Shown: piece by piece, positions 1-64,000 of the stretch
Layout of the letters: each line of letters begins with the position of its first letter
How positions within the stretch are numbered: position 1 is the first letter of the stretch
DNA from: Actinomycetota bacterium
Lineage (GTDB): Bacteria; Actinomycetota; Actinomycetes; S36-B12; UBA5976
Direction: 5' to 3'
DNA length: 64,000 bases
Assembly: GCA_947452765.1 (NCBI GenBank)
Contig: CANGDR010000001.1
Location: 194,657-258,656, forward strand
Notes under the pieces: generated by a model
Seen by the model: only the letters and a program-made list of their open reading frames with translations
Databases searched by the model: none
What the model was told of the DNA's origin: nothing
Translations under genes and position numbers: made by a program

Positions 1-1215
1 CATTGGATCAGCGCTGGTAATTTCAATCCGGCCGCGAGCGTCCGAATACATTGGCCCGACGTGGACTTGGTAGCCATGACCGTGCTCAATTCCAGTGCCG
101 TCATAGCGAACTGCAATTGGCAAGAAGTGGTACATCAAGTTTGGATATTTAACCTTGTCATTCGAGCAGGCAAACCCACCACCCTCGAAGTGGTTTGTAG
201 CACCTGGCCCCTTGCGAGCAAATAGCCAAGCAGCGCCAATGAAAGGTCGCTTCCACAGCTTTAGATTTGGGTTCATGGTGATTGGAAGTTTGCAGGCGTG
301 CTGAATGTAAACCTCGAGGTGATCCTGCAAGTTCTGACCAACACCAGGTAGATCCTTGATAACTGGAATGCCATGTCGCTTCAATAACTCGGCTGGTCCG
401 ATTCCGGAAAGTTGCAGGACTTGTGGGGTATTAATTGCGCCACCACAAAGTACAACATTCTTCGCGCGATATTCTGTAATCGTTTTTCCGCGTTGGGCGA
501 TCACACCAACTGCTTTGTCGCCTTCAAAAATAACTCGATGCACTTGGTGGCGAGTCTGGATTGTTAAATTCTTGCGGTGCATGACCGGGTGCAAGTATGC
601 ACGTGCGGAAGACCAGCGTCGGCCCTTCTTTACGTTTTTGTCGAATGGCCCAAAACCTTCTTGGCTAAATCCGTTAACGTCATCAGTTCGCTTAAAGCCG
701 GCAGCCACAGCAGCGTCAAAGAATGCCGTGAAAAGCGGATTTTTTGCGGGACCTTTTTCTAAGTAAAGCGGACCACTGTGACCGCGGTAAATATTGTCAT
801 TTGGAACGCCAGTAGCATTTTCCATTTTCTTGAAGTATGGCAAGCAATGTGCAAAGTCCCAATTCTCCATACCTTTGTCAGCAGCCCAGCGTTCGTAGTC
901 CATGGGATTTCCGCGCTGGAAAATCATGCCATTAATAGAACCGGAACCGCCAAGCACTTTGCCGCGACCTTGATACACCTGGCGGCCATTCATGTGTGGC
1001 TCAGGATCGGTCTGATAGATCCAGTCGTAAAACTTATTACCGATTGGGAAAGTTAGGGCAGCTGGCATGTGAATGTAGACATCCCACCAGGAGTCTTTGC
1101 GCCCCGCTTCCAGAACTAATACTTCGTTAGCTGGGTTTTCGGATAGCCGATTACCTAGTACTGATCCGGCCGAGCCACCACCAATGATTAGGTAGTCATA
1201 TTCCTTAACACTCAC
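1..1215 (-). CDS. betA: Choline dehydrogenase / GMC-family oxidoreductase, partial (C-terminus lies beyond the window start)
   Basis: The minus-strand frame is open from GTG at 1215 to the window edge. My translation starts [26 protein letters not shown] (FAD GxGxxG fold), then GGSGSINGM and [18 protein letters not shown], typical of BetA/GMC enzymes. It is absent from the ORF track only because it runs off the edge. The start shares 1 nt with the folD stop. Confidence 0.85.
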
Positions 1216-2063
1216 TAGAGATTTCCTTCAGCTGTGTCGACCACATTAGCTAGCAACATCGCACGAGTCATCGGTCCTGTGCCACCTGGCATCGGTGCAA
1301 TCCAGCCCGCAACTTGCGCACATGATGGATCTATATCACCTAGTAAACCGGCATCGGTCCGTGTTATGCCAACATCAACAAGTGCCGCACCGGCTTTGAT
1401 CATGTCTGGCTTGATGAAATGTGGAACTCCTGCTGCAGCAACAACTATGTCAGCACGTTTTATGTGGGCTGCCATGTCTTTAGTGCCGGTATGACACAAG
1501 GTGACAGTGGCATTTTCAGTACGCCGAGTCAGGAGTAAGCCAAGTGGTCGTCCGACTGTTACGCCACGACCGACTATGCAAACCTCAGCACCATCAAGGG
1601 GTACACCGTAGGCACGAAGAAGTTCAACGATGCCTCGCGGAGTACATGGCAGGGGAGCAGGCTCACCAAGAACTAATCGACCCAAGTTAGTTGGATGCAA
1701 ACCATCCGCATCTTTTCGTGGATCAATTGCTTCCAATGCTGCGTTGGCATCTAGACCCTTTGGCAATGGAAGTTGCACAATGTATCCAGTACAAGCTGGA
1801 TCTGCATTTAATCGAGCGATTGCAGCAAGTACATCCTGCTGACTAGCAGTTGCCGGAAGATCTTCCCGAACGGATGTAATACCGACTTCGTGGCAATCTT
1901 TGTGCTTTCCGCCAACGTAGGAGTGGGATCCTGGATCATCGCCAACCAGAATTGTGCCCAGTCCTGGGTAAATCCCTTTTGCGTTAAGCGCAGTCACGCG
2001 AGTCGCTAAATCACTCTTAACTTTTGCAGCTGTTGCGACTCCATCAAGAATTACGGCAGACAT
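1215..2063 (-). CDS. folD: Bifunctional methylene-THF dehydrogenase / methenyl-THF cyclohydrolase
   Basis: ORF 1215..2072 has FolD-like sequence ([29 protein letters not shown]). I prefer the ATG at 2063 (GGAAGTGGGA lies upstream) over the GTG at 2072. Confidence 0.9.
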
Positions 2064-2086
2064 TATTCCCACTTCCGAGTAAGTAT

Positions 2087-2692
2087 TTACAGGTATTCAA
2101 CAGTTGAATCAGTTAGTACATCCCACAAATGCTGGGCAAACGATGAGCGCACAAAAATCAAGTAGCAATTTTCGCAGCAGTGCCAAAGAATGACTGGTGA
2201 TTTTGCCATCAAGCCTTGAGTGCAAGCGTCGATTGGAAACGTAGAGTCACGTAAATCCTGTTCCCACACATGTCCCAGAATTTCTTTGACTTTTGGTCCA
2301 TAGATTTCTATTTTTGTACGCTGGGCACTTACATCAACTACTGAAATGTGATGCGAATCTTGCACGGGCTTAAGAAGCGATGAAATATCAGCAGTGCCGG
2401 TTAAGAACCACCAATCTGGACCTAAGCAAAGCGCACTAATTCCATTCGCACTTGGCTCTTGGCCTTGACTGACTATGCAATCTGCATCTTTGCGAACAAC
2501 TGAACCAACTTTTGGATTCAAGGTCAACCCAAGTGCCTGGTTTACGGCTGCAAATCCTGGTGAAGCTGGATCTACTCGTAAATCAATTCCAGGAGTAAAT
2601 GGAACTTCGGAAATGTAGATGTTTTTATCTAACCCACCATGAACTGCGCCACCAAGTGGGCTAGTTGCTATGGCGCTATTTACCTTAACCAT
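2087..2692 (-). CDS. soxG: Sarcosine oxidase gamma subunit
   Basis: A ~200 aa ORF sits directly after soxA, the usual SoxG position in soxBDAG operons. The start is taken at ATG 2692, which overlaps the soxA stop by 8 nt. The longer ORF-track start at 2719 lies inside soxA. Confidence 0.75.
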
Positions 2693-5354
2693 CGCGACGC
2701 ACGTTCTCCTTATCAACAAATATTGGTTCAGTTATTACTGCAGTCTCAGTTCCAATTGCAACTCGCTCACCAATTCGAGCCCGGCCATTGTGAACAAGCG
2801 CCATTGCAAATGAGCGATTAAGTTCCCCAGAGAAATATGAACTAGTTACATATCCAATGTGAGGAATCGGTGGTTTGGCGCCCTTGTGCTGCTCCTCCGA
2901 AAAGTAAGCACCTTCTGGAATCACGTACTCGGATGTATCTGGCAACAAGCCAACTAATTGGTGGCGATCTGGGCGACTGGTATCAGAACGACTAAATGAT
3001 CGCTTTCCGATAAAGTCCTTCTTTTTCGAGACAATCCAATCCATACCCAAGTCATCTGGAGTTTGGGTGCCATCGGTTTCCTGGCCAACGATTACGAAAC
3101 CTTTCTCGGCACGAAGTACGTGTAGAGATTCCGTTCCGTAAGGTGTGACATCCAGCGGAGCACCTAATTCCATAACCTTGTTCCATAGCTCCAGGCCATA
3201 CCAAGCTGAAACATTTATTTCGTAGGCAAGTTCGCCGGAGAAGGAAATTCGAGCAATGCGAGCTGGAATTCCAGCAACATCCGCGTATTTGTTTTCCATG
3301 AAGGCGAAACCTTCTTTAGAAACATCCAGGCCAGGGGATAGCATCGCCAACAAATCACGACTCTTGGGTCCAACAATTGCAACCGTGGCGATTTGTTCCG
3401 TCACTGATGTGCAAAATACTTCCAAGTGTGGCCATTCAGTTTGTAGCCATTCTTCGAGCCAGTCCATAACTTTGGCAGCGCCACCAGTGGTGGTAGTCAT
3501 TAACCAGTGATTTTCACCGAGCCTTGTCGTCACGCCATCGTCAAAGACCATGCCATCGACACCACACATTAGGCCGTACCTGCTCATGCCGACTTTAAGA
3601 GTCGAGAACATGTTGGTGTAAATCTGATCTAGGAATTCACCCGCATCTTTACCTTGGATGTCGATCTTTCCCAAAGTGCTGGCGTCCATAACTGCTACGC
3701 CATTACGTGCAGCACGGCATTCTCGTAAGACTGCAGCATGCAAATCTTCGCCCGGCTTTGGGAAAAACCAAGGACGCTTCCATTGACCAACATCTTCCAT
3801 CGGGGCACCCGCCGCAACGTGCCATGGATGAATTGAGGTCGTGCGAATTGGCTCAGTGTGTAATCCACGCTCCCGGCCTGCCAACGCTGCAAACGGAACT
3901 GCAATGTAAGGCGGGCGGAACGTCAGTGAGCCAATTTCATCAGGCGCTAAGCCAACTAGATTGCCGATAAGTCCCATAGTTAAAGTTCCGCTAGTTTTAC
4001 CCTGATCATGCGCGGTACCAATTGCGGTGTATCGCTTTACATGCTCAATGCTGACCATGCCAGCACCAACTGCACGGCGTAAATCACGTAAGGTGGCATC
4101 GCGCTGATGATCAACAAAAGCGACTAACGCCTGAGTTTCATCAAGTTCTGGACCAAAGTAGACGGCTGGTTCAAGTCCAACAAAGTCACCTGCCAGCATG
4201 CCGACCGTGCTGATGCTCTTAACTTTTGAACGCACGATAAAGGCTGCTCGCTTATTACTCCAAGTTGGTTTGATGCCGATGTAGGTTGCTAGGTGAACTG
4301 TAGGGGTCCAGCCACCTGAAATTGCAAGCAAGTCAGTGGAAATAGTTTCGTTCAATCCAGACTTTGGATCAGTGACCACGACACTCGAGAGAATTCCTTC
4401 CAAGTTGCCATTGGTGTCAAGGGCAGTCGCGCCCTTGAGGATTCGAATTCCGAGTTTTTCCGCAGGTTTGCGAGCTGATTTACTGCTGGCTTTCGACAAC
4501 TTCTTACGGATGTCAATGATGGCAAGAACTCTAACGCCTGATTTGTGCAACCGAATTGCATCGGTATAGCCCTGGTTATCTACTGTTACAACGACTGCAG
4601 TCTTGAATTTCGATACGCCCCGTTCGACATAAGTCGCGGCAGTATGCGAAAGCATAATTCCGGGACGATCGTTATTTGCAAATACAAGTGGTCGCTGGAA
4701 CGCACCTGTGGCAAGCACAGTGTGTTTAGCGCGAACATGCCAAGTACGAATTCTGGCAACATCAGTTGATACTTTACTGCTGACGTGATCAGTTCTACGC
4801 TCTACCGCTACTGCATATCCTTGGTCATAAGTTCCAATTACCGTGGTGCGCTGTAAGTGGGTGACATTTTCCAGCGCGAGACTAGCAAGCAACTCGGGTG
4901 GTATCACTTCACCACACTGCTTGGCATGTCCACCAACTTCAGGCTGGTCATCCATGATGATTACGGTCTTGCCCTTGTCGGCATACTTTTTAGCTTCAGT
5001 GAGCCCAGCTAGGCCTGCTCCCACAACTAAGACATCCGCATGGCGGTAAGCCCGGTCATATCGGGAAATGTCTCGAGTGTCTGGCAAGTCACCAATGCCG
5101 GCAAGACTGCGAGCAACCAACCCCTCAGTAATTTCAACTGTGGTTGCAGGAACCATAGGTTCGCCGGCGCCTGAGTCAACATTCACTAATGCATTTGGCT
5201 CATCTACCCAAAGGCTCATGATTCCGCGTGGTCGATCTCGGTAAGTGCTATCAGTGAAATGCAAGACGCCATTTCGCAATAGGGCAGTAGCCAATGAATC
5301 ACCGGCCTGGCCGACGTAATCGACACCGTCAAACTTGAAAGTTACATTACTCAT
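2685..5354 (-). CDS. soxA: Sarcosine oxidase alpha subunit (heterotetrameric type, folate-dependent)
   Basis: The 889 aa protein has an N-terminal 2Fe-2S-like/NAD fold (ADVLVVGAGLAGL) and a C-terminal GcvT-like aminomethyltransferase domain. It has an ATGA overlap with soxD. Confidence 0.9.
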   Translation of the reverse strand: MSNVTFKFDGVDYVGQAGDSLATALLRNGVLHFTDSTYRDRPRGIMSLWVDEPNALVNVDSGAGEPMVPATTVEITEGLVARSLAGIGDLPDTRDISRYDRAYRHADVLVVGAGLAGLTEAKKYADKGKTVIIMDDQPEVGGHAKQCGEVIPPELLASLALENVTHLQRTTVIGTYDQGYAVAVERRTDHVSSKVSTDVARIRTWHVRAKHTVLATGAFQRPLVFANNDRPGIMLSHTAATYVERGVSKFKTAVVVTVDNQGYTDAIRLHKSGVRVLAIIDIRKKLSKASSKSARKPAEKLGIRILKGATALDTNGNLEGILSSVVVTDPKSGLNETISTDLLAISGGWTPTVHLATYIGIKPTWSNKRAAFIVRSKVKSISTVGMLAGDFVGLEPAVYFGPELDETQALVAFVDHQRDATLRDLRRAVGAGMVSIEHVKRYTAIGTAHDQGKTSGTLTMGLIGNLVGLAPDEIGSLTFRPPYIAVPFAALAGRERGLHTEPIRTTSIHPWHVAAGAPMEDVGQWKRPWFFPKPGEDLHAAVLRECRAARNGVAVMDASTLGKIDIQGKDAGEFLDQIYTNMFSTLKVGMSRYGLMCGVDGMVFDDGVTTRLGENHWLMTTTTGGAAKVMDWLEEWLQTEWPHLEVFCTSVTEQIATVAIVGPKSRDLLAMLSPGLDVSKEGFAFMENKYADVAGIPARIARISFSGELAYEINVSAWYGLELWNKVMELGAPLDVTPYGTESLHVLRAEKGFVIVGQETDGTQTPDDLGMDWIVSKKKDFIGKRSFSRSDTSRPDRHQLVGLLPDTSEYVIPEGAYFSEEQHKGAKPPIPHIGYVTSSYFSGELNRSFAMALVHNGRARIGERVAIGTETAVITEPIFVDKENVRRDG

Positions 5355-5629
5355 GCTGGTCTCTTTGGTTGATCGGTAAACGGTTTATAAGTTGGGCCAA
5401 ATTCATGGGTTATGGTGTTTCGCCAAACGTTAAACCAGCGCCGACAGCCAGCAGAATGTACCCAACGTTCGGCATGCCAGCCTTTTGGATTTTCTCTAAT
5501 GAAGACAAACTTCGACCATTCTTCATCAGTAGCACTTGCTGGTTCTGGATAAAAGATATTTGCGCCAGCGCCATAGTGAAATTCAGTTTCATCGCGTGGG
5601 CCACAGTAAGGGCATGGAATATTTAGCAT
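5351..5629 (-). CDS. soxD: Sarcosine oxidase delta subunit
   Basis: The 92 aa protein starts MLNIPCPYCGPRDETEF with a later HSAGCRRW (zinc-ribbon SoxD signature). An AGGAG RBS lies upstream. Confidence 0.9.
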   Translation of the reverse strand: MLNIPCPYCGPRDETEFHYGAGANIFYPEPASATDEEWSKFVFIRENPKGWHAERWVHSAGCRRWFNVWRNTITHEFGPTYKPFTDQPKRPA

Positions 5630-5638
5630 CTCAAACTC

Positions 5639-6880
5639 CTAGTGGGCTACGCCGGCTGCGCCGTGCTCGTCGATTAAGTGACCGGTAACAAATCTTTCAA
5701 GGTTGAAGGCAGCGTTCAGTTCATGTGGCTCACCGGTTGCAATGGTGTGTGCCATCGTCCAGCCTGATGCCGGTGTGGCTTTGAAGCCACCCGTTCCCCA
5801 GCCAGTATTGATAAACAAATTATCAACTGGCGTGCGACCAATAATTGGCGAGGCATCTGGGGAAATATCAACAATTCCACCCCAAGTACGCAGCAAGTGG
5901 GCACGCTCAAAAATCGGGAACAGCTCGATTGCCGCAGCTAGTTGGTGTTCAATTACATGGAAGCCACCACGCTGAGCATATGAATTAAAGGCATCTGTAC
6001 CAGCACCCATAACTAATTCACCTTTATGAGCTTGGCTAACGTAAACGTGCACCATGCCACTCATAATTACCGTGTTGTGAACTTGTTCAAGTAGTTCAGA
6101 AACCAGTGCTTGTAGTGGCCGGCTTTGAATCGGAATGTCGAAACCTGCAAGATTTGCTAACACGCTGGAGTGGCCAGCCGCAACCATGCCAACTTTTTGG
6201 GCAGCAATTGGTCCCAGGTTGGTTTTTACGCCGTGTACTTTACCTTCGCGAATATCAAAGCCGGTTACTTCGCACCCCTGAATGATGTCAACGCCCATGT
6301 CAGCAGCAGCCTTGGCATAACCCCAGGCCACCCAGTCATGCTTTGCAATGCCACCACGTGGTTGGTAAGTAGCGCCTAATACCGGGTAACGAACATCTGG
6401 ATTGATGTTCACAATCGGAGCAATTTCTTTTACTTGCTCTGGAGTTAGCCATTCACTATCGATGTCATTGATTTTGTTTGCATGGTAGTTTCGTGACTTG
6501 GCTCGAAGGTCACTTACGCTATGAGCAAGTGACATTACACCGCGCTGGCTAAAGAACATCTCGTAGCCAACTTCTTCTTCGAGATTCTCCCAAAGCTTTA
6601 ACGAGTGTTCATAAATTCCAGCTGATTCATCCCAAAGATAATTGGAGCGGATCACTGTGGTATTTCGTGCCATGTTTCCGCCAGCGAGCCAACCCTTTTC
6701 GAGAACTGCGATGTTGGTGATGCCGTGGTTCTTAGCTAAGTAGTAAGCAGTTGATAGGCCATGACCGCCGCCACCGATGATGATTACGTCATAAACCTTT
6801 TTAGGAGTAACCCGCGCAGTCCACAAAAAATCAGGATGTTCAGGTAATTCGACAGTACGTCGACGGGTCGTGGTAGCCAT
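5639..6880 (-). CDS. soxB: Sarcosine oxidase beta subunit (FAD)
   Basis: The 413 aa protein has the [19 protein letters not shown] dinucleotide fold. It holds the SoxB position at the head of soxBDAG. Confidence 0.92.
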
Positions 6881-6903
6881 GTTCAGAGCCTATCTATTGG
6901 TAA

Positions 6904-9327
6904 TTACGAGCGCAGTCTGGACATTGAGGCATCGAACTGTGGGTCATCGCTGACAACCGCCGAGTACGAGGCGTCAAAGTATTTAACGGAAACTTGAGTA
7001 CCTAATGTGGTGTGTTCAATTGGCAACCAAGCGTAGGCAATTTGCTTTCCAATGGTGTGGCCAAAATACGAGCTAGTCACGTAACCGACTGGGGCACCGT
7101 TTACGAAAACTGGTTCCTTGCCCATAACTACGTGTTCTGGGTTTTCGAAAACTAAGCAAACCAATTTGCGTTTGATCGCAGCCGGATCCAAAGCCTCGAA
7201 CGCCTCTGCTCCGATGTAGCCGCCACCCTTACGAACCGAGAAAGCAAGGCCAGCTTCGTGCGGGTTATGTTCGCTCGTCATGTCAGTTCCATATGAGCGG
7301 TAACCCTTTTCCAGGCGCATGGAATTAAATGCCCCACGACCAGCAGCAATGATTCCGAATTCGTCGCCGGCTTCAAGCAATGTGTCCCAAAGCTTAAGCG
7401 CCATGTCGGCGTCGGTATAAATTTCATAACCCAGTTCGCCGACGTATGACAGGCGCCATAAAGTTGCCGGGACTTGGTCAAGATAAAGTGACTTTGCTTT
7501 GAAGTATCCGAAGGCTTCATTGGATACATCAACTTTGGTAAGTTTCTCAACGACCTTGCGGGCATGAGGTCCAAAAAGTCCCAGCCCGATAGTTCCTGAA
7601 GTTACATCTTTAATGTGAACTGTGTCAGGTGCGGCAGACTTCAACCTAGCAACATCTATTGCACTATTCGCGCCGATCATAAAGTGGTTTTCCGTAAGGC
7701 GAGTGACTGTGACGTCCGAAAGAATTCCGGCATCTTTGGTGAGCATTAAGCAGTACGTGACTGAACCTGGTGCCTTATCCAGTTTTCCAGTGGTCTGTTC
7801 CATAAGGAATTCCAAGGCGCCTTTGCCAGTAACTTCGATTCGCTTAAGTGCAGTGATGTCGAAGAGCCCAACATTTTCGCGAACGTACTGTGCTTCGGCA
7901 CCAATAATTGGTGACCAGTACCGAGCTGACCATTCGTCACGGGCTGGTGTCGGGTACTTAGCGACTAGATCTTTATTTGCTTCGTACCACTGTGGGCGTT
8001 CGTAACCGACTGCTTCCAGGAAGTGAGCGCCAAGTTCTTGTTGGCGGTGGTAGAAGCCAGTCGTACGAAGTGGCCGAGGCTTTTCCATTGGCTGCAATGG
8101 ATGAATGATGTCGTAAACCTCAATGTAGTTTTGGGCACCACGCATTGCGATGTGATTTGGACCAAGTTGGTGTGGTTCAAATCGATTTACATCGCACTCA
8201 TGTACTGCAAGTTTTGGATGTCCATCGATAATCCATTCAGCAGTAGCGCGAGCTACCCCAACGGCCTGCGTAACCCACACAGCTTCGGCAACCCAAAAAC
8301 CCTTAAGTCCATTCCATTCACCCATCAGCGGGAAAGTGTCAACGGTGAATGAGAACATGCCATTCATACCCTCAACGATTTTGGCATCTTTAAGTTCTGG
8401 CATCACCTGTGAAGCAATTCCCATAACTGGTTCCCACTCGGGACCAGTAAATGGCATTTGACTTGGCATAATTTCAGCTTTATCGAATGGCAGAATTTCT
8501 TCAGATTCAACCGGCAATGGTCGGTGTAGGTAAGAACCAATTCCCATTGCGTTAAATCTTTGACGGAAGTAGAGGTCTTCGCCTTGGTGGCGCATGATTG
8601 GGATTGTGATTTCCTCAGTCTGGTCAGCAAGCGAAGGTATGTCGTCAGTCCAAGCGAGTTGATGCGCTAGCGGCTGGAAAGCTTTTGCCATACCAAACAT
8701 GCGACCAACTTTTGGACCCCAGATACCTGCACAAGAAATTACGATTTCAGCTGGGAAGAATCCTTGGTCGGTCATTACGCCAGTGACGCGCCCATCTTCT
8801 TGCTCGATGGAGATTACTTCAGTGCGATCTTTAAAGGTTGCGCCACGTGATTCAGCTAGCCGCTGGAGTGCCTGCACTGAGCGAACTGCCTTTGCGATGC
8901 CGTCGGTAGGGCAGTAGATGGCACCAAGAATCTTGGTTGGATCAAGAACTGGATGTAGTTCGGCAGCGCGCTCCGGAGAAACAACTTCAGCTTCGTAGCC
9001 ATATGAATGTAGCCATGCGGTGCGACGATGCAATTCTTTTAAGCGCTCTGGCGTAGTTGCGATCTCTAGTGATCCAACTTGGTAGAAGCCAGGACCGTCT
9101 TCGTGCTCAACGGTTAAAAGTTTGTTGATAGTTTGGTCGGCCATTGCAGCAAGTGTCTTATTTCCGGTTACTTTTTGCACAAGTCCTGGGGCATGTGATG
9201 TCGAACCACCGGGAGCAGGCATCGGACCTTGTTCAATTACTGTGACGTCATTCCAACCACGTTCGGTCAGTTCATCGGCAAGCGAACTTCCAACTATGCC
9301 GCCACCAATAATCACAATTTTTTTCAC
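6904..9327 (-). CDS. Dimethylglycine oxidase/dehydrogenase (FAD DAO domain fused to GcvT-like folate-binding domain)
   Basis: The protein has the N-terminal VKKIVIIGGGIVGSSLADEL fold and a C-terminal aminomethyltransferase-like domain, the architecture of Arthrobacter-type DMGO. I prefer the GTG at 9327 (GGAAGG 7 nt upstream). The ORF-track ATG at 9372 would add 15 aa with no RBS. Confidence 0.85.
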   Translation of the reverse strand: MKKIVIIGGGIVGSSLADELTERGWNDVTVIEQGPMPAPGGSTSHAPGLVQKVTGNKTLAAMADQTINKLLTVEHEDGPGFYQVGSLEIATTPERLKELHRRTAWLHSYGYEAEVVSPERAAELHPVLDPTKILGAIYCPTDGIAKAVRSVQALQRLAESRGATFKDRTEVISIEQEDGRVTGVMTDQGFFPAEIVISCAGIWGPKVGRMFGMAKAFQPLAHQLAWTDDIPSLADQTEEITIPIMRHQGEDLYFRQRFNAMGIGSYLHRPLPVESEEILPFDKAEIMPSQMPFTGPEWEPVMGIASQVMPELKDAKIVEGMNGMFSFTVDTFPLMGEWNGLKGFWVAEAVWVTQAVGVARATAEWIIDGHPKLAVHECDVNRFEPHQLGPNHIAMRGAQNYIEVYDIIHPLQPMEKPRPLRTTGFYHRQQELGAHFLEAVGYERPQWYEANKDLVAKYPTPARDEWSARYWSPIIGAEAQYVRENVGLFDITALKRIEVTGKGALEFLMEQTTGKLDKAPGSVTYCLMLTKDAGILSDVTVTRLTENHFMIGANSAIDVARLKSAAPDTVHIKDVTSGTIGLGLFGPHARKVVEKLTKVDVSNEAFGYFKAKSLYLDQVPATLWRLSYVGELGYEIYTDADMALKLWDTLLEAGDEFGIIAAGRGAFNSMRLEKGYRSYGTDMTSEHNPHEAGLAFSVRKGGGYIGAEAFEALDPAAIKRKLVCLVFENPEHVVMGKEPVFVNGAPVGYVTSSYFGHTIGKQIAYAWLPIEHTTLGTQVSVKYFDASYSAVVSDDPQFDASMSRLRS

Positions 9328-9477
9328 GAGCGACCTTCCGAGGGGCGAATTCGATAGTTGCGCATAGTGCAACTAAGTGCAAATGACGCAACACTTCAAT
9401 CGTTCCGTTTCTGTGCAAAATCGTCAAGCGATTTAGTCAAATAGTCGGGAACTTGCTCAACTAAAATCCTGCAGTAG

Positions 9478-9514
9478 ACAAAAAGAAACGGCCACCCTCG
9501 CGGGTGACCGTTTC
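9478..9514 (-). terminator. Rho-independent-type terminator after the betaine ABC transporter genes
   Basis: A 13-bp stem GAAACGGCCACCC / GGGTGACCGTTTC (1 mismatch) has a TCGC loop. It is followed by TTTTTGT on the minus strand. Confidence 0.6.
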
Positions 9515-9528
9515 CTATGACGCTGGTG

Positions 9529-10512
9529 TTACTTGGTGCCTTGCAGCCAAGCAGCAACCTTGTCTGGGTTTGCAGCGATCCACTTGTCAGCAGCTGCCTT
9601 TGGATCCATCTTGTTAACTTCGATGTCCTTAGCAACGGCATTCTGATCGTCGTTGGTCCACTTGAAGTTCTTGGCAAGGATCGCAAAGTTTGATCCTGAG
9701 TCCACGAGCTTCTTTGAAGCCACCTTGTTCAGTGGGTACGGTGGGTAATCACAAGCAACCTTGGCTGGATCTGCATCGCAACCATCTGTGTATGCCGGGA
9801 AATTAACCTTAACTAAAGGAACTTCGTTTAGGAACCACTGTGGTTCGTAGAAGTATCCGATAACTGCCTTCTGGTTCGTTTCAGCAGCACGGAATGCTTC
9901 AATTAGCGCTGCCTCAGAACCGAGGAAGCGAACGTTGAAGTTTAGTTTAAGGTTCTTTACGAGAGCCTTTCCGTTAGTGACATAGCTTGGGTCACCTTCG
10001 ATCCAGTCGCCCTTACCTTTTGATTCAGCATTCTTGAAAAGATCTGCGTACTTGTTCAGATTCTTCCAGTCAGTGACATCTGGGTGTGCCTTTGCAAACC
10101 ATGGTGGTACGTAGTATCCAATGATGCCCTGGTTTCCTTGGCTGCCAAGATCAACTGCGACGTTTGCATCCGTGATGTACTTCTTGACTAAATCAGGGTG
10201 TCCCCAGTTTTCAACAACGAGGTCTACTTCGCCGCTCTGGAAGCCCTGCCAGGAAACTTGTTCGTCCAGGTCCTTTTGGTTGATTGTGCAGCCGAGCTTC
10301 TGTCGCGCAACTTCTGCGACAACGCTGGCACTTGCGGTGTAACCAACCCATGGGTTCATGGCAACTGACCATGTGCCACAGTCGGCTAACGCTGCTCCAG
10401 TTGGTGCTGCCGACGTTGCTGCGTTATTAACGCCGCCGCCACATGCACTCAGCATGAGAGCTACAACTGCGGACACGGCTATGCCGAGCCCACGCTTGCT
10501 TACTTTGCTCAT
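9529..10512 (-). CDS. proX: Glycine betaine/proline betaine ABC transporter substrate-binding lipoprotein
   Basis: The OpuAC/ProX-like sequence is rich in the aromatic residues expected of a betaine cage. The start is taken at ATG 10512 with a GGAGGG RBS. The signal peptide carries the lipobox LSAC (MSKVSKRGLGIAVSAVVALMLSACGG). Confidence 0.85.
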   Translation of the reverse strand: MSKVSKRGLGIAVSAVVALMLSACGGGVNNAATSAAPTGAALADCGTWSVAMNPWVGYTASASVVAEVARQKLGCTINQKDLDEQVSWQGFQSGEVDLVVENWGHPDLVKKYITDANVAVDLGSQGNQGIIGYYVPPWFAKAHPDVTDWKNLNKYADLFKNAESKGKGDWIEGDPSYVTNGKALVKNLKLNFNVRFLGSEAALIEAFRAAETNQKAVIGYFYEPQWFLNEVPLVKVNFPAYTDGCDADPAKVACDYPPYPLNKVASKKLVDSGSNFAILAKNFKWTNDDQNAVAKDIEVNKMDPKAAADKWIAANPDKVAAWLQGTK

Positions 10513-10581
10513 CCTTTTTCCCTCCGAGAGAGTGACCATCGACCTGATGATCAATCTGTCTCACTTGCGTGAGGCAGAAAC

Positions 10582-12522
10582 CTAAATGCGATCCGCGGGA
10601 CTTCCACGTTTCGCGCCGAACTGCGAGATTCGATCGAGCCCAATTCCCATGAACACGATCGCGAGCCCAGCAGCTAGACCCTTGCCAACGAGTGACAATT
10701 GCACGAAGCCATTGACCACGTCGTAACCAAGTCCACCACCACCAACTAGGCCACCTACGACGACCATAGCGAGCACATAGATCAATCCTTGATTAATTGC
10801 TAATGCTAGCGACTTACGACTGGCTGGAAGTTGTACTTTCGTGATCATTTGCCATGATGTGGATCCCGAAGCCGTTGCAGATTCGATCATGGTGACCGGA
10901 ACGGTGCGTATTCCCTCAGCGACCAGTTTCACAACAACCGGAAATGCATAGACGACAGCGGCAGCGATAGCGGTAAAACGCGTTGCCCCGAATAGGCCAA
11001 GTAGCGGAACCATGTACACGAATACCGGCAGGGTTTGCCCGGCATCCAGGATCGGGCGCATTATTCGATCAAAAGTTGCATTGCGACCTACCCCAACTCC
11101 CAATGCGATGCCAAGTAACAACGTCAGAACTGTTGCAGCCAGAACTTGAGTTAAAGTCAGCATGCTGTCTTGCCAAAGTCCAATAACTACGATGCCGCCA
11201 AACGACAGAGCTGCAATTAAAGCGGGACGAGATCCGCCGATAAGAAATCCAATTCCAACGATCATGGCGATGGTGAGGAACCACGGAGTTCCCGAAAGGA
11301 TCCACTCGAGTGGGTTAATGAAAGTGACTGTGATGGCATTTTGTAGGCCATCCGTTAAGAAGTAAAGATTTTCTTTCGCCCACTTTAGGGCACTGTTTGT
11401 AAAATTCTCCACATGCGGCCCGATATTTAGACTGCTGGGAAATACTGCCAGGGCCAGGATCGTACGTGACAGGTACATGAAAGTGAAAGCAATCGCCCCT
11501 GCGAGCACCACGCTTAGGCGACGACGCTTGATTTGTGATTCCGTCGGTGGCACGAAGTTGCGTGCGCGTGCGCCAGCGGCGCTAGCTGAACGGTCTAACA
11601 TGATCGCAAGAAATACGATCGCCAATCCGGCAACGAATCCCTTTCCCACATTCAATGTTTGAAGTGCTAGCAGAATTGTCTTCCCAAGTCCTGGTGCGTC
11701 AATTAGGGATGCGATTGTGACCAAAGACAGCGCGGCCATGACGCATTGGTTTACACCAACAATTATGGTTTCGCGTGCAAGTGGCAATTGCACCTTGCTA
11801 AGGATTTGGCGCTTTGTCGAACCCATTGATGTGGCTGACTCAATCACTGTGTGCGGTACGTGACGAATGCCGTGTGCTGTGATGCGAATGACTGGTGGAA
11901 TCGAATAAACCATTGTGGCGATGGTTGCTGATGCCGGGCCGATCAGAAAGATTAACGCTAGCGGCGTTAGGTATACAAACGTCGGCATGATCTGGGCGAA
12001 GTCAAGGATGGGTGTTAGCGCAGCTAGTGCTCGGTTAGAAATGCCGGCCCACACTCCAAGTGGCAATCCGATCGCAACCGACAAAATTACGGCTGCAATT
12101 GTTAAGGCAAGAGTGTCCGCTGTCTGTGTCCAAACACCTAGGAGACCGCAGCCAACTAAAAGCGAGACGCCAAGAATTGTGGTTTTTAGATTTGACGTGG
12201 CGTAGATTGCAAAACCAAAGAGAGCTACGACACCCGACCAGCCCAAGATGGGAATGAGGTTGTGACCTTCGGGCAGACTGATTACATCGCGGATTATCTT
12301 CACAAATGAATCGACAAAAGCGCGTAATGGATTAAAAAAGTACTTGAATAAGAAGCCTGAGTTTCGTTGGGAATCGATCTTTGCGGCCCAGTCGCCGAAC
12401 TTGGATTGGATGGGAGTCAGTGTGGAAGCGTCAAGGGGTTGCGTAGCCTTTCCATGCAAGACCACCCCGAGCACTGCCCAGAGTGCAACTATGATGGCTA
12501 CCTGGATCTTGCGGCTGCGCAT
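10582..12522 (-). CDS. proW: Betaine ABC transporter permease, tandem-fused double ProW-type domain
   Basis: The 646 aa polytopic membrane protein contains two internally similar permease halves, each with a binding-protein-dependent transport motif region. It has a TAATG junction with proV. Confidence 0.85.
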   Translation of the reverse strand: MRSRKIQVAIIVALWAVLGVVLHGKATQPLDASTLTPIQSKFGDWAAKIDSQRNSGFLFKYFFNPLRAFVDSFVKIIRDVISLPEGHNLIPILGWSGVVALFGFAIYATSNLKTTILGVSLLVGCGLLGVWTQTADTLALTIAAVILSVAIGLPLGVWAGISNRALAALTPILDFAQIMPTFVYLTPLALIFLIGPASATIATMVYSIPPVIRITAHGIRHVPHTVIESATSMGSTKRQILSKVQLPLARETIIVGVNQCVMAALSLVTIASLIDAPGLGKTILLALQTLNVGKGFVAGLAIVFLAIMLDRSASAAGARARNFVPPTESQIKRRRLSVVLAGAIAFTFMYLSRTILALAVFPSSLNIGPHVENFTNSALKWAKENLYFLTDGLQNAITVTFINPLEWILSGTPWFLTIAMIVGIGFLIGGSRPALIAALSFGGIVVIGLWQDSMLTLTQVLAATVLTLLLGIALGVGVGRNATFDRIMRPILDAGQTLPVFVYMVPLLGLFGATRFTAIAAAVVYAFPVVVKLVAEGIRTVPVTMIESATASGSTSWQMITKVQLPASRKSLALAINQGLIYVLAMVVVGGLVGGGGLGYDVVNGFVQLSLVGKGLAAGLAIVFMGIGLDRISQFGAKRGSPADRI

Positions 12523-13550
12523 TAGTTAATGCCTCCACCGATCACGCGCAATACATCTTGTGCATTCACAACACCGACTGGATTATTCCCGTCAAGAACT
12601 GTGACCGAACCATCTGCAGCCAAAATGTGCTTTGTTGAGTCGCGGATAACTGTGCTCGAAGGCAAAGTTGTGGTGGATACTTTTTCATCTGCTCTTGCAG
12701 GTCTAGCAATGGTACGCAACGTCAGAACGTGTGACTTTGGCACATCGCGGGTAAATTCAGCCACATAATCGTCGGCAGGATTTGCTATCAAGTCTTCGGC
12801 TGTACCCATTTGAACGACGGCACCATCTCGCATAATTGCAATCCGATCACCCAGTTTTATGGCTTCATCTAAGTCGTGCGTAATAAAAATCATGGTCTTA
12901 CCAAGTTCTTGGTGCAAGCGAATAACCTCAGTTTGCATGTCGCGACGAATCAGGGGATCTAACGCGGAAAATGGTTCGTCTAGAAACATAACTTCTGGAT
13001 CAACTGCGAGGGCACGCGCTAGTCCGACTCGCTGCTGCATGCCGCCAGAAAGTTGTTCCGGAAATGCTTGCTCGAATCCCTCTAGGCCAACTAGTTCTAT
13101 TACTTCACGGGCGCGGGCATGGCGTTTATCTTTGGCAACTCCGTTGACTTCTAATGAGAATGCAATATTGTCGATGACCTTGCGATGCGGTAGTAATCCA
13201 AAATTTTGAAAGACCATTGAGAACTGGGTACGCCGTAATTCGCGCAGGCGTGATTCAGAAGCTTTTAGTACGTCCTCACCGTTCATCACAACGCTGCCAG
13301 CGGTAGGTTCAATCAATCTGGTTAAACAGCGCACCAAAGTTGATTTTCCAGATCCGGAAAGACCCATAACCACAAAAACTTCACCAGGTGCGACGTCGAA
13401 GGAAACTTCCCGAACTGCGGCCGTATTACCCGTCTTCTCCCGCAATTCAGCACGCGGAAGTGCAGCATCAGGGCTGTCGACGATTTTTTCAGGATTCGGT
13501 CCGAAGACTTGCCAGAGGTTACGAACTGAGATTGCGCTGGTGTTAGACAT
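12522..13550 (-). CDS. proV: Betaine ABC transporter ATP-binding protein with C-terminal CBS pair
   Basis: Walker [10 protein letters not shown], signature [14 protein letters not shown] and Walker [12 protein letters not shown] are present, followed by a CBS-like tail. The real start is probably ATG 13550 ([15 protein letters not shown] 8 nt upstream). The ORF-track N-terminus (to 13781) overlaps betB and is rejected. Confidence 0.88.
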
Positions 13551-15048
13551 TTTCATGACCCTCCGTTGCTTTAAACCAATCTGATCTTGCGGGTTTTTGG
13601 TTCTGCCAGATGTGTTTGTGTTCCAGGTATTCTGCAAATCCAGCTTCGCCAAGTTCGCGCCCAATCCCAGATTGCTTAAAACCACCCCATTCTGCTTGTG
13701 CCACGTAGGGGTGGTAGTCGTTAATCCAAATTGTGCCGTGCCGTAATTGTCGCGCAACGCGCTGTGCTTTGTCTGCGTCATTTGTCCATACGGCTCCGGC
13801 TAAGCCAAAAATAGTGTCATTTCCAAGTTTGATGGCTTCTTCTTCGGTGTCGAATACCTCAACTGTCACAACTGGCCCGAAAGATTCGTCCTGAACGCAA
13901 CTCATCTCAGACGTACATTCATCTAACACTGTTGGTCGGTAGAAAAAGCCATTCGCATATTTTTCACCTTCTGGCCGTTTTCCACCGGCCCGCAACACTG
14001 CACCTTCAGAAATTGCATCAGCAACATAGCGCTCAACTTTGTCGCGATGAGCAGCGCTTATTAATGCTCCAGTTTCAGCATCCAGATCATGCGAACCGCC
14101 CAGTCGAATCTGGTCAGCTCGGCGCGCAATTTCAGTTACTACTTGGTTATGAATCTTGCGCTCAACAAGTAAGCGCGCACCAGCTGAGCAAACCTGGCCA
14201 GAATGTAGGAATACTGCAGTTAGCGCATTATCTATGGCTGCATCTAAGTCAGCATCAGCAAAAATAATATTTGGATTCTTACCACCAAGTTCGAGTGCGA
14301 CCCTCTTGATGGTTTCAGCCGCATTAACCATCAATCGTTTTCCAGTTGCCAAACTTCCGGTAAATGAAACCATGTCCACGCCTGGGTGGGTGCTAAGTGG
14401 ACCGCCGGCGACGGCGCCAGAGCCAAGAACCAAGTTTGCAACACCAGCTGGTACGCCTGCTTCGCTCAGTACGTCCATCAACATCGAGGTAGTGGATGGC
14501 GTCAGTTCGCTTGGCTTGATTACAAATGTGCAGCCTGCCGCTAGCGCTGGCGCAATCTTCCAGGAAGCCTGAAGTAGGGGATAGTTCCAAGGCGTGATCA
14601 TTGCTATTACGCCAACTGGTTCGCTAACCATAGTGCTTCGAATATTTTCTCGACCAGTAGTTACTTCGCGCTCATGGGAAAGTGTTGCCCGTGTCGCAAA
14701 ATAGCGGAACACCGAAATAATATCGTCCATGTCGTAGTTAGCTTCAATAATTCTTTTGGCGGTATCGGCAGATTCAGCTTCTGCGAAGCGAGCCTTATCT
14801 CGTTCAAGAATGTCTGCAACTTGCTCCAAGATTTTGCCGCGTTGTTCGCCGGAGAATGATCGCCAATGACCCGAGTCGAATGCCGACCGTGCAGCGTCAA
14901 TTGCAGCGACCGTGTCAGATGCACTACCTTCATGGAAAATTGCAACTAAGTGTCCGTCGGCTGGGTGAAGTACATTTCGGATCTCGCCCGAGGAACTGCC
15001 AACACGTTCGCCGCCAATAAACAGTTCAGTTATCTTTTCGTATGCCAT
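13543..15048 (-). CDS. betB: Betaine-aldehyde dehydrogenase (NAD-dependent aldehyde dehydrogenase family)
   Basis: The 501 aa protein has the ALDH motifs ELGGKNP and catalytic Cys in GQVCSAG. Its context with betA and the betaine transporter supports the BetB call. Confidence 0.85.
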
Positions 15049-15059
15049 GACAGAAAACC

Positions 15060-15839
15060 CTACTCGCGTCCGAAGTCTGGTTTGCCAGAAAGTTTGGTTG
15101 CACTTAGTTTCACAATATGGCCCAATGTCTCAAAATCTGCAGACTTAATTCGACTGGCCGGACCCGAAATGCAGAGCGCGGCGATTACCTCGTCATGTTC
15201 GTCACGAATTGGGGCAGCGATCGCCACAAAGTCATTTTCCATCTCTTCATTAGCAACGGCGTAGCCAAGTTCTCGAACTTTAGCTAACTCTGCCTCGTAT
15301 GCCGAGACCGAAGTAATTGTGTTAGGCGTCAACTTTGCCCAAGTGTGCGGGCGAGCAGCTACGCGGGATTCTGGATCTAACCACGCAGATAAAACTTTTC
15401 CGGTTGCCGTGCAGTGGGGTGGCACGCTCTTTCCCAGCCAACTTCGCATCGTGACCATTGACGGACCAATGACTTGATCTACGTATAGGACTTCATTGCC
15501 TTCTAAGACTGCGATGTTTACGGTTTCGCCAACTTCTTGCGCTAGCGCCCTGGTGACTGTACGGGAACCTGACACCGCAGAATGGGAACTCGTTACCGTT
15601 CCAGCAAGACGCACCAATCCCATTCCAAGTCGATAACGTCCACGATCAGAAAGTTGTTCCACTAAGCCACGTGCTTGCAGTGCTGACATGAGTCGGGAAG
15701 CTGTGGACTTGTGAATTTCTAACTCACTGGCAATTTCGGTAACGCCGTATTCGCCTTGCTCAGCCAGGATCTCGAGGATCCGCAGGGCACGATCAACAGA
15801 TTGAACCGAACTACCTTCGATCAAATGACTGTTGCCCAT
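15060..15839 (-). CDS. IclR-family transcriptional regulator
   Basis: The 259 aa protein has an N-terminal wHTH (SVQSVDRALRILEILAEQGEYGVTEIASELEIHKSTASRLMSAL) and a C-terminal IclR effector domain. Confidence 0.85.
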   Translation of the reverse strand: MGNSHLIEGSSVQSVDRALRILEILAEQGEYGVTEIASELEIHKSTASRLMSALQARGLVEQLSDRGRYRLGMGLVRLAGTVTSSHSAVSGSRTVTRALAQEVGETVNIAVLEGNEVLYVDQVIGPSMVTMRSWLGKSVPPHCTATGKVLSAWLDPESRVAARPHTWAKLTPNTITSVSAYEAELAKVRELGYAVANEEMENDFVAIAAPIRDEHDEVIAALCISGPASRIKSADFETLGHIVKLSATKLSGKPDFGRE

Positions 15840-15868
15840 GACGCAACATTATGCGTCATGGGCAACAG
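15829..15868. promoter_or_regulatory. 17-bp perfect inverted repeat (CTGTTGCCCATGACGCA-N6-TGCGTCATGGGCAACAG) spanning the iclR start codon
   Basis: The arms at 15829-15845 and 15852-15868 were read directly and are exact reverse complements. The iclR ATG (15839-15837) lies inside one arm. On the minus strand the loop reads TAATGT, a TANNNT -10-like hexamer ending 6 nt before the ATG. The repeat lies 25 nt downstream of the fhs stop. Confidence 0.55.
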
Positions 15869-15893
15869 TTTCTAGCCCTTTTTAATTTTTTAT

Positions 15894-17561
15894 TTAAAAG
15901 AGACCTACAACTTCGCCATTTTCCAATTTGATGCTGTTAGCGGCTGGAACCTTAGGCAAGCCAGGCATAGTCATAATGTCACCAGTAACGACCACGATGA
16001 ATTCAGCTCCAGCACTCAGTCGAATTTCCCGAATCGCAACAGTGTGACCGGAAGGTGCACCCTTGGCTGCTGGATCTGTTGAGAACGAGTACTGGGTCTT
16101 TGCGATACAGATTGGGAAGTGACCGTAGCCAGCATCTTCAAATACCTGGAACTGATCTTTGACACTCTTGTCAGCTACAACTTCAGCAGCGTCATAGATT
16201 TCGCTGGTGATGGTCGCGACCTTATCCCAAAGTGACATGGTGTCTGGATAGAGCGGCTTGAATGCAGCGGTGCCACCTTCAACAATTTCAACGACTTTAT
16301 TAGCAAGCTCAATTGTGCCCTTGCTACCTTCAGCCCAGTGCGTGCAGCGAATTGCGGCTACGCCCATCTCGGCACAGAACTTCTGGACTGCAGCAAATTC
16401 CGCATCAGTATCAGTTGTGAAGTTGTTAACGCCAACAACTACTGGAACTCCGAATTTCTGTACATTGCGAATGTGGCGACCAAGGTTGGAAAGGCCTGCT
16501 TCAACAGCAGCCACATTCTCTTTACCTAAATCATCTTTGGCAACGCCACCATGCATTTTTAACGCGCGAACTGTCGCCACAATCACTGCAGCATCAGGTG
16601 CTAACCCAGCTTTGCGGCATTTGATGTCAAAGAATTTCTCGGCACCTAAATCAGCACCAAATCCAGCTTCAGTAACTACGTAGTCACCGAGTCTTAGTGC
16701 CGTGTCAGTTGCAAGCACCGTGTTGCAACCATGTGCAATATTTGCGAACGGTCCACCGTGCACAAATGCAGGGTTATTCTCAAGTGTCTGAACCAAGTTA
16801 GGCATCAAGGCATCTTTTAGAAGTACGGTCATTGCACCGTTGGCATTTAGTTGAGCTGCTGTGATCGGCTTCTTATCGCGGGTGTATCCCACAACAATAT
16901 TTCCAAGGCGACGCTCTAGGTCATCTAGGTCCATGGCCAAACAAAAAATTGCCATAACTTCGCTAGCAACCGTGATATCGAAACCAGCTTCGCGTGGATA
17001 GCCATTACCTGGCCCACCTAACGCAGCTGTGATCTCGCGAAGTGCGCGATCATTCATATCTATTACGCGCTTCCAAGCAATTCGTCGTACGTCAATCTCT
17101 AGTTCGTTACCCCAATAGATGTGGTTATCCAACATTGCGGAAAGCAAGTTATGAGCCGCACCAATTGCATGGAAGTCACCGGTGAAGTGCAGGTTAATGT
17201 CTTCCATCGGAACTACTTGGGCAAAGCCGCCACCAGCAGCGCCACCCTTCATACCAAAGCAAGGTCCAAGTGATGGTTCGCGCAGACAGATGATGGCATT
17301 TTTGCCAATGGCGTTAAGTCCATCGCCAAGTCCAACAGTTGTCGTGGTTTTACCTTCACCAGCGGGAGTCGGAGTCATCGCAGTAACTAGGACTAACTTT
17401 CCGCGTGGCTTATTTTTCAGCGACGAGATGAAGTCCATATTGATTTTGGCTTTGGTCGGACCGTAGTTCAGAACCGCGTCCGCTGGTATACCGATTTTTC
17501 CTGCAACCGAAACGATTGATTCAGTAGTGGCTGCCCGAGCAATATCGATATCTGATTTCAT
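15894..17561 (-). CDS. fhs: Formate--tetrahydrofolate ligase
   Basis: The 555 aa protein has the P-loop [15 protein letters not shown] and is FTHFS-like throughout. It has an ATGA overlap with the upstream methyltransferase gene. Confidence 0.95.
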
Positions 17562-18997
17562 GCCAGTAACTCCTTCTTACGCTTGGCGACCCATTCGTCA
17601 AGCTCTTCCTTAATTGCTGCATCCATTGCAGGAGCTTCGTATTCACCAAGCATTTTATGCGCCATTTCATTGGCGCGAATGTCGGTGGTCTTGGAACCGT
17701 TGCGTGACCAGCGGTCGAAGTTGTCGGCAGATGACAGGAATGGCCGGTAGAAACAATCCCGGAATCGTTCCATAGTGTGCATTGTGCCTAAGAAGTGACC
17801 ACCGTGACCGGCTTCTTCATGCGAACCAAATGCAAGTGAGGCTTCGTCAATTTCGATCGGAGTGAATTCAGCTTGCATCATCTGCAGTAACTCAACATCC
17901 ATAACGAATTTTTCGTAACAGGCAACTAGGCCACCTTCGAGCCAGCCAGCGGTATGCATTACAAAGTTAGTGCCAGCCAGGAAGGTCGCATGCATTGTCA
18001 TCAAGGTTTGGTAACCAGCTTGGGCATCCATAGTTTGCGCTGCATTTAGACCGCCGCCACCACGGAACGGAAGTCCAAAGTGCCGTGCAATTTGTCCAGT
18101 GCAGAGTAGGCCCATTGCGGATTCTGGCGTGCCAAACATTGGCGAGCCAGACTGCATGTCAATGTTTGAAAGGAAGGATCCGAATACAACAGGGCAACCT
18201 GGACGAACTAGCTGAGCTAATGCGATGCCGCTTAATGCTTCCGCAATTTGCTGCACAAGTGATGCTGGAATTGTTACTGGGCTCATTGCGCCCATCAACA
18301 AGAACGGCGTTAGTACGCACGGTTGACCGGCTTCGCTGTATTCAAATAGTGACTCGAGCATGCGATCATCCCAACGCAAAGGGGAGTTGCAGTTAATCAA
18401 GGAAATGATTGCAGGAGTTTTTTCTATGTTTGCGCGGCCGCCGAATACGATCTCGGTCATCTTGATCGTGTCTCGGGCATTTAGTCCTGTAACAACGTTG
18501 CCCATATAGACCTTGTCGCTCAGGGTTTGGCAGGAATAGATCATGTCAATGTGACGGGTATCCAAGTCAGCATCATTTGGTTCTACAACTACCGAGCTTG
18601 CCACATCTAGATCAGTAAACATGTGGGTAAGTTTTGTGAGATTTCTGAAGTCTTCCAAAGTTCCATCGCGACGTACCCCAAGGTCACGAACGAACGGAGG
18701 GCCGTAAACGCCACCGAAAACCATATTGTCGCCACCAATGATGACGTTGTTCTCTGGGTTGCGAGCTTGTAGCGTGAATTCGCTTGGCGCCTGAGCAACT
18801 TGTTCCAAAATCCAGTCTGGATCGAACTTCACGTTGTTGCCTTCAACTTTTTGACCAGCTGCACGGAATAAATCCAGCGCGCGCTCGTGCATGAATTCGA
18901 CTCCCATTTCGGAAACGATGCGGCGCCATCCCTTATCAAGGACTGCCATGGCGTCCTTTGAAAGGATTTCGTACCGCGGGCTCTTGTTCTGGAACAT
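17558..18997 (-). CDS. MttB-superfamily (non-pyrrolysine) quaternary-amine:corrinoid methyltransferase, MtgB-like
   Basis: The 479 aa protein has trimethylamine-methyltransferase-family sequence over its full length ([43 protein letters not shown]). The reading frame is uninterrupted, with no in-frame TAG. Confidence 0.85.
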
Positions 18998-19208
18998 GTC
19001 CGGCTCCTGGCTCGTGGGTCACCTAATTAGGTAACGGCTCTAGTTACTCTGCCAAAGACTTGGGCAAATTAGTTGCCAAATCACTTGACGAATGGCTATG
19101 ACAATACCGTACTATGTGGAACATAGGTTCCAGATTATGAAAAATTATTTGGGGCTTCGAAGGTAAAAGAAAGTGCAGTTATTTCACTGTCTATATAAAG
19201 GAGGCGAG

Positions 19209-19964
19209 ATGGAAGAAAAGCCAGTTACTGGAACCCAATCCATTGATCGCGCCTGCGACCTATTAATTCGCGTTTTAAACAGTGACGATCCCCAGACCTT
19301 GAGCGAACTAGTTTCAGTAACTGGCTTGGCGAAGGGAACTACGGCAAGAATTCTTAGCGCTTTAGAGCGATCTGGCTTATTGGGCCGTAGCCCGATCGGC
19401 GGGTTTGAAGCTGGACCAGTTCTTAATCAGTTCGCAGTTCGAGGTGGCGCTTACACCGCACTAATTGGATCTTTGACTCCAGCTATGGAACGAATTGCCG
19501 ACATTACCCACGAAACAGTGAGTTTGGCGGTAACTGGGCACAACGGCATCGACAACATTGCGCAAGTCGAAGGCTCATATTTATTAGGAAGTCGCAACTG
19601 GGTTGGCGAAAGTGTCCCGGCTCACTGTTCAGCAGCTGGAAAAGTTTTGATTGCATTTGGAGCCGCGTCTGCGCCCGCCACGTTAGTGCCACGCACAGTC
19701 GAGACGATCACAGATTTTGCGGTACTAGATGCCCAGATCCGACGGGCGCACGAAGTTGGATTCGCAGTAATTCGAAATGAACTTGAACAAGGTTTGGTTT
19801 CGATCTCAATTCCAGTATTAGGGGATAATGGGAAAGCGATTGCTGCTTTGTCAGTTAGTGGCCCGGCTGAAAGAATTACCCCTGGCGATGAAATTCACAT
19901 CGCACAATTAATGCGTCGCGAGCTAAGCCAATTTCACGGCACACAACAAGAAGGAGCGGCATGA
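19209..19964 (+). CDS. IclR-family transcriptional regulator (second copy)
   Basis: The protein has wHTH and IclR effector domains. The start is taken at ATG 19209 behind an AGGAGG RBS; the ORF-track start is 19173. Confidence 0.85.
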   Translation: MEEKPVTGTQSIDRACDLLIRVLNSDDPQTLSELVSVTGLAKGTTARILSALERSGLLGRSPIGGFEAGPVLNQFAVRGGAYTALIGSLTPAMERIADITHETVSLAVTGHNGIDNIAQVEGSYLLGSRNWVGESVPAHCSAAGKVLIAFGAASAPATLVPRTVETITDFAVLDAQIRRAHEVGFAVIRNELEQGLVSISIPVLGDNGKAIAALSVSGPAERITPGDEIHIAQLMRRELSQFHGTQQEGAA

Positions 19965-20617
19965 CACCCGACGAAATTCTGACGGAACTGTACGAACGAA
20001 CCATGGAAGGTAATGCTCCTCGGGTACTTGAGCTAACCAAAATGGGACTCGAACTCGACATGACTCCGGATTCGATCTTGTTCGAGGCCCTGATTCCTTC
20101 CTTAGAAGAAGTTGGTGCCCGGTTCGAGCGGGGTGACTACTTCGTTCCTGAAATGCTTATTGCCGGTCGCGCGATGAGTGGCGCATTGGATGTCCTGCGC
20201 CCGCTCCTTGCTGATACTGGCGCCGAAACAGTTGGAACGTTCCTAATGGGAACTGTCAAGGGCGATGTGCATGACATTGGCAAGAACTTGGTGAACATCA
20301 TGCTCGAAGGTGCCGGCTTCCAAGTTATCGACCTTGGCGTACAAACTCCGCCTGAAAAATTCATTGATGCAATTAAGGAACACCAACCAGATGTTGTTGG
20401 TATGTCTGCATTCCTAACTACAACTATGCCGATGTTCAAGGTGAACATTCACGAAATCACCAAGGCTGGTATGCGCGACGACGTAATTATCATGGTCGGC
20501 GGTGCTCCGGTTACCCAGGAATACGCAGACGTAGTTGGCGCAGATGGTTATGCCGCCGATGCCTCCACTGCCGTTCGTAAAGCTAAGGAACTAATCGCAA
20601 TTAAGCGTGCTAAGTAA
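19961..20617 (+). CDS. Cobalamin-binding corrinoid protein (B12-binding_2 cap plus Rossmann B12 domain), MtgC/MtbC-like
   Basis: The 218 aa protein carries the DxHxxG base-off/His-on motif as GDVHDIGKN, followed by MSAFLTTTM and GGAPV. It has an ATGA overlap with iclR. Confidence 0.88.
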   Translation: MTPDEILTELYERTMEGNAPRVLELTKMGLELDMTPDSILFEALIPSLEEVGARFERGDYFVPEMLIAGRAMSGALDVLRPLLADTGAETVGTFLMGTVKGDVHDIGKNLVNIMLEGAGFQVIDLGVQTPPEKFIDAIKEHQPDVVGMSAFLTTTMPMFKVNIHEITKAGMRDDVIIMVGGAPVTQEYADVVGADGYAADASTAVRKAKELIAIKRAK

Positions 20618-20625
20618 CAAACTTC

Positions 20626-21009
20626 ATGACCACTTTCATTGCAACCGTAGAACACTTAGTCAAGGGACCTGTTTGGGGCTGCCAAGACTGTGGGCAATGC
20701 GTACTTCATTCGACCGGGATGACTTGTCCGATGAATTGCCCAAAGACTTTGCGTAATGGTCCTTGTGGCGGCGTGCGTGAAAACGGTAACTGTGAAGTAA
20801 AACCAGAAATGCAATGTGTTTGGTTGAAGGCGTATGACCGTACCGAGAACTGGCCACTGCCCAAGACTTGGAAAGCTGAATACAACCACCTAAGACCACC
20901 GGTTGATAATCGGCTCAAGGGAACTTCATCGTGGAAAAACTTTTTTACAAAGCGGGATCGCTGGACTCCAGCGGGCTGGGCTAAGTCCACCGACGAGGCT
21001 GGGCACTGA
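20626..21009 (+). CDS. Methylene-THF reductase C-terminal-domain protein (MetV-like, Cys-rich)
   Basis: The 127 aa protein has the Cys cluster CQDCGQCVLHSTGMTCPMNCPKTLRNGPCGG, characteristic of the small MetV partner of MetF in acetogens. Confidence 0.75.
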   Translation: MTTFIATVEHLVKGPVWGCQDCGQCVLHSTGMTCPMNCPKTLRNGPCGGVRENGNCEVKPEMQCVWLKAYDRTENWPLPKTWKAEYNHLRPPVDNRLKGTSSWKNFFTKRDRWTPAGWAKSTDEAGH

Positions 21010-21920
21010 TGTCAACGCTGGAACATAAGTTAACCAACACAACTGAAATGGTGTTCACTGCCGAATTTCATTCACTCGATGGAAACGGATTAGAAAAAGC
21101 TAAGAAGTATGCCGATCGCTTCCAAGGTTGGTTTGATGGGGTAAACGCAACCGACAATACGGCCGCACATGCACACGCCTCCAATGTGGCAACTGCAATT
21201 GCGATTAAGCAATTAGGTCTTGAGCCGATTATGCAAATTGTTTGCCGAGATAAAAATCGTTTGGCGCAGCAAGCAGACATCATGGGTGCTTCGATGTTTG
21301 GCGTAGAAAACTTTGTGGCACTTACTGGCGACGATGTAACTGCTGGTGATGAACCAGAAGCTCGTCGGGTATTTGATCTAGATGGCCCACAACTCGTTCG
21401 CCTCATGAGCACGCTCAAGCACGGCGAGTACATGTCGGGTCGAAAGATTGACCCAGCCCCACAGATGTTTATTGGAGCGGTAGAAAACCCAGCAGCGCCG
21501 CCATTTGAATACCGGGTTGAGCGCGTAGCAAAGAAATATGCAGCAGGCGCAAAGTTTCTGCAACTTCAGATTTGCTATCACCAAGACCGATTAGAGAAGT
21601 TTTGTGCTGGTGTAAAAAGCGCTGGATTGGCAGGCAAGATCGCAATCATTCCCACCGTGGTTTTAGTAAAGGGCCCCCGACCATTGCACTTTATGCATAA
21701 TTCGGTGCCAGGTATCGACGTTCCTGAAGATCAAATTGCCCGCGTGGAAAAGGCAGCTGATCCATCCGAGGCTGCCTACCTACAAACCCTCGAATTTGCC
21801 CGACACGCGCTGGACCAGCCAGGCGTGCGAGGATTGCACATAACGGATTTTAGAAATGATGAAACCTTGGAACGTCTCATGTCTGACCTGGGCCGGGTTC
21901 GCCAAGCGGTAACTACCTAA
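21009..21920 (+). CDS. metF: Methylenetetrahydrofolate reductase (MetF-like TIM barrel)
   Basis: The 303 aa MTHFR-family protein has a TGATG junction with the MetV-like gene. Confidence 0.8.
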   Translation: MSTLEHKLTNTTEMVFTAEFHSLDGNGLEKAKKYADRFQGWFDGVNATDNTAAHAHASNVATAIAIKQLGLEPIMQIVCRDKNRLAQQADIMGASMFGVENFVALTGDDVTAGDEPEARRVFDLDGPQLVRLMSTLKHGEYMSGRKIDPAPQMFIGAVENPAAPPFEYRVERVAKKYAAGAKFLQLQICYHQDRLEKFCAGVKSAGLAGKIAIIPTVVLVKGPRPLHFMHNSVPGIDVPEDQIARVEKAADPSEAAYLQTLEFARHALDQPGVRGLHITDFRNDETLERLMSDLGRVRQAVTT

Positions 21921-21950
21921 AAGAAGAAATACCTAATAGAAGGAAGCACG

Positions 21951-22802
21951 ATGCATACAGTAGTAAGTTCTGCCACCAAGACCGTTACGATCGGCCACGA
22001 TCAGCCGTTTGTGATTATTGGCGAGCGCCTTAACCCAACTGGTCGCAAACTCTTCCAAGAAAAGCTTCGGGCAGACGATCTTTCAACCATCGAAAAAGAT
22101 GTAGCAGACCAGGTCGCTGGCGGGTGCGACATGTTGGACGTAAACATGGGCGTGCCATTAACTGATGAACCAGCATTGCTTGCCAAAGCAGTCCAGCTAG
22201 TTCAATCTCTAACTGACTTACCAATCTGTATTGACTCTTCGGTTATCGAAGCCCTTGATGCAGGTCTGGCAGTCTATGAAGGTAAAGCTCTGGTTAACTC
22301 GATGACTGGCGAAGATGAGCGCATGGATTTAATCCTGCCGCTTGTTAAAAAGTACGACGCTGCAATTCTTGCGCTGCCAAATGATGAAATTGAAATTCCA
22401 ATGCTCGCCAAAGATCGAATGGTGATCGTTGAAAAGATTGTGCGTCGCGTTGAAAAAGAAGGCATTCCACTGGAAAACCTTTTAATCGATCCGTTAGCTA
22501 TGCCTGTTGGCGCCGATCCGGAAAACGTCAAGAATACTTTGGAAACTATTTACCAGATCAAAGAGAAGTACGGCTTAAACATGTCGCTGGGTGCTTCGAA
22601 CGTTTCGTTCGGTTTACCTAACCGTCACATCCTTAATGCAGCATTTATGCCGATGGCTATGGCGATGGGACTAACTTCGGCAATCATGGATGGCCGTACC
22701 CCAGAAGTCGTGCAAGCCGTTCGTGCCGCTGATCTCTTGCTTGGCCTAGACCAGTGGGGCGCTAACTGGATTACCCAGTTCCGCGCATCAAAAGAAGCAT
22801 AA
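21951..22802 (+). CDS. Methyltetrahydrofolate:corrinoid methyltransferase (pterin-binding domain, MtgA/AcsE-like)
   Basis: The 283 aa protein has a pterin-binding barrel (IIGERLNPTGRK, MLDVNMG, GASNVSFGLPNR). Confidence 0.8.
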   Translation: MHTVVSSATKTVTIGHDQPFVIIGERLNPTGRKLFQEKLRADDLSTIEKDVADQVAGGCDMLDVNMGVPLTDEPALLAKAVQLVQSLTDLPICIDSSVIEALDAGLAVYEGKALVNSMTGEDERMDLILPLVKKYDAAILALPNDEIEIPMLAKDRMVIVEKIVRRVEKEGIPLENLLIDPLAMPVGADPENVKNTLETIYQIKEKYGLNMSLGASNVSFGLPNRHILNAAFMPMAMAMGLTSAIMDGRTPEVVQAVRAADLLLGLDQWGANWITQFRASKEA

Positions 22803-22833
22803 GTATTCCTAAGGCCTACCGAAAGTTAGCCAA

Positions 22834-24702
22834 GTGTCAAAAGATGTAACCGACTCGACCGAATCCACAGTCAGTGGACTCGGCCGAGTTAATCTGCAAT
22901 TCACGCCTAGTGGAACTGAAGTTCGGGTACCGCCCGGCGTAACAGTTTTTGATGCAGCATCTTGGAATGGTTTAGCGATTGACTCAACTTGCGGTGGCCA
23001 TGGAACTTGTAAGAAGTGCAAGATCCAGGTTGTCGAAGGTGAAGTTCCAGTTTCGCGATTAGACATTCGTGCATTCACACCTGAGCAACTAAAAGATGGC
23101 TGGCGCCTGGCATGTGTGGCTCGGGCAAACGGAAATCTTAAAGTCGATGTCCCACCACTCGCTACTCGGCCAAAAGCTGCAACAGTGGGAGTGGGCCGCC
23201 AAGTTATTCTGCGCCCAGCAGTGCAAAAGCGTTATGTCGAACTTGTAGAACCAACTTTGCATGACCAACGTCCTGATATTGATCGCATCCGCGATGCCAT
23301 GGACGACTTAGAGTTCGAAGCAGACCTATCAGTGCTGAAAACCTTGCCAACTATCATGCGCAAAAGCGATTTCAAGGTAACTGCCGTAGTAGTAAACGAA
23401 GCATTGATTGCAGTTGAGGCAGGGGATACCACTGCTGAAAACTTTGCAATTGCAATCGACCTAGGAACCACAACAGTGGTAGCAACACTGTTGGATCTTG
23501 GCACTGGAACGCCGATGGCTGTTAAGTCAATGCTAAACAAGCAGCAACCATTTGGTGCTGACGTTATCTCGCGGATCTCGGCCACGATGATGGATCCATT
23601 AGCTGCAGGACTAATGCAAACTGCAGGCTTGGCCACCATTAACGAACTAATTGCTGAAGTGTGTACCGAAGCAAAGGTATCGGCTAACCAGGTTTACGAA
23701 ATCGCAATTGCGGGAAATGCCACGATGGTTGAGATCTTGCTTGGCGTTGATCCAGAGCCAGTCGGTGTTGCACCATTTATTACTGCTGCCCAGAAGTGGC
23801 CAACATTTACTGCAGCCGAAGTCGGATTAGAAATGTTGCCGAGTGCTCGCGTCTTCCTATTCCCAGCCTTTGGAGCTTATGTAGGCGGCGACATCGTTGC
23901 AGGTGTGTTGGCAACTGGAATGGATCGCGATAAGCGAGTCCGCCTTCTAATTGACGTCGGTACAAACTGTGAAATTGTTCTTTCTAGTGGTGACACAATT
24001 TTGACGACAGCGGCCCCGGCTGGACCTGCCTTCGAAGCAGCTTCGATTGCCTGCGGAATGCGAGCAGCTGATGGTGCAATTGAAGTTGTCCAAGTTACCG
24101 ATGAAGGAATCAAATTAGGCGTTATCGGCGATGCAGAACCGATTGGAATTTGTGGCTCTGGCTTAGTAGATGCCGTTTACGTATTGCATCAAGCAGGATT
24201 AATTGACGATTCTGGTCGCTTCGCTACCGATGAACAAGCCGCAGTTATCGCACCACATATTTCGGATCGGTTGATTACTCGCGAAGCAGGTGATCGAGCG
24301 TTCGTGTTGTACAGCAAGGATGGCGAAGTAGTTGTCCACTTATCTCAGCGGGATGTGCGGGAACTTCAGTTTGCGAAGGCTTCGATCGCTACTGGGTGGC
24401 GACTACTCCTTGAAGAGCAAGGCTTAACCGATGATGATGTTCAACAAGTTCTGCTTGCCGGGTCCTTTGGTTCCTATTTGTCACCAAAGTCAGCAATTGG
24501 AATTGGCTTAGTGCCAAAGCTTCCGGTTTTGCGAATTGTGAGTGCCGGAAACGTAGCAGGCGAGGGCGCCAAAATGGTCCTGCTCTCCAGCACTGAACGA
24601 AGCGGCGCGACAACTTTGCTTGATGAAGTTGATTACGTAGAACTTTCTGATCGCCCAGACTTTAACGACAAGTTTTTCTTGGAGCTGGCGCTTCCATCAT
24701 GA
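22834..24702 (+). CDS. Corrinoid reductive activase (RamA/RACo-like: N-terminal 2Fe-2S ferredoxin plus ASKHA ATPase domain)
   Basis: The 622 aa protein has a plant-type ferredoxin motif CGGHGTCKKCKI. A DUF4445/ASKHA body follows (AIDLGTTTV, DVGTNCE, GICGSG). The start is GTG. Confidence 0.8.
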   Translation: MSKDVTDSTESTVSGLGRVNLQFTPSGTEVRVPPGVTVFDAASWNGLAIDSTCGGHGTCKKCKIQVVEGEVPVSRLDIRAFTPEQLKDGWRLACVARANGNLKVDVPPLATRPKAATVGVGRQVILRPAVQKRYVELVEPTLHDQRPDIDRIRDAMDDLEFEADLSVLKTLPTIMRKSDFKVTAVVVNEALIAVEAGDTTAENFAIAIDLGTTTVVATLLDLGTGTPMAVKSMLNKQQPFGADVISRISATMMDPLAAGLMQTAGLATINELIAEVCTEAKVSANQVYEIAIAGNATMVEILLGVDPEPVGVAPFITAAQKWPTFTAAEVGLEMLPSARVFLFPAFGAYVGGDIVAGVLATGMDRDKRVRLLIDVGTNCEIVLSSGDTILTTAAPAGPAFEAASIACGMRAADGAIEVVQVTDEGIKLGVIGDAEPIGICGSGLVDAVYVLHQAGLIDDSGRFATDEQAAVIAPHISDRLITREAGDRAFVLYSKDGEVVVHLSQRDVRELQFAKASIATGWRLLLEEQGLTDDDVQQVLLAGSFGSYLSPKSAIGIGLVPKLPVLRIVSAGNVAGEGAKMVLLSSTERSGATTLLDEVDYVELSDRPDFNDKFFLELALPS

Positions 24703-25289
24703 GCCTGGCTGTGATTGCATGTGGCGCGCTTTCGGCCCACGTTCACGAGATTGCGGATCGCAATCATCTGGAGCTACATGTTGAACCAATCAATCCGCTC
24801 TTGCACAATCGTCCCGAAGGAATCGCACCAGCCGTAGAAGAACTAATCCTGGAACTCCAGCCAAATTATGATCACATTGCTATTGCATATGCAGATTGCG
24901 GCACCTACGGGGCACTCGATGTAGTTTGCGAGAAGTATCAAGTTTCCCGACTGGCGGGCGATCATTGCTACGACGTATTTGCAACTGCCGAAAAAATGAA
25001 AGCCGAATTCGAAAAGGTTCCGGGCACCTACGTGCTAACGGATTACTTAGTTAAAAGTTTTCGCCGGAGCGTAATGAACGAAATGGGCCTAGATCGTTAT
25101 CCAGAATTACGCGATGACTATTTCCATGCCTATAAGAGAATTCTCTGGCTAGCCCAGCATCAAACCCCTGAACTTGAGGAAGCGGCCAAGGATGCAGCGT
25201 CCTTAATTGATTTACCGCTAGAAATCATTAATGTGGGAGATAAGCACTTAGAGGAACAGTTAATGGTTTTGATCGGGAGCACGAAATGA
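24699..25289 (+). CDS. DUF1638-domain protein (unknown function, recurrently linked to corrinoid methyltransferase systems)
   Basis: The 196 aa protein is recognised by family recollection of its sequence (IACGALSAHV, YADCGTYGALD). It has ATGA overlaps on both sides, with the activase and with fdsG. Confidence 0.65.
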   Translation: MSLAVIACGALSAHVHEIADRNHLELHVEPINPLLHNRPEGIAPAVEELILELQPNYDHIAIAYADCGTYGALDVVCEKYQVSRLAGDHCYDVFATAEKMKAEFEKVPGTYVLTDYLVKSFRRSVMNEMGLDRYPELRDDYFHAYKRILWLAQHQTPELEEAAKDAASLIDLPLEIINVGDKHLEEQLMVLIGSTK

Positions 25290-25747
25290 GCAATTACTCC
25301 GAAGAATCCATACTTAACTATTTAGGACCTTACAAAGGTGATACCTCAACTATCTTGAGATCGCTGCAATTAATCCAAGAACTATTAGGTTATGTGCCGG
25401 ACAGCGCACTTGATTTAGTTGCCAAAAACAGCGGTGTCTCGCGCGCTGAGGTCTATGGCGTATTTACTTTCTATAGTGATTTTCGCTCGACACCGCCGGC
25501 AAAAGCCGTTGTTAAGGTGTGCGTAGCCGAAGCCTGCCAAGCATCCGGAAATGCCGAATTGATATCGGGTCTCCATGACCACGGGTATGACATCCATAAC
25601 GGCAGTGTTAAAGATGACATTCAAATGGAGCAAACTTTCTGCTTAGGCAACTGCGCCCTAGGACCGTCGGTCATGGTAAATGGGGCTCCAATGGGCCGGG
25701 CAACCTGCGACAAAGTTTTAGCTGCAGCAAAGGCAGCATCGGTATGA
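25286..25747 (+). CDS. fdsG: Formate dehydrogenase gamma subunit (NuoE-like 2Fe-2S)
   Basis: The 153 aa protein has a thioredoxin-like 2Fe-2S fold with C..C....C..C spacing (VCVAEACQ, FCLGNCALGP). Confidence 0.8.
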   Translation: MSNYSEESILNYLGPYKGDTSTILRSLQLIQELLGYVPDSALDLVAKNSGVSRAEVYGVFTFYSDFRSTPPAKAVVKVCVAEACQASGNAELISGLHDHGYDIHNGSVKDDIQMEQTFCLGNCALGPSVMVNGAPMGRATCDKVLAAAKAASV

Positions 25748-27288
25748 CAAAAGTATTCATCCCTCGGGATTCCGCAGCGCTATCTGTCGGAGCCGATGAA
25801 GTTGCTGCGAAAATTATTAAAATCGCAGCCAAGCAAGGGCTAGATGTGACGGTTGTTAGAACTGGCTCGCGCGGCATGTTATTTCTAGAGCCACTTATGG
25901 AGGTTGAAACTGCTGCTGGTCGGATTGGGTACGCGAATGTAACTCCAGAAATGGTCGAAGATCTACTTGCTGCAGGTGCATTAAGTGGCGCATCCCATGC
26001 GTCAACCATCGGCCAAGTTGAAAGTCACGAATACTTCGCCCGCCAAAACCGAATCACTTTCGCCCGGGTTGGAATCATAGATCCAATTTCGATAACTGAT
26101 TATGAAGCACATGGCGGGTTAGCTGGCTTAAGAAATGCTCTTGCGAAAACACCGGAATCTATTGTCGAAGAAGTTACCGAATCTGGACTTCGCGGTCGCG
26201 GCGGAGCAGGTTTTCCAGCTGGAATAAAATGGAAGACCGTTTTACTGGCAACCTCAGATCAAAAATACATTTGCTGCAATGCGGATGAAGGCGACAGCGG
26301 AACATTTGCAGATCGCATGCTGATGGAGGGTGATCCATTCACCTTGATAGAAGGCATGATTATTGCTGGCATAGCCGTTGGTGCGACAAAAGGTTTGATT
26401 TATGTCCGATCCGAATACCCACATGCGATTTCAATTTTTAACGAAGCAATTGCGGTTGCTAATTCTTCTGGATTATTAGGTTCATCTGTCCTTGGTTCGG
26501 CTCATGAATTCAATCTAGAAGTTCGAGTTGGCGCCGGATCATATGTTTGTGGCGAAGAAACTGCGATGTTGGAAAGTTTGGAAGGTAAGCGTGGCATGGT
26601 TCGCGCCAAGCCACCGATTCCTGCGTTAGTTGGCTTGTTCGGTAAGCCAACTGTCATTAACAATGTGATGACGCTGGCTGCTGTGCCAATGATTTTGGCG
26701 CAAGGGGCTGCTGCCTATCAATCGCTAGGGCATGAGCGATCGCGAGGAACTCAAGTTTTCCAACTTGCCGGCAACATAAAGCAAGGCGGAATTGTGGAGC
26801 TTGCATTCGGAACCACGCTCGGCGAACTAGTTGATGGCTTTGGCGGCGGCACATTGTCCGGCCGCCCAGTAAAGACAGTTCAAATCGGCGGCCCGCTTGG
26901 GGCATACCTAGGTAAGTCAGACTGGAATGTCCCAATGGCTTATGAGTCCTTGGCTGAGGTCGGTGGCATGCTTGGTCACGGCGGCATTGTGGTCTTTGAT
27001 GACACAGTAAATATGGCCAAACAAGCCCGTTTTGCTATGGAATTCTGTGCCGAGGAATCCTGCGGCAAGTGCACGCCATGTCGAATTGGATCAACTCGCG
27101 GGGTCGAAGTCATTGACCGAATCGTTGCCGGCGAGGAACAATCAAAGAACCTAGAACTGCTTTCAGATCTTTGCGATGTGATGGCTGATGGTTCGCTGTG
27201 TGCCATGGGTGGATTAACTCCACTACCAGTACGAAGCGCCTTGAAGCTGTTTCCTGCAGACTTCGGAATCTCGGTAGGAGTTAAGTAA
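25744..27288 (+). CDS. fdsB: Formate dehydrogenase beta subunit (NuoF-like NAD/FMN/4Fe-4S)
   Basis: The 514 aa protein has GLRGRGGAGFPAG (FMN site), CNADEGDSGTF and ESCGKCTPCR (4Fe-4S). Confidence 0.88.
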   Translation: MTKVFIPRDSAALSVGADEVAAKIIKIAAKQGLDVTVVRTGSRGMLFLEPLMEVETAAGRIGYANVTPEMVEDLLAAGALSGASHASTIGQVESHEYFARQNRITFARVGIIDPISITDYEAHGGLAGLRNALAKTPESIVEEVTESGLRGRGGAGFPAGIKWKTVLLATSDQKYICCNADEGDSGTFADRMLMEGDPFTLIEGMIIAGIAVGATKGLIYVRSEYPHAISIFNEAIAVANSSGLLGSSVLGSAHEFNLEVRVGAGSYVCGEETAMLESLEGKRGMVRAKPPIPALVGLFGKPTVINNVMTLAAVPMILAQGAAAYQSLGHERSRGTQVFQLAGNIKQGGIVELAFGTTLGELVDGFGGGTLSGRPVKTVQIGGPLGAYLGKSDWNVPMAYESLAEVGGMLGHGGIVVFDDTVNMAKQARFAMEFCAEESCGKCTPCRIGSTRGVEVIDRIVAGEEQSKNLELLSDLCDVMADGSLCAMGGLTPLPVRSALKLFPADFGISVGVK

Positions 27289-30137
27289 TGACATTGCTTG
27301 CAGATCCACGCGGCACGATGCCGATTCGTTCCGGCATTGGCGAACCTGATTATGGAACTCCTAAGTCCAGCTCCCAAGTAATGGTTACGGTCACCATCGA
27401 CGGTGAGGCACATGTAGTCCCTGAAGGTACTTCAGTAATGCGAGCCGCTGGCGAAGCAGGCTGTTCAATACCAAAACTTTGTGCGACCGATTCGCTCCAG
27501 CCATTTGGCTCATGTCGCATGTGCATCGTCGAAATCGATGGACGAAAGGGAACTCCAGCTTCTTGCACAACTCCGGTGGAGGAGGGAATGGTAGTTCGCA
27601 CCCAGACCGAGAAAGTTGCCAAACTTCGCAAAGGTGTGATGGAACTTTATATTTCCGACCATCCATTGGACTGCTTAACGTGTTCAGCTAATGGCGATTG
27701 CGAACTGCAAGACATGGCGGGTGTGGCTGGGCTGCGTGAGGTCCGTTATGGCATGGACGGCAAGAATCACCTCGATGCACCGACCGATTCATCTAATCCA
27801 TATTTTTCATTCGATGAGAGCAAATGCATTGTCTGTAATCGCTGCGTTCGCGCGTGTGATGAAGTACAAGGAACTCTCGCGCTAACCATTGAAGGCCGTG
27901 GCTTTAATTCGAAAGTAAGTCCAGGTGGGTTGAATTTCCTTTCAAGTGAATGTGTTTCGTGTGGCGCCTGTGTTCAGGCTTGTCCGACCGCAACTTTGCA
28001 AGAAAAGAGTGTCATTGATTTAGGTATGCCAACTCGCACCGTGCAAACCACTTGTGCATATTGCGGTGTTGGTTGCTCATTTAATGCCGAACTTCGTGGC
28101 GATGAACTTGTCCGTATGGTGCCTGCTAAAACTGGTGGCGCCAACGAAGGTCATAGTTGTGTGAAAGGCCGCTTTGCTTGGGGTTATGCCTCGCACTCAG
28201 AACGAATCACCAAGCCAATGATGCGCGAAAAAATTACTGATGAATGGCGTGAAGTTTCGTGGGATGAAGCAATTGAGTTTACTGCTTCCAAGCTAAAGGA
28301 AATCCAACTGCAATACGGTGACAACAGCATTGGTGGAATTTCGTCATCAAGATGCACCAATGAGGAAATCTTTGTTGTCCAAAAAATGGTTAGAGCCGCC
28401 TTTGGAAATAACAATATTGATACGTGTGCTCGCGTTTGCCACTCGCCAACTGGATATGGTTTGAGCACTACATACGGCACTTCGGCTGGCACGCAAGATT
28501 TTAAGTCGGTGGCAAAGTCAGATGTGATAGTTGTGATTGGCGCAAATCCAACAGATGCCCACCCAGTGTTTGCTTCTCGCATGAAGCGCCGGATTCGTGA
28601 AGGCGCACAACTGATCATTATTGATCCGCGCAAGATTGATCTGGTGGAATCCGCACACATTAAGGCTGACTACCACCTGCAATTGCAGCCAGGCACAAAT
28701 GTTGCTGTGATAAACGCAATCGCACATGTAATTGCAACCGAGGGTTTGATTGACGAAGTGTTCGTTTCAGAGCGCTGCGATCCAGGGCCATTTAATCGCT
28801 GGCGAAAATTTATCGAACTTCCAGAAAACAGCCCAGAAGTTGTTGAGTCCCAGTCTGGCGTTCCAGCCGAAACTATTCGCCAGGCAGCTCGGCTGTATGC
28901 AGCTGGAAATAACGCTGCTATCTACTACGGCCTTGGTGTAACTGAGCACTCGCAAGGTTCAACCATGGTTATGGGTATGGCAAACCTTGCAATGGCTACT
29001 GGAAATATCGGCCGCGAAGGTGTGGGTATCAACCCATTGCGTGGCCAAAATAATGTGCAGGGTGCCTGTGACATGGGATCGTTCCCGCATGAACTTTCTG
29101 GTTACCGACATGTTTCTGATAACGCCGTGCGTGAGCAATTTGAAGCGCTTTGGGATGTAAAGCTGCTACCGGATCCTGGCATGAGAATTCCAAATATGTT
29201 CGACAATGCGATCTCCGGAGAATTCCGTGGATTGTTTGTGCATGGCGAAGACATCGCGCAATCCGATCCAAACACCAAGCACGTTGAAAAGTCCCTTAAG
29301 TCGATGGACTTAGTTGTCGTACAGGACCTATTCCTAAACGAAACCTCTAAGTTTGCACACGTATTCCTGCCTGGCACTTCCTTCCTGGAAAAGGATGGAA
29401 CGTTCACCAATGCGGAACGTCGTATCAATCGCGTGCGACCAGTTATGGCGGCTAAGAACGGCAAGCAAGAGTGGCAAATCATCTGTGAAATTGCACAAGC
29501 AATGGGTTATGACATGCATTACGAAAATTCTGCTCAAATCATGGATGAGATTGCGCAAATTACACCGACATTCAAAGGTATTAGTTTTGCAATGCTCGAT
29601 GAAGTTGGCAGCGTGCAGTGGCCATGTAATGACGCCGCTCCTGACGGTACGCCAATCATGCACGTAGATGGTTTTGTTCGGGGACAAGGACAGTTCATGG
29701 AGACACCGTTTGTCCCAACCGAAGAACGGTCAAATCGTAAGTTCCCGCTATTGCTGACAACTGGACGTATCTTGACTCAATACAACGTTGGCGCCCAGAC
29801 TCGCAGAACAGCAAATGTAACCTGGCATCCCGAAGATGTTTTGGAGATTCACGAGTCAGATGCAGCGTTACGTGGCATTTCAGATGGTCAGAAGATCGCG
29901 GTATCAAGTCGAATTGGCGAAACAATTTTAACTGCAGAAGTAAGTGATCGAGTGCCTGCTGGAGTGGTCCACACCACGTTCCACCATCCAACTAGTGGTG
30001 CAAATGTAATCACGACGGAGTTTTCAGACTGGGCAACTAACTGTCCGGAATTCAAAGTGACTGCAGTGGAAATCCGCCCAGCTGACTCGAGCGCAGCGCC
30101 AACAAATACCCTCGAATCAGTATTGACCAAGGCTTAA
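27288..30137 (+). CDS. fdsA: Formate dehydrogenase alpha subunit (molybdopterin, Cys active site)
   Basis: The 949 aa protein has N-terminal 2Fe-2S/4Fe-4S motifs (CRMCIVE, CIVCNRCVRAC, CVSCGACVQACP, CAYCGVGC). The Mo-bisPGD domain has TCARVCHSPTG where Sec enzymes carry U, so this is a Cys-type enzyme. Confidence 0.92.
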   Translation: MTLLADPRGTMPIRSGIGEPDYGTPKSSSQVMVTVTIDGEAHVVPEGTSVMRAAGEAGCSIPKLCATDSLQPFGSCRMCIVEIDGRKGTPASCTTPVEEGMVVRTQTEKVAKLRKGVMELYISDHPLDCLTCSANGDCELQDMAGVAGLREVRYGMDGKNHLDAPTDSSNPYFSFDESKCIVCNRCVRACDEVQGTLALTIEGRGFNSKVSPGGLNFLSSECVSCGACVQACPTATLQEKSVIDLGMPTRTVQTTCAYCGVGCSFNAELRGDELVRMVPAKTGGANEGHSCVKGRFAWGYASHSERITKPMMREKITDEWREVSWDEAIEFTASKLKEIQLQYGDNSIGGISSSRCTNEEIFVVQKMVRAAFGNNNIDTCARVCHSPTGYGLSTTYGTSAGTQDFKSVAKSDVIVVIGANPTDAHPVFASRMKRRIREGAQLIIIDPRKIDLVESAHIKADYHLQLQPGTNVAVINAIAHVIATEGLIDEVFVSERCDPGPFNRWRKFIELPENSPEVVESQSGVPAETIRQAARLYAAGNNAAIYYGLGVTEHSQGSTMVMGMANLAMATGNIGREGVGINPLRGQNNVQGACDMGSFPHELSGYRHVSDNAVREQFEALWDVKLLPDPGMRIPNMFDNAISGEFRGLFVHGEDIAQSDPNTKHVEKSLKSMDLVVVQDLFLNETSKFAHVFLPGTSFLEKDGTFTNAERRINRVRPVMAAKNGKQEWQIICEIAQAMGYDMHYENSAQIMDEIAQITPTFKGISFAMLDEVGSVQWPCNDAAPDGTPIMHVDGFVRGQGQFMETPFVPTEERSNRKFPLLLTTGRILTQYNVGAQTRRTANVTWHPEDVLEIHESDAALRGISDGQKIAVSSRIGETILTAEVSDRVPAGVVHTTFHHPTSGANVITTEFSDWATNCPEFKVTAVEIRPADSSAAPTNTLESVLTKA

Positions 30138-30139
30138 CT

Positions 30140-30355
30140 GTGGATATTAAGATTCTCACTCACATGGTTGAACAAATTGAAAAGAATATCCCAGCTCACG
30201 AAGAGCAGTACTTGCGAATCTCTGAGCATTTAATTAAGTTTTGGACGCCACAAATGCGTACTGACTTATTTCAGGAAGTAAAAGAAAATCGACAGAACTA
30301 CAGCGAAGTTGTAGGACAAGTTGTCGACGATATGCGAGCAAAAGCTAAGGCTTAG
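30140..30355 (+). CDS. fdsD: Formate dehydrogenase delta subunit
   Basis: The 71 aa protein has a GTG start 2 nt after the fdsA stop and an FdsD-like HLIKFWTPQMR motif. Confidence 0.7.
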   Translation: MDIKILTHMVEQIEKNIPAHEEQYLRISEHLIKFWTPQMRTDLFQEVKENRQNYSEVVGQVVDDMRAKAKA

Positions 30356-31539
30356 TTAACTCGCCAAGGTAGCGGCAGGATTCGCACCTTTGTTCCTGCG
30401 GGATTTTCACCTTCGCTTATTACCGCAAGTGCTTTTGCATTTGCCAGCCCGCGCAACATAGCCGAGCCTCGATATTCCGTTGGCACCGCAACCCCACCTT
30501 GGAATGCAATTGGGATAACTCGGGTTCGGTCGGCTGGAAAAGACTTTTCAAGTCCTACGGAAACAAGTTCAGGTAGCTCTTCATTCAATAGCCCGCGGAT
30601 AACTGGTGCAACCACCGTAAGGAAACTAACTAGGGCAGCAAGTGGATTACCAGGTAACCCTGCAACAAATTGCCCGGAAGGAAGTTTTGCCAAAATTGTC
30701 GGATGGCCTGGGCGCATGCGAATTTCATCAACAATATAGGTTGCACGCAAATTTACAAGCGCACTACGAAGATAGTCGTTGTCACCATGTGCGGTGCCAC
30801 CTGTTGTGATAATAATTTGGGATTGCGAATTCCTAATCGAGGACGTTAACTCAGACTCACTGTCCTTGCAGTTAATCGACGATGCAATTTCCGCCCCAAG
30901 ATATTGGGCCCAGGTACCAACTTGAATTGTTAGCGAGTCTCGAATTTTTCCTGGTCCAATTTCGCCAGAGGAAACTAGTTCATCACCGGTCACGATAACT
31001 GAAACGCTTGGCCGAATCTGAACCGAGACTTGATCAAATCCAGAACTTGCAGCTAAGCCGGCTGCAGCAGGGGTAACTAAGTTGCCCGCGGCGGCGATGA
31101 TTTCACCAGGCTCGGCCTCATCACCAGGTGGGCGAATGTGTTGGCCAGGGGTGAAGGAATTCTTACTTGCCACATCGCCTTCAAATAACGTTGCCATTTC
31201 TTGTGGAATTACAAAGGAGCAGTGTGGAGGTAGGTGAGCGCCAGTGCTGACTTTCAGGGCGCAACCTGCATCAAGGTAAGGCAAATAACTGCCAGCATGA
31301 AGTTCGCCAACGATCTTCCAGGGACCTGGACCGTAGACCGCGTAACCATCCATCATGGCGGTGTGTGCCGGAGGTAACGCAAGTTCGGCTATTAGATCTT
31401 GGCTGAGCACTCGGTTAATTGCTTCTGATAGTGGCAAAGTTTCAGACCCAACGCAGGCTGCGGCTTGGAAGCTCAATGAAACTGCTTCATCCCATTCCAC
31501 ATTATGGTGGTCCAGGCTGTGGTTTTCCCCTGCCGACAT
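30352..31539 (-). CDS. moeA: Molybdopterin molybdotransferase
   Basis: The 395 aa protein is MoeA-like (MDGYAV, TTGGTAHGDNDY). It converges on fdsD with a 4-nt overlap. Confidence 0.85.
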   Translation of the reverse strand: MSAGENHSLDHHNVEWDEAVSLSFQAAACVGSETLPLSEAINRVLSQDLIAELALPPAHTAMMDGYAVYGPGPWKIVGELHAGSYLPYLDAGCALKVSTGAHLPPHCSFVIPQEMATLFEGDVASKNSFTPGQHIRPPGDEAEPGEIIAAAGNLVTPAAAGLAASSGFDQVSVQIRPSVSVIVTGDELVSSGEIGPGKIRDSLTIQVGTWAQYLGAEIASSINCKDSESELTSSIRNSQSQIIITTGGTAHGDNDYLRSALVNLRATYIVDEIRMRPGHPTILAKLPSGQFVAGLPGNPLAALVSFLTVVAPVIRGLLNEELPELVSVGLEKSFPADRTRVIPIAFQGGVAVPTEYRGSAMLRGLANAKALAVISEGENPAGTKVRILPLPWRVN

Positions 31540-31578
31540 AGGAACAATCTATCGTTCACATGTCATGCTTATTACCTG

Positions 31579-32388
31579 ATGAATGCACCGGACTCGATAA
31601 TTGTTGCTGGCGGTAGTGCCAAGCGCCTTGGTGGTATTGATAAGCCAATGTTGCCATTAAGTGAGGCTGGCGAACCTCTGCTCGTTGGCGTAATTGATGC
31701 TTGCCCGGCACAAGTGATTGTTGTCGGTCCGAAGCGGAATATCCAAAGGAAAGTTACTTGGGTCGCGGATGAATCCGAAGCGGGTGGGCCAGCTGCTGGA
31801 ATTTGGTCGGGTTTGGCTCAAGTAAAAACTGAGTATGTTTTCATTTCGGCAGCGGACCAGAACTTGAATTCGGAGACTGTTACCCGGATCTGTGAAGCAG
31901 CAGTTGGTAACGATGGGGCATGGGCAATAAGGTCCGACGGAACTGGCCAGCCCTTATGCGCGTGTGTTAATACCGACTTACTTCGAAAATTATTGGCGCG
32001 GACGCAGGGAATAAATGATTCGCCGATTCGACTGTTATCGACACTGAACCTGGTCGGGGTTAGTGTGAATCCAGGGCAAGTAACTGATTTTGATACTTGG
32101 ACTGACATTGTCAAATTTGTTAAGGGGACAAATCATATGGATCAAGTAACACAGATGTGGCTAACTAGAGTTGGCGATCTATTAAATGTTGATCACAATG
32201 AAGTCCCAGTCGAGGCGCTACTGGATTTAACGCGAGATGTGGCGCACGGAGTAGAGCGTAAGTCTGCGCCACTCACAACTTTCCTACTTGGCTATGCTGC
32301 CGGCAAGAGTTCGCTAACTGAAACTGAATTAAAGTCTTTGATCCAACATGTTTCCAATGCCGTAGTGGAATGGGAAGCAGTTGAGTAA
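31579..32388 (+). CDS. mobA: Molybdenum cofactor guanylyltransferase fused to a DUF6457-like C-terminal domain
   Basis: The start is taken at ATG 31579 (MNAPDSIIVAGGSAKRLGGIDKP, the MobA NTP-transferase signature). The C-terminal ~90 aa is a separate small domain. Confidence 0.75.
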   Translation: MNAPDSIIVAGGSAKRLGGIDKPMLPLSEAGEPLLVGVIDACPAQVIVVGPKRNIQRKVTWVADESEAGGPAAGIWSGLAQVKTEYVFISAADQNLNSETVTRICEAAVGNDGAWAIRSDGTGQPLCACVNTDLLRKLLARTQGINDSPIRLLSTLNLVGVSVNPGQVTDFDTWTDIVKFVKGTNHMDQVTQMWLTRVGDLLNVDHNEVPVEALLDLTRDVAHGVERKSAPLTTFLLGYAAGKSSLTETELKSLIQHVSNAVVEWEAVE

Positions 32389-33211
32389 TCAAGAACCCGT
32401 TTCCGCAACAAAGCGGCTGAAGGTTTTCAAGACTGGTCCAGGTGTGATTAAGGATGACCAGGTCGTTGGCGAAGAGCCACTCGAAATCCGGGTTGATGGA
32501 GGCAACGGTTTGCAACAACTTGCAATAACCATGAGAACTCCTGGCGCCGATATCGAGCTCGGTGCGGGTTTTCTTTGGACTGAAGGTTTACTTCGAACCC
32601 GCGAGGATTTAATCGGTATTACGACTTGTAAAGATAAAGAGTTATCTCCGCGCGAACAAGAGAACGTAATTGTTGCCCGAGTAGTTCCAGATGCTCCAGC
32701 AATCACGCGCACGATGGAACGTAGGTTTACCATCTCGAGTGCATGCGGCATTTGCGGCTCAACTCAGATTGACGACTTGCGCCACCGTGGTTGCACCAAT
32801 GTCTCAGCGCCTGGCATAAGCGATGAGCAACTTGTTAATTTGCCCGACATCATGCGCGATAAACAAAAGATTTTTGATCGTACGGGTGGATTACATGCAG
32901 CAGGTTTATTCGACCGTGATGGGAAGTTAGTCGTAGTTCGCGAGGATGTGGGTCGCCACAATGCAGTCGACAAAGTAATTGGCTGGGCCTTGATGAATGA
33001 TCTGCTACCACTTGATGGTTATTCACTGGCGATTTCGGGTCGCGGTGGATTTGAAATTATCCAGAAAGCAGTAGCGGCCAGAATTTCAGCAGTTGTGGCT
33101 GTTTCCGCTCCAACTTCGCTAGCAGTTGAGACGGCGCGCGAATTCGGGCTGACGCTATTTGGTTTTGCCCGCAATGGCGAGGCTACTAAGTATTCACCGG
33201 AACCAAGCTGA
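32381..33211 (+). CDS. fdhD: Formate dehydrogenase accessory sulfurtransferase
   Basis: The 276 aa protein has the conserved SSACGICGS cysteine motif and GGLHAAG. It starts at TTG and overlaps mobA by 8 nt. Confidence 0.88.
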   Translation: MSNQEPVSATKRLKVFKTGPGVIKDDQVVGEEPLEIRVDGGNGLQQLAITMRTPGADIELGAGFLWTEGLLRTREDLIGITTCKDKELSPREQENVIVARVVPDAPAITRTMERRFTISSACGICGSTQIDDLRHRGCTNVSAPGISDEQLVNLPDIMRDKQKIFDRTGGLHAAGLFDRDGKLVVVREDVGRHNAVDKVIGWALMNDLLPLDGYSLAISGRGGFEIIQKAVAARISAVVAVSAPTSLAVETAREFGLTLFGFARNGEATKYSPEPS

Positions 33212-33235
33212 GCCTGTCAATAAAACTGTGCTTAT

Positions 33236-33270
33236 TAAAAAAGTCCAACCGTTTGGTTGGACTTTTTATT
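33236..33270. terminator. Bidirectional intrinsic terminator between fdhD and the tRNA-His locus
   Basis: The stem AAGTCCAACC / GGTTGGACTT has a GTTT loop. It is flanked by an A-run on the 5-prime side and a T-run on the 3-prime side. Confidence 0.65.
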
Positions 33271-33306
33271 GGGGTGAGTGACGGGACTTGAACCCGCGGC
33301 GTCCTG
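33268..33306 (-). repeat. 39-bp exact copy of the 3-prime half of tRNA-His (att-like direct repeat)
   Basis: ATTGGGGTGAGTGACGGGACTTGAACCCGCGGCGTCCTG at 33268-33306 is identical to 33342-33380. It covers part of the anticodon stem, the variable loop, the T arm, the acceptor 3-prime strand, CCA and 2 nt beyond. Confidence 0.85.
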
Positions 33307-33343
33307 CCACTTTCCGCTCGCAGGACGCGCGTGTTGTTCAAAT

Positions 33344-33420
33344 TGGGGTGAGTGACGGGACTTGAACCCGCGGCGTCCTGGACCACAACCAGGTGCTCTA
33401 CCAGCTGAGCTACACCCACC
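33344..33420 (-). tRNA. tRNA-His (anticodon GTG)
   Basis: Hand-folded cloverleaf: G-1 plus acceptor GTGGGTG/CACTCAC, D arm GCTC/GAGC and anticodon stem CCTGG/CCAGG with loop TTGTGGT. The T arm is GCGGG-TTCAAGT-CCCGT and CCA is encoded. Confidence 0.92.
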
Positions 33421-33483
33421 ATGTTTACTTGAAATTTCTTGCAAGTGAACGAATCCCATTCTATGGTTGGGAACGCTGATGGG

Positions 33484-34095
33484 CTAATTCGACTTATGGC
33501 GGGCTGCGATTTCCTTAGCCTGTTTTGACTCTGGTCCTGGCAAATCGACAAAGACTGCTTCTCGGTAGTACTTAAGTTCATTTATTGAATCCAAGATGTC
33601 ACCAAGTGCGCGGTGATTGCCAGTCTTAACTGGACTTGCAAAATAAACCTTCGGGTACCAACGGCGAACAATTTCTTTAATACTTGAGACATCAATGATT
33701 CGGTAATGAAGATAGGAATCAATGCGGGGCATATCTCGACTTAAGAAAATTCGGTCCACATGCACACTAGATCCCGCTAGGGGAGCCTTATTTGCTTCTT
33801 TTACGTGAGCAGAGATGTAATCGAAGAGTTGTTCTTCGGCAGCTTCGAGGGATAAGCCATTAGGAATTTCTGGAAGCAGTCCAGATTCGGTATGCATGTT
33901 TACTACGAATGGATCCATTTGTTCCAGACGGTCGGCTGGGGCAGTGATGACGATGTTCAGTCCTTCAGCAACTTCATTGAGCTCAGCATCAGTTATCACG
34001 CACGCGACTTCAACTAAAAGATCATTCTTGAAATCCAGACCCGTCATCTCGCAGTCGATCCATACGATTCGGTCTTGCCCGTTCGTTTCATCCAC
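33484..34095 (-). CDS. orn: Oligoribonuclease (DEDDh exonuclease)
   Basis: The 203 aa protein has WIDCEMTGL and HRALGDI motifs. Confidence 0.9.
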   Translation of the reverse strand: MDETNGQDRIVWIDCEMTGLDFKNDLLVEVACVITDAELNEVAEGLNIVITAPADRLEQMDPFVVNMHTESGLLPEIPNGLSLEAAEEQLFDYISAHVKEANKAPLAGSSVHVDRIFLSRDMPRIDSYLHYRIIDVSSIKEIVRRWYPKVYFASPVKTGNHRALGDILDSINELKYYREAVFVDLPGPESKQAKEIAARHKSN

Positions 34096-34359
34096 TAGAT
34101 AAGGCTAATCGTGAGCCTGCGATGGTCTACCCATGGGTACTTAGTGGAAGCTAGGGCAGCCACCGGAATCAAATTCCTAATTGACTAGCCCGTGCGTGTC
34201 GGTACAAATTATTTCTGGATTTTTGCCACGGATAAAGGCACTTTTTGAATTCGAAAAATTTGTTGTTAATTGCGTCCAAATGTTCTTGATGTACCCGCAA
34301 CAACGGAGTTTACTGACCACAAGGTCGTCGCGAGGCGACTTCATCTGGAGGAGCATTTT

Positions 34360-35745
34360 ATGTCCGAACAAAAAACCACTTATTCCCAAGATCTAGATCG
34401 AGCACTTTCGCTGCGCGAGAACATTTTGATCACGCTTTCGTCGGTCACGCCGGCATCAAGTTTGTTCATAATCGTTCCAGCACTAATTGCTGGTCTTGCG
34501 GGTGGCAGCGTATTAGCAATGGCGCTTGCAGGCTTGATCGGCATATTCGTTGGCCTTTGTTATGCCGAGCTTTCCTCTGCGTATCCAATCACTGGTGGCG
34601 AATACACCTGGGCGGCTCGATTGCTAGGCAAGACCACTGGCTTTGCAGTATTCATGTTGACCTTGGTTAGCGGTATTTTGATTATCGGTGTAATTGGTAG
34701 TGGTGTGGCCCCGTACCTCAGTGCGGTTTGGTCAGGCGCAGATTCCAAGTACACGATTCTGGTAGTAATTCTCATCACGACAGTTATCTCAGCACTTACG
34801 ATCACCACGAACGCTTGGGTAACCGGTGTTTGTTTAGCACTTGAAGTTTTGGCAGCAGCTGTTGTTGCTGTGTTGGGCTTCACACATATCGAGCGAGGTC
34901 CTGCAGTATTTGTGCAACCACAAGCGCTTGATGCCAATGGTGCACTGACTTCGGTTTCCTTGGCACTAGTTGTCAGCCAACTCGCACTGGCGCTGTTCGC
35001 TTACAACGGCTACGGCACTGCGGTCTACTACTCAGAAGAAACAAAGGGCGCTACCCGAAACATCGGCCGAGCAATCATGATCTCGCTAGGTGTGACAGTT
35101 GCCGTTGAACTGATTCCATTGATGGGTGTAATTCTTGGTACCAAGTCCCTAGAAGGACTAGTGGGTTCTGATGCACCACTCAATATGTTCCTGGTTGAAC
35201 GCGGTGGCGACACAGTTAACAAATTAGTCAGCCTTGGCGTTGCGATCGCAATCTTTAATGCGGTAATTGCGATTCAAATTCAAAATGCTCGACTGATCTA
35301 TAGCTCGGCGCGTGATAAGTCATGGCCCGATGCCATGGACAATGCCCTTGGAAGCATCAATGCCAAGACTAAGACACCGGTAATTGCAACTGTCGTCGTT
35401 GGTGTTCTAAGCGCACTTACGGCATTCTATGTTCCGTTCAATTGGCTACTAATTGCAACCGGTGCTGGTGTGGTATTCATCTATGCGGCGGTTGCTGTCG
35501 CAGCATTGTGCGTTCGTTCGCACGGACCTTCGCGTGATGGAATTTATCGGATGCCGCTGTTCCCAATCCCTCCTATTTTGGTACTCGGGTTTATGGCATA
35601 TGTGTTGTACCAAAACGTCACAACGGACGCCAAGCCAGTACTCGTTTCGGTTGTCACGATGGCGATTGGCGCGTTGTGGTACGCAGGGTTTATTCGTCCA
35701 TCGCGAGGCGCCCGGTGGACTTTGCCTGACCCGCATACTGATTAA
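34360..35745 (+). CDS. APC-superfamily amino acid/amine permease
   Basis: The protein is a ~12-TM hydrophobic permease. The start is taken at ATG 34360 behind a GGAGGA RBS; the ORF-track start is 34270. Confidence 0.85.
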   Translation: MSEQKTTYSQDLDRALSLRENILITLSSVTPASSLFIIVPALIAGLAGGSVLAMALAGLIGIFVGLCYAELSSAYPITGGEYTWAARLLGKTTGFAVFMLTLVSGILIIGVIGSGVAPYLSAVWSGADSKYTILVVILITTVISALTITTNAWVTGVCLALEVLAAAVVAVLGFTHIERGPAVFVQPQALDANGALTSVSLALVVSQLALALFAYNGYGTAVYYSEETKGATRNIGRAIMISLGVTVAVELIPLMGVILGTKSLEGLVGSDAPLNMFLVERGGDTVNKLVSLGVAIAIFNAVIAIQIQNARLIYSSARDKSWPDAMDNALGSINAKTKTPVIATVVVGVLSALTAFYVPFNWLLIATGAGVVFIYAAVAVAALCVRSHGPSRDGIYRMPLFPIPPILVLGFMAYVLYQNVTTDAKPVLVSVVTMAIGALWYAGFIRPSRGARWTLPDPHTD

Positions 35746-35756
35746 TCATCTATAAG

Positions 35757-35790
35757 AAACCCCCAGCTCCTGAGCTGGGGGTTTCTTATG
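35757..35790 (+). terminator. Intrinsic terminator after the permease gene
   Basis: The stem AAACCCCCAGCTC / GAGCTGGGGGTTT is followed by a T-rich tail. Confidence 0.7.
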
Positions 35791-35862
35791 TTCATTTGCA
35801 TTTATTCGGTACAAGTAGACTGATTTCAATCACTTCAGCAAGCAAGGATCGAAGGTGCAGCA

Positions 35863-37290
35863 ATGAATCCAGAAGAGTTTCGGGCGGCTGCGCATGAACT
35901 CGTGGACTGGATTGCCGATTACCGCCTTCGGGTAGACGACCTGCCGGTTAGGTCCCAAGTTAAGCCAGGCGAAGTACATTCGCAATTACAAACGCCACCA
36001 CCTGAAACACCACAAAGCTTTTCGGATTTGATGTCAGATTTAGAAAATGTGATCGTGCCGGGTCTGACCCATGTCCAAAGTGCAAATAACTTTGCTTGGT
36101 TCCCTGCCAATTCCTCACTTTCGTCGGTACTGGGAGATTTTGCATCCACCGGACTTGGCGCATTAGGTATTACTTGGCAGTCTGCTCCTGCTTTAACTGA
36201 AGTAGAGGAATTAGTAACCGAGTGGTTGCGCGAATTAACTGGATTAACACCAGAGTGGAAAGGTGCAATCCACGATGGCGCCTCAACCGCTGCATTAGTT
36301 GCATTGCTCATTGCTCGGGAAAAGGCAAGCAATTTGAGTTTGGCTGGAGCTGGCCTGCAAGGTGAGTCAGCCCCACTAATTGTTTATTCGTCGCCGCAAG
36401 CACACTCATCGGTAGCCAAGGCAACTTTACTTGCAGGTTTTGGTCAGTCGAATCTTCGAATGGTCGAAGTGGATGAAACCAATTTCAGCATGAAGCCTGC
36501 GGCGCTACGTGCTGAAATCGAAAAAGACATCGCGCTCGGTAATAAACCAGCTGCGATCGTCGTCGCCATTGGTACAACCGGAACTACTGCAATTGATCCG
36601 ATTAAGGAATCAGTTGCCCTTGGTAAGGAATTTGGCATTTGGGTTCACGTCGATGCAGCCATGGCTGGTTCGGCAATGCTGTTGCCAGAATGTGCGCCAA
36701 TGTTCGATGGCATCAATGAGGCAGATTCAATTAGCTGGAACCCGCACAAATGGCTTGGCACCTCGCTTGACTGCGCATTACTTTATGTTCGCGACACCGA
36801 ATTGATGATTCGGGTTTTATCGACGAATCCTTCCTACTTAAAGTCAGGCGTTGACGGTGAAGTTACGCAACTTAAGGATTGGGGACTTCCGCTTGGTCGA
36901 CGTTTTCGTGCTTTGAAACTTTGGTTCCACTTGCGGCTGGATGGAGCCGAAGCGATTCGTGGTCGCCTTCGCCGCGACTTGGCAAATGCGCAGTGGCTTG
37001 GCAAGCAAGTAACGGCTAGTGAAGATTGGGAATTAGTTGCTCCGGTCTCCCTACAAACGGTTTGCGTACGTCATGTGCCAAAGGCAATTGCAGGGGACTG
37101 GCAGGCAATTGACTTACACACTCAAAAATGGGCAGAAGCAGTAAATGCAACTGGCAAGGCTTTCATTACACCTTCGCTACTGCAAGGTCATTGGATGGTT
37201 CGAGTTTCCATCGGGGTACTAGGAACTGAACGCGAGCATGTTGCTAATGTCTGGAACTTAATGCAAGAAGCAGCGCAAATTTCGGATTGA
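35863..37290 (+). CDS. PLP-dependent group II (aromatic-L-amino-acid type) decarboxylase
   Basis: The 475 aa protein has the PLP-lysine motif SWNPHKWLG and family-typical N-terminal MNPEEFRAAAHELVDWIADY. Confidence 0.88.
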   Translation: MNPEEFRAAAHELVDWIADYRLRVDDLPVRSQVKPGEVHSQLQTPPPETPQSFSDLMSDLENVIVPGLTHVQSANNFAWFPANSSLSSVLGDFASTGLGALGITWQSAPALTEVEELVTEWLRELTGLTPEWKGAIHDGASTAALVALLIAREKASNLSLAGAGLQGESAPLIVYSSPQAHSSVAKATLLAGFGQSNLRMVEVDETNFSMKPAALRAEIEKDIALGNKPAAIVVAIGTTGTTAIDPIKESVALGKEFGIWVHVDAAMAGSAMLLPECAPMFDGINEADSISWNPHKWLGTSLDCALLYVRDTELMIRVLSTNPSYLKSGVDGEVTQLKDWGLPLGRRFRALKLWFHLRLDGAEAIRGRLRRDLANAQWLGKQVTASEDWELVAPVSLQTVCVRHVPKAIAGDWQAIDLHTQKWAEAVNATGKAFITPSLLQGHWMVRVSIGVLGTEREHVANVWNLMQEAAQISD

Positions 37291-37316
37291 CAGATGCGAG
37301 CATCTGGCTATGCACG

Positions 37317-37389
37317 TACGCCCGAGAGGACTCGAACCTCCAACCGACAGGGTAGAAACCTGGTGCTCTATCCATTGAGCTACGGGCGC
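37317..37389 (-). tRNA. tRNA-Arg (anticodon TCT)
   Basis: Hand-folded cloverleaf: acceptor GCGCCCG/CGGGCGT (terminal G-U pair), D arm GCTC/GAGC and anticodon loop TTTCTAC. The T arm is GGAGG-TTCGAGT-CCTCT and no CCA is encoded. Confidence 0.88.
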
Positions 37390-37483
37390 ATAATCCATTC
37401 AGGCTGGTGGGCCCAAACAGATCGTCTTGGTAATTCTATCTGTGGGAATTACGCCTGGTTTTGCTCACGTTAGACTCATCCAC

Positions 37484-39181
37484 ATGGCTGAATTCATTTA
37501 CACCCTTTCCAAAGCACGTAAGGCCCATGGCGACAAGGTCATCCTTGATGACGTAACCCTGTCTTTCTTGCCAGGCGCCAAGATCGGTGTGGTTGGCCCA
37601 AACGGTGCCGGTAAGTCCACGCTGCTCAAGATCATGTCGGGTGCAGAGAAAGTCTCAAATGGCGATGCCATGCTGTCGGCTGGTTACACCGTAGGAATGT
37701 TGGCCCAAGAGCCAGAGCTGGATGATTCCAAGACGGTACTTGAGAATGTGCAAGAAGGTGTCGCTGAAACTATGGCGATGCTGGCCCGCTTCAATGAAGT
37801 GTCGGCTCAAATGGCAGACCCAGATGCTGACTTCGATTCGTTAATGGCTGAAATGGGAACTCTGCAAGAAGCCATCGATCATAAGAATGCTTGGGATCTT
37901 GATAACCAACTTGAGCAAGCCATGGACGCACTTCGTTGTCCACCAAGTGATGCCGATGTCAGCGTGCTTTCCGGTGGTGAGCGTCGACGCGTTGCGCTTT
38001 GCAAACTTTTGTTACAACAGCCAGACCTACTACTTCTTGACGAACCAACTAACCACCTTGATGCCGAAAGTGTTAACTGGTTAGAACAGCACTTGGAAAA
38101 ATACCCCGGCACGGTTATTGCAATTACGCACGATAGGTATTTCCTGGACAATGTTGCTGAATGGATTTTGGAACTCGACCGCGGTCGCGCATATCCATAT
38201 GAAGGCAACTACTCGACTTACTTGGAAAAGAAGCAGGCTCGGCTAAAGGTTGAAGGCGCCAAAGATGCGAAGTTATCTCGCAGGCTGCAAGAAGAACTCG
38301 AATGGGTCCGTTCCAATGCCAAGGCACGCCAGACCAAGAGTCGCGCTCGTCTAGATCGTTACGAAGAAATGGCGATCGAAGCCGAGAAGACTCGCAAGAT
38401 GGACTTTGAAGAAATTCAAATTCCACCAGGTCCACGTCTAGGTAATGTCGTTATTGAAGCCGATCACCTTTCCAAAGGTTTCGGCGATCGGATTTTGATG
38501 GATGACCTGTCATTCACATTGCCTCGTAACGGAATCATCGGTGTTATCGGACCTAACGGCGTTGGTAAGACCACGCTGTTTCGTATGATCGTTGCCTCCG
38601 CGACCGGAGACACAACGGATGATTCAACTAAGCCAGATTCCGGAAACCTGCGTGTTGGCGAAACTGTAAAACTTTCCTACGTTGACCAGAGTCGCTCTGG
38701 CTTGGATCCAGCGAAAAATGTTTGGGAAGTCGTATCCGATGGCCTGGACTGGATCAAAGTTGGTTCAGTAGAAATGCCATCGCGCGCTTACATTGGTGCA
38801 TTTGGATTCAAGGGACCAGATCAACAAAAACCATCGGGCGTGCTATCTGGTGGTGAGCGGAACCGGTTGAACTTGGCACTTACCTTGAAGCAGGGCGGAA
38901 ACGTATTGCTTCTTGACGAACCAACTAACGACCTTGATGTGGAAACTTTGGGATCCCTAGAAAATGCACTGCTGGAATTCCCAGGTTGCGCTGTGATCAC
39001 ATCCCACGATCGCTGGTTCCTGGACCGGATTGCAACGCACATTTTGGCTTACGAAGGTGACTCACAGTGGTTCTGGTTCGAAGGTAACTTCGAGTCTTAC
39101 GAAAAGAACAAAATCGATCGCCTGGGCGCGGATGCAGCTCGGCCACATCGCGCCACTTACCGTAAGTTGACTCGCGGTTAA
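37484..39181 (+). CDS. ettA: Energy-dependent translational throttle ABC-F protein
   Basis: The start is taken at MAEFIYTLSKARKAHGDK (ATG 37484). Two ABC cassettes are present (GPNGAGKST/LSGGERRRV and GPNGVGKTT/LSGGERNRL). Confidence 0.92.
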   Translation: MAEFIYTLSKARKAHGDKVILDDVTLSFLPGAKIGVVGPNGAGKSTLLKIMSGAEKVSNGDAMLSAGYTVGMLAQEPELDDSKTVLENVQEGVAETMAMLARFNEVSAQMADPDADFDSLMAEMGTLQEAIDHKNAWDLDNQLEQAMDALRCPPSDADVSVLSGGERRRVALCKLLLQQPDLLLLDEPTNHLDAESVNWLEQHLEKYPGTVIAITHDRYFLDNVAEWILELDRGRAYPYEGNYSTYLEKKQARLKVEGAKDAKLSRRLQEELEWVRSNAKARQTKSRARLDRYEEMAIEAEKTRKMDFEEIQIPPGPRLGNVVIEADHLSKGFGDRILMDDLSFTLPRNGIIGVIGPNGVGKTTLFRMIVASATGDTTDDSTKPDSGNLRVGETVKLSYVDQSRSGLDPAKNVWEVVSDGLDWIKVGSVEMPSRAYIGAFGFKGPDQQKPSGVLSGGERNRLNLALTLKQGGNVLLLDEPTNDLDVETLGSLENALLEFPGCAVITSHDRWFLDRIATHILAYEGDSQWFWFEGNFESYEKNKIDRLGADAARPHRATYRKLTRG

Positions 39182-39184
39182 TTC

Positions 39185-39586
39185 ATGGGTGTCCTGACCG
39201 TTCCAATTCACCTGCGGTGGCGGGATATGGATAGTTTTGGCCACATCAACAACGTTGCCTACCTGGGTTATCTCGAAGACGCACGCATTGCCCTACTCGC
39301 TGATGGTGGTTATTCGCCAGACTTTGCAGGCATGGCTCACATGGTTGTGCGCCATGAAATCGATTACTTACACCAACTTGCATTTCGCCCTGCACCAGTC
39401 GAAGCCGATATCTGGATTGAAAAGTTGGGACAGTCAACTTATGAAATCGGATATCTGATTCGTGATGGCGACATCAAAATTCTGCGTGGAAAAACGGTAA
39501 TGGTCTGCATGAACATGGAATCCAATTTACCGGGTCGCATCCCAGCCGAACTTCGCGCTAAATTCGAAGACTTAATGAACGCTTAG
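39185..39586 (+). CDS. Hotdog-fold acyl-CoA thioesterase (4HBT/YbgC-like)
   Basis: The 133 aa protein has the RWRDMDSFGHINNVAYLGYLEDAR signature. Confidence 0.8.
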   Translation: MGVLTVPIHLRWRDMDSFGHINNVAYLGYLEDARIALLADGGYSPDFAGMAHMVVRHEIDYLHQLAFRPAPVEADIWIEKLGQSTYEIGYLIRDGDIKILRGKTVMVCMNMESNLPGRIPAELRAKFEDLMNA

Positions 39587-40849
39587 TTCTTCGCGTTGCT
39601 TAAGCGTTGGAATCTTCTTTAGCAAGAACAACGAACCTGCAGCCACTAAACATAAGGTGGCAGCGGTATACCAAGCTATTGAATAGTCACCTTTAGACTC
39701 ACGAATCCAGCCCGCAAATGAAGCCGCAATTGCGGCGCCAATCATATGAGCCGCAAAAACCCAACCATAGACCACTCCTGATCTAGCCAGCCCAAAGTAT
39801 TCGCGGCAAAGTTGCACGGTAGGCGGAACTGTTGCGATCCAATCCAGCCCATAAAAAATAATAAAGAAAAGTAGTGGTGGCTTTACGTGTGGACCAAGAA
39901 CTGCGGGAATGGTAAGCAGTGCGAGCCCGCGCATTCCATAAAAGAAAACCAGTAACCACATTGAACTGACTTTGTCGGTCAGCCAACCTGAACCGATCGT
40001 CCCGATTAAATCAAAGATGCCAACGACTGCAAGCAAGGAAGCTGCAGTGGTAGCAGGCATGCCGTGATCATGTGCTGCAGGAATAAAGTGCGTTCCAATT
40101 AAGCCATTGGTAGACCAGCCACACACAAAGAACGTGAATGCGAGAACCCAAAATGCCGGGTGCTTCATCGAGGTAACCAGTACTTCGATTGCACCACGTG
40201 CAGTCGCAGGTGCGGCAGGACCCAATTCCGGTGCCTCAGTTGCGCCATATGGCAATAGGCCAAGGTCTGAAGGGCGATCGCGTAAAAACAAGAAGACAAG
40301 GGGAGACATAACTGCGGCGAAAAGTGCAACCGTAATTGAGGCACTTCGCCAACCATGATTTGTGATCATGAAGGTTAATAGCGGCAGAAAGATCATGGAG
40401 CCAGTTGCATACCCAGCTGAGAAAATTCCAGTAATTAAACCACGTCGTTCCACAAACCACCGGTTTGCAACGGCTGCGCCAAAAACCAGTGCCAAACAAC
40501 CGGTACCAAATCCAACAAATAAACCCCAAAGGACGATTAACTGCCAGCTGGCCGTCATTACGGTTGTTAGTAACAATCCGGATGAGACCAAAAGTAGTGC
40601 CAGCGAAACCACGCGCCGCATGGAAAACCGTTCAATTAAAGTTGCCGCAAATGGTGCAGTTAGTCCGTATATCAAAAGGTTCAACGCAACCGCACTCGAC
40701 GTCAGACTGCGCGACCAACCGAATTCAGTTTCGAGCGGAACCAACATTACGCCAGTAGTTGAGCGGAAAGCGGCGGCCGAAATCAAAGTAAGAAATGTAA
40801 TTAGAACTATCCACCAAGCGCGATGAATGGAGGTTAACCGATTTGGCAT
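39572..40849 (-). CDS. MFS transporter
   Basis: The 425 aa protein has 12 predicted hydrophobic spans. It overlaps the thioesterase gene convergently by 15 nt. Confidence 0.8.
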   Translation of the reverse strand: MPNRLTSIHRAWWIVLITFLTLISAAAFRSTTGVMLVPLETEFGWSRSLTSSAVALNLLIYGLTAPFAATLIERFSMRRVVSLALLLVSSGLLLTTVMTASWQLIVLWGLFVGFGTGCLALVFGAAVANRWFVERRGLITGIFSAGYATGSMIFLPLLTFMITNHGWRSASITVALFAAVMSPLVFLFLRDRPSDLGLLPYGATEAPELGPAAPATARGAIEVLVTSMKHPAFWVLAFTFFVCGWSTNGLIGTHFIPAAHDHGMPATTAASLLAVVGIFDLIGTIGSGWLTDKVSSMWLLVFFYGMRGLALLTIPAVLGPHVKPPLLFFIIFYGLDWIATVPPTVQLCREYFGLARSGVVYGWVFAAHMIGAAIAASFAGWIRESKGDYSIAWYTAATLCLVAAGSLFLLKKIPTLKQREELSVH

Positions 40850-40850
40850 T

Positions 40851-41225
40851 TCAGTCCGTATTTATCAGGCTGTGGGCGGCGGATACAAGGTAAGTCCAAA
40901 GCTGATCCTTGAGATGAGAATCGATTTCAATTTTATCGAGTGAAGCCTTCATGTGCTTAAGCCAACGGTCACGCGCATCTGCATCTACTGCGAACGGGAA
41001 GTGACGCATTCGCAACCGTGGATGACCACGCTCTTTTTGGTAAGTATTCGGTCCGCCCCAGTACTGCTGCAGAAATAAATTCAAGTGGCGCTTGGCATCT
41101 GATAAATCTTCGCCAACATACATCGGCCGAATTACTTCATCAGTTTCGATGCCTTCATAGAATCCATCCACGAGTTTGGTGAAAAACTCTTCGCCACCGA
41201 CGGCATCATAAAAAGTTTGTTCCAC
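40851..41225 (-). CDS. glbO: Group II truncated hemoglobin
   Basis: The 124 aa protein starts FYDAVGGEEFF, with later YWGGPNTY and HPRLRMRHFPF, typical of GlbO. Confidence 0.88.
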   Translation of the reverse strand: MEQTFYDAVGGEEFFTKLVDGFYEGIETDEVIRPMYVGEDLSDAKRHLNLFLQQYWGGPNTYQKERGHPRLRMRHFPFAVDADARDRWLKHMKASLDKIEIDSHLKDQLWTYLVSAAHSLINTD

Positions 41226-41251
41226 TCGCTAATTCTGCCTTATGTTGACAA

Positions 41252-41461
41252 CTATTTAATGGTTTCGAGCCTTTCAGCTGCCGAAACTATGTTTCGAGTC
41301 ATTGACCCAAAGACAAAACCATGGAATGGCCAAACTGACCACCAATACGCATGTCCCGCCAAACCCTTTGGGTGGTAGATCGCCTGCTGGTGATAGACAG
41401 TTTCCCCAGCTTCGTTTTTATCAACGCGAAGTTCCAGCCAGGCTAATCCCGGCATGTGCAT
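41252..41461 (-). pseudogene. Stand-alone C-terminal fragment of a DUF2867-family protein (probable gene remnant)
   Basis: The 69 aa ORF (PGLAWLELRV...YWWSVWPFHGFVFGSMTRNI) matches only the last part of DUF2867 domains as I recall them. It starts 10 nt after the stop of a short mscS-like ORF. Confidence 0.45.
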
Positions 41462-41471
41462 TTCCGGGTAA

Positions 41472-41999
41472 CTATTTTGTCCAATTTGAATTCTGAGTGT
41501 GGTTGGCTACTGTCAAAATTTCGCCATTTCGGATGTACCAAAGCACACCTTCGTTATCTCGAATCCTGGTCGTACGTAAAGCTACTTCGTCGATCACGCC
41601 ATGGGTACTTCCAATGGTTACTAGATCCCCGACTCCATATTGATCTTCAAGAATTAGAAAAATTCCAGAGATGAAATCTTTGACAAGAGTCTGAGCACCA
41701 AAGCCAAGTGCTACACCCACTATGCCGGCTGAGGCCAAAATCGGCCCGACATCGATTCCTACTACGGCCAAAATTGTAATGAGAGCAAGAGTCCAAACGG
41801 TGCCGGTGATTATCGATTTAAGCAGCCTGGTTACGGTCGTGGCTCGAGTGTCACCACGTTCCGCAGAACCTAACGCATGCCTAGTTACGCGCTCGACTGC
41901 GCGGATTAGTACGGCCCGTGAGACTACGGCCACCAGAAGTACGATCAGGATCTCTAGCGGATCGCCGAGAAACCATTGCCACTTATCCGAACTACTCAT
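41472..41999 (-). CDS. MscS-family mechanosensitive channel, short form (C-terminal cytoplasmic domain apparently missing)
   Basis: The 175 aa protein has an MscS pore/beta-domain signature (GFGAQTLVKDFISGIFLILEDQYGVGD, IRNGEILTVAN). It then ends abruptly. Confidence 0.65.
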   Translation of the reverse strand: MSSSDKWQWFLGDPLEILIVLLVAVVSRAVLIRAVERVTRHALGSAERGDTRATTVTRLLKSIITGTVWTLALITILAVVGIDVGPILASAGIVGVALGFGAQTLVKDFISGIFLILEDQYGVGDLVTIGSTHGVIDEVALRTTRIRDNEGVLWYIRNGEILTVANHTQNSNWTK

Positions 42000-42067
42000 A
42001 GTTCTATTGTGGCGTATTCCACTGCGGGGGGAGTGGCAAGCTGAACGGGCTGTCGTAAACTAATGCT

Positions 42068-42388
42068 GTGAATAAGAACTTACGTCGCGTCTGGGCAGCC
42101 ACCGCATCAACCGCTGTTATCTCCGCATTGGCCATCGTTCCTGCCATCGCAACTGGTGGCAAATATGACGATGGGCAGGAAGCTGGCGCCCCATTAGGCA
42201 TGCTAAATGTGATTTTGCTATTTGTAATTTTGCCGCTTGGGGTTGCGTCTATCGTTGCATTACTTACTTTGGCTCCCGGCTGGACAAGTGCAGCTCGCAA
42301 GTCAACGCAAGGTGGGTTTCTAGACGATCCAACTTTAAGCGATCGCCAGATTGAAGCAAAAGTTTCACAACGCGAGATTAGTTACTAA
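42068..42388 (+). CDS. Hypothetical secreted/membrane protein
   Basis: The 106 aa protein has a GTG start, an N-terminal signal-like segment and one central TM helix. I recognise no family. Confidence 0.45.
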   Translation: MNKNLRRVWAATASTAVISALAIVPAIATGGKYDDGQEAGAPLGMLNVILLFVILPLGVASIVALLTLAPGWTSAARKSTQGGFLDDPTLSDRQIEAKVSQREISY

Positions 42389-42397
42389 AACTTAAAT

Positions 42398-42436
42398 TAA
42401 AAGAGGCGAACCGTAACTGGTTCGCCTCTTTTAATT
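42398..42436. terminator. Bidirectional intrinsic terminator (hypothetical gene / pepN)
   Basis: The stem AAGAGGCGAACC / GGTTCGCCTCTT is flanked by A-rich sequence on the 5-prime side and T-rich sequence on the 3-prime side. Confidence 0.65.
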
Positions 42437-42442
42437 TGTTGC

Positions 42443-44983
42443 CTATAGGTCCCTAGCTTGGCAGCGAAGTGAACGTGCCACGTTGTCGCGCAATTCACGA
42501 ATTAGGCGAATTGCCCCAACATCGTGACTGCTGGCAATAAATGCATCAGCCTTAGCAAGAATCTCTGGTGAGCCAAGCAAAGTTGGGAACAGACCCATGG
42601 TTATGGTTTGGGCTGTTTCGTTTGTGCGGGTTTCCCAGATACTTTCCAGAACAGCGAAGTATTTATCAACAAATGGAGTTAGTAATTCACGTTGATCAGG
42701 TTGAGCAAAGCCACCAACAGTTGAATTTAGTAACGCATTGGCAAGTTCATCGTTTTCAACCGCCGCACTCCAAGCCGCTGCCTTTGCTTCTGCAGTTGGA
42801 ATGCCTGATCGAGCAGATGTGGCCTGGCGTTGCCCTCCCGCAGTATTGTCGCGAGCGAGTTCTTCCTCAATTGCAGTTGCTGGAAGTGCTCCAAGTGCAA
42901 CAAGTCGGGCAACAAACGACCAACGCAGATCGGTATCAACAGCAACTCCAGGCGGTGTTCCGGTGCCATCAAGCCAACTCTTCACCAATGAAATGTGCTC
43001 ATCGGTACGCGCTAATGCGGAAATGTTACGCACGAATGCTAATTGGTGATCGCTACCAGGTTCAGTAGTAGATAAGGCTGAGCTAAGAGTCGCAATAAGC
43101 TCATCGCGATTCGCAGCACGCTTAGTTGGATTACCGAACTGTTCGATTGCAGAACGAGCCTGTAACAAAATTTGCTGAACGACACCAATTTCCATCGCGA
43201 GCAAATCAGTTTTGTTAACCATCGAAAGGTAATCACTGGTTGGCATTTCACCATCGCGAGTCATGTCCCAAGCTGCACCCCAAATTAAGGCGCGAGAAAC
43301 ACTATCGGGAATATCCCAAAGGCCCTCAGCCGCAGTTTTCGCTGAATGCTCATCCAACCTAATCTTTGCGAATGTGTAGTCACCATCGTTGAGCAGTAGC
43401 AAATCTGCAACTGGCTTTCCAACAAGTTGCGGAACATCAGTACGGGGACCATCGATATCGATTTCAATTCGTTCGATCCGGTTTATGTACTTACCTTGCC
43501 GCGCGTAGAAGCCGATCCCAATGTGGTGCGGGCGAAGAGTTTGGTCAACACCTTCTGGCGCAACCGGCGGTTCTTGAATTACGGCAACCGACTTGTACAT
43601 TCCATTTTCTACAACTATTTCCGGACGCAAGGTGTTCACGCCTGCGGTCTGAAGCCAGCGCTGTGTCCAATCTTTAAGGTTTCGGCCACTCGCAGTTTCA
43701 AGCTCAACTAGTAGATCCTTTAATTCGGTATTTCCCCAAGCATGCTTCTTGAAATACTCACGAATACCGGCAAAGAAAGCATCCTCGCCGACCCAGGCAA
43801 CTAATTGGCGAAGCGCAGAGGCACCTTTGGCATAAGTAATGCCATCGAAGTTAACTTCAACTGCATCTAAATCGACCATGTCCGCAAAGATTGGGTGAGT
43901 GGTTGGAAGTTGATCTTGACGATAACCCCAAGCTTTCCGCTGGTTTACAAAGTTAGTCCAAGCTTCGGTGTATTGCGTTGCGGATGATGAGGCTTGATGC
44001 GCAGCCCATTCTGCAAAACTTTCGTTCAGCCAAAGGTCATCCCACCAGTTCATCGTCACTAAGTCGCCAAACCACATGTGGGCCATTTCGTGCAGCACAG
44101 TATTTGCGCGCTGTTCGTAGGCTGCGCGCGTTACCTTGGAACGGAATACGTAATCTTCGTGATGCGTTACGCAGCCAGCATTTTCCATAGCACCAGCGTT
44201 GAATTCTGGAACAAATAGTTGATCGTATTTACCAAACGGGTAGCCGTAGTCGAAAGCGTTTTCGAAGTATTCAAAACCTTGCTTGGTAACCGTAAACAAG
44301 TCTTCGGGATCAAGGTACTCAGCAAGGGATTTACGGCAAAACAGACCCATCGGGTAACTTCCGAATTTGCCCGAGTAAACATCGCGCACTTCGTAGTACG
44401 GCCCCGCGATGATTGCAGTGATATAGGGCGACATCACATGTGTTACGCCGAACTCCCAAGTTGCAACACCAGTGGATTTTGGTTTCGGAGTTGGTGTGGC
44501 TGAGTTACTCGTCACGGTCCAGTGATCCGGTGCGTGAACTGTGAATTGGTAAGTGGCCTTCAAATTTGGTTGATCAAAGCAAGCAAATACCCGACGGGCA
44601 TCGGCAATTTCGAACTGCGAGTAGAGGTAGACCTCGTCATCAACTGGGTCAATGAAGCGGTGCAGGCCCTCGCCAGTGTTCATGTACGCGGCATCAGCTA
44701 CGACCGTTAAAACGTTGGTTGACTTGAGATTGTGTAGGGGAATCCGGAATCCGTCGTGTTCGGTTGGAGAGATTGCCTCACCGTTCAATTCGATGGAATG
44801 AACTACTGGCGCGATGAAGTCAATCCAAGTGGAATTGCCCTCGCGCGCGGCAAAATGAACCGTCGTTTTGCTGGCAAACGTAGCCTCTCTGGTACTTAAA
44901 TCCAATTCAATTTCGTAGGATTTTGCAGTGACAACGGCTGAACGTTCGTAGGCTTCTTGGCGCGTGATGTTAGTGCCGGACAC
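42443..44983 (-). CDS. pepN: Aminopeptidase N (M1 family)
   Basis: The 846 aa protein has GAMEN and HEMAHMWFG-x18-E zinc motifs. It starts at GTG behind a GAGGAG RBS. Confidence 0.93.
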   Translation of the reverse strand: MSGTNITRQEAYERSAVVTAKSYEIELDLSTREATFASKTTVHFAAREGNSTWIDFIAPVVHSIELNGEAISPTEHDGFRIPLHNLKSTNVLTVVADAAYMNTGEGLHRFIDPVDDEVYLYSQFEIADARRVFACFDQPNLKATYQFTVHAPDHWTVTSNSATPTPKPKSTGVATWEFGVTHVMSPYITAIIAGPYYEVRDVYSGKFGSYPMGLFCRKSLAEYLDPEDLFTVTKQGFEYFENAFDYGYPFGKYDQLFVPEFNAGAMENAGCVTHHEDYVFRSKVTRAAYEQRANTVLHEMAHMWFGDLVTMNWWDDLWLNESFAEWAAHQASSSATQYTEAWTNFVNQRKAWGYRQDQLPTTHPIFADMVDLDAVEVNFDGITYAKGASALRQLVAWVGEDAFFAGIREYFKKHAWGNTELKDLLVELETASGRNLKDWTQRWLQTAGVNTLRPEIVVENGMYKSVAVIQEPPVAPEGVDQTLRPHHIGIGFYARQGKYINRIERIEIDIDGPRTDVPQLVGKPVADLLLLNDGDYTFAKIRLDEHSAKTAAEGLWDIPDSVSRALIWGAAWDMTRDGEMPTSDYLSMVNKTDLLAMEIGVVQQILLQARSAIEQFGNPTKRAANRDELIATLSSALSTTEPGSDHQLAFVRNISALARTDEHISLVKSWLDGTGTPPGVAVDTDLRWSFVARLVALGALPATAIEEELARDNTAGGQRQATSARSGIPTAEAKAAAWSAAVENDELANALLNSTVGGFAQPDQRELLTPFVDKYFAVLESIWETRTNETAQTITMGLFPTLLGSPEILAKADAFIASSHDVGAIRLIRELRDNVARSLRCQARDL

Positions 44984-45041
44984 GTAAAACTCCTCTAAAT
45001 AATTCCTTTGATGTCTCTATCCTGACACCACTTCTAGGAAA

Positions 45042-45683
45042 GTGCAGAACTGGGTCTACGCTGAATACATGAGCGATGACATTGCAACTGCTGATTTTTG
45101 GTTCGATCCAATTTGCCCGTGGGCTTGGATCGCCTCCCGCTGGATGCTTGAAGTTGAGCAAGTCCGCCCAGTTAAAACCAATTGGCACGTGATGTCGCTT
45201 GCAGTACTAAACGAGGGCCGCGAGATGCCTGATAAATATGTGGACTTGATGAAGCGAGCTTGGGGACCGGTTCGCGTTGTTATTGCGGCTGAACAAAAGC
45301 ATGGTGCCAAAGTTCTTGGACCGCTGTACACAGCGCTAGGCACTCGAATCCATGATCAAGGTCGCGGCGATGATTACTTGCTAGTGATTGCCGAAGCACT
45401 AGCCGAGTGTGGCTTGGAAGCAAACTTGATCGAAGCTGCGTCAATTACTGACCATGATGAGGCTTTGAAGAAGAGCCATCATGAAGGTATGGATCCAGTT
45501 GGGATGGATGTTGGCACACCAGTCATTCATGTTGGCAAGACTGCATTCTTTGGCCCTGTCGTTTCACCAATCCCACGTGGCGAAGCCGCGGGCAAACTCT
45601 GGGATGGCGTTGTTCTAGTTGCTGGCACCGAAGGATTCTTCGAATTGAAGCGAACTCGCACCAGTGACCCAATTTTCGATTAA
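45042..45683 (+). CDS. DsbA-fold thiol oxidoreductase (Rv2466c-like), active site CPWA
   Basis: The protein has a DsbA-like fold with [11 protein letters not shown]. It sits between pepN and rpiB as in mycobacteria. The start is ambiguous (GTG 45042 or ATG 45069). Confidence 0.75.
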
Positions 45684-45715
45684 ATTCCTAGTAACCAATT
45701 TCAAGGGGGATCTAT

Positions 45716-46162
45716 ATGCGCGTGCACTTAGCAACAGATCATGCTGGTTTGGAATTTAAAGATGAACTAACCACGCATCTGAAATCCAAGGGATACGAAG
45801 TTGTCGACCATGGGGCATATGAATATGACGCCGAGGATGACTACCCAGCTTTTTGTATTGCGGCAGCCGAAGCAGTTGCAGCTGAACCAGGATCACTTGG
45901 TGTGGTTTTTGGTGGCTCTGGAAATGGCGAGCAAATTGCCGCAAACAAAGTTAACGGGATTCGCGCTGCACTTGCTTGGAGTATTGCAACGGCGCAACTT
46001 GCCAAAGAGCACAACAATGCAAATGTAGTTGGCATCGGGGCTCGGCAGCACACGCAGGCTGAAGCATTCGAAATTATTGATGCCTTTTTAGAAACTCCAT
46101 TCAGCGATGCAGCACGTCACATTCGTCGAATCGGTCAGATTGCAGAATATGAAAACCGCTAA
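45716..46162 (+). CDS. rpiB: Ribose-5-phosphate isomerase B
   Basis: The 148 aa protein has RpiB/LacAB family sequence (GSGNGEQIAANK, HNNANVVGIGAR). Confidence 0.9.
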   Translation: MRVHLATDHAGLEFKDELTTHLKSKGYEVVDHGAYEYDAEDDYPAFCIAAAEAVAAEPGSLGVVFGGSGNGEQIAANKVNGIRAALAWSIATAQLAKEHNNANVVGIGARQHTQAEAFEIIDAFLETPFSDAARHIRRIGQIAEYENR

Positions 46163-48106
46163 CTAATGATTGCAGGTGCAAGGTTGGCTTTGGTCGCCGT
46201 TGCATCGCAAACAAGTTGGCCTTGAAGGTGCCACATCCATTGCGGGACTTCGCTTAAAGAATCCAACTGGCTTCAGAATGAATCCCAAGCGCTCAACTGG
46301 CATAACTGGCCAGTCTTCAATTCTTGGAATGTGATTCAGACCAAATACATACCACATCACTACATCTTCATTTTCAAGCGAACGATCAGCTTTGGACCAA
46401 CGCGGCAAGCCGTCGCCACCTTCATGCTGGAATGGGTAATCGCCAGCTGGGTAACGTTCGGCTTCACTATTTTTCGTAACCCAAAGGTGCTTGTACATAA
46501 AGCCAGCACGCTTACCGATAACTGAATTCGGATCCGCAAGCGGCAAACAATTTACGTTTCCTAGAATTTTGAATCCAACTGGTTGACCAACATGATTCTT
46601 CTTGTTGGGATTTACGATCTTCCAGTAACGCGACTTGCCAAGATCAAGTAGGCGAGCGGCCGCGGATTCAGACTTAATTACATCCTGCGTAGTTATGTAA
46701 GCACCGCCGTGCGGATTGTCTGGACCCATAGGAGTGGCGACTGAATCAACTTCGATAACTGTGTTGGTGCCGCCGTCAATATCAAGATCAAGCCGCGCGC
46801 AGAATGTGTGTTGGTGATAAGGCGCCCACAGACCTTCTTCCAATTGAGTAGCGGAAGGATGTGGAACGCCAGGAGCATCCGAAAGCGTTAGCAAGATGCC
46901 AGTTAATTTAGCCTCAAACTCAACGCTGCCGTCTTGGTAGAAGTACCAGTAGTAGCCATATTCGTAATTATTGATCGTGACGATGGAAGAAACCACGAAG
47001 CGACGACCGCGGCGAACTTCCACGTGCCCATCAATATCTACGTGCTTCCAAAGAATTCCGAAATCTTCTTCGTGCATACAAATTGCATTTTTAATTTTGC
47101 GGACATTTCCTTCGGGTGTAACGAGGGCTACGTCGAGGTAAATAATTTCACCAAGACAATCGCAACCAAGCGTTAGCGAGTTGGTGTAATTACCTAAACC
47201 GTATTCACCGGTATCGAATGCATTCTTACGATACGTACCTTGGCTCGGATCACCATAAGGAATAACTAATTCTGCGATAGAAAGCCGATACCCGATTCGA
47301 CGCTCAACTCCGTTGTCATCAAAGCGCACATCATGAATTACTAAACCTTCGCGCTGATCCCAGCCCACTCGGAAATTCCAGCGCTCCCAGTTAACTTTCC
47401 AGCCTTCGACGGAGCAAGACACCCCATCCTTTTGAATGATCTGAAGATCTTTAAGTTCGACCTGACCACCGGTTTGGGAGAGGCGGTAATCACCGGGCGT
47501 CATTGGGATAGGTGTTACTTCACCATCTTCCACACCAACAACTTCACTCGTTTGTAAATCGACAATCGCATAGAGACCATTTATTGGATGGGCATACATG
47601 TTTGATTCCGGAGTTGGCTTAAACCACATCGGCGTCCAAACTAAGCGCCTGCCGTCATTTAAATATTCTGGGATCTGGGCACCGATCGGCCAGGTTTCTA
47701 AATGCACTTGGGTATCTGGATCTGATACACCGCGACGAACTAATGCTTCGCGAATTCTTGGATCAGCTTTCGTGGCTGCCATCGCCGCTTCAGATTCAGT
47801 ACTTAGCACGGGGGACTTAGCACCCTCGATCAAATTCCAGCTGCGCACTTTTCCAGTTGTCGTTATTACACCTTCATAAACTTCTGCAGTCGCTCGATCC
47901 AGAATTGTGATCCGAGCTGCTCGTTCAATTGCGTCTCCGGCCTTCCAGGCAAGCACTTCGGATTTCGGTGGTTCTTGCAGCTGACACATCGCAACTAGGT
48001 GCCGATCGGTTAAATTCCAGGCAGGACGGGCGTGCTCGATTACCAGTGCGAGTTCGGCTGCAGATAACGGGTCAAGGGGATGCTGGAGAGATTTTGAGGC
48101 TGGCAT
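46163..48106 (-). CDS. Copper-containing primary-amine oxidase (topaquinone enzyme)
   Basis: The 647 aa protein has the TPQ precursor consensus TINNYEYG, a copper-ligand HQH in YHQHTF, and a later H in FGLNHIPR. Confidence 0.9.
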   Translation of the reverse strand: MPASKSLQHPLDPLSAAELALVIEHARPAWNLTDRHLVAMCQLQEPPKSEVLAWKAGDAIERAARITILDRATAEVYEGVITTTGKVRSWNLIEGAKSPVLSTESEAAMAATKADPRIREALVRRGVSDPDTQVHLETWPIGAQIPEYLNDGRRLVWTPMWFKPTPESNMYAHPINGLYAIVDLQTSEVVGVEDGEVTPIPMTPGDYRLSQTGGQVELKDLQIIQKDGVSCSVEGWKVNWERWNFRVGWDQREGLVIHDVRFDDNGVERRIGYRLSIAELVIPYGDPSQGTYRKNAFDTGEYGLGNYTNSLTLGCDCLGEIIYLDVALVTPEGNVRKIKNAICMHEEDFGILWKHVDIDGHVEVRRGRRFVVSSIVTINNYEYGYYWYFYQDGSVEFEAKLTGILLTLSDAPGVPHPSATQLEEGLWAPYHQHTFCARLDLDIDGGTNTVIEVDSVATPMGPDNPHGGAYITTQDVIKSESAAARLLDLGKSRYWKIVNPNKKNHVGQPVGFKILGNVNCLPLADPNSVIGKRAGFMYKHLWVTKNSEAERYPAGDYPFQHEGGDGLPRWSKADRSLENEDVVMWYVFGLNHIPRIEDWPVMPVERLGFILKPVGFFKRSPAMDVAPSRPTCLRCNGDQSQPCTCNH

Positions 48107-48234
48107 GCTGAAAGCCTATTAAATTACCCTTTTAATTAAGGCACTTTAGGTAACAATGATCCCAATTTACGTGTATTTGAGGTCGCTAGTCACTAATCTG
48201 ACTTCAAACAGCAAGCAAACTTTCGGGAGCGTAT

Positions 48235-49743
48235 ATGTCCGTTCAAGGTATTGATGTCGTCGATTTAACTACTGCCGCAGCGCTGGAAGAAAAGAAAAAA
48301 CTTCGCAAGCACTTCGGCCGTTTTGATATCTTCTTCTTTCTTATTTGCACAATTGTTGGTGTAGACACAATCGGCCAAATGGCATCTAACGGAGCCCAAG
48401 GATTCTTGTGGCTTATTTTTATGTGTGTATTCTTCTTCATCCCTTATGGTCTGTTTACCGCGGAACTCGGTTCAACCTTTGCTGAAGAAGGTGGGCCATA
48501 TGTATGGACCCGCATGGCATTCGGCCGCAAAGTAGCTGGCTTAAACTCAATTTTTTATTGGTTCTCTAATCCAGTCTGGATTGGCGCAACCCTTGCACTG
48601 CTAGCGATTCAAACTGTTTCGGATTACTTCTTTAACATTCCTGCCGGAAGTTTCTGGTCGTATGGCGTGGGCATGATTTATATCTGGTTTTCCGTATTCT
48701 CGGCAGTGCTTTCATTTGGCGTTGGAAAGTGGATCCCGACCATCGGTGCGTTTAGTCGAATCGTCATGATCGGTTTATTCGCAATCACTACTGTGATCTA
48801 TGGAATTAAGAATGGTCTTCATTTTCCATCAGCTGGAGACTGGAATCCGACTTGGCCAGCATTTATCGCGCTAGTGCCACTCGTCTTCTATAACTTGGTT
48901 GGATTCGAGATGCCAAGCTCGGCAGGCGACGAAATGAAGAACCCTCAGCGCGACGTGCCATTCACAATCATGCGGGCAATGATCACTTCTATTTTGCTTT
49001 ATGGTTTGCCGGTACTAGCCATTGTGATGGTAATTCCAGCAGATGAAATTTCTGGCGTATCGGGTTTCCTTGATGCAATCGCTAAGGTGTTCACTGTTTA
49101 CGGCTCTGCCGCAGACGTGATGCTTAAGGTAATGGCATTTACATTCATCATGGCACTGGTATCTAGTGCAAGTGCCTGGTTAATGGGAGCGGACCGAACT
49201 GAAGCAATTGCTTCAATCGATGGTACTGGGCCACCGTGGCTGGGTAAATTCTCATCTCGCTTTGGAACTCCAGTGAATGTGAATATGGCTTCAGGAATTA
49301 TTTCAACCCTGGTGTTCCTAGTTGCTCAGAAACTCGGCGACGGAAATGCATCAGTTTCGTTTGGAATCATGATCGGCATTGTCTTGCTGTTTACGAACTT
49401 GAGTTACTTGGTAATTTTCCCAACCGTAATCAAGTTACGTAAGTCTCATGGACATGCGAATCGCCCTTACCGAATTCCTGGTGGTATGGCTGGTGTATGG
49501 GCAGTTGGAATCATCACAACTTTCTGGTCTGCTTTCGCATCGCTAACTGGAATTTTCCCGGGCTTACTATCCAATGGAATGCTGCTGGATGACTCTGCAT
49601 TGCCTGACGGCGTGACTCGTGTCCAGTACACGACTTACGTATTCACTGCCATTGCCATAACGCTCGTGGTGGGAGTGATCTTCTACATCCTTGGCGGTGC
49701 AACTCGTAAGGAACTTGTTAAGGATCCAGAAGTATCTGCTTAA
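48235..49743 (+). CDS. APC-superfamily amino acid/amine permease
   Basis: The 502 aa polytopic protein is transcribed divergently from the amine oxidase gene. Confidence 0.85.
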   Translation: MSVQGIDVVDLTTAAALEEKKKLRKHFGRFDIFFFLICTIVGVDTIGQMASNGAQGFLWLIFMCVFFFIPYGLFTAELGSTFAEEGGPYVWTRMAFGRKVAGLNSIFYWFSNPVWIGATLALLAIQTVSDYFFNIPAGSFWSYGVGMIYIWFSVFSAVLSFGVGKWIPTIGAFSRIVMIGLFAITTVIYGIKNGLHFPSAGDWNPTWPAFIALVPLVFYNLVGFEMPSSAGDEMKNPQRDVPFTIMRAMITSILLYGLPVLAIVMVIPADEISGVSGFLDAIAKVFTVYGSAADVMLKVMAFTFIMALVSSASAWLMGADRTEAIASIDGTGPPWLGKFSSRFGTPVNVNMASGIISTLVFLVAQKLGDGNASVSFGIMIGIVLLFTNLSYLVIFPTVIKLRKSHGHANRPYRIPGGMAGVWAVGIITTFWSAFASLTGIFPGLLSNGMLLDDSALPDGVTRVQYTTYVFTAIAITLVVGVIFYILGGATRKELVKDPEVSA

Positions 49744-49759
49744 TAACCAATTAATAAAC

Positions 49760-49801
49760 ATAACCCCAGCGGCCATACGGCAGCTGGGGTTATGTTTTTT
49801 G
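49760..49801 (+). terminator. Intrinsic terminator after the permease gene
   Basis: The stem ATAACCCCAGC / GCTGGGGTTAT is followed by GTTTTTTG. Confidence 0.7.
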
Positions 49802-49813
49802 ATTTGAATTAAA

Positions 49814-49845
49814 TAAATACTGGCGAACCTTCGGTTCGATCCCGG
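49814..49845 (+). repeat. 32-bp direct repeat, copy 1 (TAAATACTGGCGAACCTTCGGTTCGATCCCGG), tRNA T-arm-like
   Basis: This copy matches 49922-49953 exactly. It contains the canonical T-arm string GGTTCGATCCCGG and an alternative hairpin CGAACC-TTC-GGTTCG. Confidence 0.8.
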
Positions 49846-49921
49846 GCAGTTCTGAATTGTGTGGTCGATGCAAGCGCTGGTGCGGGCGGGTGACCTTGTC
49901 AATCGATTTTCGATTGACAAG

Positions 49922-49953
49922 TAAATACTGGCGAACCTTCGGTTCGATCCCGG
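49922..49953 (+). repeat. 32-bp direct repeat, copy 2
   Basis: This copy is identical to 49814-49845, 108 bp downstream. The copies are separated by a 12-bp perfect hairpin (CTTGTCAATCGA-TTT-TCGATTGACAAG, 49895-49921). Confidence 0.8.
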
Positions 49954-49998
49954 TCGCACGCGAGTCGAATGTTTGTGCGTAGCACAAACCGATATACG

Positions 49999-50069
49999 AG
50001 CGGGTGACCGGGATCGAACCGGCATGGCCAGCTTGGAAGGCTGGGGCTCTACCATTGAGCTACACCCGC
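49999..50069 (-). tRNA. tRNA-Gly (anticodon TCC)
   Basis: Hand-folded cloverleaf: acceptor GCGGGTG/CACCCGC, D arm GCTC/GAGC and anticodon stem CCAGC/GCTGG with loop CTTCCAA. The T arm is GCCGG-TTCGATC-CCGGT with discriminator U. Confidence 0.9.
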
Positions 50070-50138
50070 GAGCCAGTTCTATCGAACAGGCAGGATTTAG
50101 ACTATCGCATCTTTTCTAATAGAATCGAACCGCAAGAT

Positions 50139-50211
50139 CGGGGCGTAGCGTAGTGGCTAGCGCGCCTGCTTTGGGAGCAGGAGACCGAGAGTTCGAGTCT
50201 CTCCGCCCCGA
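50139..50211 (+). tRNA. tRNA-Pro (anticodon TGG)
   Basis: Hand-folded cloverleaf: acceptor CGGGGCG/CGCCCCG and anticodon stem CCTGC/GCAGG with loop TTTGGGA. The T arm is GAGAG-TTCGAGT-CTCTC with discriminator A. Confidence 0.9.
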
Positions 50212-50283
50212 CTCGTAGTTGTGGAGTCCGCCTTATTTTTGAGGCGGGCTCTACACATCTAACGCCTAATAAATAGGAGAGCC

Positions 50284-51618
50284 GTGAAAAGCGCCGTTGA
50301 AACACTTTCCCCAACTCGCGTGAAGGTCACTGTTGATCTTCCATTTGCAGAATTGCAACCAAGTTTGGATGCTGCCTACAAGCGCATTGCATCCCAGGTA
50401 AATATTCCCGGCTTCCGTAAGGGCAAGATTCCTAATCGAGTAATCGACCAGCGATTTGGTCGTGCCATGGTGCTGGAAGAAGCTGTTAATGATGCGATTC
50501 CGTCCGGACTTGCTAAAGCACTTGTTGAAAACGAAATTGTGCAATTGAGTCGCCCAGACGTTGACGTCACTTCATTAGATGAAGAAACCGGTTTAGTGTT
50601 CACTGCTGAATTCGACATCCGCCCAGAATTCGATCTTCCTAAGTACAGCGACCTGAAGGTTGTTGTAGACAATGCTGAAGTAACTGCTGATCAGGTAGAA
50701 GAACAGCTAACTGGTTTACGTGGCCGCTTCGGATCATTGAAAGATGTTGACCGCGCAGCCAAGGATGGTGACCTACTCTTAGTTGATCTTCGTGGCGATC
50801 ACAACGGACAAGAAGTTGAAGAAGTTGCAGCCAACGCGTTCAGTTACGAACTTGGTAGCGACGACATGGTTCCAGGTTTTGATAACGCAGTGCGTGGCGC
50901 CAAGAAGGACGAGTCTCGCACCTTCGTCTTCACTCCAACTGCAGGTCAGTGGCTAGATAAAGCGATTTCGGTTGAAGTTACGGTTCGCCAAGTTCGGGAA
51001 CGCGAACTTCCAACTGCAGATGACGAGTTTGCTCAACTTGCTAGTGAATTCGACACAATTGGCGAACTGCGCGAAGACATCCGCACCCGCCTAGGCCGAG
51101 TTCGTTTAATCGAGCAGGCTTACCAAGCTCGCGACTTAACACACGATGCATTGATGGAAGCAATCAAGGTTGAAGTTCCTGAAGGTGCAATCAAAGATGA
51201 TATTGACGAGCACTTCTCGGACAATCATGGTGACGAAGCGCATCGCACAGACTACGAATCCAAGGTTCGCTCTGGCATAAAGAGCCGCATGATCATGGAC
51301 AAAATTGGCGAAGTCGAAGACCTTCAGGTTAACGATGCCGAATTATCCCAATGGTTAATGCAGGAAGCTCAGCGTTACAACATGGCACCAGATCAGTTCG
51401 CCGACCAGTTGGTACAAGCTGGCCAGGTACAAGGCGCTATCGCGGAAGTTCGTCGGGCCAAGGCACTTGCTCACGTACTTGAAAGAGTCCAGGTCGTTGA
51501 CAAGTCCGGCAACAAGATCGATTTGGAATCAGTCCTTCGCGGCGAAGAGTCGGATCAAGAGTTTGATGACGAATTCGATGCCAGCTCAGATACTGAAAAC
51601 TTCGAAGCAGACGAATAG
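50284..51618 (+). CDS. tig: Trigger factor
   Basis: The 444 aa protein has the ribosome-binding signature GFRKGKIP and an acidic C-terminal tail. It starts at GTG behind an AGGAGAG RBS. Confidence 0.93.
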   Translation: MKSAVETLSPTRVKVTVDLPFAELQPSLDAAYKRIASQVNIPGFRKGKIPNRVIDQRFGRAMVLEEAVNDAIPSGLAKALVENEIVQLSRPDVDVTSLDEETGLVFTAEFDIRPEFDLPKYSDLKVVVDNAEVTADQVEEQLTGLRGRFGSLKDVDRAAKDGDLLLVDLRGDHNGQEVEEVAANAFSYELGSDDMVPGFDNAVRGAKKDESRTFVFTPTAGQWLDKAISVEVTVRQVRERELPTADDEFAQLASEFDTIGELREDIRTRLGRVRLIEQAYQARDLTHDALMEAIKVEVPEGAIKDDIDEHFSDNHGDEAHRTDYESKVRSGIKSRMIMDKIGEVEDLQVNDAELSQWLMQEAQRYNMAPDQFADQLVQAGQVQGAIAEVRRAKALAHVLERVQVVDKSGNKIDLESVLRGEESDQEFDDEFDASSDTENFEADE

Positions 51619-51700
51619 TCTGCATCGAAGCGAGTAAATACCGAGAGGCAGACGAATAGTCTGCATCGAAGCGAGTAAATACCGAGAGGCAGACGAATAG
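51607..51700 (+). repeat. 41-bp tandem repeat, 2 full copies plus a 12-bp third start, beginning inside the last codons of tig
   Basis: The unit is GCAGACGAATAGTCTGCATCGAAGCGAGTAAATACCGAGAG, at 51607-51647 and 51648-51688 (identical). A third GCAGACGAATAG occupies 51689-51700. Each full unit contains the hairpin GCAGAC-GAATA-GTCTGC. Confidence 0.9.
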
Positions 51701-51715
51701 ACATTTTGCACAAGT

Positions 51716-51749
51716 GCACAAAGCCCCACCATCTGGTGGGGCTTTGTGC
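51716..51749 (+). terminator. Strong hairpin downstream of tig (terminator-like, no U tract)
   Basis: The 15-bp stem GCACAAAGCCCCACC / GGTGGGGCTTTGTGC has an ATCT loop. Confidence 0.5.
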
Positions 51750-51871
51750 TGTGCATGGTGCTTTGCATTGTGATTTGCCACGCTCCTAGCGAACATTGCG
51801 GTGTCGCCCGTGCCAATGTCAGTAGAACCGTTTAGGGTTTAGTTGTTACTAGCAGTATTTGAGGAGTTTTC

Positions 51872-52507
51872 GTGAGTGGTATCGAGGTCCCGGGGTTAAG
51901 CCTTCCGGAAGCACGAACCCCATCCCCAATGGGTCAGCCATTTGGAGATTCGGTTTACCAACGCTTGTTGCAGGATCGCATTATTTTCATGGGCACCCAG
52001 GTCGCTGATGAAATGGCAAATGCCATCTGCGCCCAGATCCTTTTACTCGCTGCTGACGATCCTGAAAAAGATATTTTCCTCTACATCAATTCACCTGGTG
52101 GATCGATCAGTGCAGGTATGGCAATTTACGACACTATGCAGTTCGTCAAAAATGACGTAGCCACTGTTGCCATGGGACTTGCTGCTTCGATGGGCCAGTT
52201 CCTGTTGTGTGCAGGCGCACCTGGCAAGCGTTACTCGTTGCCACATGCTCGCATCATGATGCACCAACCTTCGGGTGGCATCGGTGGAACTGCTGCTGAC
52301 ATCAAAATTCAAGCTGAACAGATGAAGTTCACCAAAGCCAAGATGGCTGAATTAATTGCTGAACACACTGGACAGACCATTGATACTGTCACCGAAGATT
52401 CTGATCGTGACCGCTGGTTCACCGCAGAAGAAGCAAAAGAATATGGTTTCGTCGATCACGTTGTGCGCAGTGCGCGCGATGTTGCCGGCGAAGGCGGAAC
52501 GGCATAA
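51872..52507 (+). CDS. clpP1: ATP-dependent Clp protease proteolytic subunit 1
   Basis: The 211 aa protein has YINSPGGS, catalytic Ser in GLAASMG and MMHQPSGG. It starts at GTG behind a GAGGAG RBS. Confidence 0.92.
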
Positions 52508-52518
52508 GGAGAAAACTC

Positions 52519-53136
52519 ATGGATTACTCACCGCAATCTCGTTACATTCTCCCGAGCTACATTGAGCGCACACCTCAAGGTGTTCGTGAATATAACCCGT
52601 ACGCAAAACTTTTCGAAGAGCGCATCATTTTCTTAGGCGTCCAGATCGACGATGCTTCGGCTGACGATGTTATGGCTCAACTTCTCGTGCTTGAATCTTT
52701 AGATCCAGAACGCGACATCCAGATGTACATCAATTCACCTGGTGGCTCGTACACAGCAATGACTGCGATCTACGACACCATGCAGTTTGTTAAGTGCAAC
52801 GTACAAACGGTCTGCCTAGGTCAAGCCGCTTCTGCTGCTTCAGTAATTCTTGCTGCTGGAACTCCAGGTAAGCGTTTTGCGTTACCTCATGCACGAGTTT
52901 TGATTCACCAGCCATACACCGAGGGTGGCGGCCAGGGATCTGATATCGAAATTCAGGCAAATGAAATCTTGCGGATGCGCGATGAGATGGAAGGTATCTT
53001 CTCAAAGCACACTGGCCGTGGAGTTGAGGAAATTCGCCGCGACATGGACCGTGACAAGATCCTGACAGCCCCAGAAGCCAAGGAATACGGCATCATCGAC
53101 CAGGTATTAACAACCCGCGTTCCACTGAACAAGTAG
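52519..53136 (+). CDS. clpP2: ATP-dependent Clp protease proteolytic subunit 2
   Basis: The 205 aa protein has [16 protein letters not shown] and LIHQP. Confidence 0.92.
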
Positions 53137-53239
53137 GCCTTCTCTGGCGTGTACGCCGCGAGAAATCTGTTATTTCAAGGTACTTTGGTTAGACGCTCGA
53201 AGTATCTGTCCACACTTATTCCCCCGGGAGGTGCACGCC

Positions 53240-54517
53240 ATGGCTCGTTTAGAAGGCGGCGACCTGTTGAAGTGTTCGTTCTGTGGCAAAAGCCAGAAGC
53301 AGGTCAAGAAATTGATTGCTGGCCCAGCCGTATACATTTGCGACGAATGCATTGACTTATGCAATGAAATCATCGAAGAAGAGCTTGGCGAATCAGTCAA
53401 CCTGGGCTGGGATGAACTTCCAAAGCCACGTGAAATTTTCGCATTCCTTGACCAGTATGTAATCGGTCAAGAAGTAGCAAAGAAGTCACTTTCGGTAGCG
53501 GTCTACAACCACTACAAGCGAGTACAAGCCGGTGCGAACTCAACTTCGCGTGAAGAAGGCGTTGAATTAGCAAAGTCAAACATCTTGCTCTTAGGTCCAA
53601 CTGGATCGGGTAAGACCTTGTTAGCTCAAACTCTGGCTCGCATGCTCAACGTGCCATTCGCAATCGCTGATGCAACTGCACTGACAGAAGCAGGTTATGT
53701 CGGCGAAGATGTTGAAAATATTCTTCTAAAACTTATTCAGGCTGCTGACTACGATGTCAAAAAGGCTGAGACCGGAATCATCTACATCGACGAAATCGAC
53801 AAGGTTGCTCGTAAGAGTGAAAACCCATCGATCACTCGCGATGTCTCCGGTGAAGGTGTACAGCAAGCACTGCTAAAAATTCTTGAAGGCACAACCGCTT
53901 CCGTTCCACCACAAGGTGGCCGTAAGCACCCGCATCAAGAATTCATTCAGATTGATACCAGCAATGTTTTGTTCATCGTAGGTGGCGCATTTGCCGGCCT
54001 CGATCAAATCATTCGCCAACGTATCGGCAAGAAGGCACTAGGTTTCACAGCGACAATCGATGAAGAAGAAGTCAACGAACAAGATATCTTCTCGCATGTT
54101 ATGCCAGAAGATATGTTGAAATTCGGAATGATTCCTGAATTCATTGGTCGCTTGCCAGTTTTCACATCTGTTGCACAACTTGATCGCGAAGCATTGGTTG
54201 CAGTACTAACCGAACCTAAGAACGCATTAGTTCGCCAGTACCAAAAACTCTTTGATCTAGATGGCGTTGAACTTGAGTTCACCCAAGACGCATTGGAGGC
54301 CGTTGCAGAACAAGCAGTTCTACGTGGCACCGGTGCTCGTGGGTTGCGCGCAATCATGGAAGAAGTTTTGCTTTCGGTTATGTATGACATTCCGAGCCGC
54401 GAAGATGTTGCCCGCGTAGTTATTAACAAAGAAGTTGTTGGCAAGCACGTTGCCCCAACTTTGGTACCGCGCGATGCACCATCAGTTAAGCGAATCCCGA
54501 AGGAAAAAACTGCTTAA
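53240..54517 (+). CDS. clpX: ATP-dependent Clp protease ATP-binding subunit ClpX
   Basis: The protein has a zinc finger CSFCGK...CDECIDLC, Walker A GPTGSGKT and IYIDEIDK. The start is taken at ATG 53240 (GGGAGG 8 nt upstream). Confidence 0.95.
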
Positions 54518-54520
54518 GTT

Positions 54521-57073
54521 CTAACTTTCGCTAGTTGGCGCGAGTTCGATCTCTAACGAGATTGGGCTCGCGCTTTCTGCATATGTAAAGTCAGACTGAA
54601 CTCGACCTGCCGCCATTAGGTCACTCGCCACTAGTTTAGCTTTCACCACCACATCTGCTGGTGCACTGATTTTGGCAGTTGCAATGTCGGCCTTCATGGA
54701 AACTTTTGCTTCACTCTTGACTTTGCGAAGTTGGGACAGGATCTCAGCCGACACAGCCAGTAGGGAAGCGTCACCCTTGTAGGCGCGCAGGGATTCCGAT
54801 TTTGGCCAAGCTGACTTATGTATCGAATCATCATGTGTCCAAGACCAAACTTCTTCAGTCACGAATGGCAAGAACGGTGCGAATAACTTAAGCAAAGTAT
54901 CAAGGGTGATGGTCAGCGCGGCGCGAGCTGAGGCAGCACCTTGGTCGCCCGCAAGTCCGTAAGCGCGATCTTTAACAAGTTCTAGGTGGTCATCACAGAA
55001 CGCCCAGAAGAAAACTTCCGCAGCTTCCATAGCCTTGGTGTAGTTAAAGGCTTCGAATGCTTTCGTTGCTTCGTCCACCACATCTGCCAGTGCGGCTAGC
55101 AACGCCTTGTCGATTGGCTCGGTGACTGACTCTGGGTCAGCGCTACCTTGCAGAAGTACAAACTTGCTGGCATTGAGAATCTTGGTGGCTAACCGGCGAC
55201 CGATCTTCATTTGGCCAACATCGAATGCGGTATCGGTACCTGGGCGACCGCTTGCTGCCCAGTAGCGAACGCCATCACTGCCGTGTTCATCCAATAGGTC
55301 AAGCGGTGTAACAACATTGCCCTTGGACTTAGACATCTTTTTGCGATCCGGATCCAGAATCCAGCCCGAAATTAGGGCGTGCTTCCAAGGCAAAACTTTT
55401 TCTTCTAAGTGAGCGCGAACAACAGTGCTGAAAAGCCAAGTTCTAATAATTTCGTGCGCTTGTGGGCGGACATCAAATGGCCAAACTCGACTCCACAAGT
55501 CATCATCAAAGCCCCAACCGCCAGCGATCTGGGGAGTTAGCGAAGAGGTGGCCCAAGTGTCCATGACATCCGGATCTCCCATAAAGCCGCCAGCAACTCC
55601 GCGCTGTGATTCGGTATATCCCGCTGGCACATCTGTTGATGGATCGATTGGCAAGGACGCAACGTCGGGAACCAAAATCTTGTCCCATTCTGGATTTCCA
55701 TCAGCATCAAGGCCGTACCAAACTGGAACTGGCACACCAAAGAAACGTTGGCGCGAAATTAACCAGTCACCGTTTAAGCCTTCAACCCAATTTTCGTAAC
55801 GTACCTTCATGTGATCTGGGTGCCAGTTCATGTTGCGACCACGTTCTACTAATTCAGCACGCAAATCGGTATCTCGTCCACCATTTCGGATATACCACTG
55901 GCGGGTGGTCACAATCTCAAGTGGCTTATCGCCCTTTTCAAAAAACTTAACTTGATGAACAATCGGACGAACTTCACCATGTAAGTCGCCGGACTCTTTA
56001 AGCAGTTCGGCAATCTTTTCTTTTGCCGAGTGTGCAGTTAATCCAGCTAACGCGGCATACGCATGTTGTCCTAGCTCGGAAGCAATCCAATCTGGAACTT
56101 CAGTAATGATCCGGCCATCCCAACCAATGATTGGGCGAGTAGGTAATTGCAATTCGCGCCACCAAGTTACGTCAGTGGTATCACCGAAGGTACAGATCAT
56201 GGCAATGCCAGAACCCTTTTCTGGATCGGCAAGGGTGTGCGCGACAACTGGAACTTCAACTCCGAAAATCGGTGAGGTAACGGTAGTACCAAAAAGTGGC
56301 TTGTAGCGTTCATCATCAGGATGAGCAACCAGTGCAACACAGGCTGGTAATAATTCTGGGCGCGTGGTTTCAATAAAAAGTGGCGAGCCATCAGGCTTAT
56401 GGAACGAAATTCGATGATATGACCCCGGGCGTTCGCGATCTTCAAGTTCAGCTTGTGCTACTGCAGTGCGGAATGTGACATCCCAAAGCGTGGGCGCCTC
56501 GCTTTGGTAGGCCTCGCCACGCGACAGGTTATTTAAAAACATCCGCTGGGATACAGAACGAGCTCGTGAGTCAATCGTTTGGTAAGTAAGTTTCCAGTCA
56601 ACGCTGGTTCCAAGGCGTCGCCAAAGTTCTTCGAAAACTTTTTCATCTTCGATCGTTAGTTGTTCACAGAGTTCAACGAAATTTCGTCGTGAAATTGGCA
56701 GCTGATCTTTGCCTGGTTCAGCAGGTGGTGCAAAGTTTGGGTCATACGGCAATGACGGATCACAACGCACACCAAAGTAATTCTGGACGCGTCGTTCAGT
56801 TGGCAGCCCATTGTCATCCCAGCCCATTGGATAGAAAACAGATTTCCCATTCATGCGCTGGTAGCGGGCTACGCAGTCGATATGCGTATAAGAAAATACG
56901 TGACCGACGTGCAGGGAGCCGCTAACGGTTGGGGGAGGCGTATCGATACTAAAAACATTTTCCCGAGTTGCGGTGCGGTCAAATGAATAGGTGCCTGATT
57001 CTTCCCAGGTTTGCGCCCACTTGGACTCCAGTCCATCAAGGGTCGGCTTTTCCGGCATTCGTTGCGCGCTCAT
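54521..57073 (-). CDS. valS: Valine--tRNA ligase
   Basis: The protein has a HIGH-type motif (SLHVGHV) and a KMSKS motif. The start is taken at ATG 57073 (MSAQRMPEKPTLDG). The ORF-track extension to 57217 overlaps folC and is rejected. Confidence 0.93.
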   Translation of the reverse strand: MSAQRMPEKPTLDGLESKWAQTWEESGTYSFDRTATRENVFSIDTPPPTVSGSLHVGHVFSYTHIDCVARYQRMNGKSVFYPMGWDDNGLPTERRVQNYFGVRCDPSLPYDPNFAPPAEPGKDQLPISRRNFVELCEQLTIEDEKVFEELWRRLGTSVDWKLTYQTIDSRARSVSQRMFLNNLSRGEAYQSEAPTLWDVTFRTAVAQAELEDRERPGSYHRISFHKPDGSPLFIETTRPELLPACVALVAHPDDERYKPLFGTTVTSPIFGVEVPVVAHTLADPEKGSGIAMICTFGDTTDVTWWRELQLPTRPIIGWDGRIITEVPDWIASELGQHAYAALAGLTAHSAKEKIAELLKESGDLHGEVRPIVHQVKFFEKGDKPLEIVTTRQWYIRNGGRDTDLRAELVERGRNMNWHPDHMKVRYENWVEGLNGDWLISRQRFFGVPVPVWYGLDADGNPEWDKILVPDVASLPIDPSTDVPAGYTESQRGVAGGFMGDPDVMDTWATSSLTPQIAGGWGFDDDLWSRVWPFDVRPQAHEIIRTWLFSTVVRAHLEEKVLPWKHALISGWILDPDRKKMSKSKGNVVTPLDLLDEHGSDGVRYWAASGRPGTDTAFDVGQMKIGRRLATKILNASKFVLLQGSADPESVTEPIDKALLAALADVVDEATKAFEAFNYTKAMEAAEVFFWAFCDDHLELVKDRAYGLAGDQGAASARAALTITLDTLLKLFAPFLPFVTEEVWSWTHDDSIHKSAWPKSESLRAYKGDASLLAVSAEILSQLRKVKSEAKVSMKADIATAKISAPADVVVKAKLVASDLMAAGRVQSDFTYAESASPISLEIELAPTSES

Positions 57074-57115
57074 GATGACTAATCCTAGACAATGTAAGAC
57101 ACCTACAATGAATGC

Positions 57116-58468
57116 ATGACTTCGCCAGACCTCCAAGAACTTGCCCGCGTAGAAGAGGTTTTGGAAACCCGTTGGCCGGAAACCAAGATTGAGCCAAGTC
57201 TGGACCGAATTAGCCATTTAATGACCCTGTTAGGCGATCCTCAGTTCGCTTACCCAGTCATTCACATAACTGGCACAAACGGTAAAACTTCCACTGCCCG
57301 CATGATCGAATCCTTGCTGCGTGAGCTTGGTTTGCGCACTGGCTTAGTTACCAGCCCACACCTGCACCACGTTATCGAGCGAATTCGAATCGGCGGGGAG
57401 TCGATTTCGGCACAGCGCTTCGTTGAAACGTATGACGAGATAGAACCGTACATCGCGATAGTCGACGCGGAGAGTATGGCCAATGGCGGACCTGCCATGT
57501 CTTACTTTGAAGTTCTAACTGGAATGGCATTTGCTGCGTTCGCGGATGCTCCAGTCGATGTTGCAGTGATAGAAGTTGGTATGGGCGGCGCCTGGGATGC
57601 CACAAATGTAGTTTCGCCAGTTGTTAGCGTCGTCACCCCAATCGGCTTGGATCACTCCGAATATCTAGGTGACACGATTGAAGAAATTGCCACGGAGAAA
57701 TCTGGAATCATAAAACACGAAGGTGTGGCAGTGCTCGCATTTCAATCACCGGTAGCTGCAGAAATTTTGCTACAGCGTTGCGTTGAAGTTGATGCGTCAG
57801 TTGCTCGTCAAGGCGTTGAGTTTTCCGTTCGCGATCGCGCATTAGCGATTGGTGGTCAGGTATTGACACTGGATGGCTTAAACGGAACTTACGAAGAAGT
57901 GCTATTGCCCTTGTTTGGTGAGCACCAAGCAGCCAATGCGTCAGTCGCGCTCGCCGCAGTTGAAGCATTCTTCGGGGGCACACTTGCCCTCGATAGCGAA
58001 CTTGTGCGAAGTGGCTTTGCCCAAGTGACTTCACCCGGTCGCCTTGAAGTTGTCCGCCGCAGTCCAACAGTCATTGTTGATGCTGCGCACAACCCACACG
58101 GTGCTGTAGTACTCGCATCAGCACTCGAGGAATCATTTACATTCGATCAAATCATTGGCGTTATTTCTGTCATGGGAGACAAAGATGTAATTGGAGTTTT
58201 ACAAGCACTTGAACCTGTGATGAATGAAGTAGTAGTTACCTGGAACGGCGCAGCGCGTGCGATGAGTGTTGAAAAGATTTCGGAACTCGCCCAGCAAGTT
58301 TTTGGTGAAGATCGCGTGACTATGGCTGCAGACTTACCAACTGCAATCGATAACGCAATTGCACTTGCTGACGAAGCCGGGATAACTGGAGTTGGTGTCG
58401 TTGTAACTGGTTCGGTTGTAACCGCTGCTGTCGGAAGAGCAATCATGGGACGGGCAAACGCAAAATGA
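57116..58468 (+). CDS. folC: Bifunctional folylpolyglutamate synthase / dihydrofolate synthase
   Basis: The 450 aa protein has the Mur-ligase P-loop HITGTNGKTS. Confidence 0.9.
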   Translation: MTSPDLQELARVEEVLETRWPETKIEPSLDRISHLMTLLGDPQFAYPVIHITGTNGKTSTARMIESLLRELGLRTGLVTSPHLHHVIERIRIGGESISAQRFVETYDEIEPYIAIVDAESMANGGPAMSYFEVLTGMAFAAFADAPVDVAVIEVGMGGAWDATNVVSPVVSVVTPIGLDHSEYLGDTIEEIATEKSGIIKHEGVAVLAFQSPVAAEILLQRCVEVDASVARQGVEFSVRDRALAIGGQVLTLDGLNGTYEEVLLPLFGEHQAANASVALAAVEAFFGGTLALDSELVRSGFAQVTSPGRLEVVRRSPTVIVDAAHNPHGAVVLASALEESFTFDQIIGVISVMGDKDVIGVLQALEPVMNEVVVTWNGAARAMSVEKISELAQQVFGEDRVTMAADLPTAIDNAIALADEAGITGVGVVVTGSVVTAAVGRAIMGRANAK

Positions 58469-58800
58469 AAGTAATGGGTAGTGCAATTCTGGTTTTCGAG
58501 GCAATCGTGCTGGGACTATCAATGCCGATTTCTATCGTGATTTATGGCGTTCCAAAAAGCCAGACGTTGCTGGTTACGTTCGGGCTAATGCTGCTTTGCA
58601 TTTTGGCCGTTGGCGGGGTTCGCCGTGATCGCCGTACTGCCATAAGCGTCGGCTTCTTAGTCCAGGCAATAATCATCATCGCTGGCCTAGCCATAGTGCC
58701 ATTGCTGTTCCCAGGCATTTTGTTCGCATTGATTTGGGCATTAGCTATTGTGCTGAGCAAGAAAGTCGACGAGGCAAAGGCAGCCCGCGAAACCCTTTAA
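58465..58800 (+). CDS. DUF4233-family small membrane protein
   Basis: The 111 aa protein has 3-4 hydrophobic helices. It has an ATGA overlap with folC and holds the conserved folC-ndk position seen in actinobacteria. Confidence 0.65.
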
Positions 58801-58810
58801 GATTAAGAGC

Positions 58811-59218
58811 ATGTCTGAACGTACCCTTGTACTTGTAAAGCCAGATGGCGTCGAGCGTGGCCTGATTGGTGAAGTTATTTCGCGCATTGAACGAAAAGGC
58901 TTCAAAATCATCGCGCTAGAAATGCGCACTCTGGATCGATCCATTGCTGAAACGCACTACGGCGAGCACTCTGATAAGCCGTTCTTCAAGGATCTAGTTG
59001 ACTTCATTTCAGGTGGCCCACTTGTGGCTGCGGTAATCGAAGGCAATGAAGCAATTGCTGCCTGGCGCACCATGATGGGCGCGACTAACCCAGCGAACGC
59101 TGCAATGGGCACAATCCGTGGTGACCTAGCCACGGAAACGCAATTAAATGTTTCACACGGTTCGGATTCACTTGAATCAGCTGCGCGCGAGATCGCGTTG
59201 TTCTTTCCAAATCTGTAA
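58811..59218 (+). CDS. ndk: Nucleoside-diphosphate kinase
   Basis: The 135 aa protein starts [11 protein letters not shown] and has the active-site NVSHGSDS. Confidence 0.95.
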
Positions 59219-59227
59219 AGGTTAACT

Positions 59228-61180
59228 ATGACCGTCCAGTCTGTATTTCCGGCACTGGAACAGTTATTGCCTCGGGTGCAAAAACCTGTTCAATACGTTG
59301 GTGGCGAACTTAACGCCGTCATTAAGCAATGGGATGACACTGTTGTCCGCTGGTGCTTGATGTACCCCGATGCCTATGAAGTTGGCATTCCGAATCAAGG
59401 TGTCCAAATTCTTTATGAAGTGCTAAATGAGCGCGCCGACACATTGTGTGAACGTACCTATGCAGTTTGGCCAGATTTAGAAAAATTGATGCGCGAAAAT
59501 GGCGTACCCCAGTTCACAGTTGACGCACACCGACCAGTTGGTGCCTTTGACGCTCTTGGAGTTTCATTTTCAACTGAACTTGGCTACACAAATATGCTTA
59601 CTGCAATTGATCTAGCTGGAGTGCCATTGCACGCAGTAGACCGGGACGAAACTCATCCACTTGTGATTGCCGGTGGTCATGCTGCATTTAATCCAGAAGC
59701 AATTGCAACGTTTATCGACGGTGCAGTTCTTGGCGACGGTGAACAAGCCGTTCTTGCGATCACTGACATCATCGCCGCCTTTAAGAGTGAAGGTAGCCCT
59801 GGTGGCCGCGAAGAATTATTACTTCGGCTTTCAAAGTCAGGCGTACTTTATGTACCAGCTTTCTATGACGTCGAGTACTTGGAAGATGGTCGCATCCGCC
59901 GAGTAGCGCCAAATCGCCCAGGTGTGCCATGGCGCGTTGCAAAGCACACGGTCATGGATCTTGACGAATGGCCATATCCAAAAGCACCACTCGTTCCGAT
60001 CGCCGAAAGTGTTCACGAGCGGATGAGCGTTGAAATCTTCCGCGGCTGCACCCGCGGTTGTCGGTTCTGCCAAGCTGGCATGATTACCCGGCCGGTGCGC
60101 GAACGTTCAATGACGACCATTGCAGCCATGGTTGCAAACGGCTTGGAAAAGACGGGCTATGAGGAAATCGGCCTACTGTCACTATCAAGTGCGGATCACA
60201 GTGAAATAGCTGAGATTGCCAAGGGATTAGCGGATCGTTACGAAAACACACAGACTTCACTTTCACTCCCAAGCACTCGCGTCGATGCATTCAACATCGA
60301 CCTGGCAAATGAACTTTCCCGTAATGGCCGCCGTAGCGGTCTTACATTCGCACCTGAAGGTGGCAGCGAACGGATCCGACGCGTAATTAACAAAATGGTT
60401 TCTGAAGAAGATCTAATTCGCACCGTAACAGCTGCTTACGCATCCGGTTGGCGCCAAGTGAAGTTGTACTTCATGTGTGGCCTACCAACTGAAACTGATG
60501 AAGATGTACTTCAAATCGCTCGGTTAGCCCACGAAGTCATCAAGGCTGGCCGCGAAGCTTCGGGTCGAAACGACATTCGTTGCACGGTTTCAATCGGTGG
60601 CTTCGTGCCTAAGCCACACACCCCATTCCAATGGGCAGCGCAATTGGATCACGAGACTACGGATTCTCGACTTTACAAACTTCGTGATGCAATTCGCCAA
60701 GACAAAGCATTCGGAAAGTCAATCGGCGTTCGTTACCACGACGGTAAGCCAGGTGTAGTTGAAGGTTTGTTATCGCGTGGCGATCGCCGAGTTGGAAAAG
60801 TAATTGAACAGGTTTGGCGTGATGGTCAGCGTTTCGATGGCTGGAGCGAACATTTTTCATATGACCGATGGATGGCTGCTGCAGAAACGGCTTTTGCCGA
60901 CGAAATAGTTGACGTCAATTGGTACACCATTCGCGAGCGCGAACTCTCCGAAGTCTTACCTTGGGATCATTTAGATTCCGGACTGGACAAAGAGTGGCTT
61001 TGGGATGACTGGCAAGATTCACTTTCGGAAGTTGAAGTTGATGACTGCCGATGGACACCTTGCTTTGATTGTGGCGTATGTGACCACATGGGAACTGAAA
61101 TTCAAGTTGGTCCAACAAATGCCGTGATGTTGCCGATGCCTGCCATCCCATCGCGAGTCGTGGTTAACAGTGGCGCGTGA
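59228..61180 (+). CDS. Radical SAM protein, B12-binding-domain class (TIGR03960-like), function unknown
   Basis: The 650 aa protein has the CxxxCxxC cluster CTRGCRFCQAG and a C-terminal CRWTPCFDCGVC. Confidence 0.85.
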   Translation: MTVQSVFPALEQLLPRVQKPVQYVGGELNAVIKQWDDTVVRWCLMYPDAYEVGIPNQGVQILYEVLNERADTLCERTYAVWPDLEKLMRENGVPQFTVDAHRPVGAFDALGVSFSTELGYTNMLTAIDLAGVPLHAVDRDETHPLVIAGGHAAFNPEAIATFIDGAVLGDGEQAVLAITDIIAAFKSEGSPGGREELLLRLSKSGVLYVPAFYDVEYLEDGRIRRVAPNRPGVPWRVAKHTVMDLDEWPYPKAPLVPIAESVHERMSVEIFRGCTRGCRFCQAGMITRPVRERSMTTIAAMVANGLEKTGYEEIGLLSLSSADHSEIAEIAKGLADRYENTQTSLSLPSTRVDAFNIDLANELSRNGRRSGLTFAPEGGSERIRRVINKMVSEEDLIRTVTAAYASGWRQVKLYFMCGLPTETDEDVLQIARLAHEVIKAGREASGRNDIRCTVSIGGFVPKPHTPFQWAAQLDHETTDSRLYKLRDAIRQDKAFGKSIGVRYHDGKPGVVEGLLSRGDRRVGKVIEQVWRDGQRFDGWSEHFSYDRWMAAAETAFADEIVDVNWYTIRERELSEVLPWDHLDSGLDKEWLWDDWQDSLSEVEVDDCRWTPCFDCGVCDHMGTEIQVGPTNAVMLPMPAIPSRVVVNSGA

Positions 61181-61913
61181 TCGTGATCCTGGTCGCGAGA
61201 TAATTCCTGCGGTTCAGAAATTACGAATTCAACATGCTAAGCGCGATCGTCTGCGATTTACTTCGCACCGTGACTTTCAACGAGCATTTGAGCGAGCCCT
61301 AAAGCGCGCAAATGTGCCCATGGCATACAGCGCTGGATTTTCGCCGCATCCAAAGATTTCCTACGCCAACGCAGCGCCAACTGGTGTCGCAAGTGAAGCT
61401 GAGTACGTGGAAATCGGTGTCGTCCAACAAGTAGATCCGGACAAACTGTGCGAAGTTTTGAATGAAGTCTTGCCACCGGGACTAGACATCATTTGTGTCG
61501 TGGAAGCTCGCACGCCGGATTTCGTGGCTCGGTTAGAAGCCAGTCATTGGAAAATTGAGTTGCCAGGAGTTTCGCTAGAAACCCTAAATTCTGCAGTTTC
61601 TGGGTTCTTGGCACTGCCCGAAGTCCTAGTTGAGCGCATGACCAAATCCGGAAATCGGGTATTTGACGCTAGAACCGCGGTAATTCGCGCTGAAGTGGAG
61701 CAGGGCTCAGACTGTGCCATACTTCAAGTAGTCGTTCAGCATGGCGTGCCAACTGTTCGACCAGACGATGTTTTGGCAGCTCTACAAAAAGTTGCAGACT
61801 TCGCGATTGAGATCCCACCTCGGGTTACTCGACTGTCGCAGGGTCCGTTGCTTGCAGATGGCTGGTCCGTAGGTGATCCTTTCACCTTGGATCGCGAAGC
61901 CACACAAGCTTGA
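61170..61913 (+). CDS. Radical-SAM-associated protein (TIGR03936/DUF2344-like)
   Basis: The 247 aa protein overlaps the radical SAM gene by 11 nt. It has an RLRFTSHRDFQRAFERALKRA signature. Confidence 0.7.
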   Translation: MARDRDPGREIIPAVQKLRIQHAKRDRLRFTSHRDFQRAFERALKRANVPMAYSAGFSPHPKISYANAAPTGVASEAEYVEIGVVQQVDPDKLCEVLNEVLPPGLDIICVVEARTPDFVARLEASHWKIELPGVSLETLNSAVSGFLALPEVLVERMTKSGNRVFDARTAVIRAEVEQGSDCAILQVVVQHGVPTVRPDDVLAALQKVADFAIEIPPRVTRLSQGPLLADGWSVGDPFTLDREATQA

Positions 61914-62010
61914 GCCCGACATCGTCACTACATAGGCTTATGCGCCCTAGGGCGTGAGTGAACGCAAGACCAATGCTGCGGCATTGCTTGCGCGATAGGA
62001 GACGACTTTC

Positions 62011-64000
62011 ATGTCGGAGAACGATGTAACACCAGAATCGAAACCACGCCGTCGTGCTGCAGGTCGTCCTGCTGGCCCGCCAGTGGATGCCCCAACAGAA
62101 AAAGCTGACAAGGCAGAGAAGCCCGCAGCCAAAAAAACCACGGCTAAGAAGGCACCGGTAGCGGTACCGGTATTCCAGGCTGCACCACTGGAATCAATGC
62201 CTAACAAGAAAAAGCCAGCCGCTAAGAAATCAGCAGCAAGCGACAAGCCAGCCGCCAAGAAAGCAGCTGCAAAGAAGTCAGCTGCCGCAGAGGAAGCCAC
62301 AACTTCAGATTCAGATTCAGTTGAATCCGGCGAAGAGCGCACTGGCGGTAATAACCGAAACCGTAACCGAAATCGTCGCGGTGGCAAGAATAAGAATCGG
62401 GCAAAGAATTCAGAAACCGGCGAAGCTACCGAATCTGATGACACTTCAACTGAGGATTCAGACGACGAGTCCACAGAAAGTGCTGAAGCAAGTGCCGCTC
62501 GCAAACGTAGTCGCAAGCGCAACCGCGATACCGCTGACGGTGAATCAGGTTCAACGCGCCTAGACGCCAAACGAAACCGTCGCCGTGATGGCCGGGATGC
62601 TGGGCGTCGCCGCACCCCAATTTTGTCCGAGTCGGAATTTCTAGCACGCCGCGAAAACGTTGAACGCGTGATGGTGGTTCGACAGCAAGGTATTCGAACC
62701 CAGATTGCAGTTCTTGAAGATGGCGTAGTTGTTGAGCATTACATCAACCAGTCAAGTAGTGGTTCGTTAGTTGGCAACGTTTACTTAGGTCGAGTCCAGA
62801 ACGTACTTCCAGGTATGGAAGCTGCCTTCGTTGACATCGGTAAGGGTCGCAATGCTGTTCTGTACGCAGGTGAAGTTAATTGGGATGCTGCTGGCCTAGA
62901 TGGCCAACCAAAGAAAATTGAAACCGCACTTAAATCAGGTGACCCTATTTTGGTTCAGGTAACTAAAGATCCAGTAGGACAAAAGGGTGCCCGACTAACG
63001 AGCCAAATCTCGTTACCAGGTCGCTTCTTGGTTTATGTTCCAAATAATCCAATGACTGGCATTTCACGCAAACTTCCAGATCGGGAACGTTCCCGCCTCA
63101 AGACAATTTTGAAGGCGGTAGTTCCAGAAGACGGTGGCGTAATTGTTCGCACCGCTGCTGAAGGGGCTAGTGAAGAAGAGTTAGGCCGCGACGTAGCCCG
63201 ATTGGCAGCTCAGTGGACTGACATCGAAGCCAAGTCAAAGACAGCTTCACCGCCAACCATGCTTTACGGCGAACCAGATATTTCCATCAAGGTAGTTCGT
63301 GACATCTTCAACGAGGATGTAAAGAAGCTTGTGGTCTCTGGTGCTGAGGCTTGGGAAACAGTTGAACAATATGTTTCTTACGTTGCTCCTGATTTAGCAG
63401 ATCGCTTAGAGAAGTATGTTGGCACTGGTGATGTATTTACTGAGTACCGCGTGGATGAACAAATTGCTAAGGCACTTGATCGCAAGGTTTACTTGCCATC
63501 CGGTGGCTCACTAGTAATCGACCGCACCGAAGCTATGACAGTTGTGGACGTTAACACTGGAAAGTTCATCGGCCAGGGCGGCAACTTGGAACAGACGGTT
63601 ACCAAGAACAACTTGGAAGCGGCTGAAGAAATCGTTCGCCAGCTCCGTCTTCGTGACATCGGTGGAATTATCGTTATCGACTTCATCGACATGGTGCTGG
63701 AAAGCAACCGCGACCAGGTTATTCGCCGCTTAATTGAATGCCTGGGTCGGGATCGAACCAAGCATCAAGTCGCTGAAGTGACCTCACTTGGACTCGTCCA
63801 AATGACCCGAAAGCGCATTGGCGCTGGACTTTTGGAAGTATTTAGCGATAGCTGTGACCACTGCCAAGGCCGTGGCGCAGTTATCAACATGGATGGCCAT
63901 GACGCCCCAAAACCGCCTAAAAATAAGGGCAAAAAGGGAAATCATGACCACTCAAGCGATGAATCAACAGATTCTGAGCCAGAATCCGCCGACTCGGTTT
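62011..64000 (+). CDS. rne: Ribonuclease E/G, partial (continues past the window end)
   Basis: The frame is open from ATG 62011 (AGGAG upstream) to the window edge. The ~200 aa low-complexity Lys/Arg/Ala/Asn-rich N-terminus includes NNRNRNRNRRGGKNKNR. An S1 domain follows (GNVYLGRVQNVLPGMEAAFVDIGKGRNAVLY), then the catalytic core (VIDRTEAMTVVDVNTGKF, IGGIIVIDFIDM). It is missing from the ORF track because it runs off the edge. Confidence 0.9.
   Translation, partial: MSENDVTPESKPRRRAAGRPAGPPVDAPTEKADKAEKPAAKKTTAKKAPVAVPVFQAAPLESMPNKKKPAAKKSAASDKPAAKKAAAKKSAAAEEATTSDSDSVESGEERTGGNNRNRNRNRRGGKNKNRAKNSETGEATESDDTSTEDSDDESTESAEASAARKRSRKRNRDTADGESGSTRLDAKRNRRRDGRDAGRRRTPILSESEFLARRENVERVMVVRQQGIRTQIAVLEDGVVVEHYINQSSSGSLVGNVYLGRVQNVLPGMEAAFVDIGKGRNAVLYAGEVNWDAAGLDGQPKKIETALKSGDPILVQVTKDPVGQKGARLTSQISLPGRFLVYVPNNPMTGISRKLPDRERSRLKTILKAVVPEDGGVIVRTAAEGASEEELGRDVARLAAQWTDIEAKSKTASPPTMLYGEPDISIKVVRDIFNEDVKKLVVSGAEAWETVEQYVSYVAPDLADRLEKYVGTGDVFTEYRVDEQIAKALDRKVYLPSGGSLVIDRTEAMTVVDVNTGKFIGQGGNLEQTVTKNNLEAAEEIVRQLRLRDIGGIIVIDFIDMVLESNRDQVIRRLIECLGRDRTKHQVAEVTSLGLVQMTRKRIGAGLLEVFSDSCDHCQGRGAVINMDGHDAPKPPKNKGKKGNHDHSSDESTDSEPESADSV

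Follow-up and report, generated by a model that had tools for sequence, protein, structure and literature searches.

A DUF1638 protein encoded between a RamA/RACo-type corrinoid activase and a formate dehydrogenase in a freshwater actinobacterium

The closest described relatives of the protein under study are PGA1_c13340 of Phaeobacter inhibens and SPO2162 of Ruegeria pomeroyi, which belong to the same Pfam family, DUF1638, and carry the same conserved residues. The DUF1638 mutant of P. inhibens is an auxotroph rescued by methionine, the gene is cofit with the split MetH and with a RamA-like gene, and its phylogenetic profile is that of the RamA-like gene (PMC5764234). In R. pomeroyi, RamA and the DUF1638 orthologue were more abundant on N-osmolytes, including glycine betaine, and both have been proposed as needed to re-reduce cobalamin in the MtgBCD system (PMC12478193). 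The RamA-dependent reactivation of B12 has thus already been connected with DUF1638 (Price 2018; Mausz 2025), so that the partnership with an activase that an earlier note on this DNA had put forward is not new, while its description of DUF1638 as lacking an assigned function remains true of Pfam. Our literature search for a glycine-betaine/DUF1638 operon in acI/Nanopelagicales returned nothing relevant; about 5% of marine mtgC reads have been assigned to Actinomycetota, and mtgC systems in other taxa are co-located with genes for C1 oxidation and downstream demethylation (PMC12478193).

The cobalamin-dependent removal of methyl groups from glycine betaine, lately put forward as a major route in aerobic bacteria of aquatic habitats, relies on cobalamin held in the oxygen-sensitive Co(I) state. 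For RACo/RamA-type activases of anaerobes, ATP and an artificial reductant are described as sufficient in vitro, without a DUF1638 partner, which indicates that an extra protein is not chemically obligatory. RACo, RamA and the O-demethylase activating enzymes of anaerobes have the same Fer2, linker, middle and ASKHA layout as the activase described below; compared with them DUF1638 would be an additional component, and the loci analysed here come from lineages that, judging by their names, appear mostly aerobic.

The 64,000-nucleotide stretch of DNA that we analysed (the window) comes from a freshwater actinobacterium of the Nanopelagicales type, whereas loci of the PGA1_c13340/SPO2162 type belong to marine or soil Proteobacteria. 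Common to both are genes for a corrinoid protein, a methyl-THF methyltransferase, MetF/MetV, a RamA-like protein and an MttB-family protein, but DUF1638 follows RamA in the window and MtgC in the proteobacterial loci. Unlike the latter, the window contains no PF13769 gene and places DUF1638 in one operon with fdsGBAD. The module set is also that of the MtgBCD glycine-betaine methyltransferase / split methionine synthase (PMC12478193), from which the window differs in its actinobacterial origin, in having no mtgE (homocysteine methyltransferase) gene and in that the substrate of its MttB homologue is putative. The locus extends the RamA/DUF1638/corrinoid module to abundant freshwater Actinomycetota.

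The DUF1638 gene and its operon

The 196-residue open reading frame reported by the earlier note is present and matches PF07796 over residues 33-186 in a Pfam profile search (89.2 bits, cutoff 27; E 3.4e-25), so that its assignment to DUF1638 is upheld and its product is a genuine member of the family. No NCBIfam model matched it, and for six diverse DUF1638 members a Pfam search relaxed to E<=10 still gave this family alone. The family comprises about 1,127 clusters (50% identity, E<=1e-3), which marks it as a real conserved gene, and the protein of the window is approximately 36-45% identical to proteobacterial members. Within the acI clade DUF1638 is 80-84% conserved, less than RamA, MtgC and MtgA (89-97%).

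Table 1. Coordinates of the features of the operon and of the divergent genes beside it in the window
Feature	Position	Strand	Evidence and remarks
Formate-tetrahydrofolate ligase (FTHFS)	15894..17561	-	PF01268, 880 bits; C1-oxidation route ending in FDH
MttB-superfamily methyltransferase, MtgB-like (quaternary amine:corrinoid)	17558..18997	-	PF06253, 626 bits; divergent
IclR-family regulator	19173..19964	+	IclR_C, HTH_IclR; first gene of the operon; 4-nt overlap with mtgC
Corrinoid (B12-binding) protein, MtgC-like	19961..20617	+	B12-binding, B12-binding_2
MetV-like (DUF5981) and MetF-like methylene-THF reductase pair	20626..21920	+	PF12225, PF02219; oxidising methyl-THF
Methyl-corrinoid:tetrahydrofolate methyltransferase, MtgA/MtgD-like	21951..22802	+	Pterin_bind; NF005719, 306 bits (cutoff 259)
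RamA/RACo-like ATP-dependent corrinoid reductive activase	22834..24702	+	Pfam Fer2, RACo_linker, Raco_middle, RACo_C_ter
DUF1638 protein, 196 aa	24699..25289	+	ATG start; PF07796, 89 bits
NAD-dependent formate dehydrogenase FdsGBAD	25286..30355	+	Pfam and NCBIfam matches
FdsG	25286-25747	+	FdsG-like 2Fe-2S_thioredx
FdsB	25744-27288	+	NuoF-like
FdsA	27288-30137	+	TIGR01591, 905 bits (cutoff 666)
FdsD	30140-30355	+	PF11390, 38 bits (cutoff 27)

The neighbours are those previously named, with a RamA/RACo-type activase upstream and FdsG, FdsB and FdsA downstream (Table 1). The activase begins with a [2Fe-2S] Fer2 domain, has the linker and middle regions of RACo and an ASKHA domain, and scores 429 bits, below the cutoff, against NF040756 (AcsV-like); given this full RACo architecture, it is expected to drive the uphill reduction of Co(II) with ATP, as the enzymes of anaerobes do. 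Its presumed substrate is the MtgC-like corrinoid protein, whose best NCBIfam models are MtgC and MtbC, both below cutoff. The window further encodes OpuA, BADH, DMGDH, SoxBAG and FolD beside FTHFS, MetF/V and FdsGBAD, together with FdhD, MobA and MoeA, and from this gene content it appears to be a complete island for glycine-betaine catabolism. In 19 Nanopelagicales loci synteny extends over the whole operon.

Both 4-nt overlaps that had been described were read as ATGA: at 24699-24702 the stop of the RamA-like gene overlaps the DUF1638 start, and at 25286-25289 the DUF1638 stop overlaps the start of fdsG. Shine-Dalgarno-like sequences precede the two start codons (GGAG 14 nt upstream of the DUF1638 ATG and GGGAG 7 nt upstream of the fdsG ATG). 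Such overlaps are common in the window, with 4-nt overlaps at 6 of the 37 same-strand junctions and overlaps of any length at 13, and the overlapping junctions include IclR/MtgC, MttB/FTHFS and FdsG/FdsB; an ATGA overlap by itself is therefore no sign of stoichiometric partnership, and we rejected it as evidence of one. A promoter and terminator scan of the operon gave fewer matches than shuffled sequence and is thus not informative.

Conserved linkage to RamA and corrinoid proteins

The scan of genome contigs with the lone protein gave only close Nanopelagicales relatives, and the wider taxonomic breadth of the DUF1638 loci comes from a metagenome scan and contig look-ups; only loci with room on the contig entered the neighbour counts. 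RamA lies directly upstream of DUF1638 in 67 of 69 actinobacterial loci, comprising all 19 of the acI type and 48 of the 50 others, and this co-occurrence with RamA-type activases reaches other phyla as well. An overlap of 4 nt, present in 37 loci, is the mode at the RamA/DUF1638 junction and turns up again in distant lineages, showing a tight translational coupling of DUF1638 to RamA.

Gene order outside the Actinomycetota varies around the same components. A Dormibacteraeota-type locus (L105) reads MtgC-Pterin_bind-RamA-DUF1638, and L106 reads URO-D-MTHFR-Pterin_bind-RamA-DUF1638. In L107, with the order URO-D-RamA-DUF1638-corrinoid protein and with MtaB and URO-D methyltransferases nearby, the DUF1638 gene overlaps both the RamA and the corrinoid-protein genes. 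The proteobacterial order is MtgC-DUF1638-(PF13769)-MetV-MetF-MT-RamA, so that DUF1638 adjoins MtgC, not RamA, but shares an operon with both. The DUF1638 gene is thus accompanied by those of a RamA/RACo-type activase and of a B12-binding protein, and its operon linkage to the two holds across several phyla, whatever the substrate methyltransferase. These results support a conserved partnership of DUF1638 with the machinery for reductive corrinoid activation. In Roseobacters the genes of the DUF1638/RamA module are dispersed (PMC12478193), and a single stand-alone DUF1638 copy (L075) was encountered.

PF13769 emerged as a second recurrent partner of DUF1638, both as a fusion (P0205) and, independently, as an adjacent gene. 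Among the domain fusions of DUF1638 it is the only one backed by independent adjacency. A fusion with DAO (P0132) occurs once and would fit read-through into a neighbouring demethylase gene, and a RACo_C-DUF1638 fusion (P0133) was discarded because the gene had been called out of frame and carries a nonsense tail rich in Arg and Ala.

Predicted structure and conserved residues

The AlphaFold (AF2) model of the DUF1638 protein is confident (pLDDT 96.5, pTM 0.89) and has a two-lobed alpha/beta organization. Residue conservation, assessed in two sets of 57 and 71 non-redundant members, identified Cys8, His36, Asp66-Cys67-Gly68-Thr69, His89-Cys90-Tyr91 and Thr114-Asp115 as near-invariant, and the same residues are conserved in Actinomycetota and Proteobacteria. 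The family motifs ACGA, LHxxP, Y-x-DCGT-x-G, G-x-HCY and TD, each 89-99% conserved among the 71 members, are all present in the protein of the window. Cys8, Cys67, Cys90, His36, His89 and Asp66 follow strand ends in the model, which is where alpha/beta proteins usually bind ligands, and the topology suggests that the three cysteines would converge in one cleft.

A Foldseek search of the model against PDB and BFVD gave no match at E<=1e-3, and a profile search of PDB sequences gave nothing below E 0.07. The weak best fold matches were glutamate racemase 1b73 (TM 0.46), arylmalonate decarboxylase 2vlb and the PrpR N-terminal domain 2pju. The Asp/Glu racemases and PrpR-N resemble DUF1638 in their two small parallel alpha/beta lobes and in having conserved residues at C-terminal strand ends, but with TM 0.42-0.46, an rmsd of about 9 A, E 3.7e-3 at best and no sequence relationship the superposition is not significant and does not support a racemase-like or PrpR-N-like fold. 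DUF1638 contains no canonical Fe-S, flavin or NAD(P) motif, no CxxC-type motif and no Fer-type Pfam match at E<=10; it does contain three near-invariant cysteines and two histidines. The confident two-lobed model without PDB precedent, the Cys/His/Asp site and the second partner PF13769 are new here, and the three cysteines, the two histidines and the model supply targets for experiments.

Possible roles of DUF1638 in corrinoid reactivation

DUF1638 is probably the actinobacterial orthologue of PGA1_c13340/SPO2162, helping the RamA/RACo-type activase to keep the cobalamin of MtgC in, or return it to, the Co(I) state within an MttB/MtgC/MtgA quaternary-amine:THF methyltransferase system. It would be made roughly 1:1 with RamA and would act in a RamA-DUF1638-MtgC assembly; that it binds the activase, the corrinoid protein or both is what we infer from the conserved 4-nt overlap. 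Its Cys/His cleft may bind a redox-active metal or Fe-S centre, or may ligate cobalt directly. As for the biochemical mechanism, our tentative preference is for DUF1638 acting where electrons are delivered to RamA, which holds well under half of the total probability, and a cobalamin-handling role is nearly as likely. A bolder version, in which DUF1638 is a new kind of Cys3/His metal/Fe-S (or cobalt-thiolate) protein that forms a 1:1 complex with RamA-type activases as the physiological link of aerobes in cob(II)alamin re-reduction, and that in acI is wired to FdsGB so that corrinoid reactivation would be driven by low-potential electrons of formate, is unlikely. We counted against a role in assisting RamA the position of proteobacterial DUF1638 beside MtgC, the Roseobacter dispersal, the stand-alone copy and the lower conservation within acI, as well as the lack of a canonical cofactor motif and of a structural neighbour that could serve as precedent.

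It is possible, if doubtful, that DUF1638 has no part in electron transfer and is instead a chaperone for cobalamin processing or loading, which would bind cobalamin, free or newly imported, by Cys-thiolate or His ligation in its cleft, remove or exchange the upper ligand and hand the cofactor over to apo-MtgC, in function similar to human CblC/CblD. Its position directly after the corrinoid-protein gene in Proteobacteria, the double overlap in L107 and the cleft of Cys, His and Asp residues in the model fit such a function, and in outline this cleft may resemble that of other two-lobed proteins in which a corrinoid sits between the lobes. However, sequence and Foldseek searches showed no similarity to CblC, CblD, BtuF or chelatases, RamA is the gene to which DUF1638 is coupled most tightly and most widely, and E. 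coli MetH is not known to need a loading chaperone. The loss phenotype of DUF1638, identical to that of the corrinoid protein, fits the chaperone and the RamA-assisting role equally well (PMC5764234).

The adaptor or electron mediator of the earlier note, carrying electrons from FdsGB or formate oxidation to RamA for the reduction of Co(II) to Co(I), is very unlikely, and of the partnership it proposed the half that concerns the activase is supported while the bridge to the FDH diaphorase is not. In its favour, same-strand fdsG lies directly downstream of DUF1638 in all 16 acI-type loci with room, throughout this clade the two genes keep their overlap (19 loci at -8 nt and 2 at -4 nt), the same pathway makes formate, which is a low-potential donor, and a redox centre could be housed in the invariant Cys/His site. 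Against it, the co-occurrence with nuoE/nuoF-like genes is lineage-specific: among 57 non-acI loci with room fdsG is directly downstream in one (L018) and absent from that position in 56, in four of which FDH is convergent on the opposite strand, and the Proteobacterial, Dormibacteraeota-type and MtaB/URO-D-type operons (L100-L107) have no FDH beside DUF1638. Moreover, genes of this operon often overlap by 4 nt, and even the regulator gene does so with mtgC, and the solved structures of homologous complexes are not known to include a DUF1638 subunit. The FDH of the window is a complete canonical FdsGBAD with no missing component that DUF1638 could replace, and on this and the FDH-less loci we rejected DUF1638 as an FDH subunit or maturation factor. 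The adjacency is a local peculiarity of gene order in a single freshwater lineage of bacteria, and fdsGBAD adjoins DUF1638 as part of the pathway and is no partner of the family at large. By pathway logic it has its place in the operon because FDH catalyses the last step of methyl-group oxidation; its genes are not a dedicated reductant source but a terminal oxidation step packed into the operon of a streamlined genome.

Highly improbable, finally, is that DUF1638 acts on small molecules as an enzyme of C1, folate or osmolyte metabolism, for instance as a thiol-dependent isomerase or racemase-like protein, which merely shares the operon and has neither the corrinoid nor the activase as its target. 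The weak best folds (1b73 and 2vlb) are indeed two-lobed enzymes with cleft cysteines, and many conserved polar residues of DUF1638 lie at strand ends, but none of the fold matches is significant. The association with RamA and the corrinoid protein also survives the switch from MttB to MtaB/URO-D in L107, and it is found again in the split methionine synthase context, in which no osmolyte is involved (PMC5764234).

The DUF1638 gene and its glycine-betaine island

The gene encodes a protein of 196 aa that an HMM search assigned to PF07796, as the earlier note had proposed, and it is a genuine member of DUF1638, a family known yet biochemically uncharacterised; no NCBIfam model matched the protein. 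The described wedging between activase and fdsG was read directly in the sequence, with one ATGA (24699-24702) joining the upstream stop to the DUF1638 start and another (25286-25289) the DUF1638 stop to the downstream start. The upstream gene has the complete RACo/RamA architecture in Pfam (Fer2, RACo_linker, Raco_middle and ASKHA C-terminal domain). Downstream lie FdsG-, FdsB- and FdsA-like genes (FdsA, 905 bits on TIGR01591) and, directly 3' of fdsA, an FdsD ORF that completes a canonical FdsGBAD formate dehydrogenase (FDH).

Coordinates of the features discussed (L-numbers denote compared loci; otherwise positions in the window)
Feature	Position	Strand	Remark
Glycine-betaine-type island	1215-33211		about 33 kb
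SoxA-like/SoxB-like gap	5355-5638		284 nt
OpuA ATPase, longest ORF	12522-13781	-	
Aldehyde dehydrogenase	13543-15048	-	
RamA (corrinoid reductive activase)	22834-24702	+	
DUF1638	24699-25289	+	PF07796, 89.2 bits (cutoff 27)
FdsD, 71 aa	30140-30355	+	PF11390, 38 bits (cutoff 27)
PF13769	L100:7675-7974		
PF13769	L101:7642-7986		
PF13769	L102:4380-4685		
PF13769	L103:11913-12215		
PF13769	L105:7578-7856		
PF13769, sole actinobacterial match	L033:10423-10929	-	
RamA-DUF1638-corrinoid protein with methyltransferases	L107:3955-13362		MtaB- and URO-D-like

The surrounding region is a complete glycine-betaine-type catabolic island of a Nanopelagicales-like freshwater actinobacterium, whose closest relatives are freshwater MAGs bearing the names Candidatus Nanopelagicales or Actinomycetes. 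It comprises an OpuA-type ABC transporter and an aldehyde dehydrogenase (uptake and upstream steps), an MttB-family methyltransferase with IclR-MtgC-MetV-MetF-MtgA-RamA-DUF1638 (quaternary amine demethylation), dimethylglycine dehydrogenase and SoxB/A/G (further demethylation), FolD, formate-THF ligase (FTHFS) and FdsG-FdsB-FdsA-FdsD (C1 oxidation), MoeA, MobA and FdhD (FDH maturation) and two IclR regulators. This composition indicates that FDH is the final enzyme of methyl-group oxidation, from methyl-THF to CO2. We found no published description of a glycine-betaine catabolic island in the acI lineage. Within the island, the end of fdsD and the convergent moeA overlap by 4 nt, a small soxD gene could fit into the stretch that separates the SoxA-like from the SoxB-like gene, and the longest OpuA ATPase ORF shares 239 nt with the aldehyde dehydrogenase gene, the actual start of the ATPase probably lying further downstream.

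Gene neighbourhoods across lineages

The entire operon was syntenic in 19 loci from Nanopelagicales genomes (acI clade), and we compared it with 80 further metagenomic loci of Actinomycetota (46-81% identity), counting only loci with room. RamA was the immediate upstream neighbour, in the same orientation, in 19/19 acI-type and 48/50 other loci, 67 of 69 in total, and the exact 4-nt RamA/DUF1638 overlap was the modal junction (37 loci). Two loci depart from the association with activase and corrinoid protein: L075, a stand-alone DUF1638 copy in an unrelated neighbourhood, and L044, where the gene has an IclR gene and a MetE-core-like methyltransferase as neighbours close to the end of a contig. 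The linkage supports DUF1638 as a conserved partner of the activase; the overlaps by themselves say little about a stoichiometric partnership, since they are routine in the window, where 13 of 37 same-strand junctions overlap, 6 of them by 4 nt (IclR/mtgC, mttB/fthfs and fdsG/fdsB included).

Directly downstream, fdsG was present in all 16 acI-type loci with room and otherwise only in L018. Outside the acI-type clade FDH was convergent (4/57) or absent, and the downstream genes were variable (MTHFR-like 9/47, GcvT 6/47, DAO 4/47). Adjacency to the FDH diaphorase is thus a lineage-specific operon arrangement. As a separate observation, the acI clade (L001-L020) shows a faster pace of evolution in DUF1638 (80-84% identity to the window) and in FdsG and FdsB (about 80-83%) than in RamA (89-92%), MtgC (93-97%), MtgA (92-94%) and FdsA (90-94%).

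For Proteobacteria we examined S. meliloti, Paracoccus methylovorus, L101 (an ENA/NCBI contig) and one MAG each of Rhodocyclaceae and Gammaproteobacteria; the order there was MtgC-DUF1638-(PF13769)-MetV-MetF-methyltransferase-RamA with an MttB gene nearby. Loci of the most divergent subgroup compared, with 31-39% identity and by name Dormibacteraeota and Thermoleophilia, showed MtgC-Pterin_bind-RamA-DUF1638-PF13769 (L105), URO-D-MTHFR-Pterin_bind-RamA-DUF1638 (L106) and URO-D-RamA-DUF1638-corrinoid protein (L107). These comparisons indicate that, irrespective of the methyl donor, DUF1638 tracks activase and corrinoid protein and does not track FDH. At L107, MtaB-like and several URO-D-like methyltransferases take the place of an MttB-family enzyme, which indicates that the module also serves methanol- or O-demethylase-type systems.

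Conserved residues and predicted fold

Clustering at 50% identity divides the family (E<=1e-3) into about 1,127 clusters. Among 71 non-redundant full-length members, conservation is 89-99% for a set of residues that includes a Cys/His/Asp site: Cys8, His36, Pro39, Tyr64, Asp66-Cys67-Gly68-Thr69, Gly71, Asp74, Arg84, His89-Cys90-Tyr91, Thr114-Asp115, Pro135, Gln153 and Gly180. The Pfam model aligns from about residue 33 and omits the first strand and helix (residues 1-32, window 24699-24797), where the near-invariant Cys8-Gly9-Ala10 falls; the domain boundary appears too short at the N-terminus.

A very confident AlphaFold2 model (pLDDT 96.5, pTM 0.89) predicts six parallel-type strands alternating with helices in two small alpha/beta lobes. 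Judged from this topology, nearly all conserved residues would lie just after strand ends or at helix starts, where alpha/beta folds of this type place their ligand sites. Searches of the PDB by sequence and by fold gave no significant relative (best fold E 3.7e-3, TM<=0.46), the weak fold matches, the PrpR N-domain and glutamate racemase among them, being proteins with a cleft between two lobes, and BFVD gave no match to the model.

Possible roles in corrinoid reactivation

Price et al. 2018 (PMC5764234) reported that fitness of the P. inhibens DUF1638 gene correlates with a three-piece split B12-dependent methionine synthase and a RamA-like gene, and that methionine rescues the mutants, offering no specific function. 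In R. pomeroyi, Mausz et al. 2025 (PMC12478193) found MtgC and MtgD modules common to glycine-betaine demethylation and methionine synthesis, and RamA and DUF1638, more abundant on N-osmolytes, drawn as a reductive recharging module; they note that genes for reactivation and for C1 oxidation frequently lie together in other taxa. The core inference of the earlier note, that DUF1638 partners the activase, was thus already in the literature, and both the RamA linkage and the P. inhibens fitness data bear it out.

We propose that DUF1638 would be made together with RamA and, in an assembly with RamA and MtgC, would keep cobalt as Co(I). Its three Cys and two His point to a centre of metal or Fe-S type or to ligation of cobalt itself. 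We slightly favour electron delivery on the RamA side, because it is with RamA that the gene is coupled most tightly and most widely; processing or loading of cobalamin for MtgC, which the proteobacterial gene order favours, is nearly equally likely. The bridge between FDH diaphorase and activase envisaged earlier agrees with the DUF1638/fdsG overlap conserved in the acI clade, but it finds no support elsewhere and the gene order is explained without it. The function of the family is now a more testable question.

PF13769 ('Virulence_fact'), an uncharacterised family of small proteins (about 100 aa) marked by WRDIP and CG-x-DL motifs, lies directly 3' of and overlapping DUF1638 in Proteobacteria and one Dormibacteraeota MAG; the window (1-64000) and nearly all actinobacterial loci hold no copy. 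The apparent DUF1638 fusions among database proteins are in part artefacts: P0133 (645 aa, RACo_C and DUF1638) was called out of frame on a high-GC contig and has a tail rich in Arg and Ala, and P0132 (DUF1638 and DAO), a single case, is probably read-through into the adjoining demethylase gene. The database protein P0205 is a DUF1638-PF13769 fusion. PF13769 may likewise belong to the DUF1638 module, where its one conserved Cys could add to the three of DUF1638.
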